From Bdellovibrionales bacterium (GTDB taxonomy: Bacteria; Bdellovibrionota; Bdellovibrionia; Bdellovibrionales; UBA1609): 64,000 nucleotides of DNA. The DNA is taken from NCBI GenBank assembly GCA_015163875.1, contig JAAOIH010000003.1, forward strand, positions 10,347-74,346. Direction: 5' to 3'. Each line of letters starts with the position of its first letter. Positions within the stretch are counted from its first letter, which is position 1. The notes under the pieces were generated by a model that saw only the letters and a program-made list of their open reading frames with translations, was not told the DNA's origin and ran no database searches. Shown here in pieces: positions 1 to 64,000 of this stretch. The translations under genes were made by a program, and so were the position numbers.

Positions 1-786
1 AAACAGTTAAAACAAGGCACAAGCTTACATATTTGGATTTTAAAAAATAATTTTTTTGAAAAAAAAAATAATATTAATGAAAGCAAACATATTGGAAAAG
101 TTTTAATACAAATGCCAGCCATTCCTGTAGTTTTAACACAAAATTTAGGCTCTATATTTGTAGAGTCTTGGAAGTCCTCTTTAACAATTAATAAATGGAG
201 CGGAAATATAAATGTTAAAAATACTCAATCTAATTTAAATATTTTTTCTCAAAAAGGAGATGTTAATATAGATAACTATAAAGGAAAATTAAAAATAGAA
301 TCTTATAATAATAAACTAAGTGTCAGAAAATCTAGTGGTGTTTTTAGATTTAATATTTTTAGTGGAGGGGTAGTTTTTAATAAATTAAAAGCTAATATTG
401 AGCTTACTACTTATAACGCAAGTTTAGCTGCCAGTGACATTGAAGGATTTTTATCAGCTAAGGCTAAAAATTCATATATTAAATTAAAAAATATTAAATC
501 AACTACAAAAATTAATATTAATAAAGGCGAGGTAAAAGTTAACAAAGTAGGACCTGCATCTTTAAAGATTTCAAGTTTGGGGAGAGCCTCTATTAATGTT
601 AATTTAGATGGCAGATCTGCTAAAGTAAGATTATTAAGCTACAGGTTTAAAACAAAAGCTCCGTCTAGCTTAAAGCGCAAATCTTTGGGAAAGGGAGAGC
701 AAGTTACAGGAATTTTATCAGGAACTAGCCCTAAAGCTTTTGTGGTTTTAAAAAGTAGGGAAGGTAGAATCACATTAAACCCTTAA
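1..786 (+). CDS. hypothetical repetitive beta-strand protein (DUF4097/putative-adhesin-like); 5' end outside the window
   Basis: Frame 1 has no stop from nt 1 to the ATG at 112, so the 224-aa track ORF is probably a truncated view. The product has degenerate repeats of G-x-[IV]-x-[IV]-x-N/K type (SGNINVKN, KGDVNIDN, KGEVKVNK). Confidence 0.5.
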   Translation, partial: KQLKQGTSLHIWILKNNFFEKKNNINESKHIGKVLIQMPAIPVVLTQNLGSIFVESWKSSLTINKWSGNINVKNTQSNLNIFSQKGDVNIDNYKGKLKIESYNNKLSVRKSSGVFRFNIFSGGVVFNKLKANIELTTYNASLAASDIEGFLSAKAKNSYIKLKNIKSTTKININKGEVKVNKVGPASLKISSLGRASINVNLDGRSAKVRLLSYRFKTKAPSSLKRKSLGKGEQVTGILSGTSPKAFVVLKSREGRITLNP

Positions 787-886
787 TGCAAAAAGTTTGC
801 TCTTTGTATTAAACTTTGATATTTAATCAGTGAATGATTTTGTATAAATATGTAATTAGTAATTAAAAAATAATGTAAATAAAACA

Positions 887-928
887 AATAAAATAAGGTA
901 AATAAAATAAGGTAAATAAAATAAGGTA
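887..928. repeat. 3 x 14-bp perfect tandem repeat AATAAAATAAGGTA ending 7 nt before the ATG at 935
   Basis: Read directly from the sequence. Each unit carries an AAGGT Shine-Dalgarno-like core, and the last copy is correctly spaced for the start at 935. Confidence 0.9.
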
Positions 929-934
929 AATAAT

Positions 935-1729
935 ATGGCAAAAGCAAAAAAAAATACAAAAAAAAAATTAGCTAAAAAAAAATTAGCTAAAAAAAAGACT
1001 GCTAAAAAATCTACAAAAAAGAAAGTAGCTAAAAAATCTACAAAAAAGAATACAAAAAAGAAAGTAGCTAAAAAGAATACAAAAAAGAAAGTAGTTAAAA
1101 AAAAATCTGCTAAAAAATCTGCCAAAAAGAAAAAAGTTACAAAAAAGAAAGTAAAAAAGAATACAAAAAAGAAAACAGCAAAAAAAGCAAAAAAGAAAGT
1201 TAAAAAGAATACAAAAAAGAAAAAAGTTACAAAAAAGAATACAAAAAAGAATACAAAAAAGAAAACAGCAAAGAATACAAAAAAGAAAACAGCAAAGAAT
1301 ACAAAAAAGAAAACAGCAAAGATTGCAAAAAAGCTTTCTAAAAAAGAAGCTAAAAAACTAGACAAAAAAACTAAAAAAGAAACCTCTAAGTCAAAAAAAG
1401 CAGAAGCTGCAGATACGCCATCTATATTATCCTCTCAATTTTTGGGTGAATTAGACAGCTTAACAAATAAAGACAATGTTGTTTTAACAGACGCTGATGG
1501 ATATCAATTTTGTGAAGTATCTGGCTGTGATCAAATTGCTATAGCTCATAAATGGTGCAGATTGCATTTTTTAATGAAATGGGAAGTTCCATATATGACA
1601 GATGCTGTGTCTGAAAAAATTTTAGGAAAGTATATTAAAGACTTAACATCAGGATATTCTAAAGAATATATTGAATATTTATTTTCTGTGGTTTCTAGCC
1701 CTAAAAAATTAAATAAATTTTCTAAATGA
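935..1729 (+). CDS. lysine-rich histone-H1-like / nucleoid-associated-like protein with C-terminal Cys/His module
   Basis: The N-terminal ~150 aa are almost pure K/A/T/V repeats (KKxxAKK, NTKKKTAK x3 from 24-bp DNA repeats at 1249-1320). The C-terminal ~100 aa are non-repetitive and carry C-x4-C-x9-C-x2-H (CEVSGC...WCRLH). SD-like AAGGT lies upstream. The antisense poly-Phe ORF is a shadow. Confidence 0.75.
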   Translation: MAKAKKNTKKKLAKKKLAKKKTAKKSTKKKVAKKSTKKNTKKKVAKKNTKKKVVKKKSAKKSAKKKKVTKKKVKKNTKKKTAKKAKKKVKKNTKKKKVTKKNTKKNTKKKTAKNTKKKTAKNTKKKTAKIAKKLSKKEAKKLDKKTKKETSKSKKAEAADTPSILSSQFLGELDSLTNKDNVVLTDADGYQFCEVSGCDQIAIAHKWCRLHFLMKWEVPYMTDAVSEKILGKYIKDLTSGYSKEYIEYLFSVVSSPKKLNKFSK

Positions 1730-1804
1730 CACTTGTTTATATTTTAAAAATCTTATATTTTATGTGTGTATTAACATATAACTCAAACAAACAAAAAGGT
1801 TGCT

Positions 1805-2341
1805 GTGCTGTCTCGTAAAATTATTGTTCCAGTTGCATTAGTTGTTATATTGCTGTCTTTGTCTGTTTGGATTTTTCTTGTAACAAATAATAAAGTAGTA
1901 TTTGGTTACAATATTAACTACCAGCCCACACAGCCAATTGCTTATTCTCATAAACTTCATGCAGGAAAATACAAAATTGATTGCAGATATTGTCATTCAA
2001 ATGTTGATAAATCTAGACACGCAACTATTCCTAGTTTAAATATTTGTATGAACTGCCACTTGTCTGTTAAAACAGGCAGCCCGTTAATTCAAAAATTAAG
2101 TCAGCAATATATAAATAACAAACCTGTAGAATGGCAAAAAGTTCATCTGTTGCCAGATTATGTAAAATTTGACCACTCAAAACATGTTAATGCAGGTAAG
2201 AAGTGTCAAGATTGTCATGGTCAGATAGAAAACATGGAAGAGGTTTTTCAAAAAGAAAGTTTGTCTATGGGCTGGTGTGTGGATTGTCATAGAAAAAAAG
2301 AAAATAACGCACCAACAAGTTGTGTAACTTGTCATTATTAA
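1805..2341 (+). CDS. actA: Alternative Complex III subunit ActA, pentahaem cytochrome c
   Basis: GTG start and N-terminal TM anchor. Five CxxCH motifs (CRYCH, CMNCH, CQDCH, CVDCH, CVTCH). First gene of the act-type order. Confidence 0.85.
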   Translation: MLSRKIIVPVALVVILLSLSVWIFLVTNNKVVFGYNINYQPTQPIAYSHKLHAGKYKIDCRYCHSNVDKSRHATIPSLNICMNCHLSVKTGSPLIQKLSQQYINNKPVEWQKVHLLPDYVKFDHSKHVNAGKKCQDCHGQIENMEEVFQKESLSMGWCVDCHRKKENNAPTSCVTCHY

Positions 2342-2376
2342 TACAGGGATTATTTTTAATTAAAAGGATTTAGCTA

Positions 2377-5300
2377 ATGGAAAAAGAAATTAAACATACA
2401 GAAAAAACAAAAATTAATAAAAAAATAATTTTACCTAAAGATAAACCAGAAAGTGGTTACTGGCAGAGCCTTGCGGAACTACAAAACACAGAAGACTTTA
2501 AAAAATCTGTTGCTAATGAATTTGCTACAACTCCAACAGAAAAAGAAAAAGAAGAAGGTTGGGCAAGAAGAGATTTTTTAAAATTAATGGGAGCAAGCCT
2601 TGCTTTAAGCACTTTTGCTTGCACAAGAAAACCTACTCAAAAAATTGTACCTTATGTTAAAAGACCAGACGATGTTATCCCAGGAATTGCAAATCATTAT
2701 GCTTCAAGCTTTGTTGACGGTTCAGAAGTTTTTGGAATAGTTGTAAAAACTAGAGAAGGCCGACCTATTAAAATTGAAGCTAACCAAGAATATCCAGGCT
2801 CATTAAAAAAAATTTCTATGCGAGCAACAGCCAGTGTATTATCTTTGTATGATCCAGATAGATTAAAAGCTCCAGCACAACATTTATTAAATTCTAAAAA
2901 AACTAATTACGACAGCTTGCCAATAAAATGGAAAAAATTAGACGCTGCAGTAGTTAAAGAATTAAAAAAATCTTCAGTTGGAATATTAACTGGAAGCATA
3001 AGCTCTCCAAGTACAAAAGCTTTAATTTATAATTTTAAACAAGCTTACAAAGCTCGACATTATTCTTGGGATATAGAAAATTTTGACTCTTTAAAACAAG
3101 CACAAAAAATATCTTACGGCACAAGCCTTGTTCCTCATTACAGATTAGATAAAGCAAAAATGATTTTATCAGTAGGGGCAGATTTTTTAGGTTCGTATTT
3201 GTCTCCAACAGAAATGTCTGGATTATTTGCAAAAGGTCGCAAGCCCTCTAAAAATATGAGCAAACTTGTTATGTTTGAATCAGGATTATCTTTAACTGGG
3301 TCAAACGCAGATATTAGACACGGAGTTAAATCTTCTGAGTACTTAAGTATTTTAATGGGAGTTTTATACCAATTAATTATAGTAAAAAAACGATCATCTT
3401 ATGCTTGGGATAAAAATCTTCGTCAAATTTTAACAAATTATAACGAAAGTATTTCTTTAGTAGAATTAAATAAAAAATTAAATTTATCAAATATCGCAGA
3501 TGAATTATGGAGCAACCGCAAAAAAAGTTTAGTTATCACGGGAGGTGTTTCGACCGAAACAAAAGACTCTACTTTGCTACACATAACTGCTAATTTTTTA
3601 AATACATTATTATCTAATGACGGTAGAGTTGTAGATTACAAAGAATCTAATTACACATCTTTTAAATCTTCTGAAAAAGATTTAACTAAACTTATTTTAG
3701 ATATTAAATCAGGATTGGTTAAAAGATTAATTATTCATGACACTAATCTTTTATACAGCAATGCAGGTAATAAAGATTTATTAAAAGCTTTAAAAAAATT
3801 AAAATTATTAGTTTATATAGGATCTCATTTAGACGAAACTGCTAAAATTAGTAATTTTGTTGCACCAGATAATCACTCATTAGAAAAATGGGGAGATAAC
3901 CAAGGGCAAAATAAATTATACTCTATAATGCAGCCGACTATTTCACCTCTTTATGACACAAGGTCTTTTCAGGACTCTTTAATATCTTGGATTAAAGAAG
4001 TAAAAGTTTTTAATTCAAAAGATTATTATTCTTATTTAAAAAATTATTGGCGTTATCAATTTTATCCTAAATACAAAAAAACAAATCAAACATTTGATGA
4101 TTTTTGGTTTGATATTTTGCAAAAAGGTTTTGTAGATGCAAATAAAAATCGCTATAAAACTAACAACTCTGTTCGTAAATTTAATATGTCTGCTTTGTCA
4201 TGGCTAAAACCAAGTTTGCCTCTTAATTCATACGAGCTATCTTTAGATTCTAACATTGCCACTCGTTCTGGAAAAATGACAAATGTATCTTGGCTCCAAG
4301 AAGTTCCTAACCCTATAACAAAAATTTGTTGGGATAATTATTTATCTATACCTTTATCAATGGCAGATAAAGAAAATTTAAAACAAGGCCAAGTTGTTGA
4401 ATTAAAAACCTCCACAGATAAAAATGCAGAAACTATAAAAGTTCCAATTCATATTCAGCCAGGACAAGCTGATAATACTATGTCTTTATTTATTGGGTAC
4501 GGACAAACTTATGGCTCGGTAGCTAAAGGAGTTGGTGTTAATGCGTTTGCATTACTAAACTTTATTAAAAATAAAAAAGTTTATGCAGGCATGCCAGCAT
4601 TTATTAAAAAAACTAGCAAAATTAATTTATTAGCAAGTACTCAAAGCCAACATAGTATGCAAGGTCGCCGTATTGTTATTGAAAAAACTTTAGATGATAT
4701 TTTAACTTTAACAAAACCTATTGAAAGCCGAGAGAAACAACCAACTTTGTGGTCTACTATAAAATACAAAGGACAAAAGTGGGGAATGAGTATTGATTTA
4801 AATACATGCACTGGTTGCTCAAGCTGTGTGATTGCTTGTCAGTCTGAAAACAATATTCCTACAGTTGGAAAAAAATATGTTTCAGAAGGAAGGTCAATGC
4901 ATTGGATGCGAATTGATAGATACCACACTGGTGATGCAAAAAACCCTGATACAGTTTTTCAACCAGTAACTTGTCAGCATTGTGATGAAGCTCCATGTGA
5001 AACTGTTTGTCCAGTTGCTGCAACCGTTCATGGTGATGAGGGGACTAACGACATGATTTATAACAGATGTGTTGGCACTCGTTATTGTGCAAACAATTGT
5101 CCTTATAAAGTTCGTAGATTTAATTGGTTTGATTTTACTAAATTAAGCACACCTCTAGAGATGTCTTTAAATCCAGAAGTTAGTGTTCGTGACAGAGGTG
5201 TTATGGAAAAATGTTCTTTTTGTTTACACAAAGTAACAGAACTTAGACATAAAAAATCTGTTGATAAAAAAACTAAACATATTAATGATGGCGAAGTGCA

Positions 5301-5523
5301 AACTGCCTGCCAAGAAGCTTGTCCGACTAATGCTATTAATTTTGGCGACAGCAATGATAAAAAAACAAAAGTGTCTAAAGATTTTGCAAGTAAAAGAGCT
5401 TACACTTTATTGCATGAACTAAATTTAAAACCAGGATTAAGATACAAAGCAAAAGTAAAAAATGTAAAAAAATTAAAATCAGAAAAAAAATCTTCTAAGC
5501 ACGGGGGGTCTAGTCATGGCTAA
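2377..5523 (+). CDS. actB: ACIII subunit ActB (molybdopterin-oxidoreductase-like domain fused to a 4Fe-4S ferredoxin domain)
   Basis: Twin-arginine motif [14 protein letters not shown]. Large MopB-like N-terminal part. C-terminal Cys clusters ([44 protein letters not shown]). Confidence 0.9.
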
Positions 5524-6868
5524 AAGACCCATTTTAGTATTAGACAATAAAGATTACAAACAAGTTACAGAAGATGTGTGCTCGTTAGTTGAAACAGTTC
5601 CTGGAAAAAATTTTTTTGCATTACTACTAGCTTCTAAATCTTTACTTTTATATTTTATAATTACAATGGGGTTAATTGCAGTTTATGGAATGGGATTAAT
5701 GGGAGTAAACAGCCCAGTAGGCTGGGGTACTGACATTGTTACTTTTGTTTTTTGGATTGGTATCGGACATGCAGGAACTTTAATTTCTGCTATTTTATTT
5801 TTATTTAGGCAAAAATGGAGAACCTCTATTGCAAGAACCGCAGAAGCTATGACTGTATTTGCAGTAATGACTGCAGGAATTTTTCCATTACTTCATACAG
5901 GTAGGCCGTGGCTAGCGCATTGGTTATTACCTTACCCAAATCAGCGCGGACCATTATGGGTAAATTTTAGATCACCTTTAATTTGGGATGTATTTGCAGT
6001 TTCTACATACGCTTTAGTGTCTATGACTTTTTGGTATGTAGGTTTAGTTCCTGATTTAGCAACTGTTAGAGACAGAGCAAAAAATAAAGTTCGTAAATTT
6101 ATATACGGAGTTTTATCTATGGGGTGGAGGGGTACCGCCAGACATTGGAACCATTACGAAATGGTTTATATGATTCTTGCAGGATTATCTACTCCTTTAG
6201 TTTTATCTGTGCATAGTATTGTATCTTTTGACTTTGCAGTTTCACAATTGCCAGGTTGGCATACTACTATTTTTCCACCTTACTTTGTTGCTGGTGCAGT
6301 ATTTTCTGGCTTTGCAATGGTTGTAACTTTAATGTCTATTTTACGAACAGTAATCCCTCATTTTAAACACTATGTAACAGTAAATCATTTAGAGTTAATG
6401 AATAAAATTATTATGACCACAAGTTTGCTTGTAGGATATTCTTACGCTGCTGAATTTTTTATTGCATGGTACTCAGGTCACGGAGTAGAGCAATATGCTT
6501 TTATTAACAGAGCTTTTGGCCCTTACTGGTGGTCTTATTGGATAATGGTTTCATGTAATGTAATTATACCACAACTTTTTTGGTTTAAAAAAATTCGTCG
6601 CAACTTAATAGTAATGTTTATTATTTCTATTTTTGTAAATATTGGAATGTGGTTTGAAAGATTTGTAATCACAGTAACATCTTTACATAGAGATTTTTTA
6701 CCTTCTAGCTGGGGAATGTTTAATTTTTCGGCCTATGATTTAGGTGCAATTTTTGGTAGCTTTGGTTTATTTTTTATGTTGTTTTTAATTTACTTAAGAG
6801 TATTTCCATCTATTTCTATGTCAGAGGTAAAACCTGTATTAAAAGTGGGGCGTGATGATGAACACTAA
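5516..6868 (+). CDS. actC: ACIII subunit ActC (NrfD/PsrC-family quinol-interacting membrane subunit)
   Basis: Polytopic membrane protein of ~450 aa with NrfD-like sequence. Overlaps actB by 8 nt. Confidence 0.85.
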
Positions 6869-7445
6869 AAACACAATTATACAAAAAATAAAAACTATAT
6901 TTTGTAAAATAGAAAATTATATAAAAAGTCCAACTAAAAAAGGAACCGCTGCTTTTTGGTTAGACGATCATCAATTAATTAAAGCCGCTAAAGAAATGAC
7001 AGACAGTGGATTTTCTGGATTCGAAGCTGTATCACCTTTTCCATTACACGGAATTGACGAAGCTATGAACATACCAAGATCATTTATCCCTTGGGCAACA
7101 TTTTTTTTAGGTTTAACAGGTTGTGCTTTTGGTATTTGGTTTACATGGTGGGTTGCTGTAGTTGATTGGCCTTTAAATATTGGAGGTAAGCCGATGTGGT
7201 CTTTTGCTGCTTTTATACCTATTATTTTTGAGCTAACTATTTTGTTTGCAGCATTAGGCTCGGTTGCTTTAATGTTTTTTATAAACGGATTACCTAGTGT
7301 TAACCCTCCCATTTTAGATAAAGATATAACAAGTCATAAATTTGCAATTTTTATTCCCGAAGAAGAAATTAAAGGCAGAGGTGCAGAGCTTGAGCAAATT
7401 TTTAATAAATTTGGAGCTATAGAAGTTAAGCAATCAGAATTTTAA
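6852..7445 (+). CDS. actD: ACIII subunit ActD (DUF3341-type membrane protein)
   Basis: Position in the operon, motif [12 protein letters not shown] followed by two TM helices, and overlap with the actC stop. Confidence 0.7.
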
Positions 7446-7455
7446 AAAGGTTATT

Positions 7456-8034
7456 ATGAATAAAAAAAAATTACACAAACTATTTATAAACACAGTCTAT
7501 AGTTTATTGCCTGCCTTATTAATTGCATCTTGTAACGCTGGTAAAAATCAAACAAATTACGAAACAAGTATGGGTATGTTTGAACAAAAATCTTTAAAAG
7601 CACAAGGTTTTAATAAAAACAATAATAAACATAATTTTATTACACCTCCAAAGGGAAGTGTGTCTAAGGAAAAAGAAAAATTTTTATACAAACAAGCCTA
7701 TCAGGCAGAAAAAAATTTAAAAAATCCTTTTAAAAAAAAATATACTGCAGAAGTTTTACTAAATGGAAAAAACCTTTATACTATTTACTGTGCACTTTGC
7801 CATGGAAAAACAGGATTAGGGGACGGTCAAATTGCAGCTAAAATGATTATTAAACCACCATCTTTGTTGTCTTATAAAATAAGAAAATCATCTGATGGAT
7901 TAATTTATTATATTATTAAAAAAGGACAAGGTTTAATGGGGTCTTATGCTAATCAAATCCCTAAGCCAGAGGACAGATGGGCAATTATAAATTATATTAG
8001 AACATTACAAAAATTTAATAATACAGTGAAGTAA
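7456..8034 (+). CDS. actE: ACIII subunit ActE, monohaem cytochrome c lipoprotein
   Basis: Lipobox LLIASC and a single CALCH haem motif. The stop codon lies inside the first unit of the 12-bp tandem repeat. Confidence 0.8.
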   Translation: MNKKKLHKLFINTVYSLLPALLIASCNAGKNQTNYETSMGMFEQKSLKAQGFNKNNNKHNFITPPKGSVSKEKEKFLYKQAYQAEKNLKNPFKKKYTAEVLLNGKNLYTIYCALCHGKTGLGDGQIAAKMIIKPPSLLSYKIRKSSDGLIYYIIKKGQGLMGSYANQIPKPEDRWAIINYIRTLQKFNNTVK

Positions 8035-8106
8035 ACAGTGAAGTAAACAGTGAAGTAAACAGTGAAGTATACAGTGAAGTAAACAGTGAAGTAAACAGCT
8101 AAGTAA
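8023..8106. repeat. 7 x 12-bp tandem repeat ACAGTGAAGTAA (units 4 and 7 have one substitution each)
   Basis: Read directly from the sequence. Unit 1 encodes the last residues and stop of actE (T-V-K-stop). The other perfect units also read T-V-K-stop in the same frame (unit 4 reads T-V-K-Y and unit 7 T-A-K-stop). The array ends 12 nt before the actF GTG. Confidence 0.95.
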
Positions 8107-8118
8107 GTTGGGGGTTGA

Positions 8119-9309
8119 GTGAAACAAGAAATGATAAATAATAATACAAAACCAGAATGGATTATTTCATCTAAAGCAAAAAATTTATTTGTAAGTTTTA
8201 TGTTTATTGGAGTTGTAGCCTTTGGATTTACAATGATTACAGACAGCCTTCGTGCGTGGTCTTCTTTTTTGGTAAGCTTTTTTTTCTTTACTAGTTTAGC
8301 TTTAGGTGGATTATTTTTTGTTGCTTTGCAATTTTTAACTAATGCAGGCTGGAGTGTAAACATTCGTCGATATGCCGAAGCAATGAGCAGTTTTTTACCT
8401 TGGGCATTTGGACTATCTATAGTATTTTTTTTAGGAGCTAAAAATATTTATATATGGTTTGATGCTTCAAATATGATAGGTGATCATGCCTTAGAGGGAA
8501 AAATATCTTATTTAAACCCGACATCTTTTTTTATTAGGCTTGTTTTATTTTTTTCAGCTTGGATTGTTTTACAAAAATGGATTATGAAAATTACTTTGGC
8601 AGACAAAGCAAAAGATATGTATAAAAAAGTAGTTAAGCCGTCTGTTATTTTTTTAATTGTATTTGCTCTTTCTTATTCTTTATTTAGTGTTGATTTGTTA
8701 ATGAGCTTAAACCCTCATTGGTATTCTACTATTTTTGGAGTTTATAATTTTGCCGGATTATTTCAATCAACTTTGGCATTTATAATTCTTTTTGTTTTAT
8801 ATGCTTTAAAAAAATCTTGGATTAAAGGATATGTAAGCGAAAATCATTTACACGATTTGGGAAAATTACTTTTTGGCTTTACTACCTTTTGGGCATACAT
8901 TGCATTTAGTCAGTTTATGTTAATTTGGTATGCTAATATACCAGAAGAAACAATTTATTTTTTAGATCGTTTTAATGGCGAGTGGATATGGGTATCTATT
9001 GCATTACTTGTGTTTAAATTTATTGTACCTTTTATTGCTTTGCTTCCACAATGGGCTAAAAGAAATCCATCCCATCTTTGTGCAGTGTCTTTTTTAATTT
9101 TATTTATGCAGTTTATAGATGTTTACTGGATGGTTTACCCACACTATTCTAAATCTGTAATTAAATTTTCTTTTGCAGAGGTTGGAATATTTTTAGGATT
9201 TTTAGGTTTATTTTTATACACAAGTACAAAATTTTTAGAAAAACATTCTTTAATTCCAAAAGATGATCCCTTTCATGACGAGTCAACTAGCCACGAAGTG
9301 GTTTACTAA
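8119..9309 (+). CDS. actF: ACIII subunit ActF (second NrfD-like membrane subunit)
   Basis: Polytopic membrane protein. GTG start preceded by GGGGG at 8110-8114. Last gene of the canonical actABCDEF order. Confidence 0.75.
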   Translation: MKQEMINNNTKPEWIISSKAKNLFVSFMFIGVVAFGFTMITDSLRAWSSFLVSFFFFTSLALGGLFFVALQFLTNAGWSVNIRRYAEAMSSFLPWAFGLSIVFFLGAKNIYIWFDASNMIGDHALEGKISYLNPTSFFIRLVLFFSAWIVLQKWIMKITLADKAKDMYKKVVKPSVIFLIVFALSYSLFSVDLLMSLNPHWYSTIFGVYNFAGLFQSTLAFIILFVLYALKKSWIKGYVSENHLHDLGKLLFGFTTFWAYIAFSQFMLIWYANIPEETIYFLDRFNGEWIWVSIALLVFKFIVPFIALLPQWAKRNPSHLCAVSFLILFMQFIDVYWMVYPHYSKSVIKFSFAEVGIFLGFLGLFLYTSTKFLEKHSLIPKDDPFHDESTSHEVVY

Positions 9310-9312
9310 TTT

Positions 9313-11253
9313 ATGTCTAAAATTTCTATTATTTTGCCAGACAGCTCTACTAAAGATTTTCAAAAATCTCCAAGTGTTTTAGAACTTGCAGAAAGTATTG
9401 GGTCAAGATTAGCTAAAGATACAATTGGTGCTAAAATTAATTCTAATAACGAAGTTCAAGATTTAAGAACTTTATTATCTGACCAAGATAAAGTAGAAAT
9501 TATTACCAAACAATCAAAAGAAAGTTTAGATATTTTTAGACACTCAGCTGCTCATGTTTTAGCTCAAGCTGTGCAATCTATTTGGCCAGAAATTAAAGTC
9601 ACTATCGGACCTGTTATTGAATCTGGATTTTATTATGATTTTGATTCATCTTATGTTTTTGTAGAAGAAGATCTTATAAAAATTGAAAAAAAAATGAAGG
9701 AGCTTATTAAATCAAAATTGCCAGTTACTAAAGAAGTTTGGGCTATTGATAAAGCAATTGATTATTTTAAAAATAAAAAAGAATTATTTAAAGTAGAAAT
9801 TATTAAAGACTTAAAACAAGAAGGCTTAAGCGAAGTTAGTATTTACAAACAAGGTGACTGGCTTGATTTATGTAAAGGCCCGCATGTTCAAAACTTAGGG
9901 CAGATTTCTAGTATAAAATTATTAAGTGTTGCTGGTGCTTATTGGAAGGGCGACGAAAAAAATAAACAACTACAACGAATTTATGGAACAGCATTTAGGT
10001 CAGAAAAAGATTTACAAGAACATTTACATTTATTAGAAGAAGCTAAAAAAAGAGATCACAGAATATTAGGAAAAAAATTAGATCTATTCTTTTTTCATAA
10101 ATATTCACCAGGAGCTCCTTTTTTTACTGCAAAAGGTTCTGTAATTTATAACGAGCTAACTTCTTACTTAAAAGAACTTTATATTAAATATAATTACGAA
10201 GAAGTAATTAGTCCTCAAATTTTTGATGTAGATTTATATCATAAATCTGGACACTACGAAAATTATAGAGAAAATATGTATTTTACAGAAATAGACAAAC
10301 GACAATTTTCTGTAAAACCTATGAACTGCCCTGGGCATTGCTTAATTTATTCTCAAAAAAAACATTCTTATAGAGACCTCCCATGGAGAATTGCAGATTT
10401 TGGAAGACTTCATCGTTACGAAAGAAGCGGAACTATGCATGGGTTGTCTAGAGTAAGAAGTTTTTGCCAAGATGATGCTCATATTTTTTGTAGGCTTGAT
10501 CAGCTGCAATCAGAGATTAAATCTTTTATGAATTTTTTAAAAGAAGTTTATAAAAGTTTAGGAATGAATGAATACAAAATTTATTTATCAACTCGTCCCG
10601 AAAAAAGAATGGGAAGTGATGATGTGTGGGATAAATCAGAGGATGCTTTAAAAAAAGCTTTAGATACTTTAAAATTACCTTACACAATTAGCAAAGGCGA
10701 CGGAGCTTTTTACGGACCTAAATTAGATATTGTATTTATTGATTCTATGAAAAGGCCTTGGCAATTAGGCACTTTGCAGTGTGATTTTAATATGCCAGAA
10801 GCTTTTAAATTGTCTTATGTTGGGGAGGATAATGAAAATCACCAGCCAATTATGCTTCATAGAGCAATTTTAGGTTCTTTTGAAAGATTTTTAGCAACTT
10901 ATTTAGAGCATACAGCAGGAAGACTGTCTTTTTGGATGAGTCCAGTACAGATTGCTATTTGTAATTTAACAGATAAAAATAAAGCTTATTCAGAAAATAT
11001 TAATATAGAATTAAAAAAAGATTTTAGAACATTCTTAGACATTAGAAATGAAAAATTAGGATTTAAAATTAGAGAAGCACAAATTAAACAAATTCCTTAT
11101 ATGATAATTGTTGGAGACAAAGAAGAGTCTGATAAAAAAGTATCTTTGCGTTTAAGAACAGGTGAAAATATTAATAATTTAACTTTAAAAGAAGTTATAG
11201 AAAAATTAAGAAAAGAAAAACAAACTAGAATTATGGAATCTATTTTTATATAA
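9313..11253 (+). CDS. thrS: threonyl-tRNA synthetase
   Basis: Full-length class II ThrRS: TGS domain, editing-domain HxxxH, catalytic core (RVRSFCQDDAHIF, HRAILGSFERF) and anticodon-binding domain. Starts 3 nt after the actF stop. Confidence 0.95.
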   Translation: MSKISIILPDSSTKDFQKSPSVLELAESIGSRLAKDTIGAKINSNNEVQDLRTLLSDQDKVEIITKQSKESLDIFRHSAAHVLAQAVQSIWPEIKVTIGPVIESGFYYDFDSSYVFVEEDLIKIEKKMKELIKSKLPVTKEVWAIDKAIDYFKNKKELFKVEIIKDLKQEGLSEVSIYKQGDWLDLCKGPHVQNLGQISSIKLLSVAGAYWKGDEKNKQLQRIYGTAFRSEKDLQEHLHLLEEAKKRDHRILGKKLDLFFFHKYSPGAPFFTAKGSVIYNELTSYLKELYIKYNYEEVISPQIFDVDLYHKSGHYENYRENMYFTEIDKRQFSVKPMNCPGHCLIYSQKKHSYRDLPWRIADFGRLHRYERSGTMHGLSRVRSFCQDDAHIFCRLDQLQSEIKSFMNFLKEVYKSLGMNEYKIYLSTRPEKRMGSDDVWDKSEDALKKALDTLKLPYTISKGDGAFYGPKLDIVFIDSMKRPWQLGTLQCDFNMPEAFKLSYVGEDNENHQPIMLHRAILGSFERFLATYLEHTAGRLSFWMSPVQIAICNLTDKNKAYSENINIELKKDFRTFLDIRNEKLGFKIREAQIKQIPYMIIVGDKEESDKKVSLRLRTGENINNLTLKEVIEKLRKEKQTRIMESIFI

Positions 11254-11279
11254 TCATAATTTGCAAAAGGGGAGGCCAT

Positions 11280-11975
11280 TTGGCTCAAGCTAAGTTTCAG
11301 AGAAAAAAGAAAGCTATCTTTCAAAGAGTTAACGGAAGAATTCGTGTTCCAGAGGTCAGAGTTATTGATCACACAGGTGCTATGTTAGGGGTTATTTCAA
11401 CTCGTGATGCTTTAGCTAAAGCTCGTGAAGAGGGTTTAGATTTAGTAGAAGTTGCAGCAGAGGCAAAGCCACCAACTTGTAAAATAATGGATTATGGTCA
11501 ATGGAAATATGATTCTAAAAAACAGGCTAAAGAAAATAAAAAAAGACAAAAAACAGTTTCGTTAAGAGAAATTCAAGTAAGGCCAAGGACTGGAGAAAAC
11601 GATCTTAATATTAAATTAGCTAAAGCTCGTGAATTTTTAGAAGAAGGTGACAAAGTTAAAATTAATTTACGATTTATGGGTCGAGAAATGGCACATAAAG
11701 ATTTAGGCTTAAAGTTAATTGAAAAAATGATTAAATCTTTAGAAGATATTGCTATTATCGAAACACCTCCAAAACAAGAAGGCAGACATATGTTTGCAAT
11801 TGTTGTAGAGGATCCTAAAATTTCTAAAGCAAAAGCTTTAAAATTAAAAGAGGCTGCAAAAGCTGCAAAAGCTGCAGAAAGAAAAGCTCAAAAAGAATTT
11901 GAAGATTCTGAAAAGACTGACAGCAAACCAAAAGAATCTGACATCAAACCAAAAGAATCTGACATCAAGCCATAA
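11280..11975 (+). CDS. infC: translation initiation factor IF-3 with Lys/Ala-rich C-terminal extension
   Basis: IF-3 N- and C-domain sequence (INGRIRVPEVRVID, REIQVRP...NLRFMGRE). TTG start 4 nt after GGGGAGG (11269-11275). ~50 extra C-terminal residues end in a 2 x 21-bp repeat (KPKESDI) at 11925-11966. Confidence 0.9.
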   Translation: MAQAKFQRKKKAIFQRVNGRIRVPEVRVIDHTGAMLGVISTRDALAKAREEGLDLVEVAAEAKPPTCKIMDYGQWKYDSKKQAKENKKRQKTVSLREIQVRPRTGENDLNIKLAKAREFLEEGDKVKINLRFMGREMAHKDLGLKLIEKMIKSLEDIAIIETPPKQEGRHMFAIVVEDPKISKAKALKLKEAAKAAKAAERKAQKEFEDSEKTDSKPKESDIKPKESDIKP

Positions 11976-12018
11976 GAAAAAAAAGATTTATAATAAAAAA
12001 TTAATTTAACAAAAATTT

Positions 12019-13497
12019 TTATTTTTGATTTAACCAGTAAGCCTTTAAATCTTTTTTTACAATAGGTGCTAACATATACAGCCCAATAATATTTGGTATG
12101 CAAATTAAAAACACAAGTGCATCAGATATATTTAATATAGGCGTTAATTTTACCATGCAGCCTAACATAACAAAAACACAAAAAATTAATTTGTAAATAA
12201 GCTCTTTGTCTTGGCCAAATAAATAAGTCCATGCTTTTAACCCGTAATAAGACCAAGATATCATGGTTGAAAAAGCAAAAAGTAAACCAGCTAAAGCAAT
12301 TAAATATGGAAACCAAGAAATTTGACTTTCAAAAGCAGCAGAAGTCATTGCAATACCCGTAGCCTCTCCTGCAAAGCCTGGAACAGCTACAGAAATTACA
12401 GAAATAACTAAAGCAGTAAGGCTACAAATAATAATTGTATCAATAAAAGGTCCTAAGATTGCAACAATCCCCTCTGTAATAGGTTGATTAGTTTTTACTG
12501 CAGCATGTGCAATTGAAGCAGAACCAATTCCTGCTTCATTAGAAAACACTGCTCTTTGAAAACCAACAATCATTGCACCAAGCATACCTCCCGTTAATCC
12601 TTTTGAAGAAAATGCTCCGTTAAAAATATTTAAAATAGCCGTTGGTAAAAATTCTATATTCATAAAAATAACAACAAGCGCAGAGATACAATATAACAAA
12701 GCCATAAATGGAACCATTTTTTCTGTAACTCTAGCAATTGATTTAATGCCTCCAACAATAACTATAAAAACCATAAAGGCAAAAATAAAACCAATTAGCC
12801 AGCCGTAGTTATTTAACAAGCCTCCTGTTATATAATTTAATTGAACAAAAGCTTGGTTTGATTGAAACATATTTCCAATACCTAAAGCTCCTAAGACAAG
12901 GCCTATTGCGAAAAATATACCTAAAAAACGACCAAGTTTAGGAAAGTTTAGTTCTGCTAATCCATGAGTTAAATAATACATAGGACCTCCCGAAAACGAA
13001 GAGTCTTTGTTATGCTTTCTGTATTTAACACCAAGTGTGCATTCTACAAATTTTGTAGACATGCCTAAAAAACCTGCAACAACCATCCAAAAAGTTGCAC
13101 CTACCCCTCCAACACTAATAGCAACAGCAACACCTGCAATATTACCTATTCCTACAGTTCCAGAGATAGCTGTCATTAATGCTTGAAAGTGTGAAATTTC
13201 TCCCTTAGATGATGGCTTGTCATGCTTACCAGAAATTAATTCAATGGCATGTTTAAAACCTTTAATGTTAATAAAATTCATATAAAAAGTAAAAATTACT
13301 GCGCTGATAATTAATAACAAAACAATAACTGGTAACTGCGCGCCAAATAAAGATATTTTAAAAAATACAAATTTACTAAAAGTTTCAGCAATCGGGGAGG
13401 TTAGTTTATTAATTTCAGAGTCAATTCCTGCATAGCTATTAAAACTTGTTAAATAAATAAAAATAAAAATAAAAATAGATTTTATTTTATGTAACAT
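12019..13497 (-). CDS. alanine/glycine:cation symporter (AGCS family)
   Basis: Polytopic membrane protein with the AGCS signature GTVGIGNIAGVAVAISVGGVGATFWM. Confidence 0.9.
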   Translation of the reverse strand: MLHKIKSIFIFIFIYLTSFNSYAGIDSEINKLTSPIAETFSKFVFFKISLFGAQLPVIVLLLIISAVIFTFYMNFINIKGFKHAIELISGKHDKPSSKGEISHFQALMTAISGTVGIGNIAGVAVAISVGGVGATFWMVVAGFLGMSTKFVECTLGVKYRKHNKDSSFSGGPMYYLTHGLAELNFPKLGRFLGIFFAIGLVLGALGIGNMFQSNQAFVQLNYITGGLLNNYGWLIGFIFAFMVFIVIVGGIKSIARVTEKMVPFMALLYCISALVVIFMNIEFLPTAILNIFNGAFSSKGLTGGMLGAMIVGFQRAVFSNEAGIGSASIAHAAVKTNQPITEGIVAILGPFIDTIIICSLTALVISVISVAVPGFAGEATGIAMTSAAFESQISWFPYLIALAGLLFAFSTMISWSYYGLKAWTYLFGQDKELIYKLIFCVFVMLGCMVKLTPILNISDALVFLICIPNIIGLYMLAPIVKKDLKAYWLNQK

Positions 13498-13628
13498 ATT
13501 TTCCCCTTATAGATGTTTAGACTAGACATCTATATGTTTGTATTTAGGAATTTAAATGTCAAGTTTTTGGTAATTTATGGTCTATGGAACAACAAGTGCA
13601 TTATTAAAAATAAAAATAGGAGATTTAA

Positions 13629-15281
13629 ATGAAAATATTTATAATAAGTTGTTTTTTAGTGCTGTTAGTGTCTAATTTTGCCTTAGCTGCTAGCTCTCAG
13701 TGCCATATATTATTTCTTGATAATAAAATAGACACATCTGTGTCTCAAAACAATACGGTACATGTAGAAAAAGAAAGCTTTTATAATAATTTTTTAAAGC
13801 CAATTAAAATTTTGCAAGATAAATTTTTATCAACAAAAGAAAACAAAAAATTAAATTATTTATTAGAATCTCCTAAAGTTTTAAATTTAGAATTTCCGTT
13901 AACCTTAGACAACGGAAAAACAGAAATCATTAAAGCATGGAGAGTGCAATATCCAAGTTCACAAGGGCCAGGAAAGGGCGGAATCAGGTTTCATGAATCT
14001 GTAAACTATATGGAAGTTAGGGCATTAGCATTAGGAATGCGTCTTAAAAATAAAGTTATTGGCCTTCCATTTGGAGGAGCAAAAGGTGGTATCAAAATAA
14101 ATCCTAAAAAATATTCCGAAAATGAATTAGAGCAAATTAGCAGACTTTTTATTAGCACTTTTTTAAATAAATATCCTAAAAATATTGGATCACTAAATGA
14201 TGTTCCAGCACCAGATGTTGGCACTAGTCCTAAAATAATGAAAGTAATGTTAGATGAATACTTAAGATGGTCTTTAAAAAATAAACCAGAAATTTTAGAT
14301 ATAAAAAATATTGATTCTCAATATGTTCAAAAAAATGATGTATCAATACTTCCTATATTTAACAAAGTTTTGACAGAATACAGTAATAAAAAAATTTTTG
14401 AGACACCTCTATTAGATTCTTATATTAAATTTACAAAAAAACATCCAGAGCATAAAGCTTTGCTTGCAGGATTTATTACAGGAAAGTCAGTTTCTGATTT
14501 TGGATTAAAAGGAAGAGACGAAGCAACAGGATACGGGGTTGCCGTAGTTGCAGAAAAAGTAGCTAAAGCTTATAATTTAGGTAGCAATCAGCAAAAACCA
14601 TTAACTGGATTAAGCTTTTCTGTTCAAGGTTTTGGTAATGTAGGGTCTCACGCTGCTTTAGGTTTTTACAAAAGAGGTGGAAAAGTAGTTAGTATTTTTG
14701 AATTTTCTCCTAGAGCCGATGGTAAAAACTTTCTTATTTTAGAAAATAGAAATGGAATTAATATTAAAAAACTTTTTAAATGGGTAGTAGAAGATAAAAA
14801 AAGTATTGCTGAATTTACAGAAGAAGCTTTAACAAAAAGTGTTTTTACTTATCAAGAAATAGCTTTAAGTAAATTTTTATTTAAAAAAGTAGACTTTTTA
14901 GTTCCAGCAGCATTAGAAAAACAAATTACAGAAAAAAATGCACATATTGTAGGAGCAAAAGTAGTTTTAGAGGCTGCAAACGGACCAATTACTGCAAATG
15001 CAGATATTATATTAAATAAAAGAAACATTTTAACAGTACCAGATATTTTAACTAATTCTGGAGGGGTTGCAGCTAGTTATTTAGAATGGGTTCAAAATTT
15101 AACTAAAACTCCAAGTGAGTACTTAAGTAAAAAATATGTTCGCAAGCATTTAGAAAAAGATTTAGGAGCAGCTTTTCGCAGCTTAGTTGAAACATCTAAA
15201 AAATTTAATATCCCCTTAAGAGAGGCAGGATTACTTAGCGCTTTAAAAAAATGGATTAAAGAACCTGTTTCTTCTAGATAA
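13629..15281 (+). CDS. Glu/Leu/Phe/Val-family (glutamate) dehydrogenase with N-terminal Sec signal peptide and internal insertion
   Basis: Catalytic motifs GPGKGGIRFH and GLPFGGAKGGI, Rossmann motif VQGFGNVGSH. N-terminus MKIFIISCFLVLLVSNFALA-AS. Strong SD AGGAG 6 nt upstream of the ATG. Confidence 0.85.
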   Translation: MKIFIISCFLVLLVSNFALAASSQCHILFLDNKIDTSVSQNNTVHVEKESFYNNFLKPIKILQDKFLSTKENKKLNYLLESPKVLNLEFPLTLDNGKTEIIKAWRVQYPSSQGPGKGGIRFHESVNYMEVRALALGMRLKNKVIGLPFGGAKGGIKINPKKYSENELEQISRLFISTFLNKYPKNIGSLNDVPAPDVGTSPKIMKVMLDEYLRWSLKNKPEILDIKNIDSQYVQKNDVSILPIFNKVLTEYSNKKIFETPLLDSYIKFTKKHPEHKALLAGFITGKSVSDFGLKGRDEATGYGVAVVAEKVAKAYNLGSNQQKPLTGLSFSVQGFGNVGSHAALGFYKRGGKVVSIFEFSPRADGKNFLILENRNGINIKKLFKWVVEDKKSIAEFTEEALTKSVFTYQEIALSKFLFKKVDFLVPAALEKQITEKNAHIVGAKVVLEAANGPITANADIILNKRNILTVPDILTNSGGVAASYLEWVQNLTKTPSEYLSKKYVRKHLEKDLGAAFRSLVETSKKFNIPLREAGLLSALKKWIKEPVSSR

Positions 15282-15300
15282 ACAAACTAGCTACTTTAAT

Positions 15301-15633
15301 TTGATTACTATTAGTGCCAATGGATATCCTGCAAGGTTTGATAAAGGGCATTGCTACGAAAATTATATTACACTTAATAGTATAAATATAGATGTACCTA
15401 GCTTACGAAGAAAATATTCGCTTTCAATTTCCCAAGTTCCACCATCAGTAGGTAATGAGTTACTTGCAGGGTATCGAGATGGTTCTACTTTTTATCCAAA
15501 AGAAAAATATAATGGATTTATGATTATTATAGCTAAGTGCATGACAAAATCTGAGGCTATTTTAGACGCCATTGATATGAAAGCTTTTGGATTTGATGCT
15601 GCAGTGGTGGAGTTACCATATACCCTACAATAA
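15301..15633 (+). CDS. hypothetical protein (weak call, TTG start)
   Basis: A 110-codon open frame in AT-rich DNA, with no recognisable motif and no clear RBS. Confidence 0.3.
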   Translation: MITISANGYPARFDKGHCYENYITLNSINIDVPSLRRKYSLSISQVPPSVGNELLAGYRDGSTFYPKEKYNGFMIIIAKCMTKSEAILDAIDMKAFGFDAAVVELPYTLQ

Positions 15634-15659
15634 TTGACACAAGACTAGAAATAACTAAC

Positions 15660-15764
<105 letters not shown>

Positions 15765-15801
15765 TCCGTATACTTTATATAAATTTAACACAAGGACTAT
15801 T

Positions 15802-16608
15802 ATGTATAATTTCTTAACTATAGCTTTTCTCTTTTTTTTAACTATTATAATTGTAAGTCCCTCCGGTTTTGCCAAAATGAATTATAAGGAGATTGCTAAA
15901 ATAACAACACAAATTAATCAAGCTCAAGAAGCAAAAAACTATAATAAGGTTAAAATATTAGCAGCAAAGCTTAACAGCGAATTAGGTTACTATACAAACA
16001 GCATCGGAGGAGGTTACTACTATAAAGACATCGGAGGAGGTCAATACTACTATAAAGGCGGCGACGGAATAAGCGGCGGCATCGGCGTCTTGCCAATAAA
16101 AAAGTCTATTTGCTTAGAGAGTTTAAAGCAACATTCTATTCCTAATGAATTTGGCGGTGCAGTTAATGGAAGAAATTTAATTATGGATCCAAACTATACT
16201 TTAAGTTATAGATATAATGATAAAACAAAAAAATATTCTCCAGTATTAACAAAAATTACTAATGACAGTGTTACAGTGGTAAGTCCAAATGGCACCGCTA
16301 TAACATCTGGAAGAAGTTGCACAGGTGATAAGTCTGAAACAAGTAATCAATTATTGTCTAAATGGATTCAGCAATCAGGGGAAAAAGTTGAGAAAAATCG
16401 TAAATTTGGGAGAAGCCTTAAATCAGCAAAAGAGAAAAAATCCTTCTTTAAAAGTATTGCCCACTCTGAAAAGCAGAGAAAAAAAATATTGAAAATTTGT
16501 TCTTCCTCTAAAATAGGAGTTATTTCTATAGCTGCTAAAAAAGCTTTAAAAAACTCTATTGATTCCGGAGGTTGGCATAGAGCAAGTAAACATAAAGGGA
16601 CAAAGTAA
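15802..16608 (+). CDS. secreted hypothetical protein with Gly/Tyr-rich repeat
   Basis: Signal peptide MYNFLTIAFLFFLTIIIVSPSGFA. Repeat GGGYYYKDIGGGQYYYKGGDGISGGIG. Basic C-terminal tail. Confidence 0.6.
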   Translation: MYNFLTIAFLFFLTIIIVSPSGFAKMNYKEIAKITTQINQAQEAKNYNKVKILAAKLNSELGYYTNSIGGGYYYKDIGGGQYYYKGGDGISGGIGVLPIKKSICLESLKQHSIPNEFGGAVNGRNLIMDPNYTLSYRYNDKTKKYSPVLTKITNDSVTVVSPNGTAITSGRSCTGDKSETSNQLLSKWIQQSGEKVEKNRKFGRSLKSAKEKKSFFKSIAHSEKQRKKILKICSSSKIGVISIAAKKALKNSIDSGGWHRASKHKGTK

Positions 16609-16748
16609 CTTAGAGACTAGTCACACAAAATTCTATTTACTCTTGCCCTCCTATTGTGGCTATGTTAGCTTAGCATCAGATAAAAACTTGAGTCTGAGCA
16701 ATAACAAAGATTTAGCTAAAAAGCTAAACGCCATTCCAAGGAGGCAAT

Positions 16749-16949
16749 TTGAAGTTAAAGATGAAAACCCATCGTGGTGCTGCCAAACGCTTTCGCGTTA
16801 AACCTGGCGGAAAAATCAAAAGAAAAAAACAAGGTCTTAGGCATTTACTAGAGCATAAGTCTGCTCCCAGAAAAAGAGCTTTGGGACAAGGCACTTATGT
16901 TGATGATGCCAATTTAAAAGCAGTTCAAAGACAATTACTAGTTAAATAA
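16749..16949 (+). CDS. rpmI: 50S ribosomal protein L35
   Basis: [12 protein letters not shown] signature. TTG start 4 nt after AAGGAGG (16738-16744). Confidence 0.9.
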
Positions 16950-16959
16950 GAGGTTTATA

Positions 16960-17304
16960 ATGAGAGTTAAAAGAGGTTTTGTAGCCCGTCGTAGGCGTAA
17001 TAAAGTTTTAGACAGAGCAAAAGGTTATCGTGGATCTAATAGTAGTTGTTATATTACTGCTATAGAAAAAAATGATAAAGCTATGCAGTATGCTTATCGA
17101 GACAGAAAAGTAAGAAAGCGCGATTTTAGAGCACTTTGGATTCAAAGAATTAACGCCGCTGCTAGATTAAATGGAACAACTTATTCTCAACTAATTAATG
17201 GTTTAAAAAATGCAGGAATTGACATGAATCGCAAAATGCTTGCCGAAGTTGCTGTTGCAGATTCTGGTGCATTTTCTGCTTTAGTTAAACAAGCACAGTC
17301 GTAA
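16960..17304 (+). CDS. rplT: 50S ribosomal protein L20
   Basis: [17 protein letters not shown]...[22 protein letters not shown] is canonical L20. Confidence 0.95.
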
Positions 17305-17347
17305 TATTTTTATAAAAGAGAATATAATTTAATAAATTTAAACCTTA

Positions 17348-18403
17348 ATGGACATCAATCAGTTTCAAAATAGAAAGCAAGATCACATTCGACTAGCTTT
17401 AGACGAAGCTAATCAAGCTAGTGTAGAATTTAATCAATGGAGTAAAGTAAACTTACTTCACGAAGCATTAGTTGATTTAAATTTTTCAGAAGTTAGTTTG
17501 TCTTCTACAATTTTAAATCAAAAAGAAAAAACTCCTTTTTTTATTAGCTCCATGACAGCAGGCCATGACTCTTCGGCTAAAATTAATTTATCATTAGCTA
17601 AAGCTTGTGTTAAAAAATCTTGGTTTATGGGAGTGGGATCACAAAGAAAAGAATTATCAGATAATAGTTTAGCTAAAAAATCTTTTAAAGAGTGGGAGCT
17701 AATCAGAGCACAAGTACCAGATATTAAATTATTAGCCAATATTGGAGTTAGCCAATTAATTTCACATCCAATAGAAAAAATAAAATCCCTAGTCACCTCC
17801 ACAAATGCCAAAGCTTTAATTATTCACTTAAATAGTTTGCAAGAAGTTTTACAAATTGAGGGAACTCCAGAATTTAAAAACTCAACTAAAGCTATAGAAA
17901 ACTTATGTAAGTCTTTAAAAGTACCAGTTATTATTAAAGAAACAGGATGTGGATTTTCAAAAAAAACTTTATTAAATCTTTACAACCTAGGCGTTTCAGT
18001 AATTGATGTGGCTGGCCTTGGAGGTACTCACTGGGGATTAATAGAAGGCGCAAGAGCTAAGCAGGGAAGTTTGCAAAATCAAGCCTCTCAAACTTTTGGA
18101 TCTTGGGGGATTAGCACTGTGCAAAGTTTAATATGGGCTTCAGAAATTAAAAAAAATAAAAAATCTTTTGAGTATTGGGCATCAGGCGGAATTAAAAATG
18201 GATTAGATGCAGCCAAAGCTTTAGCACTAGGGGCAACAGCAGTTGGAGTTGCTCAGCCAATTTTAAAAGCTTTACAAATTAGCGAAGAACAACTGCTAGT
18301 TAAGATGAATTTGCTAGAATATGAATTAAAAATAGCTTTATTTTGCTCTGGTTGTAAAAATATTATAGAATTAAAAGATAAACTTTTATTAAAATCTATT
18401 TAA
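17348..18403 (+). CDS. fni: isopentenyl-diphosphate delta-isomerase, type 2 (FMN-dependent)
   Basis: RKQDHIRLAL, SSMTAG, GVGSQR, ETGCGFS, VAGLGGTHW and ASGGIKNGLDAAKALALGA motifs. Confidence 0.9.
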   Translation: MDINQFQNRKQDHIRLALDEANQASVEFNQWSKVNLLHEALVDLNFSEVSLSSTILNQKEKTPFFISSMTAGHDSSAKINLSLAKACVKKSWFMGVGSQRKELSDNSLAKKSFKEWELIRAQVPDIKLLANIGVSQLISHPIEKIKSLVTSTNAKALIIHLNSLQEVLQIEGTPEFKNSTKAIENLCKSLKVPVIIKETGCGFSKKTLLNLYNLGVSVIDVAGLGGTHWGLIEGARAKQGSLQNQASQTFGSWGISTVQSLIWASEIKKNKKSFEYWASGGIKNGLDAAKALALGATAVGVAQPILKALQISEEQLLVKMNLLEYELKIALFCSGCKNIIELKDKLLLKSI

Positions 18404-18419
18404 GCAAAGGAATAATAAA

Positions 18420-19691
18420 ATGTCAGGTTATAACTTAGATGGATTTTCTAAATTAAGTAGGTCTAAAAGATTTGAAAAACTTTTAGAATTAGGTTGTTTA
18501 ACTAAAAAAGATGTTAAACTTTTGCAAGGGCCTTACCCAATACCTGTAGAATTGGCAGAAAATTTTATTGAAAATGTTATTGGATATTTTCCTATGCCAT
18601 TTGGAGTTGCAACTCATTTTGTAATTGATAATAAAGATTATATTATCCCAATGGTAGTTGAAGAAACTTCTATTATAGCAGCAGCTAGTAAAACTGCTAA
18701 GTGGATTAAAAATAATGGTACAATTATTACAGAAAGCTTAGGCTCGCTTTCTATAGGGCAAATTCAAATTGCTGATGTAAAAGATTTTAATAATTTAAAA
18801 AATATTCTTGAAAAAAATAAACTAGATTTAATTAATCAAGCAAATTTAAAAGTTGCCAATGGTTTAGTAGCAAGGGGCGGAGGAGTAATTAATTTAGAAA
18901 TTAAAAAACTTGATAATATGGCAATTATACATGTGCTTGTTGATACTTGCGAAGCAATGGGAGCTAATATTATTAATCAAGTTTGTGAATTTTTAAAAAA
19001 ACCTATCGAACAACTAAGTTTAGAAAAAGTAAGTATATGTATTTTAACTAATTTAGTAGATACAAAATTAGTTAAAGCTAAAGTAACTTTAAAAAATTTA
19101 GATCCAAACTTATGTTTAAAAATTGAACAAGCATCTAGATTTGCAGAAAAAGATCCTTATAGAGCTGCAACAAATAACAAAGGCGTATTAAACGGAATTG
19201 ACCCTATATTACTTGCAACAGGAAATGACTGGAGAGCGGTAGAGGCAGGAGTTCATAGTTACGCAAGTGCTAATGGAAAATATAGCTCAATTACTAAATG
19301 GAGATCAAAAAATTCTGGAACTTTAGTTGGGACTTTAATAGCACCAATTGTTGTTGGAACAGTTGGAGGGGTTACAAAATTGCACCCAATGGCTAAAATG
19401 AGTTTACAAATTTTAAAAATATCCTCTTCTAAAGAATTATCTAAAGTATGTGCCGCTGCAGGATTAGTTCAAAATTTAGGAGCATTAAAAGCTTTAACTA
19501 CAGAAGGAATTATTGAGGGGCATATGAAGCTGCATATTAAAAATTTAGTTATGTCTATAAACGAAGAAGAAAAGCTTAACAACAAAGAGTCAGAGTTGTT
19601 ATCTAGTGGTTTAGAAAATTTACTTATCAAAACTAAGCGTGTTTCTTTACAACATGCAAAAACTATTTTAACAGAAATTAGATATAAATAA
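18420..19691 (+). CDS. mvaA: hydroxymethylglutaryl-CoA reductase, class II
   Basis: ENVIGYFPMPFGVA, VVEETSIIAAAS, EAMGANIIN and NNKGVLNGIDPILLATGNDWRAVEAG motifs. Confidence 0.9.
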   Translation: MSGYNLDGFSKLSRSKRFEKLLELGCLTKKDVKLLQGPYPIPVELAENFIENVIGYFPMPFGVATHFVIDNKDYIIPMVVEETSIIAAASKTAKWIKNNGTIITESLGSLSIGQIQIADVKDFNNLKNILEKNKLDLINQANLKVANGLVARGGGVINLEIKKLDNMAIIHVLVDTCEAMGANIINQVCEFLKKPIEQLSLEKVSICILTNLVDTKLVKAKVTLKNLDPNLCLKIEQASRFAEKDPYRAATNNKGVLNGIDPILLATGNDWRAVEAGVHSYASANGKYSSITKWRSKNSGTLVGTLIAPIVVGTVGGVTKLHPMAKMSLQILKISSSKELSKVCAAAGLVQNLGALKALTTEGIIEGHMKLHIKNLVMSINEEEKLNNKESELLSSGLENLLIKTKRVSLQHAKTILTEIRYK

Positions 19692-19715
19692 TAAGCCAGC
19701 CTGCAATACTAAATT

Positions 19716-20849
19716 TTGGAGAAAGCTATTTTAAATTGTTTTAATAAATATTTAATAGATATTTATATTCCAAGTAAAACTTTTTTATTAGGAGAGTATC
19801 TTGCTTTAAGTGGAGGCCCTAGTTTATTAATAAACACTCCAAAAAATTTTATTTTAAAAATTAATCAGCCTGATGATTGTAATTTTTTAAAACAAATTAA
19901 TAATAAAAAAACTCATCCTGCTTTTTTATTATTAAAAGACTATATAGGGCAATTAAATACTTGCGATACAGATAAATTTAAAAATTTTTTTAAAAATTGT
20001 TCTTTTAAAGATCCATATAATGCCAGCGGAGGTTTTGGCTGCTCTGGAGCAGAGTTTTTATCTGTTTATATTATTATTAATTTGCATAAACTTTTTTTTA
20101 ATAAAAAAGAAAATATTTTAAATACAACAAATACAACAAATGCTGACAACAAAATTAGTATACAAGAGTTTAAACAAAAATGGGACACTTTTTTAAATAC
20201 AGAAAAAAAAGAATTAAATGTTTTTTATACATTTAAAAAATTAACTAATTTAGGCAGTGGATTTGATATATTATCACAATTATTTGGCTCATTAGTATTT
20301 TTAGAATTTTTAGATAAAAATTTAGATTCACATAGTTTAAATTCACATAGTTTAGATTCAGCTAATATCTCTAATTTTAAATATAAAAACTTTTATTGGC
20401 CATTTAAAAATTATCAATTTTCTATTTTAAAAAGTAAAAATAAAGTTGATACTTATAAACATTTATCAAGCATAACAAAATCAAAATTAGATATTGTAAA
20501 AAAAGCTTTAACGCCAACAGTAAAAAAAGCTTTTATAGCTATTGATGAAAAAAATATAGATAATTTTTTATCCTCCGTAACAGAGCAGCAAAAAATTTTA
20601 GAAAAACAAGGGCTTGTTTGTTTAGAGTCTACAAATACAGTTAAAGAATTTAATAAAATACCAGAAATTTTAGCTAGCAAATCTTGTGGAGCTTTAGGGG
20701 CAGATACATTTTTAATTTTTTATAGCTCAGACAGCAAAGACATTATAAAAGAAAAAATAAAGACTAGTAAAATTCTATCTTCTTTGTTATTTATTAAAGA
20801 TAATTATTTATCCGATGGTTTAAAATTACAAATTAAAGATATAAAATAA
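19716..20849 (+). CDS. mvaK2: GHMP-family kinase, probable phosphomevalonate kinase
   Basis: N-terminal PSKTFLLGEYLALSGG (PMK-like). Degenerate GHMP motif GGFGCSGAE. C-terminal KSCGALGADTF. Sits between HMGR and MVD. TTG start. Asn/Thr-rich low-complexity insert. Confidence 0.65.
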   Translation: MEKAILNCFNKYLIDIYIPSKTFLLGEYLALSGGPSLLINTPKNFILKINQPDDCNFLKQINNKKTHPAFLLLKDYIGQLNTCDTDKFKNFFKNCSFKDPYNASGGFGCSGAEFLSVYIIINLHKLFFNKKENILNTTNTTNADNKISIQEFKQKWDTFLNTEKKELNVFYTFKKLTNLGSGFDILSQLFGSLVFLEFLDKNLDSHSLNSHSLDSANISNFKYKNFYWPFKNYQFSILKSKNKVDTYKHLSSITKSKLDIVKKALTPTVKKAFIAIDEKNIDNFLSSVTEQQKILEKQGLVCLESTNTVKEFNKIPEILASKSCGALGADTFLIFYSSDSKDIIKEKIKTSKILSSLLFIKDNYLSDGLKLQIKDIK

Positions 20850-20874
20850 ACTGCTCATAATATGGACTTAAATA

Positions 20875-21933
20875 ATGACTTATTTTGACAACAAAGACTC
20901 TTTTAAGCATCAGGTATTAAAAAAATCTCCATCTAATATTGCTTTAATTAAATATATGGGCAAATTACCAGGTACAAAAAATTTACCTGCAAATCCGTCT
21001 TTGTCTTATACTTTAAAAAATTTAACCACATCTGTAGCTGTTAATAAAAATATTACTATAACAAAATCTGCGGCTAAAATTACAGATAAAGATACATCTA
21101 CATTTAACTTGTGCCAAGACCAGTGGAAGCCTTTAGATTCTAAATTAAAATTAACAAAAAAATCTCAAGAAAGATTTTTAAAGCATTGGTCTTATTTAAA
21201 AAAATATTTTAATATAAAAGGCTCTTATACTATTTTGTCATCTAATAATTTTCCAGCATCTTGTGGACTAGCAAGTTCTGCATCTAGTTTTTCTGCCTTA
21301 ACTAAAGCAGCTTATCAAATCTCTTTAGATAATGGTAAAAGCAAATTAAAATTAGTTGATTTAGCAAACTTAAGCCGAGCTGGGTCTGGATCATCTTGCA
21401 GATCTTTATTTTTAAATTGGGCAGAGTGGGACGGAAGTGATGTTAAAGATTTACCAGTTCACAAAGATTATATAAATTTAAATCATAATGTTTTATTAGT
21501 TTCAACAAATACAAAAAAAGTGTCTTCATCAGAAGCTCATAGTAGAGTTTTAGAGCATTCAGATTTTAATAATAGAGTAAAAAGATCAAAACAAAGATTT
21601 GTAAAATTAAAAAATCTTTTAACAAAGCCAAATCAATTTTTAGCTATCAAAGATCTTGTTTGGAATGAGTTTATAGACATGCACCAATTATTTGAAACCT
21701 GTCCAAAGCCTTTTTCTTATTTTACTCCTGTTGTAAAAGATATTTTAAAAGATTTAAGTTATTTTATAACAGAGCAAAAAATTAATTTATTAGTTACAAT
21801 GGATGCTGGCCCTAATATTCATTTATTATATCCAAAAAAAGAAGAAGATAAAATAAAAATATATTTATACAAGCTAACAAAAAAATATAAATTAACAGAT
21901 TTAGGTACTTTTAATAAAAATACAAATGTTTGA
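20875..21933 (+). CDS. mvaD: diphosphomevalonate decarboxylase
   Basis: APSNIALIKYMGK, FPASCGLASSASSFSAL, SRAGSGSSCRS and TMDAGPNIHLL motifs. Confidence 0.9.
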   Translation: MTYFDNKDSFKHQVLKKSPSNIALIKYMGKLPGTKNLPANPSLSYTLKNLTTSVAVNKNITITKSAAKITDKDTSTFNLCQDQWKPLDSKLKLTKKSQERFLKHWSYLKKYFNIKGSYTILSSNNFPASCGLASSASSFSALTKAAYQISLDNGKSKLKLVDLANLSRAGSGSSCRSLFLNWAEWDGSDVKDLPVHKDYINLNHNVLLVSTNTKKVSSSEAHSRVLEHSDFNNRVKRSKQRFVKLKNLLTKPNQFLAIKDLVWNEFIDMHQLFETCPKPFSYFTPVVKDILKDLSYFITEQKINLLVTMDAGPNIHLLYPKKEEDKIKIYLYKLTKKYKLTDLGTFNKNTNV

Positions 21934-22798
21934 AATTAAAACACACAGTAAATGCATTATCACGGGAGAGCACTCTGTATTAAGGGGAAAGTCTGCCATA
22001 GCCGTTCCGTTAAAAGATAAATTTTTAAAATTTATTTTTAAACCAGGTGGAAAAAAATTAGATATTATTTTTAATTCTAATTCTAAAATAATGCAGTTAT
22101 TATTTAATAATGTTTTTAATATAGTTTTAAGTAAAATTTCAGAAAAAGTAATTGATATAAAGGGTAAGTTAATTATTGAAAGCACTTTATCTTTTGGATC
22201 AGGCCTTGGTAGCTCTGCAGCTCTATGCTCTGCTATAAGCTTATGGTTAAAAGAGCTAAATGTAATTAAAAAAGATCAAGTTTTTGATTTTGCAAAATCT
22301 TTAGAAGACTCTTTTCACGGGACAAGCAGCGGTGTAGACATTGCAGCTGCTTTATCTAGCTCAACTATTTTATTTAATATTAACTCAGGTTTTAAAAAAG
22401 TTAATTTTAAAAATTCTCCATTTTTGGCCTTAAGTAATTCTGAATCAAAAGGTTCTACTAAAAAAGCAGTATTACAAGTTCAAAACTGGATAAAAAAAAA
22501 TCATAAAATCCATGCTAAGTTAGATAATGCAATTCAAAAAGCTACAGATTTAATTTTAGAAACAAAAAATTTAAGCAGAACCCAATCTGTGCCTTTTTTT
22601 AAAGAAGCTTTTGATTTATCAAAAAATTCTTTTAATAAGTGGGGACTTATAACTACAGATTTACAAAAACATATGTTAGATTTAAAATCAAGCGGAGCAA
22701 TTGCAACAAAGCCTAGTGGAGCAGGTCTTGGAGGCTGTGTTTTAAGTTTATGGACAACAAAACCTAAAGATAAAAATTTAACATTAATTAAACTATAA
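21926..22798 (+). CDS. mvk: mevalonate kinase
   Basis: IITGEHSVLRGKSAIA, GSGLGSSAALCSAIS and KPSGAGLGGCV GHMP motifs. Overlaps mvaD by 8 nt. Confidence 0.8.
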   Translation: MFEIKTHSKCIITGEHSVLRGKSAIAVPLKDKFLKFIFKPGGKKLDIIFNSNSKIMQLLFNNVFNIVLSKISEKVIDIKGKLIIESTLSFGSGLGSSAALCSAISLWLKELNVIKKDQVFDFAKSLEDSFHGTSSGVDIAAALSSSTILFNINSGFKKVNFKNSPFLALSNSESKGSTKKAVLQVQNWIKKNHKIHAKLDNAIQKATDLILETKNLSRTQSVPFFKEAFDLSKNSFNKWGLITTDLQKHMLDLKSSGAIATKPSGAGLGGCVLSLWTTKPKDKNLTLIKL

Positions 22799-22809
22799 AT
22801 AAAAATATT

Positions 22810-23502
22810 TTATTTTAAATATTCTGATTTAATAAATTTTAACTGACTATCTAGTGTATATAAAATAGGCTCGCCAGTAGGTATATTTAAGTCCAAAAGT
22901 TTTTGTTCACTTAAATCTTCTAAGTATTGCATAAGCGCCCTTAAGCTGTTTCCATGAGCAACTATTAAAATAGTTTTATTTTGTTTAATTTGTATTGCAA
23001 TATCTGAATGCCAAAAATCTAAAACTCTTTTTTGCGTATCTTTTAAAGATTCCCCTAATACAGGATTTTTTATTTCACTATATTGCTGCAAATTAAAATC
23101 AACATCTTTTTCTAACAAAGGAGGGGGAGTGTCAAAACTTCTGCGCCACATATGAACTTTATCTTTTCCATATTTTTTTCTAGCCTCGTCTTTGTTCATT
23201 CCCTGCAAAGCGCCGTAATGTTTTTCGTTTAATTTCCAAGATTTTTTTGTAGGTAAATTATGTATATCCATAGACTCTAAAACATAAAAAAGAGTATTTA
23301 CAGATCTTTTTAATACTGAGCAAAATGCAAAATCAAAGCAGAGTTTATTTTTTTTAAGTATTTGTCCAGCATCTTTGGCTTGTTGTATCCCTAAAGTGCT
23401 TAAATCTATATCTTTCCATCCAGTAAAAAGATTATCTTTATTCCACAAGCTTTGCCCATGCCTTAACAGAACTAATTTATAAAAAGTAGTTTTCGCCGTC
23501 AT
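22810..23502 (-). CDS. gpmA: 2,3-bisphosphoglycerate-dependent phosphoglycerate mutase
   Basis: LVLLRHGQSLWNKDNLFTGW and VAHGNSLRAL motifs. I place the start at the ATG at 23502 (MTAKTTFYKLVLLRHG) rather than the track's 23541, matching usual GpmA N-termini. Confidence 0.88.
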   Translation of the reverse strand: MTAKTTFYKLVLLRHGQSLWNKDNLFTGWKDIDLSTLGIQQAKDAGQILKKNKLCFDFAFCSVLKRSVNTLFYVLESMDIHNLPTKKSWKLNEKHYGALQGMNKDEARKKYGKDKVHMWRRSFDTPPPLLEKDVDFNLQQYSEIKNPVLGESLKDTQKRVLDFWHSDIAIQIKQNKTILIVAHGNSLRALMQYLEDLSEQKLLDLNIPTGEPILYTLDSQLKFIKSEYLK

Positions 23503-24472
23503 CTGCTTCACAATAAATATCATTTTCACAATTGTCATCATTGCGTATTAAATTATCACTTTTTTTAGAATTTAATGCATTGTCTATTTCTTTTTTTATA
23601 CTAGTAATTTTAACTATACCCTCTCCAGAGCAATTGTCTTTTTTTAAACAAACATTTGTTAAATTGCATGAATTTTCTAAATTATATTTATAATCTGTTT
23701 CACCCCTTACTAAAATTCCCTCTACCTCGTATGTTTTTGAATTTAAAACAGCTGAGCCAGAATTTCCTTGAAATGTATCTAAGTTTGCTAAAAAACTAGT
23801 TTCACTAACTTTAGAAACTCTTGCCCCACCTTTTGTAATTTTTAAAGGTATCCCTGATGGGTAACCCATCACAAAAATTTTTGTATTTTTTTGTATTAAA
23901 CCTTTTGTTCTAATTTTAAGAGGCTTTCTGTCAGTAACAGGTCTGTCTAATTTAATAATACTATGATCTAAAAATGTATCATCACTTTGAGACATTAATT
24001 CTTTGCAAAAATAAATAGAGCTTTTGGGTATTTGAATTTGTTTTTGTGTTTTTGTAGAAAATTTATAATCAAAAACAAAATGTATATTTTCACAATCTGA
24101 TTGATCTAAAGCACAATGTCCTGCAGAAATAATTAAATCAGGAGCAATTAAAAAACCAGTGCAAAATGCAGCTGCTGGTTGATGTAAATATTTTTCTGAA
24201 GAGCATAAGTTGTAGCTGTCTTTTAAAGTATATGCATTAATTTTAAATAATGTTTCTGCATCATTGGCAGCTTTTAAAGACGATGAATCAAACAATGCAA
24301 CAGTTGCTAAAGATAAGTCTCTTATTTTTTTATCTTTAATTTCATAAAAATCTTTACGATTATCTTTGTCATATATTACTTTTGGTTGAAAATTTATTAA
24401 TTTATTTTTTGTAAAAGATCTACTTAAATTAAAAAAACTAATAAATAAAAAAAATAATACAAAACGAATCAC
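23477..24472 (-). CDS. secreted trypsin-like serine protease (S1 family, V8/Glu-endopeptidase-like)
   Basis: Signal peptide. His motif LIISAGHC and Ser motif FQGNSGSAV. Cys-rich acidic C-terminal tail. Confidence 0.8.
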   Translation of the reverse strand: MIRFVLFFLFISFFNLSRSFTKNKLINFQPKVIYDKDNRKDFYEIKDKKIRDLSLATVALFDSSSLKAANDAETLFKINAYTLKDSYNLCSSEKYLHQPAAAFCTGFLIAPDLIISAGHCALDQSDCENIHFVFDYKFSTKTQKQIQIPKSSIYFCKELMSQSDDTFLDHSIIKLDRPVTDRKPLKIRTKGLIQKNTKIFVMGYPSGIPLKITKGGARVSKVSETSFLANLDTFQGNSGSAVLNSKTYEVEGILVRGETDYKYNLENSCNLTNVCLKKDNCSGEGIVKITSIKKEIDNALNSKKSDNLIRNDDNCENDIYCEADDGENYFL

Positions 24473-24599
24473 TATTCCTCCTTGAATAATATATTTTACA
24501 AGTATTTCAGTTAAAAAGATTCTGTATATGTAACTTGTTTTATTAGAATAGCAGAATTATTTTTGTTTAAAAAAAATTATTAAACAAACATGACTAAAA

Positions 24600-24683
24600 A
24601 AAGTCTTAAGCCTAGAAAAATATTTTTACTCTAAAGTCTTAAGGCTAGAAAATTATTTTTTCACTTAAAAGACTTAAGGCTTG
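24600..24683. promoter_or_regulatory. three copies of AAAG(T/A)CTTAAG(C/G)CT at 33-35 bp spacing upstream of the protease gene
   Basis: Copies at 24600-24615, 24633-24648 and 24668-24683. The first two share ~30 bp including the following A/T tract. Each contains the palindrome CTTAAG. Function is not established. Confidence 0.4.
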
Positions 24684-24721
24684 ATTTATTTTTTTATAAA
24701 AAAATATTTAGATATAATAAT

Positions 24722-26089
24722 TTAAACAGAATCAAAACTATAGCCAAAGTTTAAAGCTCGGCCTTGTGGTTCTTTGATTACTAACTGACTGTCTTTAACT
24801 ACAACAGCGCCATTAACAACACTATGTATTGGCCAGCCTTTAACTTTTTTATTTATAAATGGAGAAGGGGCTAAAGACACTAAAATATCTTCGGTTATAG
24901 TTTGCTCTTTTTTTAAATCAACTAAGCTAAGATCAGCATCAAAGCCCTTACATATTAAACCCTTGTTTGTTATATTATACCTAAGACTAGGGTTAAAACT
25001 CATTAGCTGTACAAGTTTTAAAAAAGACATTTTTTTTTGATTAACAGCATCAAGCATCAAAGCAATACTAGTTTGCACTCCTGGAATTCCAGCAGGAGAC
25101 AATGGATATTTTTGATTTTTTTCACTTAAACTATGCGGGGCATGATCTGAACCTATAATATAAATTTGATTATCTTTAATAGCCTCCCATAAAGCATCTT
25201 GATGTTTTTGCTCTCTAATAGGAGGGTTCATCTGTGCATAAGATCCAAATTTGTTGTAACAATCAGGCGAGCTTAAAGTTAAATGTTGTGGAGTTGCCTC
25301 TAAAGTAATTAAATTTGGATATTTTTTTTGAACAGTCTTTATAAATATTAATTCCTGTTTTGTGCTAATATGAAGAATATGTATAGATCTTTTATTTTTA
25401 ATAGCTAAATCCACAATTCTTTTTGTTGCTATAAGTGCAGTTTGCTCGTCTCTTAAATAAGGGTGATCTGATACTTTAAGTTCTTCTTGGCTTATTAATG
25501 TTTTTCGTTGTTGCAGTCTGCTTTCATCTTCTGCGTGAATGGCTATAGTTTTTTGTCCATTTTGCAAAACTTGATTTAAATAAATATCATCATGTAATAA
25601 AAGGTCTCCAGTAGACGAGCCCATAAAAATTTTAATTCCACAACAATGTTTAATTTGCTCCATTTTTTTTAAATGTTTAGCATTTTTGGCAGTTGCCCCT
25701 AAAAACAAACCGTAATTACAAAAACTTTGGTTTTTAATTTTTAATAATTTTTTGTTAAAAGAATCTTCATCTGTAGTTGAAGGCTTAGTGTTTGGCATAT
25801 CTAAAACACTTGTTATACCTCCTAAAACTGCACCTAAGCTTCCATTTTTAAAGCCCTCTTTATAATCTAAACCAGGAGTTCTAAAATGAACCTGAGTGTC
25901 TATAAAACCAGGGCTAATATGTAAATGTTTTGCATCTAAAGTTTTGCAAGCTTTGTTTGTAGAAAAAGAACCAATCTCTATAATTTTTTTATCTTTAATT
26001 AAAATATCTAATTGCTCTAGCTTCCAACTTTTGCTTGTTGGATGTCTAATAGCTATGTTGCCATTTTTAATAAGAAGGTCAGCATTCAT
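24722..26089 (-). CDS. pyrC: dihydroorotase-like cyclic amidohydrolase (class I DHOase/allantoinase family)
   Basis: Motifs MPNTKP, GIKIFMG, AIHAEDE, HILHIST and GSDHAPH. The first metal motif reads DTQVH instead of D-x-H-x-H. Confidence 0.8.
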   Translation of the reverse strand: MNADLLIKNGNIAIRHPTSKSWKLEQLDILIKDKKIIEIGSFSTNKACKTLDAKHLHISPGFIDTQVHFRTPGLDYKEGFKNGSLGAVLGGITSVLDMPNTKPSTTDEDSFNKKLLKIKNQSFCNYGLFLGATAKNAKHLKKMEQIKHCCGIKIFMGSSTGDLLLHDDIYLNQVLQNGQKTIAIHAEDESRLQQRKTLISQEELKVSDHPYLRDEQTALIATKRIVDLAIKNKRSIHILHISTKQELIFIKTVQKKYPNLITLEATPQHLTLSSPDCYNKFGSYAQMNPPIREQKHQDALWEAIKDNQIYIIGSDHAPHSLSEKNQKYPLSPAGIPGVQTSIALMLDAVNQKKMSFLKLVQLMSFNPSLRYNITNKGLICKGFDADLSLVDLKKEQTITEDILVSLAPSPFINKKVKGWPIHSVVNGAVVVKDSQLVIKEPQGRALNFGYSFDSV

Positions 26090-26090
26090 A

Positions 26091-26591
26091 TTATAAAGTA
26101 GTGTTTAATTTTTTGTATATTTTTAACTCTTGAACAATGCGATATAAAATAATTTTTTCTTCTACCTGATTACTCAAAATATTAACTTCTTCTGATAAAA
26201 AGTTTTTTTTACTTTTAATTTGTTTTTCTATTTTTATAGTAGATGTTTTATTATCTAAATGTTTTGTTATATAAATACGAATTTGATAAAAAGACTTAGT
26301 TGTTTTTACAGAAGGGTCTTTAAAAATACTATTTAGCCTAATCCATCTAGTAAAAATTAAACCTTTTTCGTAATCAGTTTTTTTAATAGGGTATTTTTGA
26401 GCTGATTGCTGTGCAATTTTCCATAAAATATCATAGTTTTCTTTAAAAGTTTTTTTAACTTTTTGTTTGACTGCAGTGTCAAAAGGATTGCTTGGCACTA
26501 AAGCACAAGACAAACTAAAAAAACTAAGTAAAGAATATATACTCAGTTTTTTTAAAATATTACAAAAGTTCTTGTAAGCTACGAGTGGCAT
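26091..26591 (-). CDS. hypothetical lipoprotein
   Basis: Lipobox-like FFSLSC after a hydrophobic N-terminus. Ends 1 nt before the pyrC-like start and overlaps the upstream gene by 32 nt. Confidence 0.55.
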   Translation of the reverse strand: MPLVAYKNFCNILKKLSIYSLLSFFSLSCALVPSNPFDTAVKQKVKKTFKENYDILWKIAQQSAQKYPIKKTDYEKGLIFTRWIRLNSIFKDPSVKTTKSFYQIRIYITKHLDNKTSTIKIEKQIKSKKNFLSEEVNILSNQVEEKIILYRIVQELKIYKKLNTTL

Positions 26592-28131
26592 GGCTAGGCT
26601 CAGATGACTGACCAGTGGTTGCTAAAAAAATAATTTGTATAGCATATCTCTTACTTGGATCTTTTTTAAAATTATTAACAAAATCAATATTAAATTTACT
26701 CACCCATGTAGATACAGCAACTTCTGATAGTATTTTTGTAGTAAGAATTTTATGTTTTTTATTTTTATCTATAAAAACTTCTTTTATTTCTACTAACTGT
26801 AATAAACTAGAGTGAGCTTTAAAATTGTTTGCAATAGTAGGAAGTTTTAAATCAACATAATTGTTGTTAATTTTTGGAGCAGCAATTAAAGGTAAAAAAT
26901 TTAAATTAACTTTATTGTCAGATGTTTTTTGTAAAGCAATACTAATTTTTTTAGCTGTTAAAAATTGTGACTTTGTTGCAGCTAGACTGTCTTTAGGTAA
27001 AAAGTCTTCCCACTCTTGCATGTATTTTTTGTTTGTAGTTTTGTCTGAATTTAATTCAAATATTTGTAACATCTTAAATTCTTCGTCTGTGAAATTTTGT
27101 ATTTGAGAACTTTCTGGAAAGTCGCTTAAATTTTTACTTGTAAGTTTTAATTTATTTTTTTCAGTTAATAAACCTAGTACATTTTTGTTTAAAGAATCTT
27201 TAGGTATTGATAATGCAGAGCCAGAAGAGCTAAGTCTTTTAATATCAAATGGAAGGTATTGATTTTGTTTTTTGTCTAAAGAAAGCAACAAAACCTCTTG
27301 CAGTTTTGTATCAATATTAGCTTTAACTTGTATGCTTCCACCTATAGTTTTTTTAGATAAATCAAAATCTAATTTTTTATCTTCAGTTTTTACAAAATCA
27401 GAATTTTTAGAAGAGTAAGCTTTAAATTTAAAAAGATTAACTAATGAAATAAAACTATTTCCACCTTGAATTTTTTTAATAGCTTTTTTTAATGGAAACT
27501 GTCCATGCAATGTATGAATTATATATTTTTTATTTTTAGGAACAACAAGTTCATAATATTCTTTTTTTAATCGTATAGAAAGAAAATAACTTTCAGTTTG
27601 ATTTGGAAGACTAACATTAGCAGGAACTTTTACTCTCGAAAAAGTAGGAACAGGTAATATTTTAGTGCTAAAAAAATTATCAGCAGCAATGTTCCATATC
27701 TCTGATAAATTTAAACTATATAGTGTTAAACCAAAATCTATTAACCCATCTCGTCTTATGTTTGAAAAATTAGAAGTTTTACCCGATAAAGTGTTGATGT
27801 TAGTTGCTTGTTTAGTTAAATAAATATTAAGATTATTTTCTTTTTTAATTTCTAAAACTGTTTTTGTTATAAAATTAGGATAAGATACTATTAAAGTCCA
27901 TGGTGCAGAAATAGATGCTGGTATATCTTTAGCAACATTGCCATTAGAGTCAGAAATTAATTTTTTATTAATTGTTTTTTTTGAATTATAAACAATTACA
28001 GTAGCTCCATGAATAGGATTGTTAAAATTATCTAAAACCTTCCAATTATATGATTTGGCAGCATAAGTTTTTAAGCTGTTAATTAAAAAAACACATATAA
28101 AAATATTTGTAAAAAGTAGTATTTGCTTCAT
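26560..28131 (-). CDS. secreted hypothetical protein with N-terminal carboxypeptidase-regulatory-like (Ig-fold) domain
   Basis: Signal peptide ending TYA-AK. The segment NPIHGATVIVYN...SDSNGNV is typical of CarboxypepD_reg-like domains. The rest is unassigned. Confidence 0.65.
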   Translation of the reverse strand: MKQILLFTNIFICVFLINSLKTYAAKSYNWKVLDNFNNPIHGATVIVYNSKKTINKKLISDSNGNVAKDIPASISAPWTLIVSYPNFITKTVLEIKKENNLNIYLTKQATNINTLSGKTSNFSNIRRDGLIDFGLTLYSLNLSEIWNIAADNFFSTKILPVPTFSRVKVPANVSLPNQTESYFLSIRLKKEYYELVVPKNKKYIIHTLHGQFPLKKAIKKIQGGNSFISLVNLFKFKAYSSKNSDFVKTEDKKLDFDLSKKTIGGSIQVKANIDTKLQEVLLLSLDKKQNQYLPFDIKRLSSSGSALSIPKDSLNKNVLGLLTEKNKLKLTSKNLSDFPESSQIQNFTDEEFKMLQIFELNSDKTTNKKYMQEWEDFLPKDSLAATKSQFLTAKKISIALQKTSDNKVNLNFLPLIAAPKINNNYVDLKLPTIANNFKAHSSLLQLVEIKEVFIDKNKKHKILTTKILSEVAVSTWVSKFNIDFVNNFKKDPSKRYAIQIIFLATTGQSSEPSHATRSLQELL

Positions 28132-28435
28132 AAAAATAACCCCTTAAATCTTTAAAGATTTTGGCTATCTTTAGTCTAGTTAATGCTTGAATTTTTGTCA
28201 AAAAATATTATAAAAAATAAAACATATAAGAATGAGAAGCTTTTTAAAATTAATATTTTATGCAATGCATTAATATCTACAAAAATTATAAATTTTTACA
28301 ATAAAATAATGCACCGCAGTTAGCTTTTAGTATTTATATAAATTGATATCTTTTTATTGAATTGATTTACATTTAATTGCATAACTTACTATGTGTTTTT
28401 GATATAAAAAAATAAATTTATTATCAAAAATTTGT

Positions 28436-28512
28436 GGCGAGGTAGCTCAGGTGGTTAGAGCAGCGGAATCATAATCCGCGTGTCGGGGGTTCAAGTCCCT
28501 CTCTCGCTACCA
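28436..28512 (+). tRNA. tRNA with CAT anticodon (elongator Met, or Ile2 if lysidine-modified)
   Basis: Cloverleaf read by hand: acceptor GGCGAGG/TCTCGCT, D arm GCTC-AGGTGGTTA-GAGC, anticodon arm GCGGA-ATCATAA-TCCGC, T arm with GGTTCAAGTCC, encoded CCA. Not initiator-like: the 1:72 pair is closed and there is no GGG/CCC anticodon stem. Confidence 0.9.
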
Positions 28513-28668
28513 TTTTTAAAAAATAAGCATCTTTTAATTATCAACTAATTTTTTTTGTTATGTTTAACGCGCAAGTTCTTTGTTGTATTTTTTTTGCCAC
28601 TTACTTGACCATAAAAGTAAAGACTCTTTAAACTTTAAACAAATTAAATTTTATACAAAAGAGGTTTT

Positions 28669-30045
28669 ATGTATTTTTTACTATTCTTATCTTTATTTTT
28701 ATTTAATCAGCCTAGCGCATTTGCCGCAGGATTAATTCCAAATTTACCAGGCGAAAAAATGCCTGCATTTAATAAAAATTTTAAATGCATAGCAGATTAT
28801 AAGGCAAAAACTTATATTAAAGATTACAATATTGATTTTAATTCTTTTGGAGGTTTAGAGTTATGTGATAACAGCGTTGATACAAAAAAATTATTTAATG
28901 ATTTAGATATTGTTGAAAACGGATATTTTTCTGGAAATAAAACAAATATATTTATTCAGGGTTTTGTAAAAGCCTCTGAATATGATTACTGGCTAAAAAC
29001 TATGACAAGGGGAATAAGAAGAGGAAACGATGTTCCCTATGCTACAGCTTATAATAGTGGTGGCTATTTTACTATGCAAGATGGGTGGAGCAAATTATCA
29101 ACACTCGGAAGAGTTGGAACTCTTGTTCATGAAGCCAGACATACAGAAGGATACAGACATCGAGCCTGTACTCATGGACCCTATAGTCAGTCTAGCTTAT
29201 CAGGTTGTGATGCCTCTGTAGAAAGGGGAGGAAGTCATGGTGTTGAAATGGAATATTATTCTAGAGTTGTGCTGCAGGGGCAAAATTTTCATCCAGCCTA
29301 TACTAGCATGGCAAGATTAATGAATTTAGCCAGAGCTAATTTTGTTTTTAATAAATATGCTATGAAGCAAAAAGAGGCTTTATTTGTTTTAACTAATAAA
29401 AAAGCTTTGGTATTAAAAGATAATAAAAAAATACCAATTTTTTTATCAAAAAAGATGTTATCTCAATCAAACTATTTAAAGTTAAAGCGCACCTCCCATG
29501 GGGCAAATTTATTTGGATTAAATACCGCGCTAGCTTTTGATATATATTCTTGGTCTAAAAAAATACAAACTAATTTAATTGAAGATGTTTACTCTTATTA
29601 TAAAATGATTAAGCAAGATAAAAAAATTAGCATTATAGATTTAGAAGAAGTAGATTTTGGAAAAGTAAGACACTTAGTAGCGCTAACAAGTGATAGCAAT
29701 ATAATGGTTTATAATTTTCCAAAAGGAAGATGGTATCCTAAATTTAAAGTAGCAGAAGGCTCGTCTTTAAAAACAATAAGTCCTGACGGTAAAAAAGGAT
29801 TATTTTTAGTTACAAAACAAATGTTTGTTCACCCTTTTGACACAACAATTTTAAAGTTTAAACATTCTTTAGATATTAAATGGCCGGCTAATGTAAAAAG
29901 TTATAATTTGTGGAATGCAGATCTTTTAGAGTTAAGAAATGATAAGAAAATTTATTATACAAACTCTGGAAGCGTTTTTTCTGTTACAGATGAAGATATT
30001 GTAGATTTTGTAAAAATTCCTTTATATGACTCTTTTGATTTGTAA
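28669..30045 (+). CDS. secreted hypothetical protein with HExxH motif (putative zinc metallopeptidase)
   Basis: Signal peptide ...PSAFA-AG. LVHEARHTEGYRH contains HEARH. No family assignment is possible from memory. Confidence 0.7.
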   Translation: MYFLLFLSLFLFNQPSAFAAGLIPNLPGEKMPAFNKNFKCIADYKAKTYIKDYNIDFNSFGGLELCDNSVDTKKLFNDLDIVENGYFSGNKTNIFIQGFVKASEYDYWLKTMTRGIRRGNDVPYATAYNSGGYFTMQDGWSKLSTLGRVGTLVHEARHTEGYRHRACTHGPYSQSSLSGCDASVERGGSHGVEMEYYSRVVLQGQNFHPAYTSMARLMNLARANFVFNKYAMKQKEALFVLTNKKALVLKDNKKIPIFLSKKMLSQSNYLKLKRTSHGANLFGLNTALAFDIYSWSKKIQTNLIEDVYSYYKMIKQDKKISIIDLEEVDFGKVRHLVALTSDSNIMVYNFPKGRWYPKFKVAEGSSLKTISPDGKKGLFLVTKQMFVHPFDTTILKFKHSLDIKWPANVKSYNLWNADLLELRNDKKIYYTNSGSVFSVTDEDIVDFVKIPLYDSFDL

Positions 30046-30076
30046 AAATAATTAATAATAAACTTAAGAGGTTAAT

Positions 30077-30727
30077 ATTTTTAAAAAAACACATAAAAAT
30101 ATATTTTTTTTTATCTCTATCATCAGTTTATTTTTTTTAAGTAATTATTTTACTAAAAAAGATAAATTTATTTTTACATCATCACAAAAATCAGACAACA
30201 GACAAATAAATAATAAGCAAACCAGAAATCTACAATCTGTATTAAAGTTAAAAAAATCTAAACAAATTTTACTAAATAATAAAAAAATAAAAAAACAAAC
30301 TGCAATAAAAATTTTTTTACAAAAAGAATCTAAACTTGTTGGTAGCATAAATCATAATCCTAAAGAAAGTTTAGATCGATTAAAAAAACAAGCGGCTTTA
30401 TTAAAAAAAGATGATTTTTTATACCTTTTTAAAGAGGCGGTAAATTTAGATCTAGAAGCTGACCGTAGATTTTTAAGCGTGTACTTAATGTCACTATCAC
30501 AAAATATTAATGCTAAAAACTATTTAAAAAAAATTATCTCAACACCTATTAAAAAAGAAAAAACAATCAGCAGGCTATATGAGCAAGAATTAGTAATTAA
30601 AATGAAAGCTGTAGAGGGGTTTTTAAAAATTATAAAAACAGATATAAGTTATAAATCAAAAGCTTATAGCTTGTTAATGCAGCAAGAAGACCCTTTTTTG
30701 GCAAAATTTATTCGTAGTCTAATGTAA
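30077..30727 (+). CDS. hypothetical signal-anchored protein, probable non-canonical ATT start
   Basis: The frame of the track ORF 30479-30727 is open back to 30068 (137 further codons, hand-translated) with no ATG/GTG/TTG. AAGAGG at 30066-30071 is followed after 5 nt by an in-frame ATT. The predicted N-terminus IFKKTHKNIFFFISIISLFFLSNYF is a basic-then-hydrophobic anchor. Confidence 0.45.
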   Translation: MFKKTHKNIFFFISIISLFFLSNYFTKKDKFIFTSSQKSDNRQINNKQTRNLQSVLKLKKSKQILLNNKKIKKQTAIKIFLQKESKLVGSINHNPKESLDRLKKQAALLKKDDFLYLFKEAVNLDLEADRRFLSVYLMSLSQNINAKNYLKKIISTPIKKEKTISRLYEQELVIKMKAVEGFLKIIKTDISYKSKAYSLLMQQEDPFLAKFIRSLM

Positions 30728-30944
30728 TGACAGTATAATTTTATAGATTTGTTTAAAATATATACAGCATAGCTGTAGTATTTTTATATAAAATTGATAA
30801 TAAAAACCTTGATATATGTCTATTAATTTATAACTATAAGTAATCACTTAATTTTTACTGCAATTAAGCCTGTTGGTACTATTCTTGCTTTAAAATGCTG
30901 TAAAATAAGTCTATTAAAATAGAAATGTAGAAAAGGGGAAAATT

Positions 30945-32024
30945 ATGAGAAATTATGTAAACACAAAATGCTATTTAAGCTTAATCACTATTCTTAGCTT
31001 ACTTGTAACAACTAATCTTTATGCATTAGAATCAAAATTACTTAATGACCAAGTAGAATTTAATAAAGAATCAAACAAACAAAATGCAGAATTAGCTAAT
31101 GATAGCAGCTATAATCACCAACCAATTATAGAGGTTAAAAGCTCTGCAGTTGAAGAATCTGAAGCTGGTAAAATGAGAAAGCGTCGCGAAGATGCTGAAA
31201 TGAAAACAGAACAAAAAATTGCAGAAAGTTTAGAAAGAGCAAGATTAGCTGACGAAAAGAAAAGAGCAGAAAGAATTTTTGGTAATAAAATTCAACCTGC
31301 AAATTCAGCTGCCCCTCAACAAAACACACAACCATCAAGATTAGATGCAATTGAAAACAGTTTATCTACTATTAAAACTAATTTATTTAACCAAGATTTT
31401 GACAAAATAGAACAAGACAGCGGAAAATATGTAGGTTTAGATTTAGGAACAGGTAAATATGCTATTCAGTCTGGAGCTTTAGCTAAAGATGTAACTACCA
31501 GAAGTATTTTTGGAGTTAGCACAGGTATGCGAGTAGAAGACAATCCTTTTATTACTTTAGAGGGGCATTTTTTATTCTCTAAACAAGAGTATGAAAATAA
31601 CAATGGAATAACAAATAGAGAAAATCGTCCATTTACACAAGTTAACCAATATAATGCAGGATTAGCTTTAAAATATGATATTATTCCTTTTGTAATTACT
31701 CCAAGATTAGGGGCAAGTATAGACTATACTTTTCGTCAATACTCTCAGGCATTTACTGAAAATAGTAACAACTTTAATAATAGAAAGTTAGATACTCATT
31801 CTGTAGAAGTTGCTTTAATTGCTGGTGGATATATTAAGGTGTCAAAATATCTAGGAATAGAAGTAAGCTATAGACAGATGACCAATGTGTCTACTAGTGC
31901 CAGAAGTAATTCTTATGATCCTAATTCTCGAAACAATAATGGAAACATTAACGACCGTGTAAAACTATTAGACAGGTCTTCTTATGGAATGTTTTTACTT
32001 TCTTTACAAATGGGTTTTAGATAA
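30945..32024 (+). CDS. probable outer-membrane beta-barrel protein with charged N-terminal region
   Basis: Signal peptide ...NLYA-LE. Charged coiled region, then alternating beta-strand-like segments. C-terminus is ...LSLQMGFR. Confidence 0.6.
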   Translation: MRNYVNTKCYLSLITILSLLVTTNLYALESKLLNDQVEFNKESNKQNAELANDSSYNHQPIIEVKSSAVEESEAGKMRKRREDAEMKTEQKIAESLERARLADEKKRAERIFGNKIQPANSAAPQQNTQPSRLDAIENSLSTIKTNLFNQDFDKIEQDSGKYVGLDLGTGKYAIQSGALAKDVTTRSIFGVSTGMRVEDNPFITLEGHFLFSKQEYENNNGITNRENRPFTQVNQYNAGLALKYDIIPFVITPRLGASIDYTFRQYSQAFTENSNNFNNRKLDTHSVEVALIAGGYIKVSKYLGIEVSYRQMTNVSTSARSNSYDPNSRNNNGNINDRVKLLDRSSYGMFLLSLQMGFR

Positions 32025-32079
32025 TATTTAAACAGAAAACCTTGCTTTTTTAGCAAGGCCTTGTTAGTAAATAGATGTT

Positions 32080-32110
32080 AAGAGAGCTTTTTAGCTCTCT
32101 TTTGTTTTTT
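32080..32110 (+). terminator. rho-independent terminator after the OMP gene
   Basis: Stem AAGAGAGC/GCTCTCTT with a T-rich loop, followed by TTGTTTTTT. Flanked by two more hairpins (32040-32058 CCTTGCT/AGCAAGG, and 32111-32130 AAGAGCTAA/TTAGCTCTT). Confidence 0.6.
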
Positions 32111-32162
32111 AAGAGCTAAATTTAGCTCTTAAAAATTATTAAAGCTAAAGATTATTTAAAGT

Positions 32163-32624
32163 ATGGAAACACCTAATAACACAACACAATTAAGCAAAAT
32201 TAAAAATTTGGTAAAACAAGTTGTAGAACAAAAACAGTGTATTTTTTATGCTGTAGAGCAATTTAAAAGAGGCCAAGATTTAGTTTTAAGAATATTTATT
32301 GATCACAAAGACGGCGTAAGTTTAAAACATTGCGAAAGTGTTTCGCAAGCTTTAAGTTTGCAGCTAGATATTGCAGATTTTATTAATAAATCTTATGAAT
32401 TAGAAGTATCCAGCCCAGGTTTAGATAGAAAACTTATAGAGCCATGGCACTTTGATCAAGTAATAGGAAGATCTATTAAAATGACATGTGAAAAAACTAA
32501 TAACAAAAAATCTAGCGTAAAAGCTAAATTATTAAATGTTAACATTGATGGAATTAGTTTAGACAAAGAAGGTTTTGAACTTATTAAATGGACACAAATA
32601 AAAAAAGCAAATTTATTGTATTAA
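32163..32624 (+). CDS. rimP: ribosome maturation factor RimP
   Basis: LEVSSPGLDRKL motif and position upstream of nusA. Confidence 0.85.
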   Translation: METPNNTTQLSKIKNLVKQVVEQKQCIFYAVEQFKRGQDLVLRIFIDHKDGVSLKHCESVSQALSLQLDIADFINKSYELEVSSPGLDRKLIEPWHFDQVIGRSIKMTCEKTNNKKSSVKAKLLNVNIDGISLDKEGFELIKWTQIKKANLLY

Positions 32625-32642
32625 AAACAATGGAGGAAAGAT

Positions 32643-34130
32643 ATGTCAGCAAGTGCAAATTTATTTTCTAATATTGGAAGATTAATTGATCAAATTCATA
32701 AAGATAAAGGCGTTGAGCGAAATATTGTTGTAGATTCTATTATTCAAGGAGTCGGAGCAGCTATTCACAAAACTTACGGCACTTATCGCGATATAGAAGT
32801 TCAATATAACGAAGAGTCAGGTGAGGTAGAAATTTTTGAATTCAAAGAGGCGGTTAAAGATCCAGATTTTATTGATGAAGAAGTAGAAATTAAATTATCG
32901 AATGCTGTTGATTACGACCCAAATGTTCAAGTAGGTGACTCTGTTGGAGTTAAAATTGAAATTAACGAATTAGGTAGAGTTGCAGCTCAACTTGCTAGAC
33001 AAGTTATTGTGCAAAAAGTTCGCAACGCAGAATCAGAGGTAATATTTAATGAATTTGAACAAAGAAAAGGCGAAGTTGCATCAGGAATTGTTCGCAGAGT
33101 AGAAAGAAGAACTGTTGTTGTAGACTTAGGAAGAACAGAAGCATACATGCCATACAAAGAACAAATTCAAGGCGAAATGCTTAAAGCAGGTGACAGAGTT
33201 CAAGGTTATATTGCAGATGTTCGATTAACTGGTCGAGGCCCTCAAATTATTATATCAAGATCACATAATGATTATTTGAGAAAATTATTTGAATCAGAAG
33301 TTCCAGAAGTTTCAGAAGGAATTATTGAAATTAAAGCAATATCTCGTGACCCAGGTAACAGAGCTAAAGTTGCTGTTTATACTTCAGACTCAGCCATTGA
33401 CCCTGTAGGTTCTTGTGTAGGAGTAAAAGGTAGTCGTGTACAAAATATTACACAAGAATTAAGAGGCGAAAAAATTGATATTATTTTATGGGTAGATGAT
33501 ATAGCTCAATTTGTTTGCAAAGCTTTATCTCCTGCAGATATTACCAAAGTAGTTTTAGATGAATCTAATAATCAAATGGAAGTTATTGTTCCAGATGATC
33601 AACTTAGCCTTGCAATCGGAAGACGAGGTATGAATGTTAGACTGGCATCTAGATTAACAGAGTGGCATTTAGATATTTGTTCAGAGTCACAACTGTCTGC
33701 AAGAACTACAGAAAGTTTAATTCAGCTAATGAAATTAGATGTTTTATCAGACGAAGAAGCAAGAGTGTTAAACAATGCAGGAATTATAACCGTAGACATG
33801 CTGGCAGATTCCAGCATTGATTTTATTACTAATATTTTAGAATTAGAAGACGACAAAAAAGCTAAACAAATTTTAAATAAAGCTATTAAGTTTAAAGGTA
33901 AATTTGCAAACTTAAGCGCATTAAAATTAGCTGTTAAAGAAAGCCTAGGTAACCACAGCATAAAAAAATCAGCAGAAGATGTATTAAAAGAAGAAATGAA
34001 AAACCTAGAAGCAACTAAAGAAGAATCTAAAGAAGAATCTAAAGAAGAATCTAAAGAAGAATCTAAAGAAGCAACTAAAGAAGAATCTAAAGAAGAATCT
34101 AAAGAAGAATCTAAAGAAGAAAAGGAGTAG
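32643..34130 (+). CDS. nusA: transcription termination/antitermination factor NusA with acidic EESK-repeat tail
   Basis: N-terminal domain, S1 domain, two KH domains (GSCVGVKGSRVQNI, IGRRGMNVRLAS) and a C-terminal HhH-like region. The tail is KEESKEESK.... Confidence 0.95.
   Translation: MSASANLFSNIGRLIDQIHKDKGVERNIVVDSIIQGVGAAIHKTYGTYRDIEVQYNEESGEVEIFEFKEAVKDPDFIDEEVEIKLSNAVDYDPNVQVGDSVGVKIEINELGRVAAQLARQVIVQKVRNAESEVIFNEFEQRKGEVASGIVRRVERRTVVVDLGRTEAYMPYKEQIQGEMLKAGDRVQGYIADVRLTGRGPQIIISRSHNDYLRKLFESEVPEVSEGIIEIKAISRDPGNRAKVAVYTSDSAIDPVGSCVGVKGSRVQNITQELRGEKIDIILWVDDIAQFVCKALSPADITKVVLDESNNQMEVIVPDDQLSLAIGRRGMNVRLASRLTEWHLDICSESQLSARTTESLIQLMKLDVLSDEEARVLNNAGIITVDMLADSSIDFITNILELEDDKKAKQILNKAIKFKGKFANLSALKLAVKESLGNHSIKKSAEDVLKEEMKNLEATKEESKEESKEESKEESKEATKEESKEESKEESKEEKE
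34008..34115 (+). repeat. 9 x 12-bp in-frame tandem repeat (GAAGAATCTAAA = EESK; units 1 and 6 are GAAGCAACTAAA = EATK)
   Basis: Read directly from the sequence. Higher-order structure is EATK-(EESK)4-EATK-(EESK)3. Confidence 0.95.
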
Positions 34131-34134
34131 GGTT

Positions 34135-36738
34135 TTGAAAGTTTTTGAATTAGCTAAACAGTTGGGGCTTGAAACCCTCGACTTAATGGACGAAATTAAA
34201 TCAGCTGGTTTTGTAGTAAAAAACCATATGACTGTCTTAGACGAACAGTTAATTTCTAATATTAAATCTTTACTAAGTAAAAAAGCAGACAAAGCAACTT
34301 CTAAAAAAAAGAAAGTCACTAAAAAAAAGGTAGCTGCTAAAAAAACTATTAGCAAAAAAGTTACTGCAAAAAAAGTAACTAAAAAAGTTAACACTACAAT
34401 TACAAAAGCTGTAGTAAAAAAAGTTTCTAAAGCAAAAGCAACAAAAGATACAAAAACTAGCTCAGTAAAAAAAGTTGTTCAAAAAAATAAAATTATTGTA
34501 AGAAAAAAATCAGAAAAAAATATTAAGCCTATTTTAAATGCAAAACCAGAAGATAATAGTATAGAGGCATCAAACGCTAAGTTACTAGAAAAAAAAGAAG
34601 CTTTAAATAACGACTTAAGAAATACAAAATTTGCAGGAGTAAAAGTTTTAGGCACAATAGATATTAAAAAACAAACTACACAAACTCCATCATCTCAATA
34701 TGCTGCTCGCACAAAAGGCCTAAGACCAGGCTTTTCGCCAGATGTATCTGCTCAATCAACTGTCCCATCTGTAAACTCTTTTGACAAAAAAAGAGAAGTA
34801 AAAATAGTAAAAAAAGAAATTACAAAAACTACTACAGGACCTGGAGAGGTGCCTAAGTTTAGCGTTTCTGATTTTAGAAAAAGAGAAGTAGTATTTCCAC
34901 AAAGGCGTAAAAAAATTCTCTCTCAAAAAGATTTTAAAAAAACACTTATTACAGAAAGTAAAAGCTCTAAGCGAATAGTAGAAATGGAATCAGAAATTAG
35001 TGTTGCTGGATTAGCAGCACAGCTTAATGTAAAACCAGGCGCACTAATTAAAATTTTAATTAAAAATGGAATTCAAGCAAACATAAACATGAGTATAGAT
35101 TTTGATACAGTTAGTTTAATTGTTCCTGAATTTAATTTTTCTGTAAAAGCTAGCGTAAAATCTAAAGACGATGTTTTGTCTGAAATACTTACTACAGATT
35201 CAACTCAATCTGTTACAAGATCTCCAATTGTTACAGTAATGGGACATGTTGATCATGGAAAAACTTCTTTATTAGATGTTATCAGAAGCACTAAAGTTAC
35301 AGAAAAAGAAGCCGGAGGAATTACTCAACACATAGGAGCTTACAAAGTAAAAACACCTTCTGGGTCTTATATTACTTTTTTAGACACTCCAGGACACGCA
35401 GCATTTACAGCTATGAGATCAAGAGGAGCAAAACTTACAGATGTTGTTATTATTGTTGTAGCAGCAGACGATGGAGTTATGCCTCAAACTATTGAAGCCA
35501 TTAATCATGCCGCCGCAGCTAAAGTACCTATGCTTGTTGCTATTAATAAAATTGATACACCTGGTGCTAACTTAGACAAAGTAAAAAAAGAATTATCAGA
35601 GCATAATTTAGTATCTGAAGATTGGGGAGGAGAAAATATTTTTTGTGAAATATCAGCACTAAAAAATATTGGAATTGATTCACTATTAGACAGCTTAGCT
35701 TTAATGGCAGAAATGTTAGAGCTAAAAGCTTTTCCTAAAAACTCTGGACAAGGTGTAGTTATTGAAAGTTTTTTATTAAAAGGCTTAGGCAATGTTGCTA
35801 ATATTTTAGTTAAAGACGGAAGTGTTAAAGTTGGAGACTATTTAGTAGTAGGAACAATGTATGCTAAAATTCGACGAATGCTAGACGATACAGGAAGTGT
35901 AATAAAAGTCGCAAAAGCTGGAGACCCTATTCAAATTACAGGTTTTGATTCTGGCGTATCTATTGGCGAAACTTTTTATGTATGTAAAACAGAAAAAGAA
36001 GCTCAATCTTTAACAGAGGCAATCGAAGATGCAGTCATTAAAGAAGAGACTTTGCTTTACTCATCTGATCCAGAAAATATTTTGGCTCAATTAGAAAAAA
36101 ATAAAATTACAGAATTAAAAGTTATTTTAAAAGCAGATGTTGGAGGAAGTTTAGAAGCAGTTAAAGTTGCTTTAGAAAAAATGAAAACAGACGAAGTAGC
36201 TATTAAAGTTTTACACTCTGGAGTTGGAGACATTACAGAAAATGATATATTACTAGGTAACACAACTGATGATGTAAATATTATTGGATTTAATGTAAAA
36301 GCAAATTCTGCTGGACAAAAATTAGCAAAAGAAAAATCTATTGATGTAAAAACTTACTCTGTTATTTACGAATTATTAGATGACTTAAAAGCAAAACTTG
36401 CAGGCTTATTAACCCCAGATAAAGTAGAAAAAGTAATGGGGCAAGTAGAAGTTAGAGAAGTTTTTAGTGTTTCTAAAGTTGGAGTTATTGCAGGTTGCAT
36501 GGTAACTGATGGAAAAGTTCAACGAAATAATAAAGCTCGCTTAATGAGAGACGGCAAAATGCTTCACGAAGGTGATTTGTCTAGCTTAAAAAGATTTAAA
36601 GATGACGCAAAAGAAGTTGCACAAGGCTATGAGTGCGGAATAGGTCTTAAAGACTTTAACGATATTAAAAATGGCGACACTATCGAGCTATTTGCAGTAG
36701 AAGAAGTTAAAAGAAAATTAGTTTTAGAGCAAATATAA
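34135..36738 (+). CDS. infB: translation initiation factor IF-2
   Basis: TTG start 7 nt after AAGGAG (34122-34127, inside the nusA tail). Lys-rich N-terminal region. GTPase motifs [17 protein letters not shown] and NKID. Conserved C-terminal domains. Confidence 0.95.
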
Positions 36739-36751
36739 CTGAGATGTTGTA

Positions 36752-37102
36752 ATGAGTGAGCATCGTATTGAAAAAGTAAATAAAGAAGTTAAGCAATTAG
36801 TTTCTAGTTATATTATTCAAAATTTATCTAGTAATTTTTCTGTAATTATATCTGTAAATAATGTTATTGTGTCTAGAGATTTAAGAGGTGCTAAGATTTT
36901 TGTTTCATTTTTAAATAAAGATTTAAATTTAAAAAATAAAGAAGAACAAGATTATGTAGCACAGATACAAAAACATGCCTCTGATATACAATTTTATATC
37001 AGCAAACGACTTAGAATGAAATTTAACCCTAAATTAACTTTTTTTTTAGACGACAGCATTCAAGAACAAATTTCTGTTCAAAGCTTGTTGGACTCTTTAT
37101 AA
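36752..37102 (+). CDS. rbfA: ribosome-binding factor A
   Basis: Size, position after infB, and an RbfA-like KH-fold sequence (VSRDLRGAKIFVS). Confidence 0.85.
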   Translation: MSEHRIEKVNKEVKQLVSSYIIQNLSSNFSVIISVNNVIVSRDLRGAKIFVSFLNKDLNLKNKEEQDYVAQIQKHASDIQFYISKRLRMKFNPKLTFFLDDSIQEQISVQSLLDSL

Positions 37103-37108
37103 TTTTTT

Positions 37109-38056
37109 ATGCATATTCCAGAATACTCAGGTCTTTTGTTAATAGATAAACCTGATGGCCTAACTAGCCACGATGTAGTTTATAAAATACGAAAAAAATA
37201 TAAAGTAAAAGTAGGGCATTGCGGAACTCTTGACCCTTTTGCATCTGGATTATTAGTTTTAGTATTAGGAGAGGCTACAAAAATTGCATCTTATATTAGT
37301 TCAGAAAATAAATATTATGATTGCGAAATTTTATTAGGAAAAACTTCAGACACTTTAGACATCACGGGAGAATCTAAAGTTACAGCTAAATTAAAAGATT
37401 TAAACTTTTCTCAAAAAGAAATACAAGATGCTGTTAAAAAATTAACAGGCATATTATCTTTAGAGGTTCCAATGTATTCTGCAGTTAAAGTTAATGGAAA
37501 AAAACTTTATGAATATGCAAGACAAGAAAAAACTTTAGAAAAAATACCAATTAGAGAAATGAATTTTTTAGATATAAAATTTATATCTTACAAAGAAAAT
37601 ATTTTAAAAATAACTATGAAAGTTAGCTCTGGGACTTATGTAAGGGCATGGGCTAAAGCTTTTGGCGAATATTTAAAAGTTGGAGGCTTAGTTAAAAGTT
37701 TGCGAAGAACCGCATCACTTCCTTATAGCTTAGATAAATCAATTGATTTGCAATCGGCTTTAAATGTAGATTTAACTAATAATAAATTAAAAAGTTTAAA
37801 CAAATCTTTTATCCCAATTAGCAATACCTTGCCAAAAATGAATAAAATATTTTTATCAAACAAAGAGTCTAATTTATTAAAAAATGGACAAATCCCACAC
37901 AGCGTAGAAAACTATTTAGTCGTAGCTCAAAAAACTGCTCAAAATTTACAAAAAAGCAGTCTATACAAAGCATTAAACAACGAAGAAGACTTGCTAGGAA
38001 TTTTAGAAATAGCCACATCTGGCAAGCTGTCTATCAAAAGGTTATTGCTTAATTAA
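37109..38056 (+). CDS. truB: tRNA pseudouridine-55 synthase
   Basis: GLLLIDKPDGLTSHDVV and HCGTLDPFASGLL catalytic Asp motifs. Confidence 0.9.
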   Translation: MHIPEYSGLLLIDKPDGLTSHDVVYKIRKKYKVKVGHCGTLDPFASGLLVLVLGEATKIASYISSENKYYDCEILLGKTSDTLDITGESKVTAKLKDLNFSQKEIQDAVKKLTGILSLEVPMYSAVKVNGKKLYEYARQEKTLEKIPIREMNFLDIKFISYKENILKITMKVSSGTYVRAWAKAFGEYLKVGGLVKSLRRTASLPYSLDKSIDLQSALNVDLTNNKLKSLNKSFIPISNTLPKMNKIFLSNKESNLLKNGQIPHSVENYLVVAQKTAQNLQKSSLYKALNNEEDLLGILEIATSGKLSIKRLLLN

Positions 38057-38203
38057 CTATAAATCAGAAGCTCAAATTAAGATAAAAGTTAACTGTATAT
38101 AAATAAGACAGTAGTTTGTATTTTAATTAAAAGCTCTTGCTGTATAAGTTAATAAGATAGTATATGGCGTAAATTTTGGCTTCAAAATTGCTTATAATAT
38201 TAT

Positions 38204-39913
38204 ATGAAATTATTTGTATTTTTTTTAAATGTATTTTTATTTGCTCAAATATTTAATTTAAGTTTGTTGCATGTATCTTATGCCAGCCCTATAAAAAATA
38301 AATCTTATAAAGATTATTGGAAGCAAACTGGATTAACTATAGATTCAATAACAGGAGTACTTAATAATAAAACTTGTTATATGAGTGAAAAAAATTTTCT
38401 TGCCTGCATACATGCTTTAAACTCTTTAGGCGCACATGGTTTGTATCAGTTAAAAGTAGTAGTCGAAGGTCAAAAAAAACAAGGACAAGTAATTACAAAA
38501 TATCATGGTGTAGATTTAATTATTGTAGATAAAAAAACAAAAGATACATTTAAAGATCAAACTTTATATAGCTATTACAAAGAATTAAAAATATTAAAAA
38601 AAGAAGAAAATAATTTTTATTCTAAAGCTTATACTAAAAGTCCAAAAATTAATTTTTCTAAAATCTTTTTTGATATAAGACAAAATCTTAATAAAGATGT
38701 AGAGCAATCAATTATAGCAAGTAGCGTATTAAATGCTTACTTATCTGTTGCTTTTGACCCTCATACAGCTATTCTTCCTGTACAAAGATTGCGGGATAAC
38801 ACAAATTCTAACAAAACATTTTTAGGAATAGGTTCTGTTTTAAAAAAAGTTGTTAACAAAATAGTTTTTTTTCCTTTAAAAAATTCTCCTGCCTTAAAAG
38901 CTGGAATAAAAAATAATGATATTTTAACTCATATTAATGGAGAGGATATATTAAATAAAAGTATTAAAGATATAGTTGACCTAATAAAAGGGCCAATAAA
39001 CACTTCTGTAAATTTACAAATTTTAAGAGACAATAAAATATTAAAAATAAATGTAGTTAGAAATAAAATTGTTGTTAAAAATGTAACTTATAAAGTTATA
39101 AAACAAGAAGGCTCTAATTTTGGCTATATTTTGCTAAAATCTTTTTACAAAGCAGACGCTTGTAAAAAAGTATTAATAGCTATTACAAATTTAAAAAAAC
39201 AAAATATAAAAGCATTAATTATGGATGTCAGAAATAACCTTGGAGGCTTATCAAACCAAGCTGTATGTATTTCTGGAATATTTTTAAAAAAGTGGAGTAT
39301 AGTTTATCAAACCAGACAAGTTGGGTCATCTGATGTAAAAGCTATAAGAAGCTCACAAACACAAAAAACAAAGCTTCCTTTAATAGTTTTAGTTAATTCT
39401 CAATCTGCTAGTGCTTCTGAAATATTTTCTGGATCTTTACAAGACAACAAAAGAGCTTGGATTTTAGGAGAACGCACTTTTGGAAAAGGCACCGAGCAAT
39501 CTGTGAAATCTTTTGAACAGTTAAGCTATTTGTCATCTCATATATTTAAATTTTCTAAAAAAACACAAAAAGCACTTGCTTTTAAAAAAACTCAAAGTGT
39601 ATTTTATCAGCCTAATAGAACTACAAATCAGCTTATAGGTATTTCGCCAGAATTTAAGGTTCCTGCCTATCCAGATCTAAGCAAAGAAGAACTATTTTTG
39701 CCAAGAGAAGATGATTTATTTCACTATACATCTATTCAAACAGACAATCAGCGTCAAATAAAACCAGAAAGGCTTAAAGAGGCAAAAAATTTAATAAGCA
39801 CTTGTGACAAATTAAAACATATTAAAAATACTTATAAAAACCAAAAATCTTTAAAACAACACGATTATCAATTATATTACGCACAAAATGTTTTATCTTG
39901 TCTAGGCTTTTAA
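38204..39913 (+). CDS. C-terminal processing (tail-specific) peptidase, S41 family, with PDZ domain
   Basis: Signal peptide. PDZ segment SPALKAGIKNNDILTHINGEDI. Catalytic region LIMDVRNNLGGL...SASASEIFSGSLQDN...GERTFGKGTEQ. Confidence 0.85.
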   Translation: MKLFVFFLNVFLFAQIFNLSLLHVSYASPIKNKSYKDYWKQTGLTIDSITGVLNNKTCYMSEKNFLACIHALNSLGAHGLYQLKVVVEGQKKQGQVITKYHGVDLIIVDKKTKDTFKDQTLYSYYKELKILKKEENNFYSKAYTKSPKINFSKIFFDIRQNLNKDVEQSIIASSVLNAYLSVAFDPHTAILPVQRLRDNTNSNKTFLGIGSVLKKVVNKIVFFPLKNSPALKAGIKNNDILTHINGEDILNKSIKDIVDLIKGPINTSVNLQILRDNKILKINVVRNKIVVKNVTYKVIKQEGSNFGYILLKSFYKADACKKVLIAITNLKKQNIKALIMDVRNNLGGLSNQAVCISGIFLKKWSIVYQTRQVGSSDVKAIRSSQTQKTKLPLIVLVNSQSASASEIFSGSLQDNKRAWILGERTFGKGTEQSVKSFEQLSYLSSHIFKFSKKTQKALAFKKTQSVFYQPNRTTNQLIGISPEFKVPAYPDLSKEELFLPREDDLFHYTSIQTDNQRQIKPERLKEAKNLISTCDKLKHIKNTYKNQKSLKQHDYQLYYAQNVLSCLGF

Positions 39914-40011
39914 AGCTCTTTTTTACTATCTTTTAAAAAATAGTTTTCCTTGACGAAATACCCCTATATCAGTAACACTTCTTAAGTATTTTCAATAAGT
40001 TAAATACAAAA

Positions 40012-40062
40012 AAGATAATGTTTTAAGATAATGTTTTAAGATAATTTTTTAAGATAATTTTT
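40012..40062. repeat. 4 x 13-bp tandem repeat AAGATAATGTTTT (last two units degenerate) abutting the rpsO Shine-Dalgarno
   Basis: Units at 40012-40024, 40025-40037, 40038-40050 and 40051-40062. AGGAG follows at 40063-40067 and the ATG is at 40073. Confidence 0.9.
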
Positions 40063-40072
40063 AGGAGACTGA

Positions 40073-40342
40073 ATGCCATTACAAAAAGAAGTAAAAAAAA
40101 ATATTATGGAAGAGTTTAAAAGCTCACCTCTAGATACAGGTAGTGAAAAAGTACAAGTAGCTTTACTAACTGGTCGTATTAAAATGTTAACCGAGCATTT
40201 TAAAATTCATAAAAAAGATAATCACGGGCAAAAAGGTTTAAAAACTATGATTAACCGTCGTGCTAAATTATTAAAATATATAAAATCTAAAAGCATAGAA
40301 AACTATACAGGCTTAATTAAATCTTTAGGATTAAGACGATAA
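40073..40342 (+). CDS. rpsO: 30S ribosomal protein S15
   Basis: GSEKVQVALLTGRIKMLTEHFKIHKKDNHGQKGL...RRAKLLKYIK is canonical S15. Confidence 0.95.
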   Translation: MPLQKEVKKNIMEEFKSSPLDTGSEKVQVALLTGRIKMLTEHFKIHKKDNHGQKGLKTMINRRAKLLKYIKSKSIENYTGLIKSLGLRR

Positions 40343-40423
40343 TTAATTTACTAAAAAATTTTAAGCAATCGTTGATTTAAATTAATTAAAAAATAAAATA
40401 TAAAAAAATAAAGGTAGTCATTT

Positions 40424-42511
40424 ATGAAATCAGTTAGTTTTAATTTACAAGGCAAAGAAGTTGTTTTAGAAACAGGTCGCTTAGCTAAACAATCCGACGG
40501 TTCTGTTTTAGTAAAATGTGGAGACAGCAGAGTTTTAGTAACAGTTGTCTCTGATAAATCTGCATCAACAATGGATTTTTTTCCTTTAACTGTAGAGGTT
40601 CAAGAAAGATTTTATTCTGTTGGTAGAATTCCTGGTGGATTTTTTAAAAGAGAAGGCCGGCCAAGCGGTGACACTATTTTAAATTGTCGTTTAATTGACA
40701 GACCTTTAAGGCCTTGCTTTCCTGATGGCTACAAAAATCCTACTCAAATTGTTTCAACAGTTTTAAGCAGTGACAATCAAACCTCCCTTACAAGCCTTGC
40801 AATTATCGGAGCTTCTGCAGCATTAAGCTGTAGTGACATTCCATTTAGTGGGCCTGTTGCCGCAATACAAATTGCTAGAATAAATAAAGAATGGAAGCTT
40901 AATCCAGGGACCGAAGATTTACATAAAGCAGATTTAAGTTTGTTTGTAGCCGCTCGCAAAGAAGGTATTTTAATGGTAGAAGGCGAGGCTGATTTTGTTT
41001 CAGAGGCAGAAGTGTTAGAAGGTTTAAAATTTGCCTACAAAGAAATGGGAGTTATTTTTAAAGCTCAAGAAGACTTAGAAAGCCAAGTTAGTAATGGAAA
41101 AAAACGAAGTTTTACAAAAGAAGAAAACGACAAAGACTTTGAAAAAAAAGTAAAAGAATTTGTAACACCATTAATTAAAGAAGCTTTAGCTTGTACAGAT
41201 AAAATGGATAGATATGCAAAATATGCAGAATTTAAATCACAAGCAAAAACAGAATTGCTAAAAAATATAACAGAAGACAAAGCAAGTTTTGAAAAACAAT
41301 TATCTTCAGTATTTGATGATGTAAAATACACTATTGCTCGTAACATGATTTTAGAAGACGGCAAGCGTATCGATGGTCGTAACATGGTTACAGTAAGACC
41401 TATTGATTGCACGGTTGGCGACTTGCCTCGTGCCCACGGATCTAGTGTTTTTACAAGAGGTGAAACTCAAGTATTAGCGGCTGTAACTTTAGGGACTCAA
41501 GATGACGAACAAAGATTAGAAAAACTAGAAGGTGCTGCCACTAAAAAATTTATGCTTCATTACAATTTTCCTCCCTATTGTGTAGGTGAAACTGGAAGAT
41601 TGGGAGGTCAAAGTCGTCGCGAAGTAGGCCACGGAATGCTTGCCGAAAGAGCTTTGCAGGCTATTATTCCAAAGGGAGATAGTTTTCCTTATACAGTTAG
41701 ATTAGTTAGTGAAGTTTTAGAATCAAATGGCTCAAGCTCTATGGGAACAGTATGCTCTGGTTCTTTAGCTTTAATGGACGCAGGTATACCTGTTCATACT
41801 CCTATTGCAGGTATTGCAATGGGTTTAATTTCTAATGGAACAAAAAATATTGTTTTAACTGATATTTTAGGAGACGAAGATCACCTAGGTGATATGGATT
41901 TTAAAGTAGCAGGAAGTGCAACAGGTATTACAGCTTTGCAAATGGATATTAAAATAGAAAGCTTAGGCTTTGATGTTTTAGAGCAAGCTTTAAGCCAAGC
42001 AAAAGATGGAAGACTTCATATTTTAAAAGAAATGGAAAAAGCATTATCAGAGCCTAGAAAAGAATTTTCTACTTATGCTCCTAAACAAAAAAGTTTAAGA
42101 ATTCCAGTTAAAAAAGTTAGAGATGTTATTGGGTCTGGCGGTAAAGTAATTCGTGGTATTATAGACAGCACAGGTGCAAAAGTAGATATCGAAGATGATG
42201 GCTTAGTTACTGTTTTTGCAGTAGACAAAAGCTCTTTAGATAAAGCTATGCAAATGATTGAAGACATAATAGCAGAGGTAGAAATTGGCAGAACATATCC
42301 TGGAAAAGTATTAAAAATTACTGACTTTGGGGCCTTTGTTGAAGTTTTACCTAACACTAGTGGGCTTTTACATATTTCAGAACTTGCTCACGAAAGAGTA
42401 AGAAAAGTAGAAGATGTTTTATCAGAGGGTGACACTTTAGATGTAAAAGTTTTAGATGTTGATCACTCTGGAAGAATAAAATTAAGCAGAAAAGCTTTAT
42501 TAAATTCATAA
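40424..42511 (+). CDS. pnp: polyribonucleotide nucleotidyltransferase (PNPase)
   Basis: Two RNase PH domains, then KH and S1 domains (GKVLKITDFGAFVEVLP). Confidence 0.95.
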   Translation: MKSVSFNLQGKEVVLETGRLAKQSDGSVLVKCGDSRVLVTVVSDKSASTMDFFPLTVEVQERFYSVGRIPGGFFKREGRPSGDTILNCRLIDRPLRPCFPDGYKNPTQIVSTVLSSDNQTSLTSLAIIGASAALSCSDIPFSGPVAAIQIARINKEWKLNPGTEDLHKADLSLFVAARKEGILMVEGEADFVSEAEVLEGLKFAYKEMGVIFKAQEDLESQVSNGKKRSFTKEENDKDFEKKVKEFVTPLIKEALACTDKMDRYAKYAEFKSQAKTELLKNITEDKASFEKQLSSVFDDVKYTIARNMILEDGKRIDGRNMVTVRPIDCTVGDLPRAHGSSVFTRGETQVLAAVTLGTQDDEQRLEKLEGAATKKFMLHYNFPPYCVGETGRLGGQSRREVGHGMLAERALQAIIPKGDSFPYTVRLVSEVLESNGSSSMGTVCSGSLALMDAGIPVHTPIAGIAMGLISNGTKNIVLTDILGDEDHLGDMDFKVAGSATGITALQMDIKIESLGFDVLEQALSQAKDGRLHILKEMEKALSEPRKEFSTYAPKQKSLRIPVKKVRDVIGSGGKVIRGIIDSTGAKVDIEDDGLVTVFAVDKSSLDKAMQMIEDIIAEVEIGRTYPGKVLKITDFGAFVEVLPNTSGLLHISELAHERVRKVEDVLSEGDTLDVKVLDVDHSGRIKLSRKALLNS

Positions 42512-42570
42512 AATAACTAGTTTAGTAAGTTAGTTTAATGTTGTAAAAAAATAATATTTAGAGGTTAACA

Positions 42571-43035
42571 ATGAGCTCTCACCCTTTAATTAATGTAAAA
42601 GTGAAAACTTTAGAACATTTTAAAGGAGAGCTTCCTATTTACCACAGCCTATTAGCAAGTGGGTTAGATGTTAGAGCACAAATTAATAAAGAATTAATTA
42701 TAAAACCTTTAGATAGAGCTTTGGTTTTTACTGCATTAAGTTTTGAAATTCCACCATCTTATGAAATTCAAGTTCGTTCACGCAGTGGGTGGGCTTATAA
42801 AAAAGGAATTAGCGTTTTAAATAGCCCAGGGACTATTGATGCAGATTACAGAGGCGAATTAAAAATTATTTTAATTAATCTTTCAAACCAAGATGTAAGA
42901 ATTGTAGATCAAGACAGAATTGCACAATTAGTTTTAGCTCCAGTAGTGCAAATTAATTTAGAACAAGATAAACAGCTATCCTCTACAAAAAGAGGAGAAA
43001 AAGGTTTTGGAAGTACGGGTTTGTCTAATGATTAA
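42571..43035 (+). CDS. dut: dUTP diphosphatase
   Basis: RSGWAYKKGISVLNSPGTIDADYRGEL and C-terminal RGEKGFGSTG motifs. Confidence 0.9.
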   Translation: MSSHPLINVKVKTLEHFKGELPIYHSLLASGLDVRAQINKELIIKPLDRALVFTALSFEIPPSYEIQVRSRSGWAYKKGISVLNSPGTIDADYRGELKIILINLSNQDVRIVDQDRIAQLVLAPVVQINLEQDKQLSSTKRGEKGFGSTGLSND

Positions 43036-43882
43036 AAATATTTTTTTTGTACTTGTTTTTTTATTTTTTAAATCAATATACGCTGCTCCTGCTCAAGTAT
43101 TAACAGAAACTGCTGTTTATAAAACAAATAATTTTGACTCTGATATCATAATTTATTTACCTGCTAATAAAAAAGTACAAGCCTCTAAAAAAATTTACAA
43201 AGGAAAGTCTTTTGGAAGTTTTAGAAAAATAAAAGTACATAAAAATAAATACGGGTTTGTTTCTGATGTAGATATAAAGTTATTAACATTTTTAAAAATA
43301 CAAAAAAAAAGATTAAAAAAAAGATTAAAACAATTAAAAACAGAGCAATTATATAGACAATATCTTTATTTAAATACATATGTTGGGCTTGGATTGTCTT
43401 TTAATAGATTTACAGAAAAAAATGTAGACAAACAAAAAAAAAGCGCCCCTTTAACTGCTATTAGCTTTCAATTAATGGGCCCATGGATTTTTCCAACTAA
43501 AATTCCTTTAAATATTAGTTTTTCTTATGCAAAGATGCCATCTTATTATAAAAAAATAAGCAATACTAAATATGCTTCTGGTTATGTTTTATTTGGAGAC
43601 ATTAGTTATCCAATGATACTTTCTAGCTTTAACAGCTTGCTAGTTTACTATAGTGCAGGCGTTTCTTTTAGATTTATTAAAGGACAGCGTGGTGTTAAAG
43701 GTTCATCAGGAACTACAGACAGTATTAAAAACATAAGTAAATATTATTTTGGAGGCTTGCTAGGAATAGGGTCTTTGTTTGAATTTTCTCAAAACATGGC
43801 AGTAAAAATAGATGCTAGTTATAATTATAATGGCGGTGTATTTTTTGAAGGCCTGCAAACAACTTTGCTATTTAAATATTAA
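43028..43882 (+). CDS. hypothetical exported protein (SH3-like N-terminal domain plus beta-barrel-like C-terminal part)
   Basis: I prefer the ATG at 43028 (MIKNIFFVLVFLFFKSIYA-AP signal peptide, ATGA-type overlap with the dut stop) over the track start at 43007. Ends ...TTLLFKY. Confidence 0.55.
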   Translation: MIKNIFFVLVFLFFKSIYAAPAQVLTETAVYKTNNFDSDIIIYLPANKKVQASKKIYKGKSFGSFRKIKVHKNKYGFVSDVDIKLLTFLKIQKKRLKKRLKQLKTEQLYRQYLYLNTYVGLGLSFNRFTEKNVDKQKKSAPLTAISFQLMGPWIFPTKIPLNISFSYAKMPSYYKKISNTKYASGYVLFGDISYPMILSSFNSLLVYYSAGVSFRFIKGQRGVKGSSGTTDSIKNISKYYFGGLLGIGSLFEFSQNMAVKIDASYNYNGGVFFEGLQTTLLFKY

Positions 43883-43939
43883 AATAAATATTACTTTAAT
43901 TAAAAAATAATTTGTAACTAAATTGTTAGAGAAAAATAA

Positions 43940-44878
43940 ATGAAAAAAAATATTTTTATTTTAGGTTCAACAGGAGTTGGAAAAAGCAGCTTAGCTTTAA
44001 AAATTAGCCAAGAATTAAATAAAAACTCCACCTCCACAGCTATTGTAAATGCAGATAGTTTGCAATTTTATAAAGGCTTAGATATTGGCACTGCAAAGCC
44101 TAGCAAAAAAGAAATGCTTTTATCGCCTCACTTATTATTTGATTGCATTAATTATCCTAACGAGGCAACGGTTGCATGGTATTATGAGCAATTTTTTTTA
44201 ACATTAAATAATCATAGTTGTAATAATTTTTTAACAGTCGGCGGCAGTGGTTTTTACATACAAGCTTTAGAAAAAGGATTATATGATGATTATAAAGTTA
44301 GCTTAAAAATTAAAGAAAAATATGAAAATATGTGCAAAAAAGAAGGACCAGAATTTTTACATAAAATATTAATAAAAAAAGATACTAAAACTGCTGATAA
44401 AATTAGTAATAAAGATAGATATAGGGTAGTAAGGGCTTTGTCTGTAATAGAAGCTAGCGGAAAAATGCTTTCTACAATTAAAGAAGAATTTGATTTGCAA
44501 AAATCTAAAACAAGCTTTCCTTATTTGTTACAAAAAATAGCATTATTTTTAGAACGAGATGAATTAAAAAAACTTTTATTAACAAGAATTCAATCTATGC
44601 TTAAAAAAGGTTTTATTGAAGAGGTAGAATATTTAGTAAAAAAAGGACAAAAAAACTGGAAACCATTGTCCAGCATTGGGTATAAAGAAGTTCAGCTATA
44701 TTTACTTGGACAGATAGATAAATGTGAACTTACAAATTTAATACTAAATTCAAGCATGTCGCTTGCAAAAAGACAAAGCACTTGGTTTAAAAGAGATAAA
44801 ACTATCCAATGGTTTCATGCAGCTGATGAACTTAATAAGGCTGAAAAAAGTATTTGTAATTTTCTGCAAAAGAGTTAA
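43940..44878 (+). CDS. miaA: tRNA dimethylallyltransferase
   Basis: P-loop GSTGVGKSS, DSLQFYKGLDIGTAKP and MiaA-like remainder. Confidence 0.9.
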   Translation: MKKNIFILGSTGVGKSSLALKISQELNKNSTSTAIVNADSLQFYKGLDIGTAKPSKKEMLLSPHLLFDCINYPNEATVAWYYEQFFLTLNNHSCNNFLTVGGSGFYIQALEKGLYDDYKVSLKIKEKYENMCKKEGPEFLHKILIKKDTKTADKISNKDRYRVVRALSVIEASGKMLSTIKEEFDLQKSKTSFPYLLQKIALFLERDELKKLLLTRIQSMLKKGFIEEVEYLVKKGQKNWKPLSSIGYKEVQLYLLGQIDKCELTNLILNSSMSLAKRQSTWFKRDKTIQWFHAADELNKAEKSICNFLQKS

Positions 44879-44889
44879 ATAAATTAATT

Positions 44890-45453
44890 ATGAAAAAACA
44901 TTTTTTTCTTATTGTTGGGCCAAGCGGAGTTGGAAAGACTTCATTAATTAAGCGTCTTCTATTAGATTTTCCTGGTAAAATTTATGACACAATAACTTGC
45001 ACAACTAGATCTATGAGGCCTGGCGAAAAAGAAGGAAAGCCTTATTACTTTATGACCGAAGATAAATTTATGCAGCTAACAAAAGATGAATATTTTGCAG
45101 AATGGGCAGTTGTTCATGGATATAAATATGGAACCCCTAAGTCAGAGCTAGAAGAAGCATGGAAAAAAGGTTTTTTAGTAGTTATGGATATTGATATTCA
45201 AGGGGCTCAGCTTTTAATGAAGGATTACAAGCTTACTAGCATTTTTATTCACCCTCCACATATTGATTCTTTGCTAAAACGCTTAAATCAACGAGATGAC
45301 GGCAAAGAAGCTAATTTAAACAAACGAATGGAAAGCGCTAAAAAAGAAATCAAATTAGCCCATAAATGTAGCCACGAAATAATTAATGATAATTTAGACG
45401 ATGCTTATTTAAAACTAAAAAAACTGGTTGAAGAATCATTAAATAAGCTCTAA
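44890..45453 (+). CDS. gmk: guanylate kinase
   Basis: GPSGVGKTSL and TTRSMRPGEKEGKPYYF motifs. Confidence 0.9.
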   Translation: MKKHFFLIVGPSGVGKTSLIKRLLLDFPGKIYDTITCTTRSMRPGEKEGKPYYFMTEDKFMQLTKDEYFAEWAVVHGYKYGTPKSELEEAWKKGFLVVMDIDIQGAQLLMKDYKLTSIFIHPPHIDSLLKRLNQRDDGKEANLNKRMESAKKEIKLAHKCSHEIINDNLDDAYLKLKKLVEESLNKL

Positions 45454-45510
45454 AGTATGTTAAATATTTAACAATTTGTGTCTTATAAAAATATTAAAAA
45501 GGATTAAATT

Positions 45511-45750
45511 ATGGCTCGTGTAACCGTTGAAGATTGCTTAGTTAAGATTCCAAATCGCTTTGCTTTAGTAATTTTAGCAGCAAAAAGAGTTAGACAAATT
45601 TTAAAAGGTGCAGAATTTACAGATATTGCAGAACCTAAAAATAAAGAAGTAGTAAACTCTTTAAGAGAAATTGCTGCAGAAAAAGTTTATAACAAAATTG
45701 ACGAATCAGAAAATATTGCAACTAAACAAGTTGAATCAGACTTAGTTTAA
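45511..45750 (+). CDS. rpoZ: DNA-directed RNA polymerase subunit omega
   Basis: [26 protein letters not shown] is the canonical omega N-terminus. Follows gmk as in many bacteria. Confidence 0.85.
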
Positions 45751-45812
45751 AAAAAAATTTTTTTTAAGCTTAAAAGTTTAACTTTAACTTTAACTTTACA
45801 AAAATTTAAACT

Positions 45813-46898
45813 TTACAAAAATAAACTCAAGCATTTATTGTTAATAATTGACCCAACTTTTAACTTCATTAAAATAGGAAAATGATCAGAAGGGCCAGTT
45901 TCTTTTAACTCTTGACCTTTTTTTGGATAAAAACTAGAGGAGTTAGGCACAAGTACATGCTTTCCTTTAACAGAAGCATCTTTTCCCTCTTGTGTAATTA
46001 CTTTAAAGCTTTCTTTTTTAATAGATATTTCTGAATTTAAATCAGAATTTTTTGCAGTTAATAAGTTAGAGCTAACTAAAAATTTATCAAAATTAGACCA
46101 ACTTTCATTAGGCTTATAAAAAATAGTACCAGAAGTTTTTTTATCTGCATAAGATCGCATGTCTACAATATTTTTATTTAAGTTTAAAGCCTTTAACACT
46201 TTTCCTTCTTCTTGTTTTACAGTGTTAAAATCACCAGTAATAATAATTTTTGGATTTTTTTCTTGTTTTTTTAAATTTGTTAATATGTTTTTTAAAGACT
46301 TTATTACAACTTCTCTTTCTTTTGTCGGATGTGAGGGGGATGGTAAATGTAAAGTAAATATATGAAAAACTTCTTTATTGTATTCAAAAGTAGATTGTAA
46401 AATAGGCCTATTTAGCTCCGAGTTATTTACCTCTACAAAGTGCTCTTCAATTTTTAATACTTTTAGCCCAATATTAGATTTATAAATTAGAGCTAAATTT
46501 TGTGAATTAGATGCATTTTCAGAATGACTAACATAACTGTAATGCAAATCATATACTTTAGAGTGTTTATTTTTATTTAACTTAGAAATTAAAAACTCTA
46601 AGCTTTTAGTATTATGAATTTCTGCCAAAGTAATAATATCAGGCCCCTTTTCTACACTTCCATTTATTACTTCTGCAATTTTTTCTGCCTTATAATCTTT
46701 ATGATCAAGTTTTATTTTATCCTCATCAGATAAATATTTATCTATTACAGATTGAGGTGGCATGTCTGTGCCCATAGAAAAATTTTCTAGATTATAAAAT
46801 AAAAGAGACAAATTTTCTGCCTTACTTAAGTTAACAAAAACATAATTACTTATAAACAAAAAGCTTAGTAGTATAAAAATATTTTTTAATCTATGCAC
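45813..46898 (-). CDS. secreted endonuclease/exonuclease/phosphatase (EEP) family protein
   Basis: Signal peptide, GTG start, and EEP-type motifs (LAEI, ITGDFN, C-terminal GPSDHFPILMKL). Confidence 0.75.
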   Translation of the reverse strand: MHRLKNIFILLSFLFISNYVFVNLSKAENLSLLFYNLENFSMGTDMPPQSVIDKYLSDEDKIKLDHKDYKAEKIAEVINGSVEKGPDIITLAEIHNTKSLEFLISKLNKNKHSKVYDLHYSYVSHSENASNSQNLALIYKSNIGLKVLKIEEHFVEVNNSELNRPILQSTFEYNKEVFHIFTLHLPSPSHPTKEREVVIKSLKNILTNLKKQEKNPKIIITGDFNTVKQEEGKVLKALNLNKNIVDMRSYADKKTSGTIFYKPNESWSNFDKFLVSSNLLTAKNSDLNSEISIKKESFKVITQEGKDASVKGKHVLVPNSSSFYPKKGQELKETGPSDHFPILMKLKVGSIINNKCLSLFL

Positions 46899-47113
46899 AG
46901 TAAATTCCTATTTTTAGTTAAACTGATTTACACTAGTATATTAAGCAATTTACAGGCCAATTAATGGCAATTAATACTAAGTAATTACAGCAATTTACAG
47001 GGTTCACTGTGCATATTACTAATATAATAGGTTATTTTAGCTTAAATTGAGCTCAATTTTTTTATAAACCAGACTGGTTTTTAATCTATTTTATGTTAAA
47101 AAGGTTATAGATT

Positions 47114-48589
47114 ATGCATATTTACAATACACAAAGTAAAACAAAAGAAGAGTTTAAAGCTTTAAGCTCTAAAACAGTAAAAATGTATATTTGTGGCCCT
47201 ACAGTATATAATTTTTTACATATTGGTAACTTTAGAGGTCTAATTTTTTTTAACACAGTGGCATCTTGGTTTCAACATTTAGGCTTTAGCGTAGACTTTG
47301 TTTATAATTATACCGACATAGATGACAAAATTATTCAGGCGAGTATTGAAGAAAAAAAAACTCCATTAAAATTATCAGAACATTATATTAAAGAATTTGA
47401 AAAAGATAAAAAAAACTTAAAGTTATCTTTTACAAATATTAAACATCCAAAAGCAAGTGATCATATACAAAATATGATAAAATTTATACAAGATTTAGAA
47501 GAAAAAAATTTTGTATACGAGCTAAACTCAAGTTTATATTTTTCTGTAGAAAAACATTTAAACTACGGAAGGCTAAGCGGTCGTAATTTAAACGACAGTC
47601 ATTTAGGAACAAGAGCTAAAACCGAAAAAGGTAAAAAGCATCCAGCAGATTTTGTATTATGGAAGGCCGCCAAACAAGATGAGCCTTCGTGGGATTATAA
47701 AAGTATAAAAGAAAATAAAATTTACAAAGGCAGACCTGGCTGGCATATCGAATGCTCTGCTATGTCTAAATCTTTACTTGGAAAAGAGCTAGACATTCAT
47801 GGAGGGGGATTAGATTTGCTGTTCCCTCATCATGAAAATGAAATTGCACAAAGTGAATCATGTAATGATAAAACTTTTGCTAATTATTGGATGCATAATA
47901 ATATGATTAATTTTGGTGATAAAAAAATGTCTAAATCTTTAGGTAATATTATTTTAGGTAAAGATTTTATAAAAGAACATACTGGAGAGGTGTTAAAATT
48001 TTTAATGTTGTCTGTTCATTACAGAAGTGAATTAAATTTTAATTCAGAAAGTATATCTATGGCAACTTACAATACGGCAAAGTTTTACTCAGCATTAAAT
48101 AAAGCAGATATTATTTTAGAAAAACAAACACAAGACATTAGTTTGCTGTCTCAACAAGATAAAGAATATTTTTCTTTAATAGAAAAAAATATTACAGAAG
48201 CTTTTTGTGATGATTTTAATACTCCAGCAGTATTTGCAGAGTTATTTAAAATGTTAAATGCGTTTAATTTAAAAATTTCTGAAAATAAATTTAAAGAAAA
48301 AAAAGTTTATGCCTATGCTTTTAAAATATTAATTTTAAAAATAGGAAAATTTTTATCTTTGTTTCAAGAACATCCAAGTAGCTTTTTAACAGAGCTTGAT
48401 TTATTGCTACTAAAAGAAAAAAATTTAGATCCAAAAGAAATTAGTCAGCTAGTAAACAAAAGGTCAGAAGCTCGTAAAAACAAAGATTTTTTATTATCAG
48501 ATAATTTAAGACAAGACCTGCTAAGCAAAGGTATTCAAGTACAAGACTTAGCAAATGGCACAAGTATTTGGGAAGTAGAAAAAAAATAA
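47114..48589 (+). CDS. cysS: cysteinyl-tRNA synthetase
   Basis: CGPTVYNFLHIGN (HIGH) and KMSKSLGN motifs. WHIECSAM zinc site. Confidence 0.95.
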   Translation: MHIYNTQSKTKEEFKALSSKTVKMYICGPTVYNFLHIGNFRGLIFFNTVASWFQHLGFSVDFVYNYTDIDDKIIQASIEEKKTPLKLSEHYIKEFEKDKKNLKLSFTNIKHPKASDHIQNMIKFIQDLEEKNFVYELNSSLYFSVEKHLNYGRLSGRNLNDSHLGTRAKTEKGKKHPADFVLWKAAKQDEPSWDYKSIKENKIYKGRPGWHIECSAMSKSLLGKELDIHGGGLDLLFPHHENEIAQSESCNDKTFANYWMHNNMINFGDKKMSKSLGNIILGKDFIKEHTGEVLKFLMLSVHYRSELNFNSESISMATYNTAKFYSALNKADIILEKQTQDISLLSQQDKEYFSLIEKNITEAFCDDFNTPAVFAELFKMLNAFNLKISENKFKEKKVYAYAFKILILKIGKFLSLFQEHPSSFLTELDLLLLKEKNLDPKEISQLVNKRSEARKNKDFLLSDNLRQDLLSKGIQVQDLANGTSIWEVEKK

Positions 48590-48592
48590 AAA

Positions 48593-50653
48593 ATGTCTAA
48601 AAACAATTTTAAATTACACTCTAAATATAAGCCAGCAGGCGATCAAGTTAAGGCTATTAAAAATATTAATAGTAATATTAAATCTAATATAAAAGAACAA
48701 ACTTTATTAGGGGTAACAGGCTCTGGTAAAACTTTTACCATGGCTAATATTATAGAAAAAACAAATATCCCAAGTTTAATTTTAGCACCAAATAAAACTT
48801 TAGCAGCACAGCTTTATGAAGAATTTAGAAATTTGTTTCCAGAAAATGCTGTTGAATATTTTGTTTCATATTATGACTACTACCAACCAGAAGCTTATAT
48901 GCCTACAAGAGATTTATTTATAGAAAAAGATTCTGCAATTAACGAACAAATTGATTTAATGAGACACTCCGCAACCCATTCACTTCTTGCAAGAAGAGAT
49001 GTTTTAATTATATCAAGTGTGTCTTGTATTTATGGCTTAGGCTCTCCAGAAGTTTATGAAGACATGGTTATACAATTAGAAGTTAATCAAGAATTTAATC
49101 GTAATAATTTTTTAAAAGAACTTATTCGCATTCAATATAGTAGATCAGATAATGATTTTCATAGAGGAACTTTTAGAGTCAGGGGAGATATAGTTGATAT
49201 ATTTTTACCATACGAAGATCAAAAAGTATTACGAGTAGAATTTTTTGGAGATTTTATTGAAAATTTATCTTGGGTAGCTGTCTTTGGAGGTAAGCTTGTT
49301 AAAGAATTAGACAAGGCAGCTATTTATCCAGCCTCTCACCATGTAACTAATGAAGAAAAAACACAAAAAGCTAAAAAAACTATCGAAGCAGAATTAAAAA
49401 CAAGAATTAAATTTTACAAAGAACAAATGCATTACACAGAAATGGACAGAATTGAAAAAAGAACAGAATATGATTTAGAGCTTATGCAAGAAATGGGTTT
49501 TTGTCCCGGAATAGAAAATTACTCTAGACATTTTACAGGAAGAAAAGAGGGCGAACCTCCCCCAACATTATTAGAATATTTCCCTAAAGAATTTTTATGT
49601 TTTATTGATGAAAGCCATGTAACAGTTCCTCAAATTGGAGGAATGTATAGAGGCGACAGAAGTCGAAAAGAAACTTTAGTAAATTACGGGTTTAGACTTC
49701 CTTCAGCCCTTGATAATAGACCTTTAAATTTTCCTGAATTTAAAACTTTAATTGATAAGATAGTTTATGTTTCAGCAACTCCAGGAAACTATGAATTAGA
49801 ACAAAGTGGAGATAAAATTATTCAACAAGTTATTCGCCCAACAGGTTTGCTTGACCCTGTAGTGGAGGTGCGGCCAGCAACAAATCAAGTGGAAAATTTA
49901 CTTAAAGAAATTAAAAAAATAATAAAAAACAAAGAGAGAGTTTTAGTAACAACTTTAACTAAAAAAAGTTCAGAATCTTTGCAAAATTATTACGAAAACC
50001 AAGGATTAAAAGTAAAGTACTTACATAGCGAAATTAAAACTGTAGAAAGAACAGAAATTATAAGAGAACTTCGCCTAGGTGTTTTTGATATACTAATTGG
50101 AATTAATTTATTAAGAGAGGGTTTAGATATTCCAGAGGTAAGTTTAGTAGCAATTTTAGATGCAGACAAAGAAGGTTTTTTAAGATCAGAAAGATCACTT
50201 ATACAAACCATCGGGAGGGCTGCTAGACATTTAAATGGTAGGGTAATTTTATACGGAGACAAAATTACTAAGTCTATGAATATGGCAATTAAAGAAACAG
50301 AACGACGCCGTAAAATTCAAGAAGAATATAATTTAAAAAACAATATTTCTCCAAAAGGTATAAAAAAAGAAATTGGAAAAAGCTTATTAGATATGTATTC
50401 CAGTTTATCTTCACAAGAATATTCTAATACAAAAGCTATTAATTCTGTGTCAGAGGTTCACAAAAAATATGAGGTTGGTTATGATTTGCAAAACTCCTCT
50501 AATGCAAAAATGTTAAAACAAATAGATAAAGATAAGAAAAAATTAAAAACACAAATGAAAAATGCCTCAAAAAATTTAGAGTTTGAAGAAGCAGCTTTAT
50601 TAAGGGATCAAATTAAAAAATTAGAGATTTTAGAGTTAAAAGTTTTAGAGTAA
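48593..50653 (+). CDS. uvrB: excinuclease ABC subunit B
   Basis: GVTGSGKTFT Walker A, beta-hairpin region YYDYYQPEAY, helicase motifs, and C-terminal UVR domain (FEEAALLRDQIKKL). Confidence 0.95.
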   Translation: MSKNNFKLHSKYKPAGDQVKAIKNINSNIKSNIKEQTLLGVTGSGKTFTMANIIEKTNIPSLILAPNKTLAAQLYEEFRNLFPENAVEYFVSYYDYYQPEAYMPTRDLFIEKDSAINEQIDLMRHSATHSLLARRDVLIISSVSCIYGLGSPEVYEDMVIQLEVNQEFNRNNFLKELIRIQYSRSDNDFHRGTFRVRGDIVDIFLPYEDQKVLRVEFFGDFIENLSWVAVFGGKLVKELDKAAIYPASHHVTNEEKTQKAKKTIEAELKTRIKFYKEQMHYTEMDRIEKRTEYDLELMQEMGFCPGIENYSRHFTGRKEGEPPPTLLEYFPKEFLCFIDESHVTVPQIGGMYRGDRSRKETLVNYGFRLPSALDNRPLNFPEFKTLIDKIVYVSATPGNYELEQSGDKIIQQVIRPTGLLDPVVEVRPATNQVENLLKEIKKIIKNKERVLVTTLTKKSSESLQNYYENQGLKVKYLHSEIKTVERTEIIRELRLGVFDILIGINLLREGLDIPEVSLVAILDADKEGFLRSERSLIQTIGRAARHLNGRVILYGDKITKSMNMAIKETERRRKIQEEYNLKNNISPKGIKKEIGKSLLDMYSSLSSQEYSNTKAINSVSEVHKKYEVGYDLQNSSNAKMLKQIDKDKKKLKTQMKNASKNLEFEEAALLRDQIKKLEILELKVLE

Positions 50654-50726
50654 CTCTGTTGAAATATACGGGTGACTATTATAATAAATTATATATATTC
50701 ATAGATATAAAAAATAAGGAGCTAAA

Positions 50727-51659
50727 ATGTCCCCCAGAGTTAGTGAAATTTTATCTTGGTACTCTTCTGAAAACTCAGGTGTTTTAAGTAACTTAGCTAG
50801 GTTATTTAATCAAGGCAAGCTATCTGGCACAGGCAAGTTAGTAATACTTCCAGTAGACCAGGGGTTTGAACATGGCCCAGCCCGTAGTTTTTCAGACAAT
50901 CCATATGCCTATGACCCTGATTATCATTTTGAATTAGCAATTCAAGCGGGATTAAGTGCTTATGCTGCCCCCTTAGGTTTTTTACAAGCTTCAAGCCATC
51001 GTTTTGCTGGCGAAATTCCTTTAATTTTAAAAATGAATAATTCAGAAAGTCTTTGGGCAGAAAATGTAGCTCCTATTTCTTCAATCACAGCTTCTGTAGA
51101 TGATGCCTTAAAACTAGGATGCTCTGCAATAGGATTAACTATTTATCCAGGAAGTGCAGATCGTAAAATGATGTATGAAGAAGTTGCAGAAATTTCTAAA
51201 GAAGCTCGCAGCAAAGGCTTAGCTGTAATTATATGGTCTTATGCTAGGGGAGGCGATATTTCTAAACAAGGACAAACAGCAATTGATGTTGTTGCTTACG
51301 CGGCTCAAATTGCAGCTCAACTTGGTGCACATATTATTAAAGTAAAACCTCCAACAGAATATATCGAGCAAGAAGCTGCAAAAAAAGTTTATGTTAAAAA
51401 TAAAATAAAAATTAGTTCTTTAAAAGATAGAGTTAGTCATATTTTAGATTCAACTTTTAATGGAAAGCGCATTCTTATTTTCAGTGGAGGTGAAGCAAAA
51501 TCTACAGAAGATATTTTATCAGAAATTAAATCTTTAGCAGCAGGTGGAAGTTTTGGAAGCATTGTTGGTAGAAATGCTTTTCAAAGACCAAAAAAAGAAG
51601 CTATATCTTTATTGCAAAATATAATGGATATTTATACTGAAATTGATACTAAAAAATAA
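50727..51659 (+). CDS. fbaB: class I fructose-bisphosphate aldolase, FbaB/DhnA type
   Basis: Strong resemblance, from memory, to E. coli FbaB (GKLSGTGKLVILPVDQGFEHGP, IIKVK Schiff-base lysine region, IFSGG...GRNAFQ). Confidence 0.8.
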   Translation: MSPRVSEILSWYSSENSGVLSNLARLFNQGKLSGTGKLVILPVDQGFEHGPARSFSDNPYAYDPDYHFELAIQAGLSAYAAPLGFLQASSHRFAGEIPLILKMNNSESLWAENVAPISSITASVDDALKLGCSAIGLTIYPGSADRKMMYEEVAEISKEARSKGLAVIIWSYARGGDISKQGQTAIDVVAYAAQIAAQLGAHIIKVKPPTEYIEQEAAKKVYVKNKIKISSLKDRVSHILDSTFNGKRILIFSGGEAKSTEDILSEIKSLAAGGSFGSIVGRNAFQRPKKEAISLLQNIMDIYTEIDTKK

Positions 51660-51689
51660 ATTTTTAATAAAACAATATATGAGAATCTA

Positions 51690-53186
51690 ATGAAAGAAAA
51701 TCCATTAAAACTTGAAAAACAAAAAAAATTAAAAATCTTAAAAGAAGCAGGCATTGACCCATTTCCTCATAATTTTTCTAGAACTCATACGACTAAATCA
51801 GTTTTTGATAAACATAAAGACATAGAAACAGGGCAGGCATTAAGTGATTCTGTTTTTGTTGTAGCCGGAAGAGTTATGACAAAAAGAGATATGGGAAAGG
51901 CTGCTTTTTTTACAATTCAAGACGATAGCGGACAAATACAAATTTATTTAAAAATAAACGAATTAGAAATCACAGATGCTACTAATTTAGATACACAAAA
52001 ACAGCAAATTAGTTTTAAAAATTTAGACATAGGCGACATTGTAGGTGTTCAGGGTCATGTTTTTAAAACTAAAAAGGGCGAGCTGTCTATCCGTGCAAAA
52101 AGTTTTCAAATTTTATGTAAAAGTTTAGAGCCATTACCTGAAAAATTTCATGGATTAACTGATATAGAATTAAAATATCGATACAGACATTTAGATTTAA
52201 TTATGAACAAAGAATCTAAAAAAGTTTTTCAAACAAGATCTAAAATTATTAAAGAAGTTAGAAATTTTTTAAATGACCGCGGATTTTTAGAAGTAGAAAC
52301 TCCAGTGCTTCAACCAATTTATGGAGGGGCTGCAGCAAAACCATTTGCAACTCATCACAAAACATTAGATATGGAATTGTTTTTAAAAATTAGTCCAGAA
52401 TTATATTTAAAAAGATTAATTGTTGGCGGTTTTGAAAAAGTTTATGAAATTGGTAAAAATTTTCGTAACGAAGGAATGGACAGAACTCATAATCCAGAAT
52501 TTACAATGCTAGAATATTACGAAGCTTATACAGATTACAATGATCAAATGAAGCAATTTGAAGAACTAGTAAGCACAGTAGTAAAAAATATTACAGGTAG
52601 TTATAAAGTTATATTTCAAGATAAAGAAATTGATTTTACACCTCCATGGTCAAGGTTAACAGTTCATGATGGAATTAAAAAACATGCTAATTTTAACCCC
52701 GATGATTTAAGTGATAAAGATTTATTTGATAAAATAAAATCTTTAGGAAGTGATTTAAAACCTGATATGTCTAGAGGCCATATGATTATGGAAGCTTTTG
52801 AGATAACAGTTGAAAAGCATTTATGGCAACCAACTTTTATTACCGACTTTCCAATTTCTGTTTCACCTTTAACTAAAAAACATAGAAGTAAAAAAGATCT
52901 AGTAGAAAGATTTGAACCAATGGTTGCTTGTATGGAATTAGGAAATTCTTATACAGAGCTAAATGATCCAGAAGATCAGTTATCAAGATTAAAAGAGCAA
53001 GAAGCTTCAAGACTTGTAGACGACGAAGCACAACCTATGGATAAAGATTTTTTACACGCAATCGAAGTTGGAATGCCTCCCACAGGAGGAGTTGGTATAG
53101 GCATTGAAAGATTAGTAATGTTAGTTACTGGTCAAAGCAGCATAAGAGATATTTTACTTTTTCCAACCATGAAAAAAAATTCTTAA
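51690..53186 (+). CDS. lysS: lysyl-tRNA synthetase, class II
   Basis: OB-fold N-domain. Class II motifs (FRNEGMDRTHNPEFTMLE, GGVGIGIERLVML). Confidence 0.95.
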   Translation: MKENPLKLEKQKKLKILKEAGIDPFPHNFSRTHTTKSVFDKHKDIETGQALSDSVFVVAGRVMTKRDMGKAAFFTIQDDSGQIQIYLKINELEITDATNLDTQKQQISFKNLDIGDIVGVQGHVFKTKKGELSIRAKSFQILCKSLEPLPEKFHGLTDIELKYRYRHLDLIMNKESKKVFQTRSKIIKEVRNFLNDRGFLEVETPVLQPIYGGAAAKPFATHHKTLDMELFLKISPELYLKRLIVGGFEKVYEIGKNFRNEGMDRTHNPEFTMLEYYEAYTDYNDQMKQFEELVSTVVKNITGSYKVIFQDKEIDFTPPWSRLTVHDGIKKHANFNPDDLSDKDLFDKIKSLGSDLKPDMSRGHMIMEAFEITVEKHLWQPTFITDFPISVSPLTKKHRSKKDLVERFEPMVACMELGNSYTELNDPEDQLSRLKEQEASRLVDDEAQPMDKDFLHAIEVGMPPTGGVGIGIERLVMLVTGQSSIRDILLFPTMKKNS

Positions 53187-53241
53187 TTTTTAAAAATAAT
53201 AAATAATACAAAAAAAATAAAAAAATCTCTAAAAAATAATA

Positions 53242-55323
53242 ATGCCTAAACTTTATGCAGACACTAATCTTCAATACATAAAAGGTGTTGGGCCTAAAAC
53301 TGCAGAAGCTTTTTATGAAAAAGGCATTACTAATTTAGAAGAGCTTTTACAATTTTATCCTAGAACTTATGAAGACAACAGAATTGCAACAAAAATTGCA
53401 AGCTTAAAGCCGGGGTCTAGAGTTTCGTTAATTGCAGAAATTTACAGCATTCAATCTAATTCTCATTCTCGTAGACACGAATTAATTATTCAAGACAGTA
53501 CTGGGCAAATTAGTTGTTCTTTTTTTAGATTACCTTATAGAGGTTATTTTAATCAATTTCAAAGAGGCTTTAAAGTTAAAGTTAGCGGAACAGTTAGCAT
53601 TTATAGAGGCAAATTGCAATTTAATCACCCCCAAGTTTCTTTGCTTAAAAAAGATGAAGTTTTAGAAGATAAATTAATTTCTGTTTACCCAGAGCTAAGC
53701 ATATCATCTGTAAAAATTAGAAGCATTATGGATTCAGCTCTTGAGGCTTTTAATAATAAAGAAAATATTATTACATTAAAAGAGGTTTTGCCTTTGTGGT
53801 TGCAAAAAGAATTTAATATTTTAGATTTACAAAAAACATTATTAAATATTCATAAACCAAATATAAAAGATGCAGAAGATTTTTTAAATTTTAAAACATC
53901 TTATCAAAAAAGAATTATTTTTGAAGAATTTTTTTACTTACAATTACATTTAGCTTTAAAAAAATATGGAATGATTGAGCAAAAATCCATTAGCATGAAA
54001 AAGCAAACTAAATTAGTAAATAATTTTTTAGATTCTTTAGGTTTTAAGTTAACAGATGCACAAGCTACAGCTTTTAACGAAATTGAGTCAGATTTGTATG
54101 GCACAAAAGTTATGCACAGATTATTACAGGGTGATGTTGGTAGCGGAAAAACTTTAGTAGCTTTATTATCTGTGTTAACAGTAATTGCTAACGGATATCA
54201 GGCAGTTTTAATGGTGCCAACCGAGGTTTTAGCAAAGCAGCATTTTAAAACAGCATTTTCTATATTAAAAAAATTAGGTTTTAAAACAGAATTATTAACA
54301 GGAAGTATAAAAGCTAAAGAAAAAAAACAAATTGTAGAAAAACTATCAAGTGGCGAAATAGATTTTTGTATCGGAACTCATGCAGTTATTCAAAGCACTG
54401 TAAAATTTAAAAACTTAGCATTAGTTATTGTTGACGAGCAACATAGGTTTGGAGTGGGACAAAGAAATAAATTGCATTCAAAAGCTTGCAACCCACATTT
54501 TTTAGTTATGACGGCAACTCCCATTCCTAGAACATTATCTATGACAGTTTATGGAGACTTAGACACCTCCGTATTAAAAGAAAAACCAAAAGGCAGACAG
54601 CCTATTATTACAAGAGCTATTTATGAAAACAAAAAAGACAAAGTATGGGATTTTGTTTTAAAACAAATTACCGCAGGAAGGCAGGCTTATATTATTTATC
54701 CATTAGTTGAGGAAAGTGAAAAATTAGATTTACAAAATGTAACTGACTCTTATGAAAAATTAAAAAATATTTTTCCTAAATCAGTTAAGTTAGCATTGCT
54801 TCATGGAAGAATGAAATCTGAAGAAAAAGATCAAGTAATGAAAAAATTAGAAAATAAAGAAATAGATATTTTAGTATCTACAACAGTAATTGAAGTCGGC
54901 ATAGATATACCTAATGCAAATATTATTGTTATTGAAAATGCTGAAAGATTTGGCTTGGCTCAATTACACCAACTAAGAGGCAGGGTAGGTAGAGGACTTC
55001 ATAAAAGTTATTGTGTATTAATTTCTTCTTTTAAATCTTCTAAAGAATCTTTTGATAGAACAAGAATTTTAGAAAACTCTGATGATGGTTTTTTTATAGC
55101 CGAAGAAGATTTAAACTTAAGAGGCCCTGGTGATATGTCAGGACTTAGGCAATCTGGAATTCCTGATTTTAAAATGGCAAATATAATTCGTGATGTTTTA
55201 ACTTTAAAAGAAGCAAGGCTTGCGGCATTTAAGTTAATAAAAAAAGATCCAAAACTTGAGTTGTTAGAGCATCAAAATTTAAAATCAGCATATAAAAAAT
55301 ATTCAAAAAATTTTATAGCTTAA
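53242..55323 (+). CDS. recG: ATP-dependent DNA helicase RecG
   Basis: Wedge domain. Helicase motifs (GDVGSGKT, DEQHRFGV, TATPIPRT, QLHQLRGRVGRG). Confidence 0.9.
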   Translation: MPKLYADTNLQYIKGVGPKTAEAFYEKGITNLEELLQFYPRTYEDNRIATKIASLKPGSRVSLIAEIYSIQSNSHSRRHELIIQDSTGQISCSFFRLPYRGYFNQFQRGFKVKVSGTVSIYRGKLQFNHPQVSLLKKDEVLEDKLISVYPELSISSVKIRSIMDSALEAFNNKENIITLKEVLPLWLQKEFNILDLQKTLLNIHKPNIKDAEDFLNFKTSYQKRIIFEEFFYLQLHLALKKYGMIEQKSISMKKQTKLVNNFLDSLGFKLTDAQATAFNEIESDLYGTKVMHRLLQGDVGSGKTLVALLSVLTVIANGYQAVLMVPTEVLAKQHFKTAFSILKKLGFKTELLTGSIKAKEKKQIVEKLSSGEIDFCIGTHAVIQSTVKFKNLALVIVDEQHRFGVGQRNKLHSKACNPHFLVMTATPIPRTLSMTVYGDLDTSVLKEKPKGRQPIITRAIYENKKDKVWDFVLKQITAGRQAYIIYPLVEESEKLDLQNVTDSYEKLKNIFPKSVKLALLHGRMKSEEKDQVMKKLENKEIDILVSTTVIEVGIDIPNANIIVIENAERFGLAQLHQLRGRVGRGLHKSYCVLISSFKSSKESFDRTRILENSDDGFFIAEEDLNLRGPGDMSGLRQSGIPDFKMANIIRDVLTLKEARLAAFKLIKKDPKLELLEHQNLKSAYKKYSKNFIA

Positions 55324-55345
55324 TTTTGGCAACTAACAGATACAT

Positions 55346-55603
55346 TTATCGAAAGTACAAAGGGTAGTGAGTCCAGAAGTTTTGTTTTGTAGTAAATTTA
55401 AAAGTTATTTTTTTAAAAACTGCTAATGCACAATTTTGTAAATATGTATTTAGATTAGAGGATATAACATAAGTTTCGGTAATTTTATTATTTATTATAT
55501 GAAGATTAACTAACATTTTTCCAGTAGGTTTTATATTTTTTCTTAAAGCATTAGCTTGGCAGTATAAAAAATATTTTTTATATTTTTTTATATTTCTAAA
55601 ACC
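55346..55603 (-). pseudogene. possible gene remnant or small ORF where rplL would be expected
   Basis: Hand translation of the minus strand: the frame is open from the rplJ stop to the TAA at 55346-55348. An internal ATG at 55516 gives 56 aa (MLVNLHIINNKITETYVISSNLNTYLQNCALAVFKKITFKFTTKQNFWTHYPLYFR). No RBS seen. It is reminiscent of a TonB-C/AgmX-type C-terminal domain lacking its N-terminus, but this is from memory and weak. Confidence 0.2.
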
Positions 55604-56128
55604 TTAAGCTGCGTTATCTTTTTTTGCAGCTAATACCCTAACAAATTTACTAGGAACTTCGTTTATAGTTCTCACTAATTGAGTTGCTGGTGTAGTAAGT
55701 AAGCTTAGTAATTGTGATCTTAATTCATCTTTAGATGCCAAACTTCCAAGGTGAATAATTTGAGCAGAACTTAATTCTTGCCCCTCCATTATTCCTTTTT
55801 TTAGTTTAAATGCTTCTACAGATTTTGAACATTTACTAATTACCTTTGCAACAGCTGAAACTTCGTTATAAGCAAAAACAAAAGCATTTGTTCCTACTAA
55901 GCCTGAAGATAGTACTTCGTTACTTTCTTTGTGATCTTTTAAAGCTATGCGAGCTAGTGTGTTTTTAGTCACACGCAACTTTCCCTCACAAGAGCTAAGG
56001 TCTTTGCGGAGCTTAGTTACCTGAGATACATCCATGCCTTTAAAATCTACTAAAAAAGTAGCATTTGCTTCGGTTAAAGATTTAGAAATAGCATTAATTT
56101 CTAATGACTTTTTCTCTTTTGCCAACAC
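55604..56128 (-). CDS. rplJ: 50S ribosomal protein L10
   Basis: L10 sequence. GTG start 8 nt after AAGGAGG (56143-56137 on the minus strand). Confidence 0.9.
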   Translation of the reverse strand: MLAKEKKSLEINAISKSLTEANATFLVDFKGMDVSQVTKLRKDLSSCEGKLRVTKNTLARIALKDHKESNEVLSSGLVGTNAFVFAYNEVSAVAKVISKCSKSVEAFKLKKGIMEGQELSSAQIIHLGSLASKDELRSQLLSLLTTPATQLVRTINEVPSKFVRVLAAKKDNAA

Positions 56129-56178
56129 CTTATATTCCTCCTTTTCTTTTTTTCAAAGAAACACTCAGGATCGTTTCG

Positions 56179-56216
56179 ATAGGGTTTTTGTTTTAAGTTT
56201 TTTTCAAAACCCCTAT
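56179..56216 (-). promoter_or_regulatory. hairpin in the rplA-rplJ spacer (candidate L10 leader or attenuator structure)
   Basis: ATAGGGTTTT (56179-56188) pairs with AAAACCCCTAT (56206-56216) with one bulged C and a ~17-nt loop. The 127-nt spacer is otherwise unexplained. Confidence 0.35.
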
Positions 56217-56255
56217 TGTCTTAAACTGGCGCCTTCTTTTTGTTACTAACTTAAT

Positions 56256-56954
56256 CTAAATGGCTGCTTGCGATGAAGCTACATCCATTTTTATACCTGG
56301 GCCCATTGTCATAGACAATGCAATTCCCTGTAAATAAATACCCTTGCTAGAAGATGGTTTAGCTTTTACCACTGTATCTAAAAATACTTTGTAGTTTTCT
56401 TTTAGCTTTTCTTCTCCTAAAGATTTTCTTCCAATTATTACATGAATAATTCCTGCCTTTTCTACTCGAAAAGCAAGTTTACCTTGTTTTTCAACCGTCA
56501 CAGCTTTTGCAACATCTTGTGTAACTGTTCCAACTTTAGGACTTGGCATTAAACCACGAGGCCCTAAAACTTTTGCAACCTTTGCAACAGTTGACATTAA
56601 ATCTGGTGTAGAAATAACTTTATCAAAATCTAACCATCCACCTTTAATTTTTTCTACCAATTCATCAGAGCCAACAAAATCTGCACCTGCATCTTGAGCT
56701 GCTTTAACTTTGTCACCTTTTGCAAATACAATTACTCTTATACTTTTTCCAAGTCCGTTAGGTAATGGAACCGAACCCCTTACCTGTTGGTCAGATTGTT
56801 TTGCATCAACGCCTAATTTAATAGCAACCTCTACAGATTCATCAAATTTAGCTGTTGCTGTTTCTAGTAAAAGCTTAAAGCCCTCGTCAAAACTATGCAG
56901 CTTATCTACTTCTACCATTTCTGAAATTTTTTTAAATCTTTTTCCAATACTCAT
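56256..56954 (-). CDS. rplA: 50S ribosomal protein L1
   Basis: Canonical L1 sequence (GKSIRVIVFAKGDK, LGPRGLMPSPKVGTVT). Confidence 0.95.
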   Translation of the reverse strand: MSIGKRFKKISEMVEVDKLHSFDEGFKLLLETATAKFDESVEVAIKLGVDAKQSDQQVRGSVPLPNGLGKSIRVIVFAKGDKVKAAQDAGADFVGSDELVEKIKGGWLDFDKVISTPDLMSTVAKVAKVLGPRGLMPSPKVGTVTQDVAKAVTVEKQGKLAFRVEKAGIIHVIIGRKSLGEEKLKENYKVFLDTVVKAKPSSSKGIYLQGIALSMTMGPGIKMDVASSQAAI

Positions 56955-56962
56955 AATTATAC

Positions 56963-57385
56963 CTATTTAACCTCTAGTCCCATGCTATTAGCAGTCCCTT
57001 TTATTTGCGAAACTGCAGATTCTAAACTAGTACAATTTAAATCTACCAATTTAATTTTAGCAATTTCTTCTACTTGTTTTATAGTTATTGTCCCAGCCGT
57101 GTCTTTTTGAGGTTGAGCTGATCCACTTTTAATTTTAGAATAAGTTTTTAATAATACAGAAGCTGGTGGAGTTTTTGTAATAAAAGTAAAACTTCTGTCT
57201 TTAAAAACAGTTATAACAACTGGTATAATCATGCCAGCTTCTTTTTGAGTTTTTGCGTTAAACTGTTTACAAAAATCCATGATGTTAACACCATGTTGGC
57301 CTAATGCAGGTCCAATTGGAGGTGAAGGGTTAGCCTTACCTGCTTGAATTTGTAATTTAATTTGTCCTGTTATTTCTTTTGCCAT
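56963..57385 (-). CDS. rplK: 50S ribosomal protein L11
   Basis: Canonical L11 ([34 protein letters not shown]). Confidence 0.95.
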
Positions 57386-57400
57386 AATTAAACCTTTTTA

Positions 57401-57931
57401 CTAAATTAAATTTTTAACCTGTGTAAAATTTAGCTCAACCGAAGTTGGCCTTCCAAAAATACCCACTGTAACTTTTAATTTCATTTTATCCTCTGACACT
57501 TCTTCAACAACTGCATCAAATCCATTAAATGGTCCGTCTATAATAGAAATGGACTCTCCAACAGAAAAAGTAACTGCAACACTAACGCTTTTAGCTCCTT
57601 CTTGAACTTGTTTTGTTACTTTTATAACTTGATCTTCTGGAACTGGTTGAGGTTTGCCCTTTCCAACAAAGCCTCCAACTTTTGGAGTGTTTTTAACTAC
57701 ATGCCAAGAGCTTTCTGTTAAAACCATTTGAATAAAAATATATCCTGGAAAAAAAGTGCGGTCTTTTTCTTTCTTTTTACCTCGTGAAACTTCAACTACC
57801 CTTTCGCTTGGAATTAAAATTTCTCCAAAGTTATCTTCTAAATTTTTTAATTTAACCTGTTCTAAAATAGAGGCTTTGGCTTTAACTTCTTGCCCCCCAA
57901 CAGTATTAATAATATACCACTTTTTTTCCAC
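57401..57931 (-). CDS. nusG: transcription termination/antitermination factor NusG
   Basis: KKWYIINTVGGQE NGN-domain start and a C-terminal KOW domain. I prefer the GTG at 57931 (preceded by GGGGT) to the track's TTG at 57958, which adds a non-conserved MLFCIFGVK and has no RBS. Confidence 0.88.
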   Translation of the reverse strand: MEKKWYIINTVGGQEVKAKASILEQVKLKNLEDNFGEILIPSERVVEVSRGKKKEKDRTFFPGYIFIQMVLTESSWHVVKNTPKVGGFVGKGKPQPVPEDQVIKVTKQVQEGAKSVSVAVTFSVGESISIIDGPFNGFDAVVEEVSEDKMKLKVTVGIFGRPTSVELNFTQVKNLI

Positions 57932-58013
57932 TTTTACCCCAAAAATACAAAATAACAAAAAATAAATACAGACTTAGTTACATCTATTTTTGATTTAATG
58001 CAATTAGTATTTT

Positions 58014-58391
58014 TTAATTAACAAAATAACTTAAAGTACTACTTGCTACTACATCAAAAATTCCCAAAACAACACCTGAAATTAAAAGCATAATACAACA
58101 AACTACTGTCATAGCAATTATTGCCTGTTTTCCACTCCAAACTACCTTTCCAGCTTCTTGAACAGCCTCTTTTAGCAATGTTTGTGCGTTAGTATTAAAT
58201 TGTAAAATTAAAAATACTAAAAATGCTGCAAAAATAGGAAATCCATGGCTAAACCAATCTTTTTCATAAAGAACTGCAACTGATCCAAACACTGCGCTTA
58301 AAAGTTCTAGTAAAATACTAACAACAAATCCAACCAAAATAGAAAAGCTTAATACAGAGATAGTAATAATTTTTTTATATATAGTTTTCAT
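58014..58391 (-). CDS. secE: preprotein translocase subunit SecE (three-TM form)
   Basis: Position between tRNA-Trp and nusG. The C-terminal segment LLKEAVQEAGKVVWSGKQAIIAMTVVCCIMLLISGVVLGIFD matches the SecE signature plus TM helix. Confidence 0.75.
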   Translation of the reverse strand: MKTIYKKIITISVLSFSILVGFVVSILLELLSAVFGSVAVLYEKDWFSHGFPIFAAFLVFLILQFNTNAQTLLKEAVQEAGKVVWSGKQAIIAMTVVCCIMLLISGVVLGIFDVVASSTLSYFVN

Positions 58392-58407
58392 AATATATCC
58401 TTAAAAG

Positions 58408-58484
58408 TGGCAGGACAGGAAGGATTCGAACCCTCAACCTATTGATTTGGAATCAACCGCTCTACCAATTCGAGCTACTGTCCT
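58408..58484 (-). tRNA. tRNA-Trp (CCA)
   Basis: Hand-folded on the reverse complement: acceptor AGGACAG/CTGTCCT, D arm GCTC-GAATTGGTA-GAGC, anticodon arm GTTGA-TTCCAAA-TCAAT, T loop TTCGAAT, encoded CCA. Confidence 0.9.
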
Positions 58485-58485
58485 A

Positions 58486-58516
58486 AATAAAAAACTTAGA
58501 AAAATATATCTCTAAG
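58486..58516 (-). terminator. candidate rho-independent terminator after tuf
   Basis: On the minus strand: CTTAGA, a 10-nt loop, TCTAAG, then TTTTTTATTT. The stem is short (6 bp). Confidence 0.45.
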
Positions 58517-58543
58517 ATTTTATAAATTTATTAAAAACAATAG

Positions 58544-59734
58544 CTATTCAATAATTGAGGAAACAACCCCTGCACCAACAGTACGGCCACCCTCACGAAT
58601 TGCAAATCTTAATCCTTTCTCCATTGCTATAGGTGCGATTAATTCTACAGTTACATCAATATTATCACCTGGCATAACCATTTCTACGCCTTCTTTTAAA
58701 GTCACAACACCTGTAACATCTGTTGTTCTAAAATAAAACTGAGGTCGGTATCCATTAAAAAATGCAGTGTGACGACCACCCTCATCTTTTTGTAAAATAT
58801 AAGCTTCGCACTTAAATTTTTTGTGAGGAGATATGCTTCCAGGTTTGCATAAAACTTGTCCTCGTTCTACTTCTTCTTTTTTAACACCACGAATTAAACA
58901 ACCAGCATTGTCGCCAGCCTTTCCTTCATCAAGAAGTTTTCTAAACATTTCAATACCTGTAACTGTAGTTTTTTGAGTGTCTTTGATTCCTACAATTTCA
59001 ACTTCTTCTCCAACTTTAACAATACCTTTTTCAATACGGCCAGTTACAACAGTACCACGGCCTGAAATAGAGAAAACATCCTCTACCGGCATTAAAAATG
59101 GCTTGTCTACTTCTCTTGCTGGAGTTGGAATATATTTATCAACCTCTGCCATTAATTTTACAATAGATGGAGCCCCAATGTCAGAAGTGTCACCCTCTAA
59201 AGCTTTTAATGCAGAACCTTGAATAATAGGGATTTTATCTCCTGGAAATTCGTATTTAGATAAAACTTCTCTAATTTCTAATTCAACTAATTCTAATAAT
59301 TCTGGATCGTCTACTTGGTCTACTTTGTTCATAAAAACAACCATAGATGGAACGCCAACTTGTTTTGCTAATAAAATATGTTCACGAGTTTGGGGCATAG
59401 CTCCGTCTGCTGCAGAAACTACTAAAATAGCTCCGTCCATCTGTGCTGCGCCGGTAATCATATTTTTTACATAATCGGCATGGCCAGGACAATCAACATG
59501 GGCATAATGTCTGTTTTCTGTAGAATATTCTACATGCGAAGTTGCGATAGTAATACCGCGCTCTCTTTCTTCTGGAGCTTTATCAATGTCATCGTAATTC
59601 ATAGCCGTTGCACCACCAGACTCTGCAAGAACTTTAGTAATTGCTGCTGTTAAAGTAGTTTTACCATGATCCACATGTCCAATCGTACCTATATTAATGT
59701 GTTCTTTACTTCGATCAAATTTCTCTTTAGCCAT
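58544..59734 (-). CDS. tuf: elongation factor Tu
   Basis: Canonical EF-Tu from [34 protein letters not shown] lies upstream of the ATG at 59734. The 17 extra N-terminal codons in the track ORF are not conserved EF-Tu sequence. Confidence 0.95.
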
Positions 59735-59883
59735 GCTTCCTCCTAATGGTATTTTACTAGCTGTGACATTGTTATATTCCAACAAACACCTTGTTTCTAC
59801 ATTTAAAAAATGTCAAGCTTTTTTGGAATAGCAAAAAGGTCTTTTTAAAATATCAAACAGACATTTTTTTTAAAATATCAAAA

Positions 59884-59958
<75 letters not shown>

Positions 59959-59968
59959 GTTAGTTTTA

Positions 59969-60054
59969 AAATAAATCTTTATAAAGTTAGACCTATTGCT
60001 CAGGCACTCCTGCGGAGTGAGTCGCAATAGGTCTAACTTTATAAAGATTTATTT
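59969..60054. repeat. palindromic element A: perfect 31-bp stem around a GC-rich 24-nt loop
   Basis: 59969-59999 is the exact reverse complement of 60024-60054. The loop at 60000-60023 is TCAGGCACTCCTGCGGAGTGAGTC and contains the mini-palindrome CACTCC-TGC-GGAGTG. Confidence 0.95.
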
Positions 60055-60122
60055 AAAGATTAAAAATTTATTTCTGGGGCTCTCTGCAGAAAGATTTATT
60101 TAAAGATTAAAAAATTTATTTC
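60043..60122. repeat. 2 x ~32-bp direct repeat AAAGATTTATTTAAAGATTAAAAATTTATTTC
   Basis: Copies at 60043-60074 and 60090-60122 (the second has one extra A). Copy 1 overlaps the right arm of element A. A third partial copy (ATTAAAAAAATTTATTT) lies in the left arm of element B. Confidence 0.9.
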
Positions 60123-60137
60123 ACTTTTCTCTACAAT

Positions 60138-60237
60138 AAAAATTAAAAAAATTTATTTTTAGCCTGTCCAATTGCGACTCACTCCGCAGGAGTGCCGGAG
60201 CAGTTGGACAGGCTAAAAATAAATTTTTTTAATTTTT
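60138..60237. repeat. palindromic element B: 38-bp stem (one T:G position) around a 24-nt loop that is the reverse complement of loop A
   Basis: 60138-60175 pairs with 60200-60237. The loop at 60176-60199 is GACTCACTCCGCAGGAGTGCCGGA, the reverse complement of loop A except for one base. Confidence 0.95.
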
Positions 60238-60287
60238 TGTGAGTTTGACAGGGGGTTTTTGTTGGTGTTTAAATTAGTTTACTCTTA

Positions 60288-60363
60288 GCGGGAGTAGCTC
60301 AATTGGTAGAGTATCAGCCTTCCAAGCTGAGGGTTGCGGGTTCGAGACCCGTCTCCCGCTCCA
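60288..60363 (+). tRNA. tRNA-Gly (TCC)
   Basis: Acceptor GCGGGAG/CTCCCGC, D arm GCTC-AATTGGTA-GAGT, anticodon arm TCAGC-CTTCCAA-GCTGA, T loop TTCGAGA, encoded CCA. Confidence 0.9.
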
Positions 60364-60466
60364 AATTTTTTTGATCCGAGGTCATGACCCTCAAATATGG
60401 GTTTATTGGTAGTTTATGATTTTTAAAATTATTTGCAAATATTTAATAATTATTACTTAATGTGGT

Positions 60467-61975
60467 ATGTATTTTAAAATAAAAAATAATTCTGCTTTAA
60501 TTATTATCCTTGCTTTGGCTTCTTGCCAAAATTCTTCTGACTTAAAATTTAAAAATCATATTAAAATAGGCATAGAGCAAAAAATAAAAAATCTTAATCC
60601 ATTAAAAGCTACAGCGGCCTTGGATATGCGATTGGGAGGTTTAATATTTAGCTCATTTGTTAAGCTTGATAAAAACCTTACTGTTACTGGAGATTTGGCC
60701 AAATCTTGGAGCTATAAAAATAATATTTATACTTTTTTGTTAAAAAAAAATATTCGTTTTTCCAATGGGAGGGGTCTGACTAAAGAGGATATTGTTTTTA
60801 GTTTTAATGCGTTTAAAAATCCTAAATGTATTTTTCATCATGCTTTTTCTGTTATAAAAAAAGTAAGTGTAAAAAAAAATTTAAAAACTAAAAGTTTTAT
60901 TGTTAAATTATTTTTAAAAAAATCTTCTGCAAAGTTTTTAAGGGCAGACCTCCCTGTTTTAAAAATTTTACCTAAAAAAGAATTTTTACAAAATAAAGAT
61001 TCTTTTAATCAACTTCCAATTGGGACTGGCTCTTATTATATAAATAAAGCCAAGTCTTATAACATTGAGTTAAAACCAAATGTCCACTCAAAAAATCCTG
61101 GAAAAACTTCTTTATTATTTAAAGTTGTGCATGATAATACCACTCGTTATCAAAAATTACTAAAACAAGATATCGATATAAGTTTTAATAATACAGAAAT
61201 TATTAAAGTAACCGAACTTAAAAAAAATTCTGATTTTAAAATTTACACAAGCCCTGGATTGTCGGTTGTTTATTTACTTTTAAATTTAAAGCATCCTCTT
61301 ATTTCACAAATTAATATGCGAAAAGCTATTAAAAATAGCTTAGATGTAAAAAAAATTATTAAATACAAATTAAAAGGTTTTGCAAGTCACGCGCGATCTT
61401 TATTAAACCCTAATCATTTATTTTTTAACACTAAATTAAAAACTTATAATTTTAATTTAAAAAAAGCAAAAAAGTTTTTACAAAAAATACATTTATCTCC
61501 AATAACTTTAAAAGTTAGTAGCAAACCTAGCTCGATTAATTTTGGAAAAATTTTATCTCAGCAAATTAAACAATCTGGAATAAATATTAAATTAAAAAGT
61601 TTGGAATGGGGTATTTTATATAAAGATTTAAAAAATTCTAATTTTGACATTGCTCTTATGAGCTGGTCTGGAGTAATTGACCCAGACATTTACCGCATAG
61701 CCTTTCATAGTTCTGAGTGGCCTCCAGGCAGAAATAGATCTTTATATAAAAACTTAAAATTAGATAAACTTTTAGAGCGCGGCATATATGCTTTAAATTT
61801 AAATAGTAGAAAAAAAATATACAACCAAGTGCAAAAAATTATATCAAAAGATGTTGCAGTTATACCTTTGTGGCATAAAAAACAAATTATCATAAGTCAC
61901 AAAAATATCTTGGGTCTTGTGCCATCTTTAACAGAAAGTTTTTCGCCTTTAGTTAATGTTATCAAAAAAAAATAG
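60467..61975 (+). CDS. ABC transporter substrate-binding lipoprotein, family 5 (peptide/nickel type)
   Basis: Lipobox ILALASC. SBP_bac_5-like sequence (LTVTGDLAKSW, GTGSYYI, WSGVIDPD). No permease or ATPase genes are adjacent. Confidence 0.8.
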   Translation: MYFKIKNNSALIIILALASCQNSSDLKFKNHIKIGIEQKIKNLNPLKATAALDMRLGGLIFSSFVKLDKNLTVTGDLAKSWSYKNNIYTFLLKKNIRFSNGRGLTKEDIVFSFNAFKNPKCIFHHAFSVIKKVSVKKNLKTKSFIVKLFLKKSSAKFLRADLPVLKILPKKEFLQNKDSFNQLPIGTGSYYINKAKSYNIELKPNVHSKNPGKTSLLFKVVHDNTTRYQKLLKQDIDISFNNTEIIKVTELKKNSDFKIYTSPGLSVVYLLLNLKHPLISQINMRKAIKNSLDVKKIIKYKLKGFASHARSLLNPNHLFFNTKLKTYNFNLKKAKKFLQKIHLSPITLKVSSKPSSINFGKILSQQIKQSGINIKLKSLEWGILYKDLKNSNFDIALMSWSGVIDPDIYRIAFHSSEWPPGRNRSLYKNLKLDKLLERGIYALNLNSRKKIYNQVQKIISKDVAVIPLWHKKQIIISHKNILGLVPSLTESFSPLVNVIKKK

Positions 61976-62024
61976 TTAATATTAATTAAATAAAAAATTT
62001 ACTTAAAAAAAGTTAAAAACAATT

Positions 62025-62282
62025 TTAATTTAACGGCACTTTAAGAGAAATTAAAAAATCTAACGACTTTATAGCATATTTATTAGATGGCTTTACTGCA
62101 AATTTATGCCCCTCTAAAAATACTAATGAATTTGATCTTAGTTTTTTTGGGCTGACAATATATATAGATGCCAGATCTCTAGATGGCTTAAATTTTAATT
62201 GCTTATTATAGTCTGTGTTCCTAGCCAATAGGCTTATTGGAAAAAGTGCGATGCTGATGCTTGCAATAATAATTTTAGTCAT
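62025..62282 (-). CDS. small exported hypothetical protein
   Basis: 85-aa ORF with N-terminal hydrophobic segment MTKIIIASISIALFPISLLA and AAGGAG upstream. Confidence 0.4.
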   Translation of the reverse strand: MTKIIIASISIALFPISLLARNTDYNKQLKFKPSRDLASIYIVSPKKLRSNSLVFLEGHKFAVKPSNKYAIKSLDFLISLKVPLN

Positions 62283-62381
62283 ATAAAACTCCTTGCAATA
62301 TATTTCGGCTAGACTAGACTAAAGTTTATTATAATTTTTAAAAAATGATGAAAAGTATGTCAAATTTTTATACAATTTTGC

Positions 62382-64000
62382 ATGTCTCAACATAAAAATC
62401 TTTTTCCGCTAAGCTCTGACAACATTAAACACTCTGTTAACTTAAGCAAAACAAAACTAAACTTTGTAGAACCAAAAGCTATTAGGGCGCTTGTTGCGTT
62501 AATGGATATGAATGCAACTTTGGGAGGTGCAGCCAGCCATTTTGGTGGTCCGTCTGCTTTTGCAGAAATTTTTTCTAGCGTTTTTCAATCAATGATAAGC
62601 AATTCAGAAAAAGATAATAAAAAATATTTTGAAAAATTTCATTTTATTAATGATGCCGGTCATTGCGAAAATGCACTCTACGCATTAAGACATTGCTATG
62701 GTCAATTAAGTTTGCAAGATTTAAAAGGATTTAGAAGCAAGCAAAGTAAATTAACAGGACACGGCGAAAATCATATTTTTCCAGAAGGAGTTTATTTAAG
62801 TAATGGACCGCTTGGCTCAAGCTTGGCAATTGCGCAAGGGCTGGCAGTTGCTGAAAAATTAAATAAAACTAATAAAATAAGTATAGTTAGTATTTCTGAC
62901 GGAGCTTGCATGGAGGGGGAGGCAAAAGAGGCTTTGTCTTCTATCCCCGGTTTATATAAAAAACAAAAAATGTCTCCTTTTATTTTATTAATTAGTGACA
63001 ACAACACTAAACTTTCTGGCCGTATAGATGAGGGGTCTTTTTGCATGAAGCAAAACTTAGAAAATTTAAAAAACATAGGATGGGAATATAAAAAAATACA
63101 AAATGGAAATAATCTTTTGGAGGTATCTTGTGCAATTGATGAAGCTATTGCAGCTGCATCAAATAATATAATAAATAAACCAATAGCTTTACACTTTTGC
63201 ACAGTTAAAGGCTTTGGAACAAAAGACACTGTTAGCTCTTCTTCTGGAGCCCATGGATTTCCTTTAAAAAAACCTACGCAGCTTTCTGATTTTTTATCAG
63301 AAATTTATTCTCAAAAAAATAATGGAAGTGCATCTACTAATATTGTTCCAAAAATATTTACAGATTGGATGTCTGAACTGATTAAAGATTATGATAAAGA
63401 GCAAAGCTCTTTAAAAAAAAATACTAATATAGATAAAAAAGAAAAAATTCAAGCAGGCGTTAGCAAAGCTTTAATTAGGGCTAAAACAGAAGGTTTAAAA
63501 ATTTTTTCTGTAAGTTCTGACTTGCAAGGTTCAACTGGGTTAAAAACTTTTCATGATAATTTTCCTAATGACTTTATAGATATTGGAGTTGCGGAATCAA
63601 ATATGATTAGCTTAGCTGCTGGATTATCAAAAGAGGGGTTTATTCCAATAACAGATACTTTTGCTCAATTTGCAATAAGCAAAGGTTGGTTGCCACTTGC
63701 AATGGCAAATTTGTCGCAAGCTCCAGTGATTGGAATTTTTTCTCATATAGGATTTCAAGATGCAGCCGATGGAGCGTCTCACCAAAGTTTACAATACTTA
63801 GCTTTAACTTGCAGTTTGCCAAATACAGAAGTTTATTGTTTAAGTTGCAGCTCAGAATCTGAAGAATTAGTTTATCAAAGTATTGTGCAGTTTAATAAAG
63901 ATAGAAAAGATGGAAAAATTCCCAAAACTTATTTATTTTTTTTAGGAAGAGAAAACTTTTTACCATCTTATACAAAAAATAATGATTATAAGTTAGGACA
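62382..64000 (+). CDS. transketolase-family thiamine-diphosphate enzyme, divergent; 3' end outside the window
   Basis: Not in the ORF track because it runs off the edge. Hand translation from the ATG at 62382 is open to nt 64000 (539 codons). Motifs: GHGEN...SNGPLGSSLAIAQGLAVAE, ISDGACMEGEAKEAL, DIGVAESNMISLAAGLS, FSHIGFQDAADGASHQ. Confidence 0.8.
   Translation, partial: MSQHKNLFPLSSDNIKHSVNLSKTKLNFVEPKAIRALVALMDMNATLGGAASHFGGPSAFAEIFSSVFQSMISNSEKDNKKYFEKFHFINDAGHCENALYALRHCYGQLSLQDLKGFRSKQSKLTGHGENHIFPEGVYLSNGPLGSSLAIAQGLAVAEKLNKTNKISIVSISDGACMEGEAKEALSSIPGLYKKQKMSPFILLISDNNTKLSGRIDEGSFCMKQNLENLKNIGWEYKKIQNGNNLLEVSCAIDEAIAAASNNIINKPIALHFCTVKGFGTKDTVSSSSGAHGFPLKKPTQLSDFLSEIYSQKNNGSASTNIVPKIFTDWMSELIKDYDKEQSSLKKNTNIDKKEKIQAGVSKALIRAKTEGLKIFSVSSDLQGSTGLKTFHDNFPNDFIDIGVAESNMISLAAGLSKEGFIPITDTFAQFAISKGWLPLAMANLSQAPVIGIFSHIGFQDAADGASHQSLQYLALTCSLPNTEVYCLSCSSESEELVYQSIVQFNKDRKDGKIPKTYLFFLGRENFLPSYTKNNDYKLG

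Follow-up and report, generated by a model that had tools for sequence, protein, structure and literature searches.

Hairpins A and B, the two long palindromes that lie between the genes for tRNA-Thr(GGT) and tRNA-Gly(TCC) in this genome, are members of a small and hitherto undescribed palindrome family that occupies intergenic sites in an uncultured lineage of AT-rich, Bdellovibrio-like bacteria. The core of the family, GAYT-CA-[4-5 bp]-NNN-[4-5 bp]-TG-YYNGA, tops 13 hairpins at five intergenic sites in four related, uncultured Bdellovibrionales lineages, is 23-26 nt long, is usually closed by TGC/GCA and stands on locus-specific arms of 14-38 bp. The element class itself is familiar, and we infer its function from position and flanks; unusual is the reversed pattern of conservation, in which an invariant, asymmetric centre sits on arms that evolve freely yet are always complementary, together with repeated lineage-specific doubling. 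The reading that we favor, with modest confidence, is that these are lineage-restricted extragenic palindromes in the position of terminators, each carrying the conserved core on its own arms and most likely acting as an intrinsic terminator or 3'-end hairpin. The lineages are referred to as W (the window, JAAGOD01 and SRR11301537), K (JAAOIK01/VSKW01 and SRR11301534), S (SRR31358910) and a fourth lineage (SRR33616128), the window being the whole stretch of 64,000 nt that was analyzed.

Two Inverted Hairpins in the tRNA-Thr/tRNA-Gly Interval

The arms of hairpin A (59969-59999 and 60024-60054) pair perfectly at 31 of 31 positions around a 24-nt loop, and further outward one A:A mismatch is followed by nine more pairs (93% overall) that take the palindrome to the limits given in Table 1. 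Those of hairpin B (60138-60175 and 60200-60237) form a 38-bp stem (97%) with T60172:G60203 as the sole exception, again around a 24-nt loop; this stem consists of a 15-bp GC-containing inner part with AT extensions, and a T7 run lies beyond its 24-bp point. No clean T-tract stands 3' of the stem of hairpin A. The two loops (TCAGGCACTCCTGCGGAGTGAGTC in A and GACTCACTCCGCAGGAGTGCCGGA in B) are reverse complements at 23 of 24 positions, and a 21-mer within them, GGCACTCCTGCGGAGTGAGTC, has just two exact occurrences in the window, one per strand, compared to none in 100 shuffles. When scored with covariance model R1, the core of hairpin A reached 83.4 bits on the minus strand compared to 36.2 bits on the plus strand, and that of hairpin B reached 77.8 bits on the plus strand. 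Arms and core taken together, A and B are 73% complementary across 88 nt; the likeness of their arms near the loop is faint (TTAG(A)CC...ATTGC in both). The original prediction, which had been made by reading the window, was reproduced base for base as to arms, stem lengths, the single T:G position and the 24-nt loops, and its description of one GC-rich module present twice in inverted orientation holds as well.

Table 1. Features of the tRNA-Thr/tRNA-Gly interval, with positions in the window, and family hairpins found at other loci by pattern search.
Feature	Position	Strand	Basis and remarks
tRNA-Thr(GGT)	59884-59958	+	ARAGORN, Rfam; upstream transcription unit preceding the hairpins
Hairpin A	59960-60063	.	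Repeat finder and direct reading; lineage-specific extra copy
Hairpin A core (loop A)	60000-60023	-	GACTCA-CTCC-GCA-GGAG-TG-CCTGA on the minus strand; mini-stem 60005-60010 with 60014-60019
AT-rich tandem repeats between the hairpins	60030-60158	+	Repeat finder
Hairpin B	60138-60237	.	Repeat finder and direct reading; conserved positional orthologue, terminator-like
Hairpin B core (loop B)	60176-60199	+	GACTCA-CTCC-GCA-GGAG-TG-CCGGA; mini-stem 60180-60185 with 60189-60194
Promoter-like TTGACA-N17/18-TTTAAA/TTAAAT	60245-60274	+	Sequence reading; ends 13 nt upstream of tRNA-Gly
tRNA-Gly(TCC)	60288-60363	+	ARAGORN, Rfam; downstream unit
L099 hairpin			Between ccsA and groES-groEL
L109 hairpin			Between lepA-lepB and a pyrB-like gene
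L118 hairpin			Between convergent SLT and recA
L119 hairpin			Between an ABC ATPase gene and a sigma-54 activator gene

Folding of the spacer gave two independent hairpins (RNA z = -15.4; DNA z = -13.4 and -12.6 for the two hairpins), each with an apical mini-hairpin of 6 bp and 3 nt, as had been predicted for the module. Thirty block shuffles of the window that preserved composition yielded perfect stems of at most 14 bp (loops of up to 30 nt allowed), compared to the 31 bp observed, and neither the repeat finder nor the covariance model detected another hairpin of this class within the 64-kb window. The DNA between the hairpins is built of AT-rich tandem repeats, with a unit AAAGATTAAAAA(A)TTTATTT at 60055, 60102 and 60139; a second repeat, 40 nt long, is found at 60030 and at 60077, and the stretch also includes a small GC island (GGGGCTCTCTGCAG, 60076-60089). 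The sequences flanking hairpin A (TCCAG and AAATT) and hairpin B (ACAAT and TGTGA) form no direct repeat, and the repeat finder reported none, although very short duplications could escape notice in such AT-rich DNA. A hidden or decayed tRNA-Tyr gene in the spacer was also considered and rejected, as no tRNA-like fold was found and the core is unlike tRNA arms by eye.

The minus strand of the window carries tuf (58544-59734), tRNA-Trp, secE, nusG and rplKAJ, and a gene for an OppA-type lipoprotein (60467-61975) comes after tRNA-Gly. The promoter-like block upstream of tRNA-Gly is almost invariant in the window, L082, L084 and L085 (alignment A1) and is kept in lineages W, K and S, which suggests that tRNA-Gly probably has its own promoter and that the hairpins close the tRNA-Thr unit.

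The Same Interval in Related Genomes

Close relatives are few: identity of NusG steps from 94% and 88% directly to 58%, and is 55% for the best GTDB representatives. In lineage K (L084/L085) the gene order is the same, with tuf diverging from tRNA-Thr > tRNA-Gly > SBP, and the 178-nt spacer holds one hairpin (stem CCTTGCCCTTTTGC/GCAAAAGGGCAAGG, 24-nt loop GACTCAGCCCAAAGGGTTGCCCGA, then CTTTTTAATTTTTT); in L084, GGCTTTTTAATTTTTT lies directly 3' of the hairpin stem. Alignment A1 places this single hairpin opposite hairpin B, the stem sequences being unrelated, and leaves hairpin A together with 60064-60137 (~180 nt) as an extra, window-specific segment relative to L084. The L084 loop keeps GACTCA...TGCCNGA and the TTGC/GCA closure, and the apical mini-stem has undergone a compensated change (CTCC/GGAG in the window, GCCC/GGGT in L084). 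Hairpin B is the positional orthologue of the single hairpin of the sister genome, and hairpin A is a lineage-specific extra with the core inverted. The comparison of this tRNA interval that had been suggested earlier found a single hairpin with the same tip in lineage K, and hairpin A absent there.

A more distant but syntenic locus from a sponge metagenome (L090) has a 140-nt spacer without a hairpin. A NusG-guided locus search of the GTDB representatives returned distant relatives only (identity of 55% or less), with the canonical tRNA cluster and without the core. Four further contigs (L086, L087, L088 and L089) were non-syntenic or incomplete and uninformative on the spacer. tRNA-Thr(GGT) is inverted relative to tuf in this clade, whereas it lies on the tuf strand in the outgroup L090.

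Other Sites of the Family

The degenerate pattern TGCGACTCA-N11-TGCCNGAGCA, which was scanned over JGI/NCBI metagenome contigs, matched 42 loci, most of which are GC-rich contigs without flanking complementarity and represent chance or coding matches. On four AT-rich contigs (L099, L109, L118 and L119) the core sits on palindromes of 20-30 bp with 0-3 mismatches, giving four new hairpins (Table 1), and one further match (L122) is the already known L085 locus. The hairpins of L084, L136 and L137 and the two of L133 (H1 and H2) were added through synteny-guided look-up. Every copy is intergenic and lies at the end of a gene or operon, none lies within a gene, and both orientations occur. Most family hairpins are flanked by A-/T-tracts, as in bidirectional intrinsic terminators. 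The SLT protein of L118 is 100% identical to one from a lineage-K MAG, which gives lineage K a minimum of two loci and a probable total of four; a scan with the strict pattern found at least four loci in the VSKW01 metagenome, compared to one locus per 64 kb in the window.

Exact matches to the 21-mer are lacking from 185,579 species genomes, from JGI metagenomes and from IMG/VR, collections that seem not to include the window's own record. The degenerate pattern has no match in viral contigs, and the spacer gave no blastn match to plasmids or phages. The covariance model of the family was run on the window and on ~230 kb of loci from other Bdellovibrionota, and no additional copy came to light. 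At gathering thresholds Rfam reports only the tRNAs here, and relaxing the cutoff to E <= 10 adds for the hairpins just generic matches of the miRNA-precursor type, which score far under their gathering thresholds, so that the search in Rfam that had been proposed assigned the hairpins to no family.

A Second Doublet at the SLT/recA Site

In the spacer between SLT and recA, lineage S (L136, loop GACTCAGCCTAAAAGGCTGTTAGA) and the fourth lineage (L137, loop GATTCAGCACAAAGAGCTGTCGA) each have one hairpin, and the JAAGOD01 contig L133, which is also found in SRR11301537, has two. L133 is likely part of the window's own genome, based on three indirect points: the organism name at NCBI, co-occurrence in SRR11301537 and identity ratios that agree (W-S identity of 80% at the L133 locus vs 82% for SBP). 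Hairpin H2 of L133 (loop GATTCAGCCCTCCTAGGGCTGCCTGA) has a stem orthologous to those of L118, L136 and L137; the four stems are recognizably homologous, with compensatory double changes, and the A-run/T-run flanks of this orthologous hairpin are kept in all four lineages. H1 is an extra hairpin beside the SLT stop with arms of 32-34 bp, lacks a clean T-tract, and carries a loop (TCAGGCAGCCCTAGGAGGGCTGAGTC) that is an inverted copy of the H2 core. As in the window spacer, AT-rich tandem repeats separate the two hairpins. The L133 doublet is 82% complementary across 56 nt with a core identity of 25/26, and the likeness of the arms near the loop is again faint (TTTA(A)G(Y)TCT..TGC in both).

Orthologues share one core orientation at SLT/recA (four lineages) as well as at the tRNA site (two lineages), and sister lineages have one hairpin at both sites. 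This distribution indicates that the ancestral state is a single hairpin, the window and L133 loci having been doubled lineage-specifically. The cores are near-identical within each doublet (23/24 and 25/26) but differ between the two doublets, which suggests that the second copy came from its neighbor, or was homogenized with it, rather than from a genome-wide master.

Conservation of the Hairpin Structure

In a model-based alignment of 10 copies, 94.2% of cells are in standard pairs and 19 of the 26 pairs have changed on both sides; none of 500 shuffles reached the observed pairing, and register-shifted controls were 33-50% paired. The closing G-C/C-G pairs, the GA at the 5' and 3' edges of the core and the CA/TG at the base of the mini-stem are invariant, while the arms differ at every locus, so that the centre alone is invariant (alignments A3, A4). 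The internal loop is always asymmetric (4 nt vs 4-5 nt), which gives the core an orientation. By inspection, its strand layout misfits K-turn, sarcin-ricin and tetraloop-receptor motifs, and a CsrA (GGA) site is not consistently present.

Probable Function and Origin

Position and flanks make it most likely that these hairpins act as intrinsic, often bidirectional, terminators or as 3'-end hairpins. The operon-end position, the convergent gene pair and the A-tract/stem/T-tract layout all point to such a role, and bidirectional Rho-independent terminators likewise share this position and layout as well as conservation at orthologous sites. A stem followed by a T-tract is found at the end of a transcription unit in B, L084, L118, L133-H2, L136 and L137; the T-tract is weak or absent in A and L133-H1, so not every copy would be a classical terminator. 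Ordinary terminators differ in having no shared tip, whereas here stems of up to 38 bp carry a structured tip of 23-26 nt with conserved unpaired bases at unrelated loci. Stems of 31-38 bp far exceed what termination needs, in agreement with the original prediction, and a plain terminator leaves the conservation of GAYT and YYNGA across loci unexplained while the stems vary; sequence-specific recognition or common descent by copying is, therefore, still needed. The tip common to unrelated loci implies a repeat family related by copying, constraint by a common factor, or both.

In the account that we favor, hairpin B is the ancestral, vertically inherited copy and ends the tRNA-Thr unit just upstream of the predicted tRNA-Gly promoter, and hairpin A, with its flipped core, was added locally at a later time, as was H1 in L133. 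The flipped core could have arisen by inverted local duplication or by inversion of the hairpin loop, and the faint near-loop likeness of the arms within both doublets fits a diverged inverted duplication. Complementarity of the arms despite divergence between loci may be kept by template switching (quasipalindrome correction) together with selection for the hairpin, and the near-identity of the cores within a doublet by gene conversion or by constraint from a factor that recognizes the core. Template switching at quasipalindromes pushes imperfect inverted repeats to perfection (PMC7202029), and hairpin loops in chloroplast DNA undergo small inversions (PMC5492656, citing Kelchner & Wendel 1996). 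Together these two processes would yield co-changing arms and a flipped loop without a dedicated enzyme. The compensatory changes among orthologues can be read just as well as the result of selection for the hairpin. Quasipalindrome hotspots and chloroplast loop inversions offer mechanisms by which arms become perfect and loops flip without a dedicated enzyme (PMC7202029; PMC5492656); they are mutational processes rather than element families and leave the conserved, asymmetric core unexplained.

If confirmed, the family would be a compact case of a streamlined, AT-rich, uncultured bacterium gaining and keeping terminators. It would also be a natural system for studying how doublets of the REP-to-REPIN kind originate, whether palindrome perfection stems from template switching or from selection, and whether or not a protein reads the core.

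Alternative Explanations

Among the four earlier readings, a non-autonomous element of the REP/REPIN type comes nearest. The core would be the REP, which a RAYT or an IS200/IS605-like HUH transposase encoded elsewhere in the genome would recognize as a small imperfect hairpin in single-stranded DNA, and A plus B would be a REPIN-like doublet, a reading that overlaps with the favored one and differs from it solely in active, enzyme-driven copying. We regard it as possible though unlikely. The GC-rich core forms a short and imperfect palindrome, given an orientation by its asymmetric flanks, it is extragenic and found at five or more loci in both orientations, and the inverted doublets of one core variant, the unconserved yet hairpin-forming surroundings and the flanking A/T runs, which suggest co-option as attenuators or terminators, have all been described for REPs and REPINs (PMC3337134). 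The extended complementarity within both doublets fits as well, and doubling at two loci of one lineage suggests an active process. Long vertical persistence is a further shared trait (PMC3337134; bioRxiv 10.1101/2021.07.10.451892).

Other observations set the family apart from REPINs. The two REPs of a REPIN pair with each other at the base, whereas here each core is unpaired with its partner and caps the apex of its own locus-specific, perfect palindrome. In REPIN-RAYT systems one copy of a cognate RAYT gene (HUH/Y1 transposase) is present, typically with the repeats on either side of it, and the repeats number tens to hundreds per genome; their hosts are gamma- and betaproteobacteria. The hairpins studied here occur in an AT-rich, Bdellovibrionales-like lineage at low apparent density (about one locus per 64-kb window), the 21-mer has no exact counterpart in the collections searched, the 5' end has no GTAG-type motif, and the ancestral state is a singlet that is stable at orthologous sites across four lineages. 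No RAYT, IS200-like, Y1/HUH transposase or recombinase gene was found among the ~40 ORFs of the window, whose products are housekeeping proteins (ACIII, the mevalonate pathway, tRNA synthetases, UvrB, RecG, PNPase and others), and the Pfam calls of L083/84, L133, L136 and L137 include no transposase, RAYT or recombinase, the sequence thus covered amounting to ~0.15-0.2 Mb of these genomes. The proposed search for RAYT or IS200/IS605 tnpA genes was thus negative in the window and the fetched loci, while the repeat did prove to be dispersed, extragenic and doubled in inverted orientation at two loci. The hairpins are REP-like in behavior rather than demonstrated members of the REPIN-RAYT group, and the earlier REP/REPIN reading is partly supported.

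It is rather improbable, in our judgement, that the GAYT...YYNGA core is the recognition module of a trans-acting enzyme or binding protein, which would seed inverted local copies, with the flanking DNA being molded into a locus-specific palindrome that also supplies the genome's terminators. If true, this would be a new type of non-autonomous element, one that consists of the apex alone, with the host locus providing the arms or evolving together with them.

The hairpins may instead act as structured RNA, the internal loop and apical hairpin serving as a protein-bound motif or in 3'-end processing or stability of tRNA and mRNA. Strong covariation, conserved unpaired bases and GC-rich islands in a genome of 29% GC, which are typical of functional RNAs, are consistent with this, as are wobbles on the transcribed strand (one G:U in the apical stem of L084 and the T:G of hairpin B). 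Perfect stems of 22 bp or more are RNase III substrates, and the present stems would suit that enzyme. However, the core reads UCAGG...GAGUC relative to the upstream gene in ~7 cases and GACUCA...CCNGA in ~3, so no single RNA sequence motif is preserved; the occurrence of both orientations argues against a single-sequence RNA motif and for a function at the DNA level or one independent of orientation. Stem mismatches of the A:C/C:A type are as many as those of the G:T type, without enrichment of G:U, mutation that corrects palindromes can mimic covariation, and no Rfam family reached threshold. Structured RNA, which the original prediction had also listed, is thereby weakened to a distinctly improbable reading.

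A site of site-specific recombination or flip-flop inversion, at which the core is flipped between arms or the elements inverted tRNA-Thr, is very improbable. Hints in its favor are indirect: the cores of A and B are mutually inverted, tRNA-Thr(GGT) is inverted in place compared to L090 and to the canonical Thr-Tyr-Gly-Thr-tuf order, and Logan contig L135 ends exactly at the junction of arm and loop, as a polymorphism of loop orientation would give. Against these stand the lack of a recombinase or invertase gene nearby, the constant core orientation among orthologues and the length of the loop, which at 24 nt is too short for conventional synapsis of arms.

That the palindromes are assembly or fold-back artefacts can be set aside almost entirely. 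Perfect palindromes are classic products of MDA and assembly error, and short-read contigs do break at them, but the breaks fall exactly where a real inverted repeat predicts. The near-identical, separately assembled strain of SRR11301537 (Logan contig L001; 23 differences in 4455 nt of the tuf region, or 0.5% divergence) breaks off at window position 59998, after 30 nt of the perfect left arm of hairpin A, and confirms that arm. Since a de Bruijn graph with k=31 must break at a perfect inverted repeat of 31 bp, this contig end supports hairpin A, and contig L134 ends at L133:10312, as k=31 arithmetic predicts for the second palindrome. Homologous hairpins recur in assemblies of six or more runs (NCBI, ENA-independent and Logan), with compensatory substitutions in the orthologous stems. 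An origin of the core in sequencing adaptors was rejected as well, on the grounds that it is not known to match any adaptor and that substituted homologues occur in many independent runs. The original prediction had linked a one-off artefact in part to the lack of any other copy in the genome or in relatives; copies were found in relatives and at other loci. In practical terms, the places at which these palindromes interrupt short-read assemblies can be predicted, and the palindromes serve as a marker of the clade.

MITEs, Correia/NEMIS, ERIC, RUP and Rickettsia palindromic elements are small, non-coding, dispersed hairpin repeats that can bring terminators to new sites, and these families keep the entire element, terminal inverted repeats included, from copy to copy and show target-site duplications. 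The present hairpins are not MITEs: conservation is confined to the centre, each locus has arms of its own, and the flanks of A and B show no target-site duplication. The MITE with 26-bp terminal inverted repeats that had been proposed to span both cores is not supported, as hairpin B alone is orthologous to the single copy of the sister genome, and what separates the two cores is AT-rich tandem repeat specific to the window.

Organization of the tRNA site beside tuf

In other members of the Bdellovibrionota (loci L003, L005 and L007), the tRNA cluster beside tuf has the canonical order Thr(TGT)-Tyr-Gly(TCC)-Thr(GGT)-tuf, which is rearranged in the window. The relative order of tRNA-Thr(GGT) and tRNA-Gly(TCC) is unchanged, and neither tRNA-Tyr nor tRNA-Thr(TGT) is present at the tuf locus of the window. 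As tRNA-Gly is the single flipped tRNA in L090, a more distant syntenic relative that serves as outgroup, tRNA-Thr was inverted in place within the clade of the window, adjoining the present hairpin site.

A long-stem hairpin is probably also present at the tRNA site in lineage S, as predicted from the start of its Logan contig (L082, SRR31358910). Position 1 of this contig lies 87 nt upstream of tRNA-Gly, and matches the break in the k=31 graph that is expected from a perfect inverted repeat of at least 31 bp ending at L082:30. Upstream of tRNA-Gly, a TTGACA-N17/18-TTTAAA/TTAAAT block (60245-60274 in the window) is almost unchanged across three lineages (the window and its equivalents in L082 and in L084 of lineage K), and is probably the tRNA-Gly promoter.

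Immediately 5' of tRNA-Thr, two copies of the 16-nt sequence TTTTTAAAATATCAAA form a perfect direct repeat at a spacing of 25 nt (59842-59882). This repeat lies inside a 45-nt insertion that lineage K does not have in the alignment of the tRNA site, and may represent duplication of a -10-like TAAAAT box. Between hairpins A and B is a small GC island, GGGGCTCTCTGCAG, bordered by TTTCTG/CAGAAA (60070-60093). It falls in the second 47-nt repeat unit; at the corresponding place, the first unit has the inner part of hairpin A's right arm. The island may be what is left of a third hairpin, or may have arisen by slippage. Downstream of tRNA-Gly, past a T7 run, a palindrome GGTCATGACC (60380-60389) sits inside CCGAGGTCATGACCCTC (60375-60395) and is missing at the equivalent position in L082 and L084.

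Features of the window and of the SLT/recA loci
Feature	Sequence	Coordinates	Description
Alternative Complex III cluster	window	1805-8034	multihaem cytochromes, ActD
Mevalonate-pathway cluster	window	17348-22798	FMN-dependent dehydrogenase, HMG-CoA reductase, diphosphomevalonate decarboxylase-like, GHMP kinase
tRNA-Thr(GGT)	window	59884-59958	points away from tuf
tRNA-Gly(TCC)	window	60288-60363	points away from tuf
csrA	L133 (lineage W)	9032-9229	divergent, upstream of SLT gene
csrA	L136 (lineage S)	9625-9846	divergent, upstream of SLT gene
csrA	L137 (fourth lineage)	611-823	divergent, upstream of SLT gene

SLT/recA locus

At the SLT/recA locus, the Logan contig L135 (SRR11301536) ends at L133:10314, the exact arm/loop junction of hairpin H1, whereas a pure palindrome break would be expected to fall 30 nt inside the arm. 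Such an end would result if the SRR11301536 sample contained the loop in both orientations or a variant of it. The divergent csrA is found in all three lineages; because the GGA motifs in the hairpin cores were inconsistent on inspection by eye, we claim no link between csrA and the core. The fourth lineage has a perfect palindrome of 20 bp, composed of A and T alone and lacking the GC core, ATTAATAAAAATAATTTAAT-TT-ATTAAATTATTTTTATTAAT (L137 1896-1937), directly 3' of the SLT stop, the place occupied by the extra hairpin H1 in lineage W; tandem TAAGAT-type repeats come after this palindrome.

Metabolic gene clusters

The FMN-dependent dehydrogenase of the mevalonate cluster is probably IDI-2-like. 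This cluster and that for Alternative Complex III represent ordinary metabolism, yet are useful for characterizing this uncultured lineage.
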